From: an uncultured Bacteroides sp. | Lineage (GTDB): Bacteria; Bacteroidota; Bacteroidia; Bacteroidales; Muribaculaceae | Assembly: GCA_964560625.1 (NCBI GenBank) | Contig: CAZLMV010000001.1 | Span: forward strand, 3,601 to 36,144 | Length of the DNA: 32,544 nt | Reading direction: 5' to 3' | Part shown: piece after piece, positions 1-32,544 of the stretch | Numbering within the stretch: position 1 is the first letter of the stretch | Layout: the number at the start of each line of letters is the position of its first letter | The notes under the pieces: model-generated | Told to the model about the DNA's origin: nothing | Database searches by the model: none | Seen by the model: the letters and a program-made list of their open reading frames with translations, nothing else | Position numbers and translations under genes: made by a program

Positions 1-573
1 TTGGCGGTCAATTCGCGCGTCCGCGATGGGATGTCGCTGCTGATTTTGGGCATCATGTTTTCGTCGGCCGTCGGCGCTATCGTGCAGATATTGCAATTTT
101 TAAGTCGCGAGTCGGCGCTGAAAAGCTATGTCGTGTGGACCATGGGTTCGCTCGGCGAGGTTACTTGGCCGCAACTTTGGATTCTTGCTGCGATTACCCT
201 CGTCGGCTTGCTGATTGCGGTGCTGACGGTGAAGGACTTAAACCTGATGATGTTCGGCCCCGTCTTGGCGCGCTCCATGGGCCTGGACCTCCGCCGCAGT
301 CGCAGCCTCATACTTCTGTCAACCACCCTCTTAGCCGGCGGAGTCACCGCCTTCTGCGGCCCCATAGGGTTCGTCGGCTTGGCGGTGCCTCACATTGCCC
401 GTGGGCTCTTCCATTCGGCCGACAATCGCATCCTTCTTCCCGCTTCAGCCCTCTTGGGCGCGGTGATTTTGTTGGGTTGCGACCTGATTTCGCGAGTGTT
501 TGTCTTGCCGATTAATGCCATCACGGCCTTAGTTGGTATCCCAGTGGTTATTTACGTAATTCTCAGAAAATGA
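1..573 (+). CDS. FecCD/BtuC-family ABC importer permease, C-terminal part (gene begins upstream of window)
   Basis: The frame is open from base 1. The translation is multi-TM and includes the FecCD-like stretch LLAGGVTAFCGPIGFVGLAVPHIARGL. Its stop overlaps the next start (ATGA at 570-573), indicating translational coupling to an ABC ATPase. Confidence 0.85.
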   Translation: MAVNSRVRDGMSLLILGIMFSSAVGAIVQILQFLSRESALKSYVVWTMGSLGEVTWPQLWILAAITLVGLLIAVLTVKDLNLMMFGPVLARSMGLDLRRSRSLILLSTTLLAGGVTAFCGPIGFVGLAVPHIARGLFHSADNRILLPASALLGAVILLGCDLISRVFVLPINAITALVGIPVVIYVILRK

Positions 574-1280
574 TTAGGTTAAAGGACGTTAGCATCGGTT
601 ACAAAGACTCGCGGCCACTGCTGCTGAATCAAAGCTGTGAAATCCCTGCAGGGACGCTGACAGCCCTGATTGGGCGCAATGGCAGCGGCAAGTCAACCCT
701 CCTGCGAGCCCTTTGCGGCACTCAGCCGCTCTTTTCTGGCGAAATCCTCTTAGGCAAACTCAACCCCGCCGAAGCCTCCGCCGCCGAGTTGGCCACGGAG
801 CTCAGCGTCGTGACCACCGGACGCGTAAATGCCCGACACATGACCGCCCGTCAGCTCGTGGAAATGGGCCGCGCGCCCATGACCGGACTCTTCGGACGCC
901 TGCATCCCCGCGACGTCGAAGCCGTAAACCGAGCCCTCGAAATGGTGGGCCTCAGCGACTTAGCCGACCGTGAAATCTCAGGCCTCTCCGACGGCGAACA
1001 CCAGCGACTGATGATTGCCCGCGCCCTGGCCCAAGACACCCCCATAATCCTCCTCGACGAGCCAACCGGTTTCCTCGACGTCCCCAACCGCAAAGCCGTC
1101 GCAACCCTCCTCCAAGAATTGTCCCATTCAGAGGGAAAAACCATCCTCTACTCAACCCACGAACTCGACCTCCCCCTCTCCACCGCCGCCCTCATCCTCC
1201 ACCTCACCCCCCCAACCCTCACCCTCAATACCCCAACCCTCACCCGCCAATCCCCCCCCTTCCTCCAAGACTTCACCTGA
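570..1280 (+). CDS. ABC transporter ATP-binding protein (FecE/BtuD-like iron-complex/cobalamin importer ATPase)
   Basis: Walker A GRNGSGKST (nt 672-698), signature LSDGEHQR and Walker B IILLDEPT are present. The gene is coupled to the FecCD permease. The C-terminal ~40 aa are compositionally odd (only L/P/T/S/H/N/Q-type residues) because the DNA there is almost G-free. Confidence 0.9.
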   Translation: MIRLKDVSIGYKDSRPLLLNQSCEIPAGTLTALIGRNGSGKSTLLRALCGTQPLFSGEILLGKLNPAEASAAELATELSVVTTGRVNARHMTARQLVEMGRAPMTGLFGRLHPRDVEAVNRALEMVGLSDLADREISGLSDGEHQRLMIARALAQDTPIILLDEPTGFLDVPNRKAVATLLQELSHSEGKTILYSTHELDLPLSTAALILHLTPPTLTLNTPTLTRQSPPFLQDFT

Positions 1281-1291
1281 AATTACTCTCA

Positions 1292-1380
1292 GACAATAGG
1301 CCGCGGCATGCCGCGACCCTACTGGTGTCACCATTTTACGGATAACATTGTAGGGTCGCGGCATGCCGCGGCCTATTGTC
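1292..1380. repeat. Perfect 31-bp inverted repeat (arms 1292-1322 and 1350-1380, 27-nt spacer); REP/MITE-like element or bidirectional terminator hairpin
   Basis: I checked the arms base by base: gacaataggccgcggcatgccgcgaccctac versus gtagggtcgcggcatgccgcggcctattgtc. Each arm contains the nested palindrome gcggcatgccgc. The element sits between convergent genes ending at 1280 (+) and 1391 (-). Confidence 0.8.
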
Positions 1381-1390
1381 AAATGGGGGA

Positions 1391-2377
1391 TTAGAGGGAG
1401 GAGAAGCGGGTTTTGTGGCGGAGGTAGTATTTGAGGAGGATGTTGGGGCGGGGGGTGAGGAGGTTTTTGGTGGCTTGAGCGGATTTTACTTGGGGGGCCA
1501 TTTTGCGGTAGTCGGCGTGGGCGCGGAGGATGGCTTTGGCGTCGGCGAAGTGGAGGGTGAGGACGGATTTTGCCCAGGCGATGGTGTCTAAAAGTCGGCG
1601 GCGGAAAAGGATTTTTTTGCGGTCGGCTTCGGGGAGGTTTTTGTGGAGCAGGAGGAGGTTATTGCGGAAGTTGAGGTAGGTTTTGCGGGGGTTGCCCATG
1701 GGTAGGGAGCCGCCGCCGAGGTGGAGCACTTCCGCCTGCGGGCAGACCCACACGGACATTCCGCTGAGCCGGATGCGCCAGCAGAGGTCTATTTCCTCCA
1801 TGTGGGCAAAAAAGGACGCGTCCAAGCCGCCGACTTGCTTGTAGACGTCGGTGCGCACCATCAGTGCGGCGCCCGTGGCCCAATCGACTTCCATGGGGTC
1901 CTGATATTGGCCGGAGTCGGTCTCCACGGTGCCGAAAATGCGCCCGCGGCAGTAGGGGTAGCCATATCGGTCAAGGAAGCCGCCACATGCGCCGGCATAT
2001 TCAAATTTTTCGGGGTAGTGCCAGCTGAGAATCTTCGGCTGACAGGCGCCGCAGTCGGGGTGCGACTCCATGAATTCCAATAGGGTAGTGTCCCAACCCT
2101 TGCGGGGGGCTACGTCGGAGTTGAGCAGAATGGTGTATTTCGACTCAACTTGCTCTAAGGCAAGGTTATAACCTTGGGCAAAGCCATGGTTTTCGTCAAA
2201 CCGAATCAGGGGTAATCCGAGCCAGCGGACATAGTCGCACGAGCCGTCGGTCGAGCCATTGTCGGCCACGATTATCTCGCTGATTTCAAGGTCAGAGGCC
2301 TCCAAAACTCGCGGCAGGAACTCCTTGAGCAGGTTCAGGCCGTTCCAGTTGAGAATCACGACTGATATCGGTTTCAT
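1391..2377 (-). CDS. Family 2 glycosyltransferase (rhamnosyltransferase-like GT2)
   Basis: The N-terminus has the GT2 signature VVILNWNG...ADNGSTDGS, followed by LLNSDV (DxD-like) and the GGxxM/FF region GAALMVR...GGLDASFF. The start overlaps the mtaB stop (tcat at 2374-2377). Confidence 0.85.
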   Translation of the reverse strand: MKPISVVILNWNGLNLLKEFLPRVLEASDLEISEIIVADNGSTDGSCDYVRWLGLPLIRFDENHGFAQGYNLALEQVESKYTILLNSDVAPRKGWDTTLLEFMESHPDCGACQPKILSWHYPEKFEYAGACGGFLDRYGYPYCRGRIFGTVETDSGQYQDPMEVDWATGAALMVRTDVYKQVGGLDASFFAHMEEIDLCWRIRLSGMSVWVCPQAEVLHLGGGSLPMGNPRKTYLNFRNNLLLLHKNLPEADRKKILFRRRLLDTIAWAKSVLTLHFADAKAILRAHADYRKMAPQVKSAQATKNLLTPRPNILLKYYLRHKTRFSSL

Positions 2378-3663
2378 TCCACTATGGTGCCGGAAAATTT
2401 ATCGCCCTCCGGCGCGAGCTTTTCGAGCTTAACGTTTACAACTTTATTGGCCAAATCGGGGCGGACCTCGCCGAGCTCCACGCGCAGGTAATTGTCGGTG
2501 AATCCGCCTGATTTACCGTGGTTTACGTGCTCAATCAGCACGGGGCGTACCGTCCCCTCAAATGGCCGACTGAACTCTAAGAGGCTGCGTTGGCTCTCCT
2601 CGAGCATCAGCTCCAAGCGGCGACGCTTTTCCTCGGGGGCCACGACATAGTCAATCTCGCGGAGGGCGCGAGTGCCGGGGCGCTCTGAGTAGGGGAACAC
2701 GTGGAGGCGCGAAATGGGGAGCGATTTGACAAAATTCAGGCTCTCCTCAAAGAGTTCGGGCGTCTCGCCGCGCGACCCTACAATCAGGTCCACGCCGATG
2801 AAGGCATGCGGAATCAGGCGGCGGATGCGGTGAATTTTCTCGGCAAAGAGCTTGGTGTCATAATGGCGGCGCATCAGGCTGAGCACCTGGTCCGACCCGG
2901 CCTGCAGAGGGATGTGGAAATGCGGCATAAAGCGCGGCCCGGCGGCCACGATGTCGATGATCCGGTCAGTCAGCAGGTCCGGCTCAATGGAGCTGATGCG
3001 GAAGCGCTCAATGCCTTCCACTTGGTTCAGGGCCTCGACAAGGTCAGAGAAGTCATGGTCCGTGTTATGGCCGAAATCGCCGATGTTTACGCCCGTCAGG
3101 ACTATCTCCTTGCCCCCCTCGGCGGCCACGTTGCGTGCCATCGTGACGAGCTCTTCTATAGTGCCTGAGCGGGAGCGTCCGCGGGCCGCGGGGATGGTGC
3201 AATAAGAGCAGAAATAGTTGCAACCATCCTGAACCTTAAGGAAATAGCGCGTGCGGTCGCCGCGCGAGCAGGAGGGCATGAACTCGCGCAGATGGTTGGC
3301 CGGAACTACGGGGTTCATCTCCTCAATCAGGCCGGCGCAATAGTCGGCAATGCGCAGCTTGTCGTTAATTCCGGCCACGAGCGCCACTCCGGGGAGCGAC
3401 GCAACTTCAACGGGCTGCAACTGAGAGTAGCAGCCCGTGACTATGATTTTTGCTTGCGGAAACCGGGTGTGGAGCGAGCGAATGAGCCGGCGACATTTGC
3501 GGTCAGCCTCGGCCGTGACAGAGCAGGTGTTGACGATGCAAAAGTCAGGCTGCTCGCCCGGAGCAATGCGCTCGATGCCGCGCGCGGCCATCAGTTGCGC
3601 AATGCTTCCGGTCTCAGCAAAGTTGAGTTTACATCCTAAAGTGGAGAAAAGAGCTTTACTCAC
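2374..3663 (-). CDS. mtaB: Radical-SAM methylthiotransferase, MtaB-like (tRNA t6A37 methylthiotransferase)
   Basis: It has an N-terminal MTTase domain (LGCKLNFAE...NTCSVT), the radical SAM CxxxCxxC motif (CNYFCSYC) and a C-terminal TRAM-like region. The start is GTG at 3663, overlapping the upstream gene's stop. Confidence 0.88.
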   Translation of the reverse strand: MSKALFSTLGCKLNFAETGSIAQLMAARGIERIAPGEQPDFCIVNTCSVTAEADRKCRRLIRSLHTRFPQAKIIVTGCYSQLQPVEVASLPGVALVAGINDKLRIADYCAGLIEEMNPVVPANHLREFMPSCSRGDRTRYFLKVQDGCNYFCSYCTIPAARGRSRSGTIEELVTMARNVAAEGGKEIVLTGVNIGDFGHNTDHDFSDLVEALNQVEGIERFRISSIEPDLLTDRIIDIVAAGPRFMPHFHIPLQAGSDQVLSLMRRHYDTKLFAEKIHRIRRLIPHAFIGVDLIVGSRGETPELFEESLNFVKSLPISRLHVFPYSERPGTRALREIDYVVAPEEKRRRLELMLEESQRSLLEFSRPFEGTVRPVLIEHVNHGKSGGFTDNYLRVELGEVRPDLANKVVNVKLEKLAPEGDKFSGTIVE

Positions 3664-5644
3664 TTACGAAGTTTTGAACTTTCAGGTTGGATATTTTAGA
3701 GTTGAAGTTGCCGGCTTGGGTCAGCGGGAAGAAGAGGGTGCGCACCTGCGCCATCTTGCGGTTGCTGCCGGTGTAAGTCACCCAGCGGATGTTAAGGTCG
3801 TCAACGAGCTTGTCGTTCACGTAGAGCTTGGTGTTGGTGTTGGTGCCGATAACTTTCACGTGGAGCTTTTCGCCGGGGCGGAGATCCTGGCGGAAGGTGT
3901 TGAGGTGACCTTCGCGGCTGAAGGCCATGAGGCCGCTGATGGGGTCAGAGAGCCAGAAAGTGGCGTTGGGGCTCTCAAAGAGCTTGGTGCCGAGGGCTTC
4001 TTGGGCGGCTTCGATGTCAAATTCGATGGTGAAGGGGTAGCCGATTTCCTCAATGGCCATTTTTTCGCCGGGGGTAACTACGGCTGCTTCAAGGACGGTC
4101 TTAGGCTCTAAGCCATACTGCGAGAGATAATTCACGCCGGGGGCCTCTGAAAGACGGGCGCTCTGGGCCTCAAATTCCTCAAAGGGGACGCTCACTTTGT
4201 TGGCGTTCCAGGTCTTAGCGGCCATGGTGGGGAGGGAGTGCATCACGCGGTGGTGGATGTCCTTGACGGTGATTCCGTTATTGGGGTGGTCATTCCACAC
4301 GGCAAACATGCCGCCTTCGATCTGCTTGATGGTGTCGCCGGTGAATTCGATGCCGCCGATATTGGCCGGAGTCCACTTATTATAGAGCATCTTATTGTTC
4401 AGATAATCATAATAATAACCGGCTGCGGGCACGATGTAGACGTAGCCGTCAGGGATGGAAACCATGCGGTAGCCCTGCTTGATCATGTCGCGGGGATTGG
4501 CATAGCCGTTGCTCCAGCCATACATCAGCACTCCTTCGGACTGCACGGGGGTCTGGCCCTTGGCGTGGGTCAGCGAGCCCCAGATCAGCGGCTCCTTGCC
4601 GTGATTCTTGGTGAAAGTGATGTAGCGGTCAGTGAATGCGCGGAATTGCTCCATGGTCAGCGAGTCGCCCTGATATTCGTCGGTGCCGATATGGAAGCGG
4701 CGACCGGTAAACACGGGGTCTTCGCCGCCAATGTATTCTTCCAAGAGGGTTTCAAGGAATTCGTGGGTCTCGGGCTTGGTGATGTCGAGGTGGTCCTGGC
4801 CGTTGCGACCGGTGCTGGCAATTTCGGGTTTCAGGCGGGTGAAGGCCAGCGAGTGGGCGGGGAAGTCTATTTCGGGGATGATTTCAATGCCCTTGGTGGC
4901 GGCATAGGCGATCAGGTCGCGAAATTCCTGCTTAGTGTAGGAGCCGTCGCGGGCGGTGAGCTCGGGGAAGTTGCTGCTCTCCATGCGGAATGCGGCCTGC
5001 GTCTTGTCCCAATCGTCGTCGAAATAATATTTGAAGCCGTTGTCGTTGAGGTGGAGATGAAGGGTGTTCATCTTGTAGTAAGACATGGCGTCAACGAGCT
5101 TGTAGAGGTAATCCATGGGGATGTATTTGCGTCCGCAGTCAAGCATAAAGCCGCGCATGGCAAACTCGGGTGAGTCGGTGATGACGCCGACGGGCAGCGA
5201 GAGGTCGCCGGAAAGCTCGCTCATCTGCAGCAGGGTGCGGGTGCCCCAGTAGAGGCCCTGCTCGGTGGGGGCGGTGATGACCACTCCGGCGGGGGTCACG
5301 GTGATGGTGTATGATTCCGGATTAGCCTTCTTATTAGCTTTGATTTTCAGGGTGATATCGCCTTTTTGGGCCTTTTGGCCGGGGGCGGAAGCGATGGAAG
5401 AGCCGGTCAGGGTGGTGTAATCCTGGCTGAGCATTTGAGCTACGCGGGCGGCAGCTGCGTCCTTGCTATCGGTGACGATGCGCGAGGAGGTGGTGGGGGT
5501 GAAACGGCCCTCTCCGCCTTTCCAGCCGGACACTTCGGGCACGGTGAAAGGCTTGGCGTTGACGTCGGCCAACACGGGAGTTGCACAAACGGCGACACCG
5601 CAACAGATCACGGCTGCCTTAAGCATGGTTTTTGTGAAGCTCAT
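3656..5644 (-). CDS. Secreted GH20 beta-N-acetylhexosaminidase with an extra C-terminal domain
   Basis: A signal peptide is present, along with GH20 catalytic-domain motifs (RGFMLDCGRKY, NTLHLHLNDN, FHIGTDEY with the D-E pair). About 170 aa of unassigned C-terminal sequence follow. Confidence 0.85.
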   Translation of the reverse strand: MSFTKTMLKAAVICCGVAVCATPVLADVNAKPFTVPEVSGWKGGEGRFTPTTSSRIVTDSKDAAAARVAQMLSQDYTTLTGSSIASAPGQKAQKGDITLKIKANKKANPESYTITVTPAGVVITAPTEQGLYWGTRTLLQMSELSGDLSLPVGVITDSPEFAMRGFMLDCGRKYIPMDYLYKLVDAMSYYKMNTLHLHLNDNGFKYYFDDDWDKTQAAFRMESSNFPELTARDGSYTKQEFRDLIAYAATKGIEIIPEIDFPAHSLAFTRLKPEIASTGRNGQDHLDITKPETHEFLETLLEEYIGGEDPVFTGRRFHIGTDEYQGDSLTMEQFRAFTDRYITFTKNHGKEPLIWGSLTHAKGQTPVQSEGVLMYGWSNGYANPRDMIKQGYRMVSIPDGYVYIVPAAGYYYDYLNNKMLYNKWTPANIGGIEFTGDTIKQIEGGMFAVWNDHPNNGITVKDIHHRVMHSLPTMAAKTWNANKVSVPFEEFEAQSARLSEAPGVNYLSQYGLEPKTVLEAAVVTPGEKMAIEEIGYPFTIEFDIEAAQEALGTKLFESPNATFWLSDPISGLMAFSREGHLNTFRQDLRPGEKLHVKVIGTNTNTKLYVNDKLVDDLNIRWVTYTGSNRKMAQVRTLFFPLTQAGNFNSKISNLKVQNFVSE

Positions 5645-5680
5645 ATAAAGAAAATGATGAATGGTTTAAAAATTTCTCCA

Positions 5681-5688
5681 CAAAGTTA
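5681..5688 (-). promoter_or_regulatory. Bacteroidota -7 promoter box TAACTTTG for the hexosaminidase-mtaB-GT2 operon
   Basis: The minus-strand sequence is TAACTTTG, matching the TAnnTTTG consensus. It lies 37 nt upstream of the ATG at 5644. Confidence 0.55.
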
Positions 5689-5723
5689 CGAATAAATATC
5701 GGAAGTTGAAAATGAATTGCCAA

Positions 5724-7196
5724 TTATTTTACAAACCTCTGAGCGCCGCGCACGGTCAGAATCACCAAAAAGAGCAGCGCCGCAATCAGTAGCAGGCCGT
5801 AAATCTCCTTGCATGAGACGATTAAGGCCTGCGCCTGAGCCGCGTCGATGAGCGACATGTCCGGCAGCCCGGCGGTGAGCATGGTGAGGTTCTTGGCCAT
5901 GACGTGGCGCAGGAGTTCGCCGATAATGGCCGGACCGAGCGTCGCGCCCATCACTGCCCCCGTGAAACCATTCACGACCAACGCCTGCGGAAACACCATG
6001 AAGGGCAACCCGCTTCGCACTATGGAGGTGAGAAACACAATGGAGATACTGACTGAGGCAAATCCGCGCATAAATAGCGGCAGGGCAAGCTGTTGCTTCT
6101 CAAGATTAAAGTCTATGTTGAAGTAAAACCACGCCAAATAAGCCGCTAAGAAAGCGAAGCCGATGATGCTCATGGGCAAATAGCCCCACTTGCGGCGCGC
6201 AAAAGTGACGTAAGTGAAGGCGCAACCGGCTAATATTCCGAAGAATACGTACCAGTTAAGGTCTATCAGGTTTGTCTCGTCAAAGCCGAGGATTGACGCC
6301 GCATAGGAATGTTCAATCACGTGCTCCGTGCCTAATAACGTGAAGAATATCAGGTTGATAACCACGGCAATTACTACTCTGCGGTTAGTCATGGCCGGCC
6401 AGGAGATGTAAGGATGCCGCAAATAGCCCGCGCGCACCAAGTTGATGGCCAAGCAAGCCAAGCCGATGAGCGACGCAACGCAGATTTCCCGCGACTCAAA
6501 CCAGTCGTAAAAATCGCCGTAGACACACACGAAAGTGAACGCCATCATCACGGCCGTCCAGAGCGCACCGCCGAGCCAGTCGATGCCCAAAAGAGGGATA
6601 AACATGTGTGGGCGCACGGGCCGAAAAATGGTCAGCACAAGGAGCATCATCAGCGCCAATGCGCCAATCATGATCAGGTGCATCAGCTGCCAGTCAAGGT
6701 GAAAAGCCGAGTAAATGGCCGCGATGCCGCTCAGCTGAATCACGGACTCCACGATGAGGTAGACATAACAGAAAAACACCGACATGTCGCGCGTCGGCGT
6801 AAGCCAGAGCTGGATGGTGGAATTGCACGCAAAAGTGGCCTGCATGCGGAAGAATCCCGCAATCAGACAGGTCACGACCAAGACGGCCACCGAGTCCGTT
6901 ATCGAGCAGATTATCAACGAGATAATCAACACGGCGGCACACACCAAGAGCTGCAAATAGGTGGAAAAGCGGAATTTGATGCGAAACATCACGGCGAAGT
7001 TGATTGCCAAGCCGATGAGCGAGGCATAACCCGCCATCAGGATATCCTCTTGCATCAATCCCGTAGTGCCGACCATGTCTGACGCCGCCGCAAGGTAGAG
7101 GCCGCCGGAAAACTGCACTATCAGGACGAAAAAGATGAATATCCAGGGCTTGAGCCGTGGTGCAACAAAATCTTTAACGTCTGGAATTTCAAACAT
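5724..7196 (-). CDS. Polytopic inner-membrane transporter of the efflux operon (EmrB/DHA2-MFS-like by position; about 12-14 TM segments)
   Basis: The 490-aa product is almost entirely hydrophobic helices. It is the last gene of a TolC-HlyD operon. I could not see the classical MFS motif A, so the family assignment is tentative. Confidence 0.6.
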   Translation of the reverse strand: MFEIPDVKDFVAPRLKPWIFIFFVLIVQFSGGLYLAAASDMVGTTGLMQEDILMAGYASLIGLAINFAVMFRIKFRFSTYLQLLVCAAVLIISLIICSITDSVAVLVVTCLIAGFFRMQATFACNSTIQLWLTPTRDMSVFFCYVYLIVESVIQLSGIAAIYSAFHLDWQLMHLIMIGALALMMLLVLTIFRPVRPHMFIPLLGIDWLGGALWTAVMMAFTFVCVYGDFYDWFESREICVASLIGLACLAINLVRAGYLRHPYISWPAMTNRRVVIAVVINLIFFTLLGTEHVIEHSYAASILGFDETNLIDLNWYVFFGILAGCAFTYVTFARRKWGYLPMSIIGFAFLAAYLAWFYFNIDFNLEKQQLALPLFMRGFASVSISIVFLTSIVRSGLPFMVFPQALVVNGFTGAVMGATLGPAIIGELLRHVMAKNLTMLTAGLPDMSLIDAAQAQALIVSCKEIYGLLLIAALLFLVILTVRGAQRFVK

Positions 7197-7209
7197 TTAC
7201 GTTGCCGTT

Positions 7210-8241
7210 TTATTTGATGACACATTCTGCATTCATTCCGGCGCGCAACTTGGCCATCTCCTCTGCGGAATTGGATTCGCTGAAACGGATGCGCACGGGC
7301 ACGCGCTGGCGCACCTTGACGAAGTTGCCCGATGAATTATCATGTGGCAGCGGCGACAGGGCGCTACCGGTGGCCGACGAGATGGACTCCACCGCGCCCT
7401 CAAATGTCACTCCGGGGATGGCGTCGACCTCAATCTCCACGGACGAGCCCGGAGCGATGTTTTTCAGCTGTGTTTCCTTATAATTAGCGGCCACCCAGAC
7501 GTCTCCGCTATCGATGATGGAGAGCAGCAGCTGGCCGGGCTGAATCAGTTGCCCCTCCTGAATATCCTTGCGGGAGCAGTAACCTGCACAGGGAGCGACG
7601 ATTGCGGTGTAAGAAAGGTTCAGCTCGGCAGTCTCCACCACGGCCTGCGCAAGCTCGATTCCGGCCTCCGATTGCGAGATGCGGCTGCGGTTGACGTCGA
7701 CCACCGATGACGTGGCCGATTTCTGTTGCGCCAAGGTCTGATAGCGTGCGCGTTTGGCCTCATAGTCAGTCTTAACGGCATCATATTCGCGGCGGGTCAC
7801 GGCCTCCTGCTCCAAGAGCTTTTCATAACGATTGAGGTCGGTCAACGCTTGCTCCATCAATACTTTAGCCTCTAAAATTGAAGCATCACTTACAGCTACG
7901 TTGGCCGCCGCAGAGCTGACCGATTGGTTGGCCACGGAGTGTCCGGCCAAGGCATTTTGGAGCTCGGCCTTTGCGCGCATAAGGTTGAGGCGAAGGTCTG
8001 AATCATCGATGATCACGAGGGTGTCGCCCTTGCTGACGGGCTGATATTCACTGAAGCGGATTTCCTTGATGTAGCCTTGCACGCGGCTGTTGACCGGTAC
8101 GATCTGCATCTTTACTTCGGCATTATCGGTAAATTCGCCGCCACTGAGATGAAAAAGGCGTGAGCAAATCCAGCATGCGGCGCCGATGATCACGAGCGCG
8201 CTGACGACGTAAGAAATCTGTTTTTTGGTACGGTATTTCAT
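7210..8241 (-). CDS. HlyD/EmrA-family membrane fusion (periplasmic adaptor) protein
   Basis: It has a single N-terminal TM, a biotinyl-lipoyl-like segment (QGYIKEIRFSEYQPVSKGDTLVIIDD), a long coiled-coil and a beta-barrel C-terminus. The start overlaps the tolC stop (ATGA at 8238-8241). Confidence 0.85.
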   Translation of the reverse strand: MKYRTKKQISYVVSALVIIGAACWICSRLFHLSGGEFTDNAEVKMQIVPVNSRVQGYIKEIRFSEYQPVSKGDTLVIIDDSDLRLNLMRAKAELQNALAGHSVANQSVSSAAANVAVSDASILEAKVLMEQALTDLNRYEKLLEQEAVTRREYDAVKTDYEAKRARYQTLAQQKSATSSVVDVNRSRISQSEAGIELAQAVVETAELNLSYTAIVAPCAGYCSRKDIQEGQLIQPGQLLLSIIDSGDVWVAANYKETQLKNIAPGSSVEIEVDAIPGVTFEGAVESISSATGSALSPLPHDNSSGNFVKVRQRVPVRIRFSESNSAEEMAKLRAGMNAECVIK

Positions 8242-9554
8242 ATTTTTCCTGACGTAAAAAGAAGTTTATAATAGCAATAAATAATGTTGATTTTGGCGTT
8301 AATGAGCTGCTGCTCAGCGTCAAGGCGCGAGTTTGCGGCATCGAGCATGTCGGTTATCAGCGCCATGTCGTTGCCGTAGCGCGTGGCCGTGGTCTGATAG
8401 TTGCGCAGGGCCAATTCCACGGCTTTTTCGCGTGAAATAAGCTCCTCATAGGCCTCCATGTATTTAATATGGTCGGCGCGCACCTCTAAGGACAGTTCCT
8501 CCGCGGCAGCTTGGAGCTCCTCTTGAGCTTTATGGGTGGCTACACGGCTCTGTGCCAACGATTTATTGGTCTTGAAGAGCGACGAGAGGTTATAGCTAAC
8601 GCCCAATCCCACATACCAATAGCTCAGGTTGCGGTTTATCGGCGGCACTTCCACGAGGATAGGGCCATCCATGGTCCATCCGGCCTGCAGGCCGATTTTA
8701 GGGAGCCGCTCGGCGCGAGTCAGTTTTTCGGCTCGTTGGCTGATATTCAGGCCGGTACGCGCCAATGCTAACTGCGGCGAATTCTCCTCGGCGCGGGTTT
8801 GCCACCATTCCTCGCCCTGCTGCGGCAGAGATTGCGCTAATATGGTCGAGTCCGGAAGTACCTGAGTATCAGCGGGAAGGCCTGCCAAGGTGGTAAGATT
8901 GGTGTTGAGGATGTCGAGCATATTGCTGATTCTCACCTGCTCGAGCTCGATGTTGGAAATCAGCAACTCGTAGCGAGTAATGTCGTTGCGCAGGGCCGTG
9001 CCTTGCTCATAGCGGGCTTGCATGTCGGTCAGCACGCGGCACGCGGCGGTGAGGTTACTGCTGATAACTTTCTGAAGATTAGAGTATTTGTAGAGATTGA
9101 GGTAGATGTCCGTGAGCCGAAAGCGGATAATGTTGCGCTGCAGGTCGGCCGATTGGCGCGCGCCCGTGGCCTTAAGTTCGGCCATGCGGATGCCTTCGGT
9201 CAGTGCGCCGCCGGTGTAGAGCGGCTGATTGACGTTGACTCCGAGGCCGGTGCCGAGGTGTGGAATCGGGGCGCGTTGATAGTCTGAGAAGTCGCGTGCG
9301 GTGGTGAATCCGTCGCCTATGTAGCTGACAGAGAGGGAGGCGGATATGTCAGGCAGGCGGTTTGCGCGCGCCGTGGCAATGGCTTTTTCCGCTTTTTCAA
9401 TGGCCGTGAGGGCCGGGCGGAGTTGCAAGGAGTTGGCCTCGGCCGACTCGAAAAGCTCACTCAAAGTGACCACCCGAGGCGACTGAGCCGAACACACTCC
9501 GCCGCTCAACAGGGCACCCAAGAGCAGCCCTGTGAGCAATCGATGATTGTTCAT
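8238..9554 (-). CDS. TolC-family outer membrane efflux protein
   Basis: It has a signal peptide and two repeated OEP-type alpha/beta halves. It is the first gene of the tripartite efflux operon. Confidence 0.85.
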   Translation of the reverse strand: MNNHRLLTGLLLGALLSGGVCSAQSPRVVTLSELFESAEANSLQLRPALTAIEKAEKAIATARANRLPDISASLSVSYIGDGFTTARDFSDYQRAPIPHLGTGLGVNVNQPLYTGGALTEGIRMAELKATGARQSADLQRNIIRFRLTDIYLNLYKYSNLQKVISSNLTAACRVLTDMQARYEQGTALRNDITRYELLISNIELEQVRISNMLDILNTNLTTLAGLPADTQVLPDSTILAQSLPQQGEEWWQTRAEENSPQLALARTGLNISQRAEKLTRAERLPKIGLQAGWTMDGPILVEVPPINRNLSYWYVGLGVSYNLSSLFKTNKSLAQSRVATHKAQEELQAAAEELSLEVRADHIKYMEAYEELISREKAVELALRNYQTTATRYGNDMALITDMLDAANSRLDAEQQLINAKINIIYCYYKLLFTSGKI

Positions 9555-9735
9555 GCTGAAACTAATGAATTTATGTGATTAATGAAGGGGAAGGAGGGAG
9601 GAAACGACGGGAGGGCCGCTCAGACGCGAGCGGTGCTCTTCCAGCTTTCCAAATGGCCCCAGCGATAGATGCAAGGGGCTGAGTGTTTGTGAGATAACAT
9701 AAATTATGCGGGCAGATTCTTTCTGAATTGCACTG

Positions 9736-9743
9736 CAAAGTTA
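9736..9743 (-). promoter_or_regulatory. -7 promoter box TAACTTTG for the efflux operon (long ~175-nt leader)
   Basis: The minus strand reads TAACTTTG. It is divergent from the 9859-9866 box. Confidence 0.5.
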
Positions 9744-9858
9744 CGAAAAAATCTTGACAATTTAAAACATCCATATACCCTCAAATCATTAGGAGGGGTG
9801 GGGCCGGGAGGTGTAATTTTACTCAAAATCGGGTATTTTGGGGCCGGGAAAGTCGGCG

Positions 9859-9866
9859 TAACTTTG
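9859..9866 (+). promoter_or_regulatory. -7 promoter box TAACTTTG for the imelysin/cytochrome cluster
   Basis: TAACTTTG lies 12-21 nt upstream of the candidate ATGs at 9878 and 9887. Confidence 0.55.
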
Positions 9867-9886
9867 CAGTGCAAAAAATGACCCAC

Positions 9887-11131
9887 ATGAAAAAAGTTAT
9901 TCTCACATTATTATTAGTGATTGGCGCGCTCACGGCGGCCGCGCAGGTCGACACCCTCGGCTATTCCCGCTTCCGCTTCGGCGGTTATGGCGAAATGCTT
10001 GGTCAGTTTATGGACTATGGCAGCAACCGCTTTGCGGGCACCTCGGAGGGGGCGCCTCGCGGCTATCGTGCGGCCGTGTCCATTCCGCGCTTCGTCCTCG
10101 CTTTTGACTATAAATTTAACTCCAAGTGGATTTTAGGCGCGGAGATTGAATTTGAAGCCGGCGGCGTCGGTTCGGCCGTAGAATTGGAAAATAGCGAGAA
10201 CGGCGAGTATGAAACCGAGATAGAAAAAGGAGGTGAAGTAGCACTCGAACAATTACACATAACTCGCCTGATTCATAGAGGAATAAACGTGAGGGTAGGC
10301 CACTTGATAGTCCCCGTCGGACTGACCAACGCGCACCATGAGCCGATCAACTTCTTCGGCCCGACGCGCCCGCAGGCTGAGACCTCGCTCCTCCCCTCAA
10401 CATGGCATGAAACGGGCTTAGAACTCTTCGGCTCCTTTGGTCGCGGATTCGACTGGCAGGCCATGATCGTGGCCGGACTCAACGCCAACGGCTTTGACCG
10501 CGATCAATGGATCATCGGGGGCACTCCCGGCTATTTTGAAGTGGATAATTTTACCTCCCCCGGCTATGTCGGCCGCCTTGATTATAGTGGCGTAAAAGGC
10601 CTCAGAACAGGCATTTCCGCCTACTATTGCCACGACACCGGGCGCAATTCCGATAAGGATCATTTCTACTCCTCCATTGGCCGCATACCCGTTTGGATTG
10701 CCACCTGGGACGCTCAATATCGCTCCAAATGGGTCACCGCCCGCGCCAATATTACCTTCGGCGGGGTAGGCAACTCAGCCGCCCTGAGCGATGCCAACCG
10801 CATGCTCTCCAATAAATCGCCCTACAGCCGACTTGTGCCTATTGCCAAAAACGCCTTTGGCGCCGGAGTCGAAGCGGGCGTTAACATCAAGAAATTCACG
10901 CCCTTTGCGCGCTATGAATACTATAATCCCCAATTCCGCGGTGAAAAGGGCCAGACCATGGACTCGCGCCTCGAAGTGAGCCAGTGGCAATTGGGTCTCA
11001 ACTGGTTTGCGCTCCCTAATTTGGTAGTGAAAGGCGCGTGGGTTTCTCGCCAAATCGGCGGCGGAAAATACAATAGCGAAAACGAATTCCAAATCGGCAT
11101 CGCATATATTGCCTGGTTTATTAAAAAGTAA
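9887..11131 (+). CDS. Predicted outer-membrane beta-barrel (porin-like) protein, first gene of the imelysin cluster
   Basis: The signal peptide is MKKVILTLLLVIGALTAAAQ. The sequence shows alternating amphipathic beta-strand patterning with aromatic girdle residues. The track ORF starts at a GTG (9869) that sits essentially on the predicted TSS, so I prefer the ATG at 9887 (9878 is also possible). Confidence 0.55.
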   Translation: MKKVILTLLLVIGALTAAAQVDTLGYSRFRFGGYGEMLGQFMDYGSNRFAGTSEGAPRGYRAAVSIPRFVLAFDYKFNSKWILGAEIEFEAGGVGSAVELENSENGEYETEIEKGGEVALEQLHITRLIHRGINVRVGHLIVPVGLTNAHHEPINFFGPTRPQAETSLLPSTWHETGLELFGSFGRGFDWQAMIVAGLNANGFDRDQWIIGGTPGYFEVDNFTSPGYVGRLDYSGVKGLRTGISAYYCHDTGRNSDKDHFYSSIGRIPVWIATWDAQYRSKWVTARANITFGGVGNSAALSDANRMLSNKSPYSRLVPIAKNAFGAGVEAGVNIKKFTPFARYEYYNPQFRGEKGQTMDSRLEVSQWQLGLNWFALPNLVVKGAWVSRQIGGGKYNSENEFQIGIAYIAWFIKK

Positions 11132-11148
11132 ATTATAACAGATTAGAT

Positions 11149-12222
11149 ATGAAGAAATTACTCTTATTTTCAGCTTTGGCAGTGGCGTTGACTGCCTGCA
11201 ATGAGTCTAACGAGCCGAAAAAGGCCGAAATTGATAGCGCCGTGATTGATTACACGGCCGAAAATGCCGACGCCTGGGGCAACTACATGGTCCAAGTGAG
11301 CTCCCTGCTTAAGGCCGACGCGCAGACGCTGATTGACTCCTGGACCACCGGGGGCTATGCTGCGCAATTCAAGGCCTTGGCGCCGTTTGACTGCGTCGAG
11401 CAGATGATTGACGGGTGTGCCGACATCGCCAACGAGGTCTGCACCGCCAAGATTGGCGACCCCTATAACCTCTACCTTTCCGGCGACACCAAGCGCGCCC
11501 TCTATGCCGTAGAATCCTGGTATTCATGGCATTCCCGCGAAGATTATGCGAACAATATCCTCTCCATCCGCAATAGTTTCTGTGGCTCGCTCGACGGCAC
11601 GGTTCACCCCGAATCGCTCGCCGCAATGATTGACCCCGCACTGAGTGCAGACGTCGCCACCGCCATTTCTGCCGCCGAATCAGCCATCTTGGCCATTCCG
11701 CAGCCCTTCCGCTCGAACATCACCTCCACTGAAAGTCGCATGGCCATGAACGCTTGCGCCGACCTCGAGGAAATCCTCTCCGTCAATCTCAAATCGGCCG
11801 CTCGCAAGCTCTCTGAGACGCAACTCCGCGCCATTGCTGACCGCTTTGTCGACGCTGTGGTGATTCCCACTTACACCGACCTTGCCGCTCGCAACGCTGC
11901 TCTGCATCAGTCAGTTACGGCCCTGCGCGACAATCCCTCCGACGCCGCTTTTGCCGCCGCCTGCTCCGCCTGGCTCGAAGCCCGCGAACCCTGGGAGAAG
12001 TCCGAGGCCTTCCTCTTCGGCCCGGTAGATGCTCTCGGCCTTGATCCGAACATGGATAGCTGGCCCTTGGACCAGGACGCCATTGTGCAAATCCTCTCCT
12101 CCGGCAATTTCTCCGGCCTGAGCGGCACGAGCGAGGCCGTGCAGAGTGTGCGCGGATTCCATACCCTCGAATTCCTCCTCTTCAAGGACGGCATGCCCCG
12201 CTTAACAATATTGAGTGAATAA
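11149..12222 (+). CDS. Imelysin-family (peptidase M75-like) lipoprotein
   Basis: It has a lipobox (LTAC) and an all-helical two-domain sequence. The family GxHxxE motif is present as GFHTLEFLLF (HxxE at 12160-12171). Its genomic partner is a DUF1111 di-haem protein. Confidence 0.8.
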   Translation: MKKLLLFSALAVALTACNESNEPKKAEIDSAVIDYTAENADAWGNYMVQVSSLLKADAQTLIDSWTTGGYAAQFKALAPFDCVEQMIDGCADIANEVCTAKIGDPYNLYLSGDTKRALYAVESWYSWHSREDYANNILSIRNSFCGSLDGTVHPESLAAMIDPALSADVATAISAAESAILAIPQPFRSNITSTESRMAMNACADLEEILSVNLKSAARKLSETQLRAIADRFVDAVVIPTYTDLAARNAALHQSVTALRDNPSDAAFAAACSAWLEAREPWEKSEAFLFGPVDALGLDPNMDSWPLDQDAIVQILSSGNFSGLSGTSEAVQSVRGFHTLEFLLFKDGMPRLTILSE

Positions 12223-13632
12223 ATGAATGCAATAATCAGATTCTTGGCCGCGTCGTCGTCGCTGTTGCTGCTCTCGGGCTGCGACGACGGCGGCCTTGAT
12301 TCGCTCTCCATCGAGATTCCGGAAGGGTATGAGCTCTCGGCGGGGACTTCGACGAATTTCCTCAACTCCTCCGTGGCCTATGATGCTGAGGCACCGTGGG
12401 TTAAGGGCGATTACCTGACGCGATTCGTGCGCGGCGACAGGCTCTATGACGACGTGCGCACCTCCTCCTCCGGCCAGGGCGGCGGCCTCGGTCCCGTCTA
12501 TGCCGGATATTCCTGTGGCAGCTGCCATCGCAACGCCGGGCGCACTCGCCCCGGTAACCTTGAAGGCTCCGGAAATTACGGCTTTTCCTCTATGTTAGTG
12601 TACGTTACGCGCAGAAACGGCGCCTTTTTCCGCGATTATGGCCGCGTTCTTCATGACCAAGCGATCTATGGCGTCGAAGCCGAAGGAAAACTCAAAGTCG
12701 ACTGGACCTACGAGCAATTCGCCTTCCCTGACGGCGAACCCTACGAACTTGCCACTCCGCATTACACCATCACCGACTGGTATGCCGACGACATAGCTCC
12801 CGAGGACCTTTTCTGCTCCGTGCGCATCCCCTTGCGCCACGTCGGCATGGGTCAGATGATGGCCCTTGACCCTACGGAAATCGAGGCCTTGGCCGCAAAG
12901 AGCAATTATCCCGAATGGGGCATCTCCGGCCGCTGCAACTACATCACCGAGCGCGGAGTGCGCCGGTTAGGACTGTCCGGCAACAAGGCCCAACACGCCG
13001 ATTTGACCGTAGAACTCGGCTTTTCCAGCGACATGGGCGTCACCAATAGCCGCTATCCGGAAGAGATTTGCGAGGGCCAACTCCAAATGTCGCAAGGCTC
13101 GATGATGGGCCTGACCTACGATCGCCTCGACATCTCCACCGAAGATATGGAAAACGTGGACCTCTACATGCAGAGCCTCGGAGTTCCCGCGCGCCGCGAT
13201 GTCAATGACCCGCAAGTGCGCCGCGGCGAGGCCGCCTTCTTTGAGGCGGGGTGTCACCTCTGCCATGTGACGACGCTCCACACGCGCCCGCGCGGCTCCA
13301 CTCTCCTTGCGGGCACTCAGCTCCCCTGGCTCGGCAATCAGACCGTCCACCCTTACAGCGACTTCCTGCTCCACGACATGGGGCCTGACCTTGATGACCA
13401 TTACCCCTCCGGACTCGCCGCCGGCAATGAGTGGCGCACGACTCCCCTCTGGGGCATCGGCCTGCAAGAAAAGGTCAATGGCCACACTTACTTCCTCCAC
13501 GACGGGCGCGCCCGCAACCTCACGGAGGCGATTATGTGGCATGGTGGCGAGGGACAGGCCTCGCGCAACAGATTCAAAAACATGGAGGCCGACAAGCGTC
13601 AGGCCCTCATCCGATTCCTTCAATCATTATGA
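12223..13632 (+). CDS. DUF1111-family di-haem cytochrome c lipoprotein (cytochrome c peroxidase-like / 'thiol oxidoreductase')
   Basis: It has a lipobox (LLSGC) and two CxxCH haem-binding motifs: CGSCH at 12514-12528 and CHLCH at 13252-13266. Other DUF1111-typical blocks are present (RTTPLWG, FLHDGRA). Confidence 0.85.
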   Translation: MNAIIRFLAASSSLLLLSGCDDGGLDSLSIEIPEGYELSAGTSTNFLNSSVAYDAEAPWVKGDYLTRFVRGDRLYDDVRTSSSGQGGGLGPVYAGYSCGSCHRNAGRTRPGNLEGSGNYGFSSMLVYVTRRNGAFFRDYGRVLHDQAIYGVEAEGKLKVDWTYEQFAFPDGEPYELATPHYTITDWYADDIAPEDLFCSVRIPLRHVGMGQMMALDPTEIEALAAKSNYPEWGISGRCNYITERGVRRLGLSGNKAQHADLTVELGFSSDMGVTNSRYPEEICEGQLQMSQGSMMGLTYDRLDISTEDMENVDLYMQSLGVPARRDVNDPQVRRGEAAFFEAGCHLCHVTTLHTRPRGSTLLAGTQLPWLGNQTVHPYSDFLLHDMGPDLDDHYPSGLAAGNEWRTTPLWGIGLQEKVNGHTYFLHDGRARNLTEAIMWHGGEGQASRNRFKNMEADKRQALIRFLQSL

Positions 13633-14834
13633 AAAAACTTCTACTTTCTTTCGCTTTAATTCTCAGTGGCTCAGTCGCTTCGGCTCAGTATGATTCAGAT
13701 AATGGAGTGGTCTCCATTGCCGACGAGCGAGGGTTTATTTTCCAGTCCAAGAGCGGCGACTTCGTGTTCAAGCCTTACCTCTTGGTGCAGACGTCGGCCA
13801 ATTTCAATTGGTATGACGACGCCGGCTTGGATCCCGCTTATAATCAGGACAATGTGGCCAACAGCGGCTTTGCCATCCCCTATGCGGTGCTCGGATTCAC
13901 GGGCAAAGCCTTCGGGATTGTCAACTTCAATCTCTCCATCAATGCTGCCGGGTCGGGTGGGGCGATCCTCCAGCAGGCCTGGGCCGACATTTGCCCGCGC
14001 CCGGAGGTGGGGGTGAAGATCGGTAAGTTCAAAACTCCCTTCACTCATGCTTATCTGACCACTCTCGGCGAGACCCTTTTCCCCGTAATGCCCACGTCGC
14101 TAACTGCCTCAGTGATTATGCCTTACTCGCTCAATGCCGTCACTCCGCATATCGGCACGGGCTTTGACCTCGGAGTGGAGGTCCATGGCCTCGTGGCCAA
14201 CCGCTTTGGCTATCAAGCGGGGATTTTTAACGGCACCGGCGCCAGCATTAATGTAGCCAACAAAACCCTCAGCGACGACTGGCACATCCCCTCGCTGCTC
14301 TATGCCGGTCGACTGACCTGGCAACCCTATGGCGCCATGCCGGCCACCCAGGGCGACCCGCGCCGACTGACCATGAACAAGATGCTCGTGGGCCTGAGCG
14401 CGTCCATGAACGTTGAAAGCGAAAATGAGAGCACCAACGACCTGCGCATGGGTTTGGAATGGAGCTGGGTGCATAATCGCTGGTACTTCGGCGCCGAGGC
14501 TTACTGGATGCACGTAGGCTTCACTCGCCGCCAGAAAATTGACCGCTCCTTCAACTATTTTGGGGGCTACGTTCAGGCCGGCTGGTTTTGCTCTGACCGT
14601 GTGCAAATCGTTGGCCGCTACGACCTTTTCGAGCGCAATTCCACCTCCAAAGGGGGCTTGCTGAACATGCCCGCCATCGGCTGCAACTGGTTTTTCCCGA
14701 AAATTAACCTCAAGCTCCAGGGCATGGCGCAATTTACCGGTCGCACCGGCCATGCCCGCCAAATGGACCGCGACGAGGATAACCTTGGCCTGGCCACATG
14801 GTCAGCCGTAATCATGGCTCAATATGCGTTTTAA
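13629..14834 (+). CDS. Porin-like outer-membrane beta-barrel (OprO/P-like fold suspected)
   Basis: The ATG at 13629 overlaps the upstream stop (ATGA). The signal peptide is MKKLLLSFALILSGSVASAQ. The protein shows beta-strand periodicity and ends in the OMP-type aromatic residues ...AQYAF. The longer track ORF (from 13431) runs inside the previous gene. Confidence 0.6.
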   Translation: MKKLLLSFALILSGSVASAQYDSDNGVVSIADERGFIFQSKSGDFVFKPYLLVQTSANFNWYDDAGLDPAYNQDNVANSGFAIPYAVLGFTGKAFGIVNFNLSINAAGSGGAILQQAWADICPRPEVGVKIGKFKTPFTHAYLTTLGETLFPVMPTSLTASVIMPYSLNAVTPHIGTGFDLGVEVHGLVANRFGYQAGIFNGTGASINVANKTLSDDWHIPSLLYAGRLTWQPYGAMPATQGDPRRLTMNKMLVGLSASMNVESENESTNDLRMGLEWSWVHNRWYFGAEAYWMHVGFTRRQKIDRSFNYFGGYVQAGWFCSDRVQIVGRYDLFERNSTSKGGLLNMPAIGCNWFFPKINLKLQGMAQFTGRTGHARQMDRDEDNLGLATWSAVIMAQYAF

Positions 14835-15510
14835 GTGGATTTTGCCGCTCTTGGCCCTCTGCAGTTGCGACGAAGGGCGCATCTGGCCGGAGGAGGTTGC
14901 CGACTCTGCGTCCGAGGGGCTGACGGCGCGGGTGGAAATCGCCGATGCCGTCGGGGCCGACCGCTGGTTCAGCGGTTATTCGCTCGCCGTGGCCGGCTTT
15001 GCCCCCGGAAGTGAATATGCGCTGATTAGCAAGAATATAGAGCTCACGGAGGAGGGTTCGGCCTCGGTTGCGCTCACGGGGATTCCCGCGGAAGTGGAGA
15101 GCGTGGAGCTCTGCATCATTGACCGCCTGCGCCGACGCGTCGCCTCGTTTGAGTCCGTCCCCATGGCCTCCTCTGAGGTGACTCTCAGCTCCGTCGGCGC
15201 CGATTTTTCGCCCGAGCAAGTGATTCAGACTGAGGTGTTTAACACCACCTGCATCAACTGCCACGGCGGCGCCTCCTTCTCCGCCGCCGGACTGAACCTT
15301 ACCCGCGGCCATTCCTTCGAGGAACTCATCGGCGTGACCTCCGTGAAAAATCCGCAAATGCAGCGCGTCTGCCCCGGCGACCCCGACCGCAGCCTCCTCT
15401 ATCAAATTTTGGTCGGGCAGGACTCCAAGGAGTGGAATTATGACCATTCCGTGGAAATCACGGCCTCCGAGCGTTTGGATTTAATAAAAAATTGGATAAT
15501 TGCGCAATAA
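14824..15510 (+). CDS. Lipoprotein with a C-terminal single-haem cytochrome c domain (PSCyt1/'planctomycete cytochrome c'-like)
   Basis: It has a lipobox (LALCSC) and CINCH (CxxCH) at 15250-15264, in the context FNTTCINCHGG...LNLT...CPGDPDRSLLYQ. The start overlaps the preceding gene by 11 nt. Confidence 0.6.
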   Translation: MRFKWILPLLALCSCDEGRIWPEEVADSASEGLTARVEIADAVGADRWFSGYSLAVAGFAPGSEYALISKNIELTEEGSASVALTGIPAEVESVELCIIDRLRRRVASFESVPMASSEVTLSSVGADFSPEQVIQTEVFNTTCINCHGGASFSAAGLNLTRGHSFEELIGVTSVKNPQMQRVCPGDPDRSLLYQILVGQDSKEWNYDHSVEITASERLDLIKNWIIAQ

Positions 15511-16628
15511 TGACACTGTCGAAATCGTTTTTTAAGATAATGAACAGAAATATCAGTCATATGACTTTATCATATAACGACGCTTTGGCCGACACGGCTC
15601 TTTGCGGCGACCAACTTCATTGCATTATTACCCCCTCTGCCGGCCTAAGGTATGCTGACCAGGTCCGCGCGGTTTGTGAGGCGATAAGTCATCTGGAAGA
15701 ATATTATAAGATGACCCCGATTTTCAAGCGCTATTTCCTCAGCGACATTGCCAATCAGGCGTCGCTTTTGCCTGAGGATGAGCCTTGTGCGGTGTCCGTG
15801 ATTCAGCAGCCGCCTCTAAATGGCAGCAAGGTCGTGGTGTGGGTGGTCATGGAGCGAGATGCCGACTTCCGGCGCGAGGCCGACGGCGTGTGGGCCGACT
15901 CCAAAGGGCGCATTATCCAGGGAGATATGGAGCCCGCCGGCGGCGATTCGGCCGAGGAGACGCGCCGCTATTTGCGCCGCTTTTCCGAGGTCTTGACCGC
16001 AAGAGGCGGCTCGTTGGCAGACCATTGTCTGCGTACATGGTTTATGGTCCACGACGTTGACCGCAATTATGGCGGAGTGGTGCGCGGCCGCAACGAAGTC
16101 TTTGCCGAGCAGGGACTTAAGGAGCATTTCATTGCCTCCACGGGCATCGGCGGCTCGCCGGAAAAGTCGCTCGTAGCCTTCAACGCCATTGCTGATCTTT
16201 CTGTTAAACCCGAGCAAATCACCTATCTGAAAGGGGCCTCACACCTGAATCCCACCATCGAATATGGCGTGGCCTTTGAGCGCGCCACTGCCGTGGATTA
16301 TCCCGATTATCGCAAGGTCTACGTCTCCGGCACGGCGAGCATTGACAATAAAGGTCAGGTGGTTGCCGTGGGCGACATTGAGCGCCAAACCGAGCGGATG
16401 CTCGAGAATATTGAGGTCCTTCTCCGCGAGGCCGGCTGCGAGCTCACTGACGTGATGAGCTTCATCATTTACCTGCGCGATATTGCTGACTATGAGGCAG
16501 TAAAGTCGGTGTTTGACTATCGGCTTCCCTGCGCGCCAAAGGTGCTCCTTTTAGCGCCGGTTTGCAGGCCGCAATGGTTGGTGGAAACGGAGTGTATTGC
16601 CATTCGCCCTCATAATGCCTCGCGCTAA
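15510..16628 (+). CDS. RidA/YjgF (endoribonuclease L-PSP) family protein with a long N-terminal extension
   Basis: The C-terminal ~125 aa match the RidA pattern (VYVSGTASID..G.V...DIERQTERMLENIEVLLREAG..L.DV....IYL.D..DY......ETECIA). The start is uncertain: TTG 15492, ATG 15510 (TAATG overlap with the previous stop) or ATG 15540. Confidence 0.6.
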   Translation: MTLSKSFFKIMNRNISHMTLSYNDALADTALCGDQLHCIITPSAGLRYADQVRAVCEAISHLEEYYKMTPIFKRYFLSDIANQASLLPEDEPCAVSVIQQPPLNGSKVVVWVVMERDADFRREADGVWADSKGRIIQGDMEPAGGDSAEETRRYLRRFSEVLTARGGSLADHCLRTWFMVHDVDRNYGGVVRGRNEVFAEQGLKEHFIASTGIGGSPEKSLVAFNAIADLSVKPEQITYLKGASHLNPTIEYGVAFERATAVDYPDYRKVYVSGTASIDNKGQVVAVGDIERQTERMLENIEVLLREAGCELTDVMSFIIYLRDIADYEAVKSVFDYRLPCAPKVLLLAPVCRPQWLVETECIAIRPHNASR

Positions 16629-18228
16629 GTTGCTCCATTTGTCTCTGCTGCTGATGATTATCGGCGGCTGCTTGACGTGGCTCACCTCCGTGCGCGGTTC
16701 CGTGCATCTCACTCCCGGAGTGGAGATGCACGATTTTATCGACTCTGAGGGCGAACTGCGGAAGTTGCCTTTCTCCCTGACCCTCAAGGAGTTTCAGACG
16801 GATTATTACCCCGGCATGTCCTTCCCGCGCGATTTCCGCTCGATCCTGAGCGTGGATGGCCGCGACGTGGAGATTTCTATGAATAAGATTGGTCGCGTGG
16901 GCGCCTGGCGGATCTATCAGCAGTCGTTTGACGGCCGCGGCGGCTCCGTCGTGGAGCTGGTGCGCGACCCCTGGGGAATCCTTGTGGTTTACCTTGGATT
17001 CGCACTCTTTGCTATTGCCGGATTGCCGATGCTTTTCGGCCGTAAAGCCTTGTCTATTTGCGCGTTAACCGTTGGCCTTGGTGCCATGGCCGCGCCGATT
17101 AACGAGGAGCAGCAAGTGGTGTTCAATGGTCGCGTCGTGCCGTATGCCACCGTGGCGTCCGAGCTGACCTTCAAACTCACCGGCAGTCAGAGCGTTGGCG
17201 GCATGAACCCCTCGCAGTTCGTCTATTCGCTGATGGAGTATCCGCAGCTCTGGGCCGAAAAGCCGTTTTTGAAGACCAAGGCGGGTTATGTCTCCCCCGC
17301 GTCGCTCTATGACGCTGACGGTCAATACATTCCGCAGCTGAAATATCGAGGCGGCGAGGGGAAAGACGACGCCGAATTGCTACGCATCGACGAAAAAATC
17401 GCCCTCTTGGGTCAGCTTTGGCAAGGGGAACTCTTCACCCCCGCGCCGCCCGAAAGTCAGCGCTCGCAGGCCTCCATACGCGCCGAGGTGATTTACGTTA
17501 AGATTCAGCCCGTCAAGTGGTTTTTCATGCTTGTGCTGACCCTCGGATTGCTGAGCATGATATGGAGCCGATTGGCCCGACGTTCGGCCATTGAGGCCTT
17601 AGTTTTGGCTGCGGGAATCTTTGCATGGCGCTGGTGGATAGCGGGTTATTGTCCCGTGGTCGGCACCGGCCAGGTGATGTTTTTCACCTCCGTTTGCCTC
17701 TGTGGTTGCGCCGTCGGGGTGGGGCGCAAATATCCTTTTGCGGCGGCTCTGGCGCTCGTGATGGCCGGATTTACCGCCCTAATCTCCTGGCTCAATGTCA
17801 AAAATCCGTCAATGACGCCCCTGATGCCGGTGCTCAACTCCCCCTGGCTGTCGATTCATGTCTCGCTCGTGATGATTGCCTATGCGCTGTTAGCCATGGT
17901 CAGTTTTCTCTCCTTGGCGTCGCTTTTCCGCCGACGCTTCCTCGTTCCGGCGCAAAAACTGCTTCCCATCGGGGTCTATTTCCTCGGCCTCGGAATCATT
18001 GTCGGCGCTATGTGGGCCAACGTTTCCTGGGGCCGCTACTGGGGCTGGGACCCAAAGGAAACCGCCGCCCTGATAACCTTCATAGCCTATAGCCTCCCCC
18101 TCCACCAATGGATCAAACCCCTAAAATCCCCCCGCCCCAAAGCCATCTACCTAACCGCCGCCTTCACAACCATCCTCCTAACCTACCTCGGCGTCAACTA
18201 CCTCCCCTCCCTCCACTCTTACCAATGA
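16615..18228 (+). CDS. ccsBA: Fused CcsBA (ResB-like + CcsA) system II cytochrome c synthase
   Basis: The Trp-rich haem-handling WWD motif WGRYWGWDPKE is at 18028-18060. The N-terminal region is ResB-like (FSLTLKEFQTDYYPG...RDFRS...YQQSF) and there are multiple TM helices. The ATG at 16615 overlaps the end of the RidA-like gene. Confidence 0.85.
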   Translation: MPRAKLLHLSLLLMIIGGCLTWLTSVRGSVHLTPGVEMHDFIDSEGELRKLPFSLTLKEFQTDYYPGMSFPRDFRSILSVDGRDVEISMNKIGRVGAWRIYQQSFDGRGGSVVELVRDPWGILVVYLGFALFAIAGLPMLFGRKALSICALTVGLGAMAAPINEEQQVVFNGRVVPYATVASELTFKLTGSQSVGGMNPSQFVYSLMEYPQLWAEKPFLKTKAGYVSPASLYDADGQYIPQLKYRGGEGKDDAELLRIDEKIALLGQLWQGELFTPAPPESQRSQASIRAEVIYVKIQPVKWFFMLVLTLGLLSMIWSRLARRSAIEALVLAAGIFAWRWWIAGYCPVVGTGQVMFFTSVCLCGCAVGVGRKYPFAAALALVMAGFTALISWLNVKNPSMTPLMPVLNSPWLSIHVSLVMIAYALLAMVSFLSLASLFRRRFLVPAQKLLPIGVYFLGLGIIVGAMWANVSWGRYWGWDPKETAALITFIAYSLPLHQWIKPLKSPRPKAIYLTAAFTTILLTYLGVNYLPSLHSYQ

Positions 18229-18234
18229 GGCGGG

Positions 18235-19368
18235 TTAGAGGGGTTTGATGAAGGAGCGGCGGCGTTTGTGTTGCTCGTAGTCGAAGTATTCCCATTGCGA
18301 CTGGACGTTGGTGTTGGTTTCCAGCTCGGGGTTGGTTTCGGCGGCGATGAATCCGCATTTCTGGAACGACGGAATCATGTTTTCGAAGAGCAGGGCGTTG
18401 ACTCCCTTGCCTTGATATTCCGGCTTGATGGCCACGAGCATCAGATCGACATAGTCGGTCTTGCCGAATTTCAGGGCCTTGAGGAGCGGATACCACCCGA
18501 AGGGAAGGAGTCGGCCGCGAGATTTTTGCAGCGCGCGGCTCAGCGAGGGCACGCTGATGCCTACGCCGACGAGGTTGTCCTCCTTATCAACAATCACGCA
18601 GACGCCGTCAAGGCGAATCAGCCCCAAGTACATGTCAATGTAATGGTCAATCTGGCGCGGAGTCAGCGGCGAATAGCCGTAGAGTTTGTCGTAAGCCTCG
18701 TTGATCACCTCAAACAGGGCGTGGCCATAACGTTCGGCAAGGAGCTTGCGCGAGGTCAGCTTGACCGTGTGCAGGCCGAAGCGCTTGCGCACAATCTCGG
18801 CCACGCGGCGCATCTTTTCCGGTATCTCATCAGGCACTTTCACCAAGAATTCCACCCAGTCGGCCTCTTTTTGGAAGCCGAGGCGCTCCATGTGTTTGGG
18901 ATAGTAGGGGTAGTTATAAATCGTGGCCATGGTGCCGAGGCGGTCAAAGCCTTCAATGAGCATTCCTTCATAGTCCATGTCGGTGAATCCGAGCGGACCC
19001 ACGAGGTGGTCCATCCCTTTTTCGCGTCCCCAGGCGCTGACCGTGTCAAACAGGGCGTCGACAACTTCCTCGTCGTCAATAAAGTCGACGAATCCGAAGC
19101 GGGCATCCTTGCGGCCGGTGCGCTCATTGACCGTGGAATTGATGATTCCGGCAATGCGGCCCACGGGTTTGCCGTCGCGATAGGCCATCCAGCAGCTACA
19201 TTCGCAGAAGTCAAAGGCCGGGTTGCCTTCGGGGCGCAGGGTGTTGACGTCGTCGCTGACCAACGGGGGCACGTAGCAGTCGTTGTCTTTGTAAAGGTCA
19301 ATGGCGAAGTCTACGAATTTGGTGAGTTCCTTCTTTGTGAGGGGTATCTGTTTAATTTCTACTGACAT
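18235..19368 (-). CDS. Two-domain GNAT-like acyl-CoA N-acyltransferase, substrate unknown
   Basis: A GNAT motif-A-like segment VAIKPEYQGKGVNALLFE lies in the C-terminal half. The N-terminal half is also acyltransferase-like (RIAGIIN...ARFGFVDFIDD). It is the last gene of the asnC operon. Confidence 0.55.
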   Translation of the reverse strand: MSVEIKQIPLTKKELTKFVDFAIDLYKDNDCYVPPLVSDDVNTLRPEGNPAFDFCECSCWMAYRDGKPVGRIAGIINSTVNERTGRKDARFGFVDFIDDEEVVDALFDTVSAWGREKGMDHLVGPLGFTDMDYEGMLIEGFDRLGTMATIYNYPYYPKHMERLGFQKEADWVEFLVKVPDEIPEKMRRVAEIVRKRFGLHTVKLTSRKLLAERYGHALFEVINEAYDKLYGYSPLTPRQIDHYIDMYLGLIRLDGVCVIVDKEDNLVGVGISVPSLSRALQKSRGRLLPFGWYPLLKALKFGKTDYVDLMLVAIKPEYQGKGVNALLFENMIPSFQKCGFIAAETNPELETNTNVQSQWEYFDYEQHKRRRSFIKPL

Positions 19369-19374
19369 GGTCTT

Positions 19375-20109
19375 TTAGGGATGATTGGTTACGATGACGG
19401 CGGCGAGGGCGGCCACCATGAGCGTCAGCGCCGTGATGATATAAATATAGAAGCGTGAGGTTGAGCCGCCGTGGAGGGCTACCTGGAGCTGCTGCACCGT
19501 GCGGTAAGGGTTCGGGCCGACGCATTTTTCGGCCACGGAGCGCAGATGGGGGTTCGGCTCGGGGCAGGCATCGAGAGCCTGCAGAAGGACGTGGCCAAAG
19601 TTACGGATATCTTCCGTAGTGTCAGCCACTTCCAACACGTTTTTCTGGTCAAAACCCACGTCGATGAGCTTGAGGTTGCGAATCTTCTCGGTAAAGATGA
19701 TCGACGAGGCCTTGATCGGGTGGTGGACAATATGGTTGGTCTGGATGTAATCAATGGCGTCAGGCACGCAGCGGGCTATTTTCTTGACGATATCCTCGGT
19801 CACTTCGCCGCGGGCTATGAGCTTTTCCAACGAGTCGCCATAGACGTCGTCGGTGATGATACACATGCCCAATCCGGGCACCTCCTCTAAGTCATTAATC
19901 ATAATGATATGGGCGTGGGCGAGGTTATATCTCACCTCAAACTCGCGGTTGAGCATGGATTGATATTCGGGGTTGTCGCGATACTCAGGTTTGAGGGTTT
20001 TGAGCATCACCCACTTACCGAACTTCTTGCCGGTGTAGACGTCATAGAAGTCCTCGCTCCATTCGGGCAGGAGCTCCAGCTCGGTCCATTTGTCCTTAGG
20101 GTCTGTCAT
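19375..20109 (-). CDS. Membrane-anchored protein-kinase-like protein with degenerate catalytic loop (predicted pseudokinase)
   Basis: Kinase-fold landmarks are present: beta3 Lys (VMLKTLK), alphaC Glu (LNREFEV) and hinge (IITDDVYGDSL). The catalytic loop reads IVHHPIKASSI instead of HRDLKxxN (HHP at 19717-19725). A DFG-like IDVGF follows. There is no Gly-rich loop and no APE segment, and the protein ends in a C-terminal TM anchor. Confidence 0.5.
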   Translation of the reverse strand: MTDPKDKWTELELLPEWSEDFYDVYTGKKFGKWVMLKTLKPEYRDNPEYQSMLNREFEVRYNLAHAHIIMINDLEEVPGLGMCIITDDVYGDSLEKLIARGEVTEDIVKKIARCVPDAIDYIQTNHIVHHPIKASSIIFTEKIRNLKLIDVGFDQKNVLEVADTTEDIRNFGHVLLQALDACPEPNPHLRSVAEKCVGPNPYRTVQQLQVALHGGSTSRFYIYIITALTLMVAALAAVIVTNHP

Positions 20110-20576
20110 ATGTTAGGGGGAGGGAGTATGGGGATTTCGCGGTCAATGCTGGAATCCAGCGATATGAGGGTTTCGGTGCCGGTCACTCCGGGAATCATCT
20201 GGATGCGGTCGTTGAGCAGTTGCATCAGGTGCTCATTGTCGCGGGCAAAGAGCTTGATGAGCATCGTGTAAGGCCCGGTGGTGTAATGACATTCAACCAC
20301 TTCGGGGATGTTTTGCAGATGAGGCACGGCGTCACGATACATTGCGCCCCTTTCGAGGTTCACGCCAATGTAAGTGCAGGTGGTGAATCCGAGGAATTTC
20401 GGGTTGACGTTATAGCCGGAGCCGGTGATGACGCCCAAGTCGATCATCCGCTGGATGCGCTGATGGATTGCGGCACGGCTGACGCCACATTCCGCGGCGA
20501 CATCTTTTGAGGGTATTCGCGCGTTGCGAATGACGATGTTTAATATCTTTTTGTCTAAGGAATCAAGCAGTTCCAT
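20106..20576 (-). CDS. Lrp/AsnC-family transcriptional regulator
   Basis: It has the N-terminal HTH (LDKKILNIVIRNARIPSKDVAAECGVSRAAIHQRIQRM) and a C-terminal RAM/ligand domain. I chose the ATG at 20576 because the -7 box at 20601-20608 excludes the TTG at 20603. The stop overlaps the next start (ATGA at 20106-20109). Confidence 0.88.
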   Translation of the reverse strand: MELLDSLDKKILNIVIRNARIPSKDVAAECGVSRAAIHQRIQRMIDLGVITGSGYNVNPKFLGFTTCTYIGVNLERGAMYRDAVPHLQNIPEVVECHYTTGPYTMLIKLFARDNEHLMQLLNDRIQMIPGVTGTETLISLDSSIDREIPILPPPNI

Positions 20577-20596
20577 AATGTAATTCATAAAAAAAC

Positions 20597-20632
20597 GTTG
20601 CAAAAGTAGCTATTTTTGCTGACTTTTGCAAC
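20597..20632 (-). promoter_or_regulatory. asnC promoter (-7 box TACTTTTG, 20601-20608) embedded in an 11-bp perfect inverted repeat (candidate operator)
   Basis: gttgcaaaagt (20597-20607) and acttttgcaac (20622-20632) are exact reverse complements. The left arm overlaps the TAnnTTTG box. Confidence 0.5.
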
Positions 20633-20669
20633 ATTTTGCTCAAAAAAATGATGTTTTGCCTAATTTTTT

Positions 20670-20972
20670 TTAGTCGGGGAGGATGACGGTCATTTGGCCA
20701 TTGGCCTTATTGACCATGTACATGGAGTTGGGGGTGACGATGGCCATGTGAGAGCCAAAATCGTGGGCCCCGCAGATGCGCTCAATCTCAATTGACTTCA
20801 GGGGTCCTTCACCCTTAAGGAAGGTCAGGCGGTCGCCGTCGAAGTCCACAAAGGGGGAGTCGATGGCAAAGTCCATCAGCTCGTGCATGTTGCGGTCAGC
20901 AACCACATCGGCGTTGGCGGGCAGGGAGTTGTATTTGTCAAAGATGATATTTACGAGATCAGTAGTAATCAT
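20670..20972 (-). CDS. Hypothetical cytoplasmic 100-aa protein
   Basis: The ORF runs from ATG 20972 (MITTDLVNIIF...). The N-terminal 34 codons of the track ORF look non-coding (low complexity). It has no signal peptide and I recognise no family. Confidence 0.45.
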   Translation of the reverse strand: MITTDLVNIIFDKYNSLPANADVVADRNMHELMDFAIDSPFVDFDGDRLTFLKGEGPLKSIEIERICGAHDFGSHMAIVTPNSMYMVNKANGQMTVILPD

Positions 20973-21118
20973 AATATTGTAAGTTTTAGTGTTGTTAAGT
21001 TCGTTGTTTCGTTCTTTCGTAGGCTTAACAAGCCCCCTCGGGGAAAGGTTTGTGTTGTTACAGCTTTGTAACATCTTTTTGACTTCTTTGTATCAATCCG
21101 CCCCTTTTTTAACAAAAC

Positions 21119-23110
21119 TTAGTAGGTAATGGTCAGGAAAAACTGGAAATTGATGCCCGGCATAGGGTGGCTCAGCACCGACATATAGTCCTCGTTAAAG
21201 AGGTTATTGACGGCAAATTCCATGTGCAAACTTAGCGGTTTGAGGCGCAGCGAACGGCTCAGCGAGACGTTGCTCATATAATAAGGAGGGAGGTAGCCGG
21301 TCAGTGTCGGCGAGTCGGTCGACATGGTGTAACGCCGCGAATAGTGGTTCCACTTATAAGTAAAAGCCCACTTTCGCCAGCTCAGTCGCCCAATAACCGA
21401 GGCCGAAACGCGCGGCTGATAGGGCAGCTGCCGACCAATGGAGCGGTCGGCCTCCGAAACCGGGTCGCCTTCATTAATTGAGGGAGTCCAGCTCCAGGAG
21501 CCGCTGAGGTCTAAGAGCCAGTCTTCATTTGGGCGCCAGAGGAGGTCGGCCTTGGCTTCGAGGCCGTAAGAATGTACGCGCTTGACGTTTTTAGGCGAAA
21601 AATAGCCGCGCGGCGTCGGGAGCCAGAGAATCCAGTTGTTCACGCGGTTTTCAAACCATGTCAGGGAGCCGGAAAGGTGCACTTGGCGGCTGAGAGGGAG
21701 GGAGAATGAGGCGCCGAAGTCGTAGTTAAACCCCTGCTCATCTTTGAGTTTAGGGTTGCCGCCGGGGAGGAAATAGAGGTCGTTTAGGGTGGGGACGCGA
21801 TGGTTTCGCGCCGCCGAGGCCTTGAGGGAGAGGTTTGAGGGCTGGTGGATCAGGAAGTCGGCAAAGAGTGCCGGAGTAAGTGGCGCAAACCGTTGGCCGA
21901 CAAGGTTTTGCCGCAGTGTAGCGCCGACTCCCAAGCGGCTGAGCGGCTGCCAGCGGGCGGTTGCGGCAAGGGAAAGCTCCGGGCGCGAGCGGTCAAATCC
22001 GGCTCCCGTGAGCAGGTCGCGGGAGTTGACAAAGTTATCCTCAAAGGTCAGCGAGGCGTTGAGCAGCAGATTGTTGCGCACGAAGAAGTCGGCCTCCACA
22101 GCCGCCGAGAGGGAGTTTTGGCGCGAGCGCGTCTGCGCCATGCTGACGTTCATTCCCGCGGCCACTTCCCGCTTGTAGTCATAGCGGCGCAGGGCGTTTT
22201 CATAGCCTATGCGGGCCTTTAACTGCCAGTGATTAAGTGGGATAGACATTGAGGCCGTGGCGCGCAGTGTGCGCTCGCGGTTGAGATTCAGAAACTCCGA
22301 GTCGGCGCCATAGTCAGTGGTGAGCATCGGCAGATGTCGCCGCAGGTTGGAGTACCACACGGCCATCTCCAATCGGGAGCCGCGAGTCGACGTGTAATAG
22401 ACCTCCTGCATCAGGTGGAGGTCGGCATACGCGCCGCTGCGGTTGCGCTCCCGCGGGTGATATTGACCCACGATATTATGGTCTGAGTCGTAGATATTCA
22501 GCTTTTTATCGTGGTTGGTAAAGGGATAGCGATTGGGCGACGAGGAGAATTTCGCGCGGGTTTTGAATTGCCAGCCTTTGGTGGCGTAACTTAGTTTGGC
22601 AAACTCGTCGAAGGCCCAAAAAGAGCCTACTCCCTGAGAGTATTGCGCATGAAATCCGTCGGCATCGTCGGCCGCGGTGGCGAGGCTGACGGCGCCGCCC
22701 AACCCGCCGGTACCGATGGCCACGGAGGTGGCGCCGTGGCTCACGTCCGCGCGGTCAATCAGAAAGGAGGGGATGGTGGAGAAATCGGTCATGCCCGACA
22801 TGGGGCTGTTCAGTCGCAAGCCGTTCCAGAGCACCTGAGTATGAGCCGCCGAGGTGCCGCGGATGCTGACGGTGGAGAGGGTAGCGCGCCCATGATTTTT
22901 GACGAAGAGAGCTGTGTTAAATGCCAATATATCAGCCATTGAGAGCGCCGTGTTCTCCTTTAAAGCCATGGAGTCGAGGCGAGTGAGCTGCGAGCCTATT
23001 TGCGTCAGCGGGCGCCGCGCCGTCACCGTCACCTCATTGAGGCTCCGGGGCGACTGGCCCGAGGCGGTCAATGCCGCCAAAAGCAACGTAAACAGGGCTA
23101 ATCTCCTCAT
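21119..23110 (-). CDS. btuB: TonB-dependent outer membrane receptor, BtuB-like (no SusC-type N-terminal extension)
   Basis: It has a signal peptide, a TonB box/plug (EVTVTARRP...), a 22-strand-barrel-sized protein and a terminal aromatic (...LTITY). It is the last large gene of a cobalamin-riboswitch-controlled operon. Confidence 0.8.
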   Translation of the reverse strand: MRRLALFTLLLAALTASGQSPRSLNEVTVTARRPLTQIGSQLTRLDSMALKENTALSMADILAFNTALFVKNHGRATLSTVSIRGTSAAHTQVLWNGLRLNSPMSGMTDFSTIPSFLIDRADVSHGATSVAIGTGGLGGAVSLATAADDADGFHAQYSQGVGSFWAFDEFAKLSYATKGWQFKTRAKFSSSPNRYPFTNHDKKLNIYDSDHNIVGQYHPRERNRSGAYADLHLMQEVYYTSTRGSRLEMAVWYSNLRRHLPMLTTDYGADSEFLNLNRERTLRATASMSIPLNHWQLKARIGYENALRRYDYKREVAAGMNVSMAQTRSRQNSLSAAVEADFFVRNNLLLNASLTFEDNFVNSRDLLTGAGFDRSRPELSLAATARWQPLSRLGVGATLRQNLVGQRFAPLTPALFADFLIHQPSNLSLKASAARNHRVPTLNDLYFLPGGNPKLKDEQGFNYDFGASFSLPLSRQVHLSGSLTWFENRVNNWILWLPTPRGYFSPKNVKRVHSYGLEAKADLLWRPNEDWLLDLSGSWSWTPSINEGDPVSEADRSIGRQLPYQPRVSASVIGRLSWRKWAFTYKWNHYSRRYTMSTDSPTLTGYLPPYYMSNVSLSRSLRLKPLSLHMEFAVNNLFNEDYMSVLSHPMPGINFQFFLTITY

Positions 23111-24162
23111 TTCCAGCAGAAAAATGTGGGTGTTACCCCGGCATAAAAGTGACTGATAAGCTCGCCGGAGGACGTATAGCGGTAAATCATCCCCGGCTGC
23201 TGATAATCTATGGCATCAGCAAGGTAAATCTCGCCCGACTCGGGCTCAACCGAGAGCGCATAATATATGGTGCCGCGCGAAGGAATCAGCGGCTCGGAGG
23301 GTAGGGCGGTGGCAGTGACGGGCATGGACATCACGTCGTCGTTGAGCCAGTAGAGCGTCTGCCCGTCGGGGCTGAGAGTGAGGCCTCGAGGGGTGTCGCC
23401 CGGGGTAAAATCAAGGCGAAAATCCACGGTCATGGTTGCGGCGTCAATGCGGAACAGTGCCGGTGTTTCCCAGCCCGTGGGCGAGCCGTCGTAGCCGCCG
23501 TCGGTGATGGTCCAGAGCTTGCCGTTGGCGTCGATTACTAACGAATTAGGTTGCAGTCCCACAGCGACTTGCGCATCGACCACGTCCCGCTCCGAGTCGA
23601 TGCGGATGATACGGTTTTGGTAGCTCCAGCAGTTGCAGTAGACGTATTTTCCCCGCTGGACCATGCGCTCCGTTGACCCCACTGACGCCTCCATGCCCGG
23701 CACGTCAATGGCCCCGGTCACGGAGTAAGTCTGCGGGTTGAAAATCAGGATGCGGTTGTCCCAAAGCTGGGTCACGTAGGCCTTCTCCGGCGAGATGAAA
23801 TGCACATAACGCGGCGAAGTCAACCCCTCAACGCGCCCGGTTTCGCGCAGCGTGGTCAGGTCAATTGCAAACACTGCGTGGGAGTTATTGACGGCAATCC
23901 AGCCGCGATTACCGCCGATGGTCATTGACTGGGCTACGTCGCCGAGTTTCATCCCGTTGGCGCGGTAAAATACTTCGTTTTCCACCCGGTCCGTAGCCGG
24001 GTCATAGAAGCTCAGAGTGGCGTTGCCATACTGGAAATTGCCCTCGCAGACAATGAAAAGACCCTGCGGCGGGCAGGAAAATTCTTCCTCCTCGCCGTAG
24101 TCCCAGCGCATGCACCCCGTCAGGAGCAGCATGCCGGCAATTATAACTCCTTGAAGCCGCAA
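23107..24162 (-). CDS. btuG: Beta-propeller surface lipoprotein, BtuG-like (YncE-type repeats)
   Basis: The TTG start gives the lipoprotein signal MRLQGVIIAGMLLLTGC. Repeated propeller-blade-like segments are visible. It sits immediately upstream of, and overlapping, btuB, as BtuG does in the Bacteroides B12 loci. Confidence 0.6.
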   Translation of the reverse strand: MRLQGVIIAGMLLLTGCMRWDYGEEEEFSCPPQGLFIVCEGNFQYGNATLSFYDPATDRVENEVFYRANGMKLGDVAQSMTIGGNRGWIAVNNSHAVFAIDLTTLRETGRVEGLTSPRYVHFISPEKAYVTQLWDNRILIFNPQTYSVTGAIDVPGMEASVGSTERMVQRGKYVYCNCWSYQNRIIRIDSERDVVDAQVAVGLQPNSLVIDANGKLWTITDGGYDGSPTGWETPALFRIDAATMTVDFRLDFTPGDTPRGLTLSPDGQTLYWLNDDVMSMPVTATALPSEPLIPSRGTIYYALSVEPESGEIYLADAIDYQQPGMIYRYTSSGELISHFYAGVTPTFFCWK

Positions 24163-24938
24163 ACTTCCGTGGATATTTCGCCGAGGGCGCCCGCTTGGGC
24201 ATTGACGGCGGTTTGCACTTTGATGAAGTCAACGGGCGCGCTAAGATGGAATTCCGTCCATTGCTTTTGGGTGTCAGAGCCGGAATTATCCACGTAGCCC
24301 CAGGGGTAAGGCTGGTGGTTCCAGCGGCCGTTTTCCTCCACGGAAAGTGAGGGGAGGAGAGTGCCGCTCAGGGTGTAGGAGTCGGCCGCGATCCATGCCG
24401 GATAGTAATAATCTTGCTTATGGAAGGAGGGAACGTAGGCAATCTCGCCGCTATTGCCCTGATTATCAGTCCATTTTACAGGGCTTTTCGGCTCGGCGGG
24501 GCGATAGTAGGTGATTTGATAGTTGGCGATGGTGCCGGCTTCTTGGCTGTGGGGCAGTTCAACCCAGACGCCGTCGTCGGGCAGGCCGTTGCCGTTTGCG
24601 TCGGTCATGGCGTAGACTATTCCCGGCTCGTTGGAGCCCGCGAAGTTGTTGCCTTTGATGGCGAAGTTTTTGACGCTGTGGCCCGGGTCAAAGATGATGT
24701 ATCCGCCGAAGCCGCCTAAGGAGACGAATTTTTCCTCGGCGAGGCGCTCTTCGGCCCAGAGGATAGCCTCTTCGGGGGTGGTGGCGGTCATCCCTTCGTT
24801 GATGAATTGGCCGGGCGCAGGAGTGTAGTTTAGCACGCGAAATTCGCCGCGCTCGCGCCCGGATTCGGTCGGGTCATCCGTGCTGCAAGAGGCTAATAGG
24901 ACGCAACCTAAGGCTAAAAGGAGGGTGGATTTTTTCAT
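24141..24938 (-). CDS. Surface lipoprotein of unknown function in the B12 operon
   Basis: It has a lipobox (LLASCS), is 265 aa and is tightly packed between the DUF4465-like gene and the BtuG-like gene. Confidence 0.55.
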   Translation of the reverse strand: MKKSTLLLALGCVLLASCSTDDPTESGRERGEFRVLNYTPAPGQFINEGMTATTPEEAILWAEERLAEEKFVSLGGFGGYIIFDPGHSVKNFAIKGNNFAGSNEPGIVYAMTDANGNGLPDDGVWVELPHSQEAGTIANYQITYYRPAEPKSPVKWTDNQGNSGEIAYVPSFHKQDYYYPAWIAADSYTLSGTLLPSLSVEENGRWNHQPYPWGYVDNSGSDTQKQWTEFHLSAPVDFIKVQTAVNAQAGALGEISTEVCGFKEL

Positions 24939-24941
24939 GTC

Positions 24942-25898
24942 TTAGCGAATGATTTTCAGGAGTTCAGAGCCTGATTTGATGAGGTAAACACCGGCGGCTG
25001 CTCCGGAGAGGTCGAGGCGACCGGATTCGGCGGAGGCAACGAGGCGACCGGCGCAATCATAGGCGGCAAGAAAGCCGTCGGCAGTGGCTACGCATGAGGC
25101 GGCGTCATATTTCAGCGACGAGGTTTTGGCGGCTGAAATGGATGCTGCGGGGGCGGTTTCTGCTGTGAGTTTGTCCATGGCGAAGTAGCAGGGGGTGTTG
25201 ATGCCCCATTCGCCGGTGTCGGTACTGTTCATGGTGAAATAGAGCTGATTGACGGCACCTAAGGAGCTGAGGTCCACGTACTTCCAGCCGCGATTGATGG
25301 TCAGGTCGGCGTCGGCATATGAGGCCAAGGTCACTTCCACGGTCTTTTCATTTTCGGCGGCGTCGACGCCATGGATAATGAGCGTCAGGCGGTCACCGTT
25401 GGTGAATTCGCGGCAGAAGTCATCGCCCTGTTCCACGGTGTAATACGTATAACTCGTCAGGTTGAAATATGCGCCTTTGACCTCGTGGGGCAGTCCGTCA
25501 GTAAAGGTCAGGGAGCATGCTTTTTCGCCATAATAGGGACCGTAAAAGCCTACCAAATAGGGCATTGCGGGGCTGATTTCGGCGGGGAGAACTAATCCGC
25601 CGGCGGCCATGTTGGAGAACTGGAATTTCACCGGGTTTTCGCGCATGGAGTTGTCAGCCGAGTTGGAGGCCGTGAAGCCGTTCCAGCTCATCCATTCGCT
25701 GTTGGCGGCATGGCTCATGCGGAAAATTTGCGACTCAATGACCGTGGCGGCGTCATTGTAGGTCTCGGTCCAGGCGCCTGTCTCGGGGCTGAATTCAAGG
25801 GGAGTGGTCGACTTTGAAAGGTCAAGTACGGTGACGTCGGCGGCAGCCGTGGCCGTCAGTGCGCAAGCAATGAGTGATGAAAAAATCAGTCGGTTCAT
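24942..25898 (-). CDS. DUF4465/BtuH-like secreted protein carrying a T9SS C-terminal sorting domain
   Basis: It has a signal peptide and a W.GF..SN..D-type block (MSWNGFTASNSADNS). The C-terminal ~70 aa match the Por-secretion tail pattern (...YDCAGRLVASAESGRLDLSGAAAGVYLIKSGSELLKIIR). It is the first gene after the riboswitch. Confidence 0.55.
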   Translation of the reverse strand: MNRLIFSSLIACALTATAAADVTVLDLSKSTTPLEFSPETGAWTETYNDAATVIESQIFRMSHAANSEWMSWNGFTASNSADNSMRENPVKFQFSNMAAGGLVLPAEISPAMPYLVGFYGPYYGEKACSLTFTDGLPHEVKGAYFNLTSYTYYTVEQGDDFCREFTNGDRLTLIIHGVDAAENEKTVEVTLASYADADLTINRGWKYVDLSSLGAVNQLYFTMNSTDTGEWGINTPCYFAMDKLTAETAPAASISAAKTSSLKYDAASCVATADGFLAAYDCAGRLVASAESGRLDLSGAAAGVYLIKSGSELLKIIR

Positions 25899-26014
25899 GT
25901 TGGTTTATTGTTGATGGTTTATTGATATTTTAGACCATACGGGAGAATAAACCCAACTCTGAAGCCGAATCGTTGATGCCCATAATCCCGCAGGCATTAC
26001 ACATTATATATTAT

Positions 26015-26178
26015 AAGGGGGCAGCAGGTTTTCTGACTCGTCCCGGGCGAGGCCAACTCCTTCTCAAGGACGCGCATGGGTCCTCAATGGCTAATGTTGA
26101 CCGCCCAAACATGGGGGACTTACAGCAGCGGGTACTGTTCCGGATTCACACCGGATTCCCTACACTGCACCTTATTTT
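26015..26178 (-). promoter_or_regulatory. Cobalamin (B12) riboswitch
   Basis: The minus strand reads AGGGAATCCGGTGTGAATCCGGAACAGTACCCGCTGCTGTA (complement of 26121-26161), then GCCATTGAGG...CCTTGAGAAGG. The B12 box AGTCAGAAAACCTGCTGCCC is the complement of 26019-26038. It lies directly downstream of a -7 box and upstream of the btu operon. Confidence 0.88.
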
Positions 26179-26183
26179 CACCG

Positions 26184-26191
26184 CAAAGTTA
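26184..26191 (-). promoter_or_regulatory. -7 promoter box TAACTTTG driving the riboswitch and B12 operon
   Basis: The minus strand reads TAACTTTG, just 5' of the riboswitch aptamer. Confidence 0.55.
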
Positions 26192-26210
26192 ATACAATCC
26201 GCGGGGATTA

Positions 26211-26234
26211 CCAAATTTTTCTTCAAAAATTTGG
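26211..26234. terminator. Perfect palindromic hairpin CCAAATTTTT-cttc-AAAAATTTGG (possible terminator or insulator)
   Basis: It has 10-bp arms (26211-26220 and 26225-26234) and lies between the VKOR gene's 3' end and the btu promoter. The stem is AT-rich, so its strength as an intrinsic terminator is doubtful. Confidence 0.3.
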
Positions 26235-26313
26235 TGTTTAAAGGTTGGAGTGAGTTCCGCCGAAGTGGATGCGGTTCATTTCCATGGGGGTGAGGCGCGT
26301 GGAGGTTTTGAGG

Positions 26314-27285
26314 TTAGGCTTGGGGATTTTCTTCATGGGAGGGGATGGTTTTGATGAGTTTCACGATGAGATGCAGACTGAGCACGGCCACTACGTAGAC
26401 GCCCATGAGGACGATTAGGTCAAAGTGGAGCGGCAGAATCTTGGCGGTGAATCCAGCGGCAAGATAGCAGCCGAAGAGCGCCCAAAGCGTGGCCTGGACC
26501 CCGACGCAGAGCGTGCACCAATGGCGAGCTACGAACTTCTGATAACTTATTGACCAGATGGTGTAAGGCAGGCAGAGGATGTTACAAAGCGCCAATGCCG
26601 GCCATAAATGGGGGAAAATCAATAACGTAGCTAACGATACGCCGAAATATCCGAAGCCCACTTCGCTCCAGGAGAACACGCCGAAAAGCTTTGATGCACC
26701 GGAGGTGGTGATGACGTCGCAGCCGCCTTTGTCGAGGATGCCGCAAACGCGCTCAGACGTTGACGTGTGTATTCCTAAGCTCTTCTGCATCAGCATGTAA
26801 GAGAGCCAGAGTCCGAAGAGATTGAGCAGGACGGCCAACGTTGTCCAAACGCTATGGCCGAGTCCTCGGGTGATGAAGAAATAGCCAAAAATGGCCACTG
26901 CGATGACCGCGAGGGCGTAAACTGACAGATTTTCAATCGTTTCGCTCAATTTGTGTGCCCGATAGTCGGGTTCGGCCGATTTCTCGTCGGGAAAGGCCAA
27001 AAGGACGATTCCGTTGAGGTCGTCAGCCTCTTTGACCGGACTCTCCACGACCACGAACACCCCGTTCTTTTTCTGGGCAAGAAAGGGCGGGGTGAGGGCG
27101 GCATAGTCAGCCGGGTCAGTGATTTTCCAACCCTCGGACTCAATTCCATAGTCTTTAAGCAGATGGGTGAGCCCGAATAGCGACTGGAAAGTCATTGACC
27201 GGAACTGTGCGTCAGAGTATTGGCGCGTGTGAGGCACCTCCAACGCCGTCAGAAAATCGGAAAAAACTGTTGATTCTCCTTTCAT
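26314..27285 (-). CDS. Vitamin K epoxide reductase (VKOR)-family membrane protein with N-terminal degenerate peptidase-C39-like domain
   Basis: It has the VKOR loop cysteine pair CGILDKGGC and the active-site CxxC (CTLC) within about 5-6 TM helices. The N-terminal ~110 aa resemble a C39 double-glycine peptidase domain but lack its catalytic Cys. The ATG at 27285 overlaps the thioredoxin stop (ATGA). Confidence 0.78.
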   Translation of the reverse strand: MKGESTVFSDFLTALEVPHTRQYSDAQFRSMTFQSLFGLTHLLKDYGIESEGWKITDPADYAALTPPFLAQKKNGVFVVVESPVKEADDLNGIVLLAFPDEKSAEPDYRAHKLSETIENLSVYALAVIAVAIFGYFFITRGLGHSVWTTLAVLLNLFGLWLSYMLMQKSLGIHTSTSERVCGILDKGGCDVITTSGASKLFGVFSWSEVGFGYFGVSLATLLIFPHLWPALALCNILCLPYTIWSISYQKFVARHWCTLCVGVQATLWALFGCYLAAGFTAKILPLHFDLIVLMGVYVVAVLSLHLIVKLIKTIPSHEENPQA

Positions 27286-27578
27286 CAGATATAGCTGTCG
27301 ACTTTGTTGAGGAGGCAATTGCCGTCAATCTCGCCGCTGTGGCGCCAGACTTCGCTGCCTCCTTTGTAGATGATAAACGTGGGCACTCCGCTGACCTCTT
27401 CGGCATCGGCGGCCTCTTGATTTTGGTCAATATCGAGCTGGATGACCGTTGCGCGGCCGTCGAGCAGTTCTTTTATTTGGTCGACAATCGGGGCCATTTT
27501 TTTGCAGTGAGGGCACCACGTTGCGTAAAATTCTACCATTACTACGTTAGTCTGTCTGATTGCTTCGTCGTAAGTCAT
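27285..27578 (-). CDS. Thioredoxin (WCPHC active site), no signal peptide
   Basis: VEFYATWCPHCKKMAPIVD is the classical thioredoxin motif in a 97-aa protein. Confidence 0.9.
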   Translation of the reverse strand: MTYDEAIRQTNVVMVEFYATWCPHCKKMAPIVDQIKELLDGRATVIQLDIDQNQEAADAEEVSGVPTFIIYKGGSEVWRHSGEIDGNCLLNKVDSYI

Positions 27579-27690
27579 GATTCTATGTGTGTTTTTGATA
27601 GTTTGACATTAATTCAAAATCTAAACGCCTCCCGCCTCCTAAAAGTTTTGATGACCGAACCAAAATAACCCTCTGAGGCGTTATAAATGC

Positions 27691-28533
27691 ATGGAAACAC
27701 TTTATACATTAAATAACGGAATTACTATTCCCTCCATAGGATTCGGGACCTACAAACTTCCCGACGATGAGAAGACCACGGAGATCGTTCGGCAGGCCGT
27801 TGCCGACGGTTATCGCAACATCGATTGCGCGTCATATTACGGCAACCAGAGCGCCATTGGCCGCGGAATAGCCTCTTGCGGGGTTGATCGCCCGGAGCTT
27901 TTCGTCAGCAGCAAGGTCTGGAACACTGACCGCGGATATGACTCCACACTTCGCGCATTTGAACTTACCCTCAAAGAGTTAGGGTTGGATTATCTTGACC
28001 TCTACCTTATCCATTGGCCGGCATCACCTGCGCAGACCGACCGCTGGGAGCAGATAAATCGCGAGACCTGGCGAGCCATGGAGCGCTTGGTCGACGAACA
28101 CGCCGTGCGCGCCATCGGTGTCTGCAACTTTCTTCCGCGCCACATTGAATCGCTCCTCGCCAGGGCCAACATCCTCCCGGTAATCAACCAGATAGAGTAT
28201 CACCCCGGGGAGATGCAGGCGGAGACCGTAGACTTTTGCCGCAGCCATCAAATCCTCATCGAGGCCTGGTCGCCACTTGGCCGCGGACGAATGTTTGACA
28301 ACCCCGTGCTCCAATCCATCGCCACTAACCATGACCGCACCGTCGCCCAGATAATTCTCCGCTGGGAACTCCAACACGGCGTGCTCCCCATCCCCAAATC
28401 GGCCACCCCGGCGCGCATCGCCCAAAACTTCGCCGTCTACGACTTCACCCTCACTCCAGCCGAAATGACCGCCATCGACGCCCTCAACGGCCAAGACCCC
28501 GCCTCCCTCTCCCCCGACACCATCAATTTCTGA
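27691..28533 (+). CDS. Aldo/keto reductase (2,5-diketo-D-gluconate reductase-like)
   Basis: The AKR catalytic tetrad context is present (D..Y in DCASYYGN, K in SSKVWN, H in LIHWP) along with the C-terminal IPKS motif. The product is 280 aa. Confidence 0.9.
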   Translation: METLYTLNNGITIPSIGFGTYKLPDDEKTTEIVRQAVADGYRNIDCASYYGNQSAIGRGIASCGVDRPELFVSSKVWNTDRGYDSTLRAFELTLKELGLDYLDLYLIHWPASPAQTDRWEQINRETWRAMERLVDEHAVRAIGVCNFLPRHIESLLARANILPVINQIEYHPGEMQAETVDFCRSHQILIEAWSPLGRGRMFDNPVLQSIATNHDRTVAQIILRWELQHGVLPIPKSATPARIAQNFAVYDFTLTPAEMTAIDALNGQDPASLSPDTINF

Positions 28534-28549
28534 TCCCCCCCAAAAAAGA

Positions 28550-28584
28550 TTGGAGCAATTGGAGCAATTTGAGCAATTGGGAGG
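28550..28584. repeat. Tandem 9-mer TTGGAGCAA x3 plus a partial copy
   Basis: Copies lie at 28550-28558, 28559-28567 and 28568-28576 (one mismatch), with a partial copy at 28577-28584. They follow the AKR stop immediately. Confidence 0.8.
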
Positions 28585-28631
28585 GGCTGGGATTTGGGCT
28601 GCGGTAAGTGGTTAGGAGAGTCGCGGATAAT

Positions 28632-28658
28632 TCTTATAAGTCTTATAAGTCTTATAAA
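28632..28658. repeat. Tandem 9-mer TCTTATAAG x3 (unit contains the palindrome CTTATAAG)
   Basis: Copies lie at 28632-28640, 28641-28649 and 28650-28658 (last base differs). Confidence 0.8.
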
Positions 28659-28749
28659 AGTTAGGATTGGTCGCGCCGGTAGCGCGAGTGAGGTGGGGTG
28701 TCTCGCAGCCCGGCTTTTTGTCGCGCGGTTAAAAATGAAAAAAAATTCG

Positions 28750-28757
28750 TAACTTTG
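28750..28757 (+). promoter_or_regulatory. -7 promoter box TAACTTTG for the XRE regulator
   Basis: The TAnnTTTG match lies 27 nt upstream of the ATG at 28784. Confidence 0.55.
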
Positions 28758-28783
28758 CAGAACTTTAATTTTTTTTATTGGGT

Positions 28784-29092
28784 ATGAAAGAATTACTGAA
28801 TAGATTATCGGCTCATAAGTCTGCTTCACAGTCACGTTGGAGAGAAAAGGCTTTGGAGCGTCGGGAAAATAAGGAATGGCTTCGTTATTCTCAAACGATA
28901 GCCATGATGATGCTTGACCGAATGGAAGCGTTAGGGCTTACGCAGAAGGCCGTGGCTGAACGGATGGGCTGTTCGCAGCAATACATCTCGCGCGTGCTAA
29001 AAGGCACAGAGAATCTCAGCATAGAAACCATCGCCAAGATAGAGTCGGCGCTGGACCTTCAGATTCTCGAACCGGCCTTTGTGCAACGCTAA
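28784..29092 (+). CDS. XRE-family helix-turn-helix transcriptional regulator
   Basis: The HTH_3 core is LTQKAVAERMGCSQQYISRVLKGTENLSIETIAKIESAL. The ATG at 28784 is preferred over the TTG at 28778. Confidence 0.75.
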   Translation: MKELLNRLSAHKSASQSRWREKALERRENKEWLRYSQTIAMMMLDRMEALGLTQKAVAERMGCSQQYISRVLKGTENLSIETIAKIESALDLQILEPAFVQR

Positions 29093-29260
29093 TCGCACTC
29101 AACAAAAGGCCCTTGGATTGTCTTCAATAACCTAAAAAAGGGATGTTCGCGCTGCCTGAAGTAATACGCCGAAAAGAATCACAAAATAAAAGAACATACA
29201 TCTGTTCATAAGATAGGCATATAATTTCTACGTACGATAATAACATCCAGATAGTTATTC

Positions 29261-29590
29261 TTAACGACGTCCATCGTAGTAACCATCCTCGTAGCCCTTT
29301 TTATAGGCTTCATCCCTTACATCTTCATATGGGTCATAATATGATTCTTGAGATTTTCGTTCTTCCTCCATTCTCTTCTCATCCTCTAAAGAATGCGGAG
29401 CATCGAAATTATCTCGATGCCATGTCGTGCCCTTAGTATCAGTATAAGAACCAATAGGCTGATGAGTAACTGGTGCAACCTGCTCTTGTTCCTTTTTATC
29501 CTTATTAGAATCAGAGCAAGAACTGAGAAATGCCAAACCTATTACAAGACTCAGCATCACTTTATGATTAATAAAATTACACATAAACAT
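29261..29590 (-). CDS. Small hypothetical lipoprotein with acidic Tyr/Glu/Asp-rich C-terminus
   Basis: It has a lipobox (LAFLSSC). The start is set at ATG 29590 because a -7 box (29606-29613) lies inside the longer track ORF. Confidence 0.45.
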   Translation of the reverse strand: MFMCNFINHKVMLSLVIGLAFLSSCSDSNKDKKEQEQVAPVTHQPIGSYTDTKGTTWHRDNFDAPHSLEDEKRMEEERKSQESYYDPYEDVRDEAYKKGYEDGYYDGRR

Positions 29591-29605
29591 ATATATTAGT
29601 TTTTT

Positions 29606-29613
29606 GCAAAGGT
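29606..29613 (-). promoter_or_regulatory. -7 promoter box TACCTTTG for the small lipoprotein gene
   Basis: The minus strand reads TACCTTTG, 16 nt upstream of ATG 29590. Confidence 0.45.
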
Positions 29614-29641
29614 AAGACATTTTTTTTAAAGGACAAAATTT

Positions 29642-29704
29642 TTGCATTCAATTGCCTCGATTGCATTCAATTGTGTCAATTGCATTCAATTGCGTCAATT
29701 GATG
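29642..29704. repeat. Three tandem 19-bp repeats TTGCATTCAATTG(C/T)(C/G)TC(G/A)A plus a partial fourth (iteron-like)
   Basis: Copies lie at 29642-29660, 29661-29679 and 29680-29698, with a partial copy at 29699-29704. They sit 30-100 nt upstream (minus sense) of the 29606-29613 promoter box. Confidence 0.8.
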
Positions 29705-29883
29705 GGAATAATTAGCCAATGCGGAAGCGGCCGCCATTTGTGGAGGTGGGTTTCATGACCCCGCAGCAAGCCACGGGGTTACCAATTGCCTTAGCCGCCC
29801 TCCGACAGCTGGTTTTGTCGCGCGTTGGGTACCCGTGGGCGTGTGACCTATCCAGTTAATTTGTTATTATTAAGGGAACGGCA

Positions 29884-30198
29884 TTAGGCGAGGGCTCTCT
29901 CATAGATGAGGATTTTGTCGTGGTCGACGGTTTTGCGGGCGAAGTCTTTGAGGCCGTTGTTATCGACGAGGTCAACGGGGCGGCCTAAGAGGTCGGTTAG
30001 GTCCATGAGGTATCCGCCCATTTTGAAAAGGGAGACTAAGCCTTTGGAGTGATCGTAATCAACCAAAATGTCTATGTCGCTTTCAGGACCTTCTTCGCCG
30101 CGGGAGCAAGAGCCGAAGAGCCAGGCGCGAATGACCGGCTTGTCCTCAAAATAACCCTTTATGGTGGGCAAAAGGTCAGATATGCTTTTATTAATCAT
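29884..30198 (-). CDS. Minimal nucleotidyltransferase (MNT; HEPN/MNT type VII antitoxin-like), no HEPN partner
   Basis: The motif GSCSRGEEGPESDIDILV (GSxxRGx...DxD) is present in a 104-aa protein, the typical MNT size. Confidence 0.85.
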   Translation of the reverse strand: MINKSISDLLPTIKGYFEDKPVIRAWLFGSCSRGEEGPESDIDILVDYDHSKGLVSLFKMGGYLMDLTDLLGRPVDLVDNNGLKDFARKTVDHDKILIYERALA

Positions 30199-30220
30199 AA
30201 TTTGAACGCTTTTTATATTG

Positions 30221-30228
30221 CAAAATTA
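30221..30228 (-). promoter_or_regulatory. -7 promoter box TAATTTTG for the MNT gene
   Basis: The minus strand reads TAATTTTG, 23 nt upstream of ATG 30198. Confidence 0.5.
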
Positions 30229-30503
30229 CAAAATATTCTCCTTTTTCGCAATTTATTTATTAATTTGCTTGATGGGGAGTGTTCTAAGTCTGATTGTTGT
30301 ATTTGTATGTTTTACAATTAACGGAGTTTTCATATCGTGCATGTATTACGTATTTTGCAAATTATCTAAAGGACGTTTAACATATTTTAATACATTGTGT
30401 AATTGGCTGTTTAATAGTGTTTTGTGTATATCAACTTGGGATGTAAATGTTTCTGTTATTGATTGTTTCTATAAATAATGAATACAATGTTGAGAAATTT
30501 TTT

Positions 30504-30511
30504 TAACTTTG
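30504..30511 (+). promoter_or_regulatory. -7 promoter box TAACTTTG preceding a ~245-nt structured leader
   Basis: The context gagaaatttttttaactttgc is nearly identical to the promoter context at 32489-32512. Confidence 0.5.
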
Positions 30512-30586
30512 CACTTGGAATAGTTTATACTGTTCCAAGACATATTGTAAAATAAGGAGCGTATTGCTTATTCTTGTGTTAGAAAA

Positions 30587-30680
30587 CGTAGGAAATTTTC
30601 GAAGATGCAAGGAAGCAAGCGGTTCTCACGCCATAGGCGTGGGCTGCTGATTCCACATCTTCATCTTCTGGTTTCCTACG
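30587..30680 (+). ncRNA. Candidate structured RNA element: 94-nt extended hairpin in the leader of the 562-aa ORF
   Basis: Three nested helices are visible: CGTAGGAAA (30587-30595) with TTTCCTACG (30672-30680), GAAGATG (30601-30607) with CATCTTC (30662-30668), and CACGCC (30627-30632) with GGCGTG (30636-30641). The segment is a GC-rich patch in AT-rich surroundings. Confidence 0.3.
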
Positions 30681-30763
30681 ACCATCTAACAGAGGTGTGG
30701 TGATTCAGTCCACGTTCTTTTTATGTTTAATTCTCACGGGGCTGAGTGAGAACCAATATACCT

Positions 30764-32452
30764 ATGAAAGTATATAAATTAGTCCTAATGTTCGCTGTTT
30801 TGGCGATATTGAACTCATGTGCCGCAATTCGTTTTGGTCGGTCAACCACAGTGACCATTGAAAGCGGCCATTCCGGCGACGTTGTTAACATTCTTGCGAT
30901 AGGTCCGAAGAAAGCTGAGGAGTTGCAACAGGTCACTTTGCCATATAAGTACAAAGTGCGCCACAATAACTTACCTCAAAGAGTAGATATATTTTCGGAA
31001 AACTATATTTACGAGCCATTTACAATTGGAGCGATACATAAGGGGAAAAACACTGCTTTATGGTTAAAAGCAATGGGGGGCACTTATGGAGGAGCTTTCA
31101 GTATTCTTGGAGTATCATTTACAGCTTTAGATGCCTCGGATGTTGGGTTGCCAATGCTTGGTGCCGCATTAGCTGTTGGAAGTGGACTAATTGCCTTAGG
31201 ATGTACGGCTGAAACTGACCTTCCGGATAAGAAGGTATATTCCACTATTTCTATTCCGGTGGATTCATTAAATGTGTTTAGATTACAAGATTGGTATATC
31301 AAAAAGAAGGCTATTGAGGATGTATACTCTTTGTTAGCTAATGGGGATTACAAGCTGTCTAAAGCTAAGGCTTCATATTTATTGGAATCGGAACCAACAG
31401 CCGAACTATATTATTTAAGAGGGATTAGCTCGTATTACTTAGGTAAAAATAAAAAAGCTTTGGATGATTTGTATGAATCTAAATACAGATTAATTTCTGA
31501 TATTAACCCTGGATTGCTTAATGAAGTTGTAATATGTATTAATGACATTGAGCAATCTAATGCTATAAAAAAAGAGGAACGTAAAAAACTTTGGTCAGAT
31601 ATTGGTGGTGCCTTATTGCAGGCCGGTGTGGGTGCATATAGTGCATATCAAGAAAATAAACTTGTTAATTATAGATTGAGTCATGGAATGACCGCAAGTG
31701 GGGTGGTAGTTGACGCTTCTAAACTATCTCAAGCTGATTTGAATAACATGGTTGATCCTGCAATATTCGATCCACATTACGCTATTAAACAGGTAATGTC
31801 ACAAGAACAACAGATGTATCAGGAATTTTGTAGATATAATAAAAAACCTGACGGATCCAATTATACGCTCGATGAATATCGATATTTGAGTGCTCAGGCA
31901 ATAAGCTATGCCAAGGAGCAAGGTGTTGATATACTTGCCGAGCAGAGGGAGATTATTTCTGATCAGCAAAAGCAAATGGAAGAGAATAGAAAATGGGCAG
32001 ATGAACAGAGAAAGAAGGATAAAGACAACTGGTTTGCTCACTATGGCTATGTAAATCAAACTATGTCGGATATCTCATCAGGTTCGGTATCTGTTTCATC
32101 ATATGACTCAAACTCAAATGCTCAGACTATGGGTTCTTCTAATTACGTGACAAATAATGTTAGTAATATTGAAAGTAAAGAAGAGGATCAAAGCAAACTT
32201 GATTCGAGGCAGCAGTTCAAGTCTACTCCTGTAAGTAGCGAGGATTATCATAAAGTTAAATCCGTGACGCTCTATATGCGAGATGGTAGTCAAGCAAGAC
32301 AGATGAGTAGCATGTCTGCTGAATTGTATAAAAAAGGAGGACAGCTATTTGTGAAAATTGGAAATAAGTTCTATCCTCGAATGTATCCCAATTGGCAGCG
32401 CTTTCAACATGCAATTTTTTATGGGGATAAGCAACTTTATTTCAATGACTAA
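30764..32452 (+). CDS. Orphan 562-aa membrane lipoprotein (N-terminal beta domain, TM hairpin, TPR-like segment, third TM, coiled/low-complexity region, C-terminal globular domain)
   Basis: The ATG at 30764 gives MKVYKLVLMFAVLAILNSC (lipobox). Hydrophobic segments are GGAFSILGVSFTAL / LPMLGAALAVGSGLIALG and IGGALLQAGVGAYSAY. The DNA is AT-rich and I recognise no catalytic family. Confidence 0.6.
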   Translation: MKVYKLVLMFAVLAILNSCAAIRFGRSTTVTIESGHSGDVVNILAIGPKKAEELQQVTLPYKYKVRHNNLPQRVDIFSENYIYEPFTIGAIHKGKNTALWLKAMGGTYGGAFSILGVSFTALDASDVGLPMLGAALAVGSGLIALGCTAETDLPDKKVYSTISIPVDSLNVFRLQDWYIKKKAIEDVYSLLANGDYKLSKAKASYLLESEPTAELYYLRGISSYYLGKNKKALDDLYESKYRLISDINPGLLNEVVICINDIEQSNAIKKEERKKLWSDIGGALLQAGVGAYSAYQENKLVNYRLSHGMTASGVVVDASKLSQADLNNMVDPAIFDPHYAIKQVMSQEQQMYQEFCRYNKKPDGSNYTLDEYRYLSAQAISYAKEQGVDILAEQREIISDQQKQMEENRKWADEQRKKDKDNWFAHYGYVNQTMSDISSGSVSVSSYDSNSNAQTMGSSNYVTNNVSNIESKEEDQSKLDSRQQFKSTPVSSEDYHKVKSVTLYMRDGSQARQMSSMSAELYKKGGQLFVKIGNKFYPRMYPNWQRFQHAIFYGDKQLYFND

Positions 32453-32503
32453 AAAATTTTATTAAAAATGTGGGAAATTTTTTGTGGGGTTGAAATTTTT
32501 TTG

Positions 32504-32511
32504 TAACTTTG
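32504..32511 (+). promoter_or_regulatory. -7 promoter box TAACTTTG for a gene beginning at or beyond the window end
   Basis: The TAnnTTTG match follows a T-run. An ATG occupies the last three bases of the window. Confidence 0.45.
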
Positions 32512-32544
32512 CGCCCACGTATTTGTAATTGATTTAGTGCAATG

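Follow-up and report, generated by a model that had tools for sequence, protein, structure and literature searches.

A tightly packed seven-gene operon

The window analysed here, a 32,544-nucleotide stretch of a Muribaculaceae genome, carries a cluster of seven tightly packed genes, all on the + strand, with the following features:

9817..9840, + strand: candidate operator, imperfect palindrome TTTTACTCAAAATCGGGTATTTTG, position weight matrix match
9859..9866, + strand: -7 promoter box of the Bacteroidetes type, TAACTTTG, seen in the sequence itself
9878..11131, + strand: gene 1, secreted 417-aa outer-membrane beta-barrel, divergent OprO/P-like porin
11149..12222, + strand: gene 2, circularly permuted imelysin (Peptidase_M75) lipoprotein of the PIBO type (PF09375, 7.6e-54)
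12223..13632, + strand: gene 3, di-haem DHOR/DUF1111 lipoprotein (PF06537, 1.3e-60)
13629..14834, + strand: gene 4, OprO/P-family porin (PF07396, 5.7e-46, full length)
14824..15510, + strand: gene 5, mono-haem cytochrome c lipoprotein (CINCH at 15250-15264; weak PSCyt1 match, 0.0047)
15510..16628, + strand: gene 6, cytoplasmic protein with two domains and a RidA fold, FkbO/Hyg5 chorismatase type
16615..18228, + strand: gene 7, short fused CcsBA (system II cytochrome c synthase; Cytochrom_C_asm 5.1e-31, ResB 1.8e-13)

A preliminary description of this DNA had reported seven co-directional genes with minimal gaps or overlaps after one promoter box, and its coordinates and motifs were all correct on re-reading of the sequence. 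The junctions were confirmed, with gene-to-gene spacings of +17, 0, -4 (ATGA), -11, -1 (TAATG) and -14 nt, and no excess of terminator-like signals was seen within the cluster; this layout shows a single promoter serving seven translationally coupled genes. By itself, the TAnnTTTG pattern is not enriched in the window (17 observed vs 12.8 expected). In nearly all orthologous loci, the box lies 12-83 nt (mostly 27-40 nt) 5' of the gene 1 start codon, and its position is kept in 63 orthologous promoters. Profile searches matched the anticipated Peptidase_M75, DHOR, Ribonuc_L-PSP, ResB and Cytochrom_C_asm families, but the expected PSCyt1 match of gene 5 remained under the family cut-off.

Components of the module

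Both porin-like barrels of the earlier description were upheld, gene 4 by its own Porin_O_P match and gene 1 via its homologues. For gene 1, its own Pfam search returned nothing significant, Porin_O_P being sub-threshold (E=0.033), while 27 of 31 homologues match this family (PF07396; best 8.7e-8). Gene 1 leads the cluster in every case and gives a weak match to gene 4 by hhalign; gene 4 is 60-93% identical across loci.

The proposed imelysin/DHOR core is likewise borne out by the profile matches listed above. Gene 2 contains HTLE at 12160-12171 within the full motif GFHTLE (12154-12171), and its C-terminus matches the N-terminus of the PF09375 profile. This circular permutation, with GxHxxE at the C-terminus, is shared with PIBO, the B. 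ovatus imelysin (PDB 3n8u/3oyv); gene 2 is colinear with 3n8u (E=5.7e-113) and, on this comparison, is a PIBO orthologue. Gene 3 is the best conserved gene of the set (72-93% identity across sampled Bacteroidales), and both of its haem motifs, CGSCH at 12514-12528 and CHLCH at 13252-13266, are invariant in 43 sequences. Its homologues are named 'thiol oxidoreductase' in NCBI, as in the description of the B. thetaiotaomicron locus BT2473-BT2482. No solved structural relative of this DHOR was found, its structure model has a pLDDT of 39, and its resemblance to a CCP-like di-haem subunit is weak and at the level of motifs. Genes 2 and 3 form a single ORF in two Phocaeicola assemblies, which suggests a tight functional pair.

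Gene 5, which is always located between genes 4 and 6, is indeed a third c-haem protein: its CINCH motif belongs to a set of residues (C15-D16, C143xxC146-H147, H208 and W224) that is invariant in 27 orthologues. Orthologues that are 31-93% identical all retain the CxxCH motifs. In its AlphaFold2 model (pLDDT 83; strands 33-124, helices 130-227), the protein is an N-terminal beta-sandwich followed by a C-terminal helical haem domain. The lipoboxes of genes 2 (...LTAC) and 3 (SGC) are followed by NESNE and DDGGLD, respectively, and all three lipoproteins (genes 2, 3 and 5) conserve acidic residues that resemble an export signal behind the lipid cysteine, from which we predict surface exposure; the BT_2479 signal peptide directs secretion and surface display. 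These residues thus indicate a location at the cell surface and in vesicles, not in the periplasm, which corrects the initial outer-membrane/periplasmic reading.

The name 'RidA-like' does not do justice to gene 6, a two-domain protein resembling the FkbO/Hyg5 chorismatases. While Ribonuc_L-PSP (5.7e-17) matches the C-terminal part, TIGR04444 matches residues 116-369 (6.4e-16), and an orthologue profile aligns with Hyg5 (5ag3) at 1.8e-13 over 260 residues, with C352 and E359 falling on Hyg5 positions, among them the one mutated in entry 5a3k. No signal peptide was found in the sequence. In common with the FkbO/Hyg5 chorismatases (PDB 4bps, 5ag3), the protein has the two-domain RidA-type architecture and the motifs RxW, Y..GR.E.F, TGIG, F.R.T, SGTAS and VCR...L(I/V)E.E. 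In contrast to them, its activity is putative, it scores far under the NCBIfam family cut-off (58.5 vs 325 bits), it has ~40 additional N-terminal residues, and its context is an iron-starvation operon rather than a polyketide or pigment pathway.

Gene 7 aligns with the CcsBA structures of B. thetaiotaomicron (25vk, 5.1e-51) and Helicobacter hepaticus (7s9y, 5.8e-40), with which it shares the ResB-CcsA fusion, the WWD motif (WGRYWGWDPKE at 18028-18060) and four aligned histidines, in LLHLS, WLSIHVS, LPLHQW and SLHSY; the alignment shows that all catalytic histidines and the WWD motif are kept. However, it has 537 aa vs 828-942 aa in these enzymes, as it is without the first two transmembrane helices, which are also present in long-form orthologues, and its periplasmic domain is shorter. 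The idea that the module has its own haem lyase gains support from Bacteroides, where the cluster gene 7 of close species shares no more than 35-52% identity with the solved B. thetaiotaomicron CcsBA, of which it is a paralogue.

A Bacteroidales-wide locus of the iron stimulon

The operon recurs nearly intact in gut Bacteroidales. We compared 66 loci at species level, from genomes of Muribaculaceae, Bacteroides, Phocaeicola, Parabacteroides and the Prevotella type, representing at least four families, and all seven genes are colinear in 63 of them, with flanks that differ or are unrelated. The cluster is therefore a co-conserved, self-contained module, as was initially proposed, but it is not an expansion special to one lineage: this is the standard Bacteroidales arrangement, PIBO-type imelysin included. 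The cluster is adjoined by fldA-DUF2023 in the B. thetaiotaomicron group and by a hemerythrin-GerE regulator gene in many loci. No inner-membrane iron permease (EfeU/Ftr1, FeoB) was found in the cluster or among the neighbours scanned. A DAHP-synthase-like gene lies 3' of the operon in one Muribaculaceae subclade.

Judged from its genes, their annotated names and close Bacteroides relatives, the cluster is the counterpart of B. thetaiotaomicron BT2473-BT2482. The parts given for that locus are a porin, a thiol oxidoreductase, a peptidase M75, CcsA and hypotheticals, and its transcripts rise 62- to 324-fold when the medium is depleted of iron and 14- to 33-fold in colitis (PMC10434189). Haem-uptake operons are induced together with this locus, and low iron lowers expression of the nrfHA-linked ccsA/ccsB operon 30- to 36-fold (PMC10434189). 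The cluster is thus an ordinary member of an already known iron-stimulon locus. The earlier statement that such a system is uncharacterised holds within the literature searched, the only paper found on the locus (PMC10434189) giving regulation only and no functional study; the locus is already listed as iron- and colitis-induced.

A position weight matrix built from the 63 orthologous promoters finds the palindrome in the window at 23.3 bits, the next best site scoring 12.2 bits. It overlaps the -33 region, its centre lying ~30 nt 5' of the -7 box and the conserved element ~42 nt upstream of the likely transcription start, and its GTATT core, which keeps a constant spacing from the -7 box, is 93-100% conserved. 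Of 18 non-adjacent hemerythrin-GerE regulator genes, 14 have a second copy on their 5' side, scoring at the 99th percentile of background or higher. The CdhR-type hemerythrin and LuxR regulators (P. gingivalis PG1236-37, BT0519-20) offer a parallel, in that a hemerythrin and GerE gene flanks many cluster loci and the promoters of the cluster and of the CdhR-like hemerythrin-GerE gene have the palindromic motif, a putative binding site, in common. Unlike in those loci, no hemerythrin-LuxR-type regulator gene is present in the window, and the regulator is a candidate by domain type.

Proposed function

We consider the cluster to be the Muribaculaceae copy of a Bacteroidales-wide iron-starvation operon, most likely devoted to acquiring iron at the cell surface or the outer membrane, with a probability of roughly 55%. 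The ~60- to 320-fold induction of BT2473-BT2482 on iron starvation suggests that the cluster is an iron-scavenging machine. Of the two functions first put forward, metal acquisition fits this strong induction, and respiratory electron transfer becomes the weaker option.

In our model, scarce iron would lead a regulator, probably a CdhR-type hemerythrin-LuxR protein encoded elsewhere in the genome, to turn the operon on at the conserved palindrome. The cluster CcsBA would attach haem to the two cytochromes in the periplasm, making them independent of the nitrite-reductase-linked ccs genes, which are repressed ~30-fold in low-iron B. thetaiotaomicron. The acidic residues after the lipid cysteines would then send the three lipoproteins to the surface or vesicles, on or near the two barrels, where the haem proteins may alter the redox state of environmental iron. 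By chemistry like that of EfeB/EfeO, Fe(II) would be oxidised and Fe(III) captured at the imelysin site, although the reverse, Fe(III) reduction, is also possible. The product would pass through the porins to inner-membrane transporters encoded elsewhere, and an aromatic acid derived from shikimate, perhaps made by the chorismatase-like enzyme, may assist this step. Counting against an iron function, the barrels belong to an anion-selective porin family with no obvious route for Fe ions, and three c-haems are costly to make under iron shortage.

The operon might instead provide surface or periplasmic peroxide defence, with the DHOR acting as a cytochrome c peroxidase and the mono-haem lipoprotein as its electron donor to protect the envelope in inflammation. 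Pfam describes DHOR as a putative peroxidase, in keeping with the faint CCP-like resemblance noted above; colitis, a condition of raised oxidants, induces the corresponding B. thetaiotaomicron locus, and a regulator with a hemerythrin domain could respond not only to iron but also to O2 or oxidants. We nevertheless think this unlikely, as iron depletion alone gave induction in vitro, the imelysin metal-site motif, the two porins and the chorismatase-like enzyme would have no obvious role, and the cluster encodes no electron input from the inner membrane.

The substrate taken up might also be haem or a different metal (Cu, Zn or Mn) in place of inorganic iron, and the DHOR might post-translationally modify or load the imelysin. 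This reading would accommodate the single ORF of genes 2 and 3 in Phocaeicola, the binding of Cu and Zn besides Fe by M75 domains such as that of EfeM (PMC9174327), the external haem requirement of Bacteroidales, and the induction of haem-uptake operons together with the B. thetaiotaomicron locus. Given that iron depletion is the one signal assayed, and that the cluster has no TonB-dependent receptor or HmuY-type haem binder, we regard it as quite improbable. Barrels encoded together with haem lipoproteins of predicted surface localisation might recall a porin-cytochrome conduit that serves respiration or extracellular electron transfer, but we hold this to be very improbable: there are three haems in all, the 400-aa OprO/P-type barrels are not MtrB-like sheaths, neither a periplasmic multihaem partner nor a quinol dehydrogenase is encoded, and iron starvation turns the corresponding locus up but respiratory enzymes down.

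Comparison with known systems

The closest counterpart of the cluster is BT2473-BT2482, which has the same annotated parts, close Bacteroides species having the same seven genes in the same order. In contrast to the window, a fimbrillin-family gene and an adjacent HTH regulator are listed there; moreover, gene 7 of the window is a short form, and the B. thetaiotaomicron locus is known by transcript levels only. In P. aeruginosa and V. cholerae, Fur controls imelysin/DUF1111 operons, in which PA4370-PA4373 and VC1264-VC1266 similarly pair an imelysin with a di-haem DUF1111 protein; as described, however, these contain two imelysin-like proteins and lack porins, the extra cytochrome, the chorismatase-like gene and CcsBA (PMC3143127).

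Porin-cytochrome complexes of the MtrCAB type also encode an outer-membrane barrel with a surface haem lipoprotein. They differ in having about twenty haems against three in the cluster, whose barrel is of the small OprO/P type, which has no periplasmic multihaem wire, and whose locus is induced by iron starvation and is not respiratory. The EfeUOB/M ferrous-iron transporter combines, like the cluster, an M75 metal-binding protein with a haem peroxidase-type partner for iron uptake outside the cytoplasm. The EfeB peroxidase is another kind of haem protein than a c-type di-haem DHOR, and it is the latter that serves as the haem partner in the cluster. Furthermore, the cluster is without the EfeU/Ftr1 permease, and its components are lipoproteins associated with outer-membrane barrels.

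A conserved seven-gene operon

The seven genes occupy 9878-18228 on the plus strand of the window, the junctions from gene 1 to gene 7 being +17, 0, -4, -11, -1 and -14 nt, and terminator-like sites show no excess within the cluster. When we re-read the sequence, every motif listed in the preliminary description (the promoter box, HTLE, CGSCH, CHLCH, CINCH and WGRYWGWDPKE) lay exactly where it had been placed.

Table. Features of the cluster in the window.
9859-9866, promoter box TAACTTTG
9878-18228, plus strand, genes 1 to 7
12160-12171, plus strand, HTLE of gene 2 (full motif GFHTLE, 12154-12171)
12514-12528, plus strand, CGSCH of gene 3
13252-13266, plus strand, CHLCH of gene 3
15250-15264, plus strand, CINCH of gene 5
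18028-18060, plus strand, WGRYWGWDPKE of gene 7

Table. Profile search result for each gene, and identity of its orthologues to the window protein in the 66-locus scan.
Gene 1: no significant match; 55-93%
Gene 2: Peptidase_M75, E=7.6e-54; 46-88%
Gene 3: DHOR (DUF1111), E=1.3e-60; 72-93%
Gene 4: Porin_O_P, E=5.7e-46; 60-93%
Gene 5: PSCyt1, sub-threshold, E=0.0047; 31-79%
Gene 6: Ribonuc_L-PSP, E=5.7e-17; 44-82%
Gene 7: ResB, 1.8e-13, and Cytochrom_C_asm, 5.1e-31; 31-78%

The named homologues of genes 5, 1 and 3 are from Muribaculaceae, Duncaniella or Muribaculum, and for this reason we take the window to come from a Muribaculaceae genome. Four relatives, in which gene 5 is 51-79% identical, carry the same seven genes between different flanks. 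For a species-level scan the DHOR protein was compared with one genome per species, which gave 494 relatives; the best 80 loci were kept and searched with all seven window proteins by tblastn. Among the 66 of these 80 loci that had enough flank, 63 carry the complete set of seven in unchanged order. Represented in the scan are, among others, Muribaculaceae, Bacteroides xylanisolvens, B. faecalis, B. fluxus, B. congonensis and B. reticulotermitis, Phocaeicola plebeius and P. mediterraneensis, and genomes labelled Prevotella or Alloprevotella. Gene 7 is absent from Parabacteroides gordonii and B. cutis, and gene 6 from P. abscessus. Co-conservation of the seven genes, on which the preliminary description had staked its case, is therefore clear, and the cluster is no feature of one lineage alone: with 63 of 66 loci colinear, it is the standard Bacteroidales arrangement.

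Predicted surface lipoproteins and two barrels

Gene 2 matches PF09375 with 183.7 bits (cut-off 23.5). Its residues 26-351 align colinearly with residues 7-358 of PIBO, the B. ovatus imelysin (PDB 3n8u; E=5.7e-113), while residues 239-348 match profile positions 2-115. Judged from these alignments, gene 2 is the PIBO orthologue, a circularly permuted imelysin with putative metal binding at the domain interface. According to the PIBO paper, permuted imelysins are confined to Bacteroidales, nearly every imelysin is accompanied by a DUF1111 di-haem protein, and the operons that encode such pairs are under Fur control in P. aeruginosa and V. cholerae (PMC3143127). Gene 3, the DHOR partner, scores 205.8 bits against PF06537 (cut-off 22), both of its haem sites (C98/C101/H102 and C344/C347/H348) are invariant, and its homologues are named 'thiol oxidoreductase' at NCBI. 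The AlphaFold2 model of this protein was unusable (pLDDT 39), probably because the input alignment, at 77-93% identity, was too similar and shallow. A search of the PDB with the single sequence and with the profile gave no usable relative of gene 3, the sole match being a weak one to a di-haem subunit (E=0.15). In two P. mediterraneensis loci (L070 and L072, ~8792-11425) genes 2 and 3 form a single 878-aa open reading frame, either a real imelysin-DHOR fusion or a sequencing error; the genes are separate in two other assemblies (L073 and L091).

The mono-haem protein, gene 5, carries a lipoprotein signal and falls below the cut-off for PSCyt1 (PF07635; 17.9 bits against 22), and its CxxCH, H208 and W224 are invariant among orthologues. 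The beta-sandwich of its AlphaFold2 model (pLDDT 83) has seven strands and covers residues 33-124; the haem domain is helical and covers 130-227. Foldseek matched the N-terminal domain to generic beta-sandwich modules only (TM 0.26 or less) and gave no information on the haem domain. Three Prevotella-like orthologues of 142-146 aa (L062, 12622-13056; L068, 12682-13110; and L071) lack the sandwich and have the haem domain directly after the lipobox, which makes the tethered haem domain the part of gene 5 that is essential.

Directly after the lipid cysteine, acidic residues are kept in genes 2, 3 and 5 of nearly every orthologue, as CS(D/N)DD-type sequences in gene 2 (CNESNE in the window), C(D/E)xDG(L/I)D in gene 3 and CD(E/D)G in gene 5. 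Surface display of Bacteroidetes lipoproteins is governed by the charge of an export signal of this pattern, and we therefore predict that all three lipoproteins lie at the cell surface or in vesicles. The signal peptide of BT_2479 is already in use as a high-efficiency tag for secretion and surface display.

Gene 4 matches Porin_O_P (PF07396) over its full length (157.9 bits, profile positions 2-370 of 370). Gene 1 reaches 13.9 bits against this profile, under the cut-off of 20.9, and its profile-profile match to gene 4 by hhalign is weak (probability 7%). However, 27 of 31 gene 1 homologues match Porin_O_P, the best at 8.7e-8, and because of these matches gene 1 is predicted to be a divergent barrel of the same family.

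A chorismatase-like protein and a CcsBA

Gene 6 had been described as RidA-like. A single-domain RidA is about 125 aa long, whereas gene 6 encodes 372 aa with no signal peptide; its L-PSP domain covers residues 275-371 only, and it scores 54 against TIGR00004 (cut-off 106). We therefore reject a simple RidA in favour of a two-domain match of the FkbO/Hyg5 type: the profile of gene 6 orthologues aligns with Hyg5 (5ag3) over 260 residues (1.8e-13, profile positions 108-366), and the motif VCR..WL(I/V)E.E (VCR..WLIEME) aligns with VCRSDLLVEIE of Hyg5, and with it the conserved Cys and Glu positions close to the C-terminus, including the cysteine replaced in 5a3k. The score against the FkbO/Hyg5 model TIGR04444 (6.4e-16, 58.5 bits) is far under the curated cut-off of 325. 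Gene 6 would thus be at best a distant branch of the FkbO/Hyg5 chorismatase-like proteins, with hydrolysis of chorismate as a putative activity.

Nine scan loci, equal to eight distinct Muribaculaceae loci of one subclade, have a DAHP-synthase-like gene of 262 aa directly 3' of gene 7 (L013, 13540-14328; L014, 13786-14580; L020, L029 and L033-L036), overlapping gene 7 by 4 nt in L013 and L035. Assignment of this gene (L013/L014) to the KDO8P synthases was rejected, at 48 bits against ~170 as a DAHP synthase. The gene is absent from the window.

Gene 7 aligns with both solved CcsBA structures, those of B. thetaiotaomicron (25vk) and Helicobacter hepaticus (7s9y), in the WWD motif and in the histidines of LLHLS, WLSIHVS, LPLHQW and SLHSY; against TIGR03144 (CcsB) it scores 135.5, under the cut-off of 187.6. 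In the window the protein starts at the histidine-bearing helix and is without the two N-terminal transmembrane helices of the long form, which is found in Bacteroides, Phocaeicola and some Muribaculaceae. Short and long forms both occur within Muribaculaceae; the window (16615-16700) was compared with L065 (14592-14850), L012, L014 and L020. Between the solved B. thetaiotaomicron CcsBA and gene 7 of closely related Bacteroides the identity is only 35-52%; the cluster lyase is therefore a separate paralogue in Bacteroides, and gene 7 would be a lyase dedicated to the cluster cytochromes.

Promoter, candidate operator and regulator

The TAnnTTTG pattern of the -7 box occurs 17 times in the window, with 12.8 occurrences expected, which is no significant enrichment; what makes the box at 9859-9866 credible is the conservation of its position across orthologous promoters. 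When 63 distinct orthologous promoters were anchored on this box, a conserved element emerged, aatTtT.C..AtTTtTggGTATTgc, whose distance upstream of the box is fixed in the 63 loci. Its GTATT core, 22-26 nt upstream of the box, is 93-100% conserved, and the element often forms a clean palindrome such as ATACCTA-N5-TAGGTAT. The copy in the window (9817-9840) scores 23.3 bits and the next best window site 12.2. Its centre lies ~30 nt upstream of the -7 box and so ~42 nt upstream of the likely transcription start, a typical position for an activator that touches RNA polymerase. We regard this palindromic element as a candidate operator.

A gene for a hemerythrin plus GerE (LuxR-type) regulator stands divergently beside gene 1 in ~16 loci and within a few kb of the cluster in many Bacteroides; the window contains none. 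This is the architecture of CdhR-type regulators, which are themselves iron-induced. Of 18 loci in which the regulator gene is not adjacent, 14 have a motif copy in the 250 nt upstream of it that reaches the 99th percentile of background or higher. Other copies of the candidate operator are at 7261 in L085, in L018, at 7296 and 4608 in L065, and at 6069 and 17391 in L087. In species of the B. thetaiotaomicron group, gene 1 is closely preceded on its own strand by the genes for flavodoxin FldA and DUF2023 (L065, 6045-6977; also L051, L052, L054, L059, L079, L080 and L083), both of which belong to the iron-starvation genes of B. thetaiotaomicron (BT0517 and BT0516).

A perfect 16-nt inverted repeat (9730-9745 and 9857-9872; GCACTGCAAAGTTACG and CGTAACTTTGCAGTGC) gives two divergent promoters an identical core, and the leftward one would serve a TolC/HlyD/MFS-like efflux operon (5724-9554, minus strand). 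We rejected this operon as a conserved exporter of the system, as it is adjacent in the closest relatives only. The candidate operator is flanked by a 10-nt direct repeat, GGGGCCGGGA, at 9800-9809 and 9840-9849.

Neighbouring genes

Downstream, the region 18235-20603 (minus strand) is conserved in the closest relatives only. The operon at 21119-25898 (minus strand), which encodes DUF4465, an unassigned 265-aa protein, DUF5074 and a TonB-dependent receptor, was considered as iron-related and rejected: a cobalamin riboswitch heads it (26006-26200, minus strand, 71.8 bits), and by this annotation it is a vitamin B12 uptake locus unrelated to the cluster. The gene at 26314-27318 (minus strand) encodes 334 aa and includes a VKOR (vitamin K epoxide reductase) domain; its product is possibly a disulfide or quinone-linked oxidoreductase. 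From 29000 to 32544 the GC content falls from ~56% to 37-43%, with several TAnnTTTG boxes and a 568-aa open reading frame (30746-32452, plus strand); this stretch may be foreign DNA.

Discussion

Judged by its parts list, its gene names and its close Bacteroides relatives, the cluster is the probable counterpart of BT2473-BT2482 of B. thetaiotaomicron, whose genes are named as fimbrillin, CcsA, hypotheticals, porin, thiol oxidoreductase, peptidase M75 and HTH regulator; in a 2023 transcriptome study, iron-depleted medium raised expression of that locus 62- to 324-fold and a colitis model raised it 14- to 33-fold, with the nrfHA-linked ccsA/ccsB operon 30- to 36-fold down (PMC10434189). That paper gives regulation only and calls for functional work (PMC10434189). 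In our own search of the literature on BT2475, BT2478 and BT2479, a check for published function that is incomplete, we found no functional study. By orthology we infer that the window operon is likewise iron-regulated.

The best-supported reading of the cluster is an iron-starvation-induced module for iron acquisition at the outer membrane or cell surface. Its rivals are a role in defence against peroxide and the acquisition of another metal or of haem. Extracellular respiration, for which the predicted surface cytochromes and barrels might be invoked, fits least, as the cluster has three haems only, its barrels are small, it does not encode an electron input, and its induction coincides with repression of respiratory enzymes.

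Within iron acquisition, we propose one more specific mechanism, which we ourselves consider unlikely: that the operon couples small-molecule synthesis to surface redox chemistry, as a siderophore-independent and TonB-independent route of iron uptake in gut Bacteroidales. The chorismatase-like enzyme, joined in one Muribaculaceae subclade by a translationally coupled DAHP-synthase paralogue, would make a hydroxybenzoate-type aromatic acid. This acid would be released to bind iron as a simple ligand, or to act as a reductant or shuttle. At the surface, the di-haem and mono-haem cytochromes would process the iron-ligand complex together with the imelysin, and anion-selective OprO/P-type porins would let it in. 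Control of the whole system would lie with a hemerythrin-LuxR iron sensor that acts at the conserved palindrome. No classical siderophore is known from Bacteroidales.

Bacteroidales dominate the mammalian gut, and it is understood only in part how they come by inorganic iron during inflammation. The operon ranks with the loci of B. thetaiotaomicron that iron starvation induces most strongly, is nearly universal in the Bacteroidales sampled and has yet to be assigned a mechanism. It offers several testable ideas, namely surface exposure of c-type cytochromes in a cytochrome-poor anaerobe, a haem lyase paralogue for their exclusive use, co-transcription of a chorismatase-like enzyme, and a candidate operator and a candidate regulator. 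As far as we have searched, the chorismatase-like gene, the DAHP-synthase link, the cytochrome export signals and the shared operator are undescribed, and they make the system readily testable.

Among known systems, EfeUOB differs in its EfeU/Ftr1 permease and EfeB-type peroxidase, which are not in the cluster or its scanned neighbours. MtrCAB has multihaem cytochromes and a large sheath barrel, whereas the cluster has three haems in total and OprO/P-type barrels of 400 aa. The preliminary description was accurate as a description and overstated the novelty, since this type of locus is already on record. The gene set and order of the cluster recur in Bacteroides species such as B. xylanisolvens, B. 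faecalis and B. fluxus, as for a locus of the BT2473-BT2482 type, and the window cluster is not a new system but the Muribaculaceae orthologue of this recorded type of locus.

Follow-up and report, generated by a model that had tools for sequence, protein, structure and literature searches.

A tail-anchored pseudokinase encoded directly upstream of a tandem GNAT acyltransferase in Muribaculaceae

A stretch of 32,544 nucleotides from an uncultured Bacteroides sp. of the family Muribaculaceae (contig CAZLMV010000001.1, hereafter the window) carries three tightly packed minus-strand genes, coding for an Lrp/AsnC regulator, a 244-aa kinase-fold protein and a 377-aa tandem GNAT acyltransferase. The arrangement raises the question of which of these genes belong together, and of what a membrane-anchored kinase fold is doing in front of an acyltransferase gene. 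The initial annotation, made from the sequence alone, had described a three-gene operon, and the packing that it reported is confirmed: the asnC and kinase-like genes overlap by 4 nt (ATGA, 20106-20109), and 6 nt (19369-19374) separate the kinase-like gene from the GNAT gene. The features of the locus are the following.

18235..19368, minus strand: tandem (two-domain) GNAT acyltransferase, 377 aa, soluble; a GNAT can be recognised in the C-terminal half, and no CoA-binding motif is present in the N-terminal half
18394..18414, minus strand: QGKGVNA (residues 319-325), motif for binding the acyl-CoA pyrophosphate; in the GNAT region of 4zm6, QGKGVG aligns to it
19375..20109, minus strand: tail-anchored pseudokinase, 244 aa; the Hanks-type kinase fold is cytoplasmic and its C-lobe minimal, and a single TM helix lies at the C-terminus
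19390..19446, minus strand: C-terminal TM helix, residues 222-240 (IYIITALTLMVAALAAVIV), with a tail of 4 residues behind it
19654..19662, minus strand: DVG (residues 150-152), with D150 at the DFG position and a truncated activation segment behind it
19702..19725, minus strand: degenerate catalytic loop HHPIKASS (residues 129-136), replacing HRDLKPEN (Asp to Pro, Asn to Ser)
19942..19944, minus strand: codon of E56, the alphaC Glu by alignment; Glu in 125/125 family members
19999..20001, minus strand: codon of K37, which aligns to the VAIK Lys of TSSK6 and is the beta3 (VAIK-type) Lys; Lys in 125/125 family members
20106..20573, minus strand: Lrp/AsnC-family regulator, 155 aa from the ATG at 20573 (the mechanical ORF extends to a TTG at 20603); its stop overlaps the pseudokinase start by 4 nt
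20592..20637, no strand assigned: imperfect palindrome 5' of asnC, with arms at 20592-20607 and 20622-20637 and a 14-nt spacer
20598..20608, minus strand: Bacteroidetes-type -7 box TAnnTTTG (TACTTTTGCAA), about 25 nt 5' of the asnC ATG

A kinase fold that has lost its catalytic residues

The middle protein matches Pfam PF00069 at 53.1 bits (cut-off 31.7, E 3.9e-14), residues 24-156 being aligned to profile positions 15-147, and a sequence search against the PDB returns kinases at E 1e-8. Its AF2 model (pLDDT 85.8) matches PknB, PknI, B-Raf and FGFR in Foldseek at probability 1.0 (TM 0.5-0.63), with PknB and PknI as the top structural matches. The likeness is far above chance and the protein has a true Hanks-type kinase fold, so that the kinase-like assignment of the initial annotation is upheld by both profile and structure comparison. 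The beta3 Lys, alphaC Glu and DFG-like Asp that had been read from the letters correspond to K37, E56 and D150. The remaining hallmarks of a competent kinase are missing, as had also been proposed, and the alignments bear this out: HHP (residues 129-131, 19717-19725) occupies the HRD position and S136 that of the catalytic-loop Asn, the region of the Gly-rich loop reads EDFYDVYTGKKFGKW and holds no GxGxxG, and a 21-residue gap relative to the active relative P0257 removes the ..AGT..Y.APE (activation/P+1/APE) segment. The pLDDT of the model drops to about 53 at residues 150-160. With Pro in place of the HRD Asp within a kinase fold, the protein qualifies as a pseudokinase by fold and residues. 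The C-terminal anchor was likewise recovered: the helix of residues 222-240 reaches a 19-residue Kyte-Doolittle maximum of 2.64, and the AF2 helix spans residues 217-242. NCBIfam holds no specific family for this protein, and Pfam APH (PF01636) does not match it.

Conservation was counted over 125 family members, namely 80 genome loci and 45 further pairs from a metagenome scan. The HRD Asp is present in none of them (Pro in 119) and the catalytic-loop Asn in 14, while the residue at the DFG position is Asp in 110 and Asn in 15. In full-length members, conservation is highest in the N-lobe and catalytic-loop region, at 0.84-0.85, while the C-lobe and TM helix reach 0.5-0.6; D87 and D88 in the hinge are further invariant acidic residues, and D154, after DVG, is at least 90% conserved. 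In three loci (L093, L120 and L122), the gene directly upstream of the GNAT codes for a protein of about 145 aa that matches only profile positions 95-239, i.e. the C-lobe and TM helix (E 3e-13 to 3e-6). For L093, a split N-lobe was considered in the 508-aa product of an upstream gene (profile positions 5-45, E 0.21), which is actually a zinc-ribbon/TM protein. The short "variants" P0243-P0251 from the representative search have unrelated low-complexity or out-of-frame C-terminal parts and were treated as frameshifted or chimeric assemblies.

These observations bear on whether the protein still depends on a nucleotide, either as an ATP-binding switch for the GNAT or as an atypical enzyme (a small-molecule kinase, or other nucleotide chemistry) acting on the metabolite of the GNAT, for which the bifunctional AAC/APH aminoglycoside enzymes would offer a parallel. 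The universal Lys and Glu, the mostly retained DFG-position Asp, the acidic residues at 87, 88 and 154 and the strong conservation of the N-lobe and catalytic loop are what such a function would predict. We nevertheless regard it as unlikely, considering the absence of the catalytic Asp from all members, the scarcity of the catalytic-loop Asn, the missing Gly-rich loop and the lack of an APH match, and considering that forms reduced to the C-lobe, devoid of the entire ATP site, still precede the GNAT. The option of an atypical small-molecule kinase, raised in the initial annotation, is weakened by the same two observations, the uniform loss of the HRD Asp and the lineages that keep only a C-lobe and anchor.

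The next-best relatives are active membrane kinases of 400-550 aa from Bacteroidales, with HRDLKPEN, DFG and APE; the two that were checked have no GNAT neighbour. Such kinases (for example P0255, P0257 and P0437, named "serine/threonine protein kinase [Prevotella sp.]") resemble the window pseudokinase at 34% identity over 225 aa and have in common with it an N-terminal extra strand, the K-E pair, the EVPGLG..CII hinge region, a minimal C-lobe and a TM helix behind the kinase domain. They differ from it in that the window protein has HHP for HRD, Ser for Asn and a deletion of about 20 residues covering the activation/P+1/APE segment, and lacks an extracytoplasmic C-terminal domain. PknB and PknI of M. 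tuberculosis are more distant relatives. Judged by sequence comparison, the pseudokinase is derived from these 400-550-aa active Hanks-type membrane kinases of Bacteroidales; in this descent it has shed the extracytoplasmic domain together with the catalytic Asp, the catalytic-loop Asn and the activation/P+1 segment, so that no canonical protein phosphorylation is to be expected of it.

The conserved pair and the local AsnC gene

The GNAT gene lies immediately downstream of the pseudokinase gene, on the same strand, in 80/80 genome loci and in the 45 further metagenome pairs, and no pseudokinase away from a GNAT was seen among the total of 125. The intergenic gap has a median of 24 nt, and only 2 of the 125 gaps contain a -7 promoter box. 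The outer neighbours, by comparison, fall into 33 upstream and 39 downstream clusters; they are housekeeping genes that differ between genomes and offer no functional clue. For L025, a 58%-identical relative in which a DUF4919 gene stands upstream, single metatranscriptome contigs span this gene, the pseudokinase and most of the GNAT at a depth 4-10 times that of the upstream flank, which is in keeping with co-transcription, these being assembled contigs that can contain DNA. The conserved unit is a two-gene pseudokinase-GNAT pair specific to Muribaculaceae. Of the proposed coupling, the part concerning the kinase-like protein and the acyltransferase stands, as the two are syntenic in related genomes; that of all three genes does not. 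A lack of synteny in relatives had been named in the initial annotation as refuting its finding, and this outcome is partly seen.

GNAT orthologues with 55-60% identity occur in Bacteroides, Parabacteroides, Barnesiella, Porphyromonas, Phocaeicola and Prevotella, where they stand alone, without a pseudokinase. The GNAT is a conserved pan-Bacteroidales gene that usually lacks this partner, and its occurrence on its own across the order implies that the pseudokinase is an accessory added in Muribaculaceae. That the pseudokinase is always found just in front of the GNAT suggests that it is a dedicated partner protein. The two could also be uncoupled, if a pseudokinase had been inserted 5' of a housekeeping GNAT in a Muribaculaceae ancestor, sharing its transcript but having its function elsewhere, for instance in modulating active membrane Hanks kinases by dimerising with them. 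PknB-type kinases are regulated through N-lobe dimers, and the pseudokinase retains the N-lobe of its family; the good conservation of the solitary GNAT in other Bacteroidales would also fit. The adjacency in 125/125 loci while all other neighbours are reshuffled, the short gaps and the presence of the reduced, C-lobe-only form at the same position make this rather improbable.

The case of asnC is different. Translation of this gene probably begins at the ATG at 20573 (MELLDSL), as it does in homologues, and its product has an N-terminal AsnC-type HTH and a C-terminal RAM/AsnC ligand-binding domain, with all Pfam matches above their cut-offs (AsnC_trans_reg 67 bits, HTH_24 53 bits, HTH_AsnC-type 52 bits). 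The NCBIfam model of the E. coli AsnC equivalog (NF008384) gives 137 bits, below its cut-off of 227, and the product is accordingly a member of the Lrp/AsnC family and not an AsnC equivalog. Its gene immediately adjoins the pair in only 9/125 loci (8/80 genome and 1/45 metagenome loci), which identifies it as a lineage-specific upstream gene and not as a defining part of the system; elsewhere, a DUF4919 lipoprotein, a RecD-like helicase, an alkaline phosphatase or others take its place. A functional three-gene operon, in which an amino-acid-responsive AsnC would control pseudokinase and acyltransferase, was the central proposal of the initial annotation. It could draw on the overlap of the asnC stop with the pseudokinase start, on the conserved promoter-like region and palindrome before asnC and on the recurrence of the arrangement in L001-L007, L010 and L133, but the rarity of the adjacency speaks against it, as does the coincidence of the palindrome cores with generic promoter boxes, and we consider it very improbable. 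The AsnC linkage is a local regulatory arrangement outside the conserved system.

Within this arrangement, the palindrome reported at the promoter was found again: its arms of 16 nt each are 94% complementary, and it overlaps the -7 box TACTTTTGCAA and promoter-like boxes. The -7 box, whose pattern TAnnTTTG we take to be the Bacteroidetes -7 consensus, is kept in 9/9 aligned asnC upstream regions, with 3 matches across the window against 0.3 expected. The TTGCAA cores in both arms are kept in most of the nine regions and coincide with the -33-like and -7 boxes. The palindrome is a possible AsnC operator, and a single promoter could plausibly serve all three genes in the window organism. In its sublineage, an Lrp/AsnC gene has moved into the position directly upstream, overlapping the pseudokinase start, so that the pair is probably transcribed there from the asnC promoter.

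The tandem acyltransferase and the role of its partner

The two-domain nature of the third protein, suspected from the start, is confirmed by its AF2 model (pLDDT 90.8, pTM 0.88), which has two GNAT folds in one chain; tandem GNATs (7q3a, 2wpw, 5kf1, 4zm6, 6wqc and 1ozp) make up most of its 24 best Foldseek hits. Pfam Acetyltransf_1 matches residues 238-346 only (28 bits). The motif QGKGVNA in this half is a one-substitution variant of Q/R-x-x-G-x-G/A, with Asn at the last Gly/Ala position followed by Ala; G322 and N324 do not vary, and conservation is 90% or higher at Q319, K321, V323 and A325. No acyl-CoA-binding motif could be read in the N-terminal half, and Kyte-Doolittle analysis gave no TM helix. 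Searches of the PDB with the single sequence and with a profile returned nothing below E 0.06, which leaves only fold-level relatives. There is no specific NCBIfam family, and the orthologues are named only "N-acetyltransferase" or "hypothetical protein".

A toxin-antitoxin or anti-phage defence module, with the GNAT as toxin or the kinase-like protein as defence kinase, might be thought of in view of the variable flanks of the pair and of the PADLOC PD-T4-6 and MADS kinase models, which match the kinase-like protein at E 1e-15 to 1e-9. These matches fall on the same residues as that to generic Pfam Pkinase and do not outscore it; PADLOC gives no hit for the GNAT, and the kinase lacks catalytic residues. 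The GNAT itself, with 377 aa and its high identity across Bacteroidales families, is unlike the TacT/AtaT-type toxins of about 170 aa. Such a module is extremely improbable, and membership in a known anti-phage or GNAT toxin-antitoxin system was rejected, the PADLOC hits being to generic kinase domains only.

We favour, with moderate confidence, the explanation that the pseudokinase has no catalytic role and, tethered to the membrane, serves as a partner by which the soluble GNAT is recruited or regulated at the inner membrane. The cytoplasmic kinase-fold domain would bind the GNAT, and the C-terminal helix would anchor the resulting complex on the cytoplasmic side of the inner membrane, so that tethering could localise, or allosterically gate, acyl transfer onto a membrane-proximal acceptor; in full-length forms, the strictly conserved Lys-Glu pair and the N-lobe may add control by a ligand or nucleotide. 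An adaptor is preferred to an enzyme because the HRD Asp is absent throughout the family and because the forms consisting of C-lobe and TM helix are still found upstream of the GNAT. The predicted topology, with one C-terminal TM helix in the pseudokinase and none in the GNAT, is consistent with a tether. Three considerations stand against the adaptor role. The conservation of the N-lobe and catalytic loop, together with the invariant K37 and E56, exceeds the needs of a passive tether and suggests that the N-lobe binds a ligand or has some other function; the GNAT presumably works without such a partner in most Bacteroidales; and adjacency alone could reflect shared regulation.

A more specific and quite doubtful proposal is that the GNAT is a membrane-lipid N-acyltransferase, a candidate Bacteroidales ceramide synthase, with the pseudokinase as its recruitment or regulatory subunit in Muribaculaceae, made from a gutted membrane Ser/Thr kinase. 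For the bacterial ceramide synthase bCerS/CerS (C. crescentus CCNA_01212; B. fragilis BF9343_4218), identity between the Bacteroides and Prevotella versions exceeds 50% (PMC10865984), which is about the degree of conservation of the window GNAT, the two being likened by conservation level only. The Caulobacter ceramide synthase is a peripheral inner-membrane enzyme without TM helices. Identity of the GNAT with this synthase is a lead only; if the lipid-acyltransferase proposal were true, a metabolic enzyme of bacteria would have a pseudokinase as its obligate membrane adaptor, perhaps with a ligand exerting control through the conserved N-lobe.

Relation to known systems and significance

The pair has partial counterparts among known proteins. 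In M. tuberculosis, MviN/MurJ (Rv3910) carries a cytoplasmic, membrane-attached pseudokinase domain whose role is regulatory or scaffolding rather than enzymatic; this domain forms one chain with a multi-pass flippase, and it works by being phosphorylated by PknB and by binding FhaA. The likeness lies in a catalytically degenerate, membrane-attached Hanks-type domain, whereas the window pseudokinase is free-standing, single-pass and paired with an acyltransferase gene. The bifunctional AAC(6')-APH(2'') aminoglycoside enzymes combine a GNAT and a kinase fold acting on one substrate, and their soluble APH part keeps its catalytic Asp. The window pair shares the combination of GNAT acyltransferase and protein-kinase-like fold; its kinase-fold protein, in contrast, lacks the Asp, is membrane-anchored, is a separate polypeptide and has no match to Pfam APH. 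On the acyltransferase side, the tandem GNATs MAB_4324 (7q3a), the clavulanate-pathway tandem GNAT (2wpw), the glucosamine N-acetyltransferase of C. acetobutylicum (5kf1), the mycothiol synthase MshD (1ozp) and VipF (6wqc) likewise have two folds per chain (Foldseek E 1e-14 to 1e-9, TM about 0.6). The C-terminal domain of MshD is the catalytic one, and the restriction of the CoA-binding motif to the C-terminal half of the window GNAT fits this. The identity to these proteins is only 9-13% and the window protein is 40-60 residues longer; their substrates cannot be transferred to it.

No description of a pairing of pseudokinase and GNAT was found in the literature searched on Bacteroidetes or on bacteria generally, nor of a free-standing, tail-anchored pseudokinase as the invariable partner of a metabolic acyltransferase. 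This agrees with the initial annotation, which had not recognised the combination as a described system. Muribaculaceae rank with the most abundant bacteria in the gut of mice, and they are also common in other mammals. To our knowledge, very few of their genes have been studied, and bacterial pseudokinases are rare in the literature as far as we know. The series from active receptor kinase through full-length pseudokinase to a remnant of C-lobe and anchor could reveal which part of the kinase fold is reused as an adaptor. The tandem GNAT, of about 375 aa and with 55-60% identity across Bacteroidales, still bears only a generic name, and its substrate, once found, would annotate thousands of gut-microbiome genes at once.

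Gene layout and flanking genes

The three genes are arranged head-to-tail on the minus strand, and the tight packing described in the initial annotation is indeed present, with asnC and the kinase-like gene overlapping by ATGA (20106-20109) and the latter separated from the GNAT gene by 6 nt (19369-19374). The genes are as follows:

18235-19368, minus strand: GNAT acyltransferase gene, 377 aa
19375-20109, minus strand: kinase-like gene, 244 aa
20106-20573, minus strand: Lrp/AsnC regulator gene (the mechanical ORF extends to 20603; the start in homologues is MELLDSL)

The genes flanking this set are housekeeping and unrelated: a CcsBA-type cytochrome c biogenesis gene converges on it from one side, and the other side has a 134-aa ORF without a family followed by a TonB-dependent receptor cluster. 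The top protein matches bear names such as Muribaculaceae bacterium. The 134-aa ORF (20670-21074, minus strand), located between the receptor cluster and asnC, matches no Pfam or NCBIfam family and has a homologue in only one of 80 related loci (L002, 56% identity). The receptor cluster (21119-25898, minus strand), which looks like an outer-membrane uptake locus, comprises genes for a TonB-dependent receptor (Plug domain), for DUF5074 and DUF4465 proteins and for a protein of 265 aa without a family. On the plus strand, a 378-aa ORF (15492-16628) with a C-terminal RidA/L-PSP domain overlaps the start of the cytochrome c biogenesis gene (16597-18228) and gives a weak full-length match to the FkbO/Hyg5 chorismatases (58 bits, far under the cut-off of 325). 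A row of Imelysin (Peptidase_M75), di-haem oxidoreductase (DHOR) and phosphate-selective-porin-like genes occupies 11149-14834 (plus strand); since the listed ORFs 12223-13632 and 13431-14834 share about 200 nt, the true start of the porin gene is probably further downstream.

Conservation and transcription of the pair

A search for the pseudokinase in one genome per species returned more than 300 relatives, the best 80 of which were examined, all from Muribaculaceae-type genomes. The GNAT gene lies immediately 3' of the pseudokinase gene, on the same strand, in 80/80 of these best relatives. The three-gene synteny proposed initially therefore holds for the pair but not for AsnC, which adjoins it in only 8 of the best 80 loci, these being the closest relatives of the window. 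Beyond the pair, neighbouring genes sort into 33 upstream and 39 downstream clusters, all different, and so the pair has stayed together while its surroundings moved. The gap between the two genes has a median of 24 nt (125 pairs), and a Bacteroidetes -7 box occurs inside it in only 2/125. Set beside this adjacency, the reading of the pseudokinase as a mere operon hitch-hiker strikes us as rather improbable. One MAG (WFMA01) carries a pair on each of two contigs (L017 and L018; 61% and 58-59% identity to the window), which is either a duplication or a strain mixture in the bin.

The reverse scan, in which metagenomes were searched with the GNAT, gave 71 loci with room upstream, and the pseudokinase was present in 42 and absent in 29 of them. 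The GNATs without a pseudokinase are 55-60% identical to that of the window, are named only 'N-acetyltransferase' or 'hypothetical protein', and often have a type IIA topoisomerase B subunit gene on their 3' side. Exact-sequence look-ups placed them in Barnesiella, Bacteroides togonis, Parabacteroides distasonis, Porphyromonas, Mediterranea, Phocaeicola plebeius, Coprobacter and Prevotella/Alloprevotella. A pseudokinase without a GNAT was never found in the genome and metagenome scans. This asymmetry indicates an old GNAT enzyme, conserved in Bacteroidales, to which the pseudokinase was added later as an accessory.

The palindrome claimed at the promoter upstream of asnC is real, and its arms overlap two boxes, each conserved in 9/9 aligned asnC upstream regions: a -33-like box (ACAAAATGTTGC) and a -7 box (TAnnTTTGCAA). 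These features fit an asnC promoter that would also drive the overlapping downstream genes in the window's sublineage; the palindrome is only a possible operator. The asnC-pair arrangement is restricted to 9/125 pairs. DUF4919 genes are the most frequent upstream neighbours of the pair (13/78 loci). At one such locus (L025, 58% identity), two mouse-gut metatranscriptomes contain single contigs that take in the DUF4919 lipoprotein gene from its start, then the pseudokinase gene and most of the GNAT gene (span 5128-7720), at a depth 4-10 times that of the upstream flank and with a near-identical start in both (5128 and 5135). This supports co-transcription of the three genes in L025, although the contigs are assemblies into which DNA may have entered.

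The kinase-like protein and its origin

The kinase-like character assigned to the middle protein is borne out by a Pfam Pkinase match (residues 24-156, 53.1 bits; cut-off 31.7) and by PDB kinases matched at E 1e-8 in a sequence search. The alignment to the latter places VMLK37 opposite VAIK, E56 at the alphaC Glu, HHPIKASS opposite HRDLKCEN and DVG opposite DFG, in agreement with the retained Lys and Glu and the HHP replacement read from the sequence at first. The AlphaFold2 model (59 homologues, pLDDT 85.8, pTM 0.75) has the expected N-lobe strands, helices alphaC, alphaE and alphaF, a short helical C-lobe and a terminal helix (residues 217-242), and Foldseek matched it to PknB, PknI, B-Raf and FGFR with probability 1.0. 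The C-terminal anchor corresponds to the protein's one strongly hydrophobic span (residues 222-240); scans of the GNAT and AsnC proteins found no such span in either.

Kinase residues among 125 pseudokinase family members, drawn from genomes and metagenomes
beta3 Lys: 125/125
alphaC Glu: 125/125
HRD Asp: 0/125 (Pro in 119)
Catalytic-loop Asn: 14/125
DFG-position Asp: 110/125

The protein thus has the fold of a kinase but lacks the active site of one, and would be classed as a pseudokinase under the usual sequence definition. Mean column conservation is 0.84-0.85 in the N-lobe and catalytic-loop region versus 0.5-0.6 in the C-lobe and TM helix. Since this conservation is strong and the Lys-Glu pair invariant, the full-length forms may also sense something, perhaps nucleotide, which keeps alive the alternative that the pseudokinase is still ATP-dependent; with the HRD Asp missing throughout the family, we regard it as unlikely.

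A different part of the protein is kept at three loci (L093, L120 and L122, with GNATs named as Muribaculaceae or Bacteroidales bacterium), where the gene directly 5' of the GNAT gene encodes about 145 residues:

L093, 3530-3973: C-lobe-only gene
L120, 3373-3804: C-lobe-only gene
L122, 1-342: C-lobe-only gene, cut by the contig end

Their matches to the pseudokinase profile (E 3e-13, 5e-8 and 3e-6, respectively) are confined to positions 95-239, i.e. alphaD onwards and the TM helix, so the N-lobe has been lost completely, and there is no space for one upstream of the three genes. Beside the GNAT, these lineages have retained the helical C-lobe together with the membrane anchor. As the L120-type GNAT cluster has 897 member sequences, this form is not rare.

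When the family profile was searched against 1.84 billion representative proteins, only two full-length clusters at 50% identity had the short form. The matches of the second tier (E 1e-42 to 1e-28) are membrane kinases 400-550 aa long, in which the HRDLKPEN, DFG and ..APE motifs are intact; they have a TM helix and, C-terminally, some 150 aa of extracytoplasmic sequence, and part of them are named serine/threonine protein kinase from Prevotella. One is 34% identical to the window's pseudokinase over 225 residues, with a single 21-residue gap exactly at the activation segment. The pseudokinase is thus an offshoot, truncated and degenerate, of a family of active receptor kinases in Bacteroidales. 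Its weak Gly-rich loop and minimal C-lobe are inherited from that family. No acyltransferase lies next to the active kinase gene at the two relatives examined. The active kinases (P0255, P0257, P0258, P0268, P0272 and P0284; loci L081-L085) form a large, apparently unstudied Bacteroidales family of membrane Ser/Thr kinases, in which the Gly-rich loop is degenerate (GY..LYKAKR.GKW) and the extracytoplasmic region has no Pfam family.

The acyltransferase and the possible role of the pair

Pfam Acetyltransf_1 covers only the C-terminal half of the GNAT (residues 238-346). The two-domain architecture suggested earlier is nevertheless seen in the AlphaFold2 model (pLDDT 90.8, pTM 0.88), which has two GNAT folds and, as best structural matches, tandem GNATs (TM about 0.6, identity only 9-13%), among them MAB_4324, a clavulanate-pathway protein, the C. 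acetobutylicum glucosamine N-acetyltransferase, VipF and MshD. A near-canonical CoA-binding motif (QGKGVNA) is found in the C-terminal half and none in the N-terminal half. PDB sequences, NCBIfam models and PADLOC models gave no closer identity. B. fragilis BF9343_4218 is the reported Bacteroides ceramide synthase (bioRxiv 10.1101/2023.05.23.541633), and the Prevotella and Bacteroides versions of this enzyme share more than 50% identity (PMC10865984). This profile resembles that of the window GNAT, which is a rather unlikely candidate for the same activity.

The homologies, the missing catalytic residues, the topology signals, the strictness of the pairing and the asymmetric occurrence of the two genes are established. 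We see about an even chance that the pseudokinase is a non-catalytic, membrane-tethered partner which binds the soluble GNAT; it would localise or gate the enzyme on the cytoplasmic side of the inner membrane. The components belong to known superfamilies (Hanks kinases/pseudokinases, tandem GNATs and Lrp/AsnC regulators), and a targeted literature search found no description of the pseudokinase-GNAT pairing. The finding is real and evolutionarily informative, in an abundant and poorly studied gut family.
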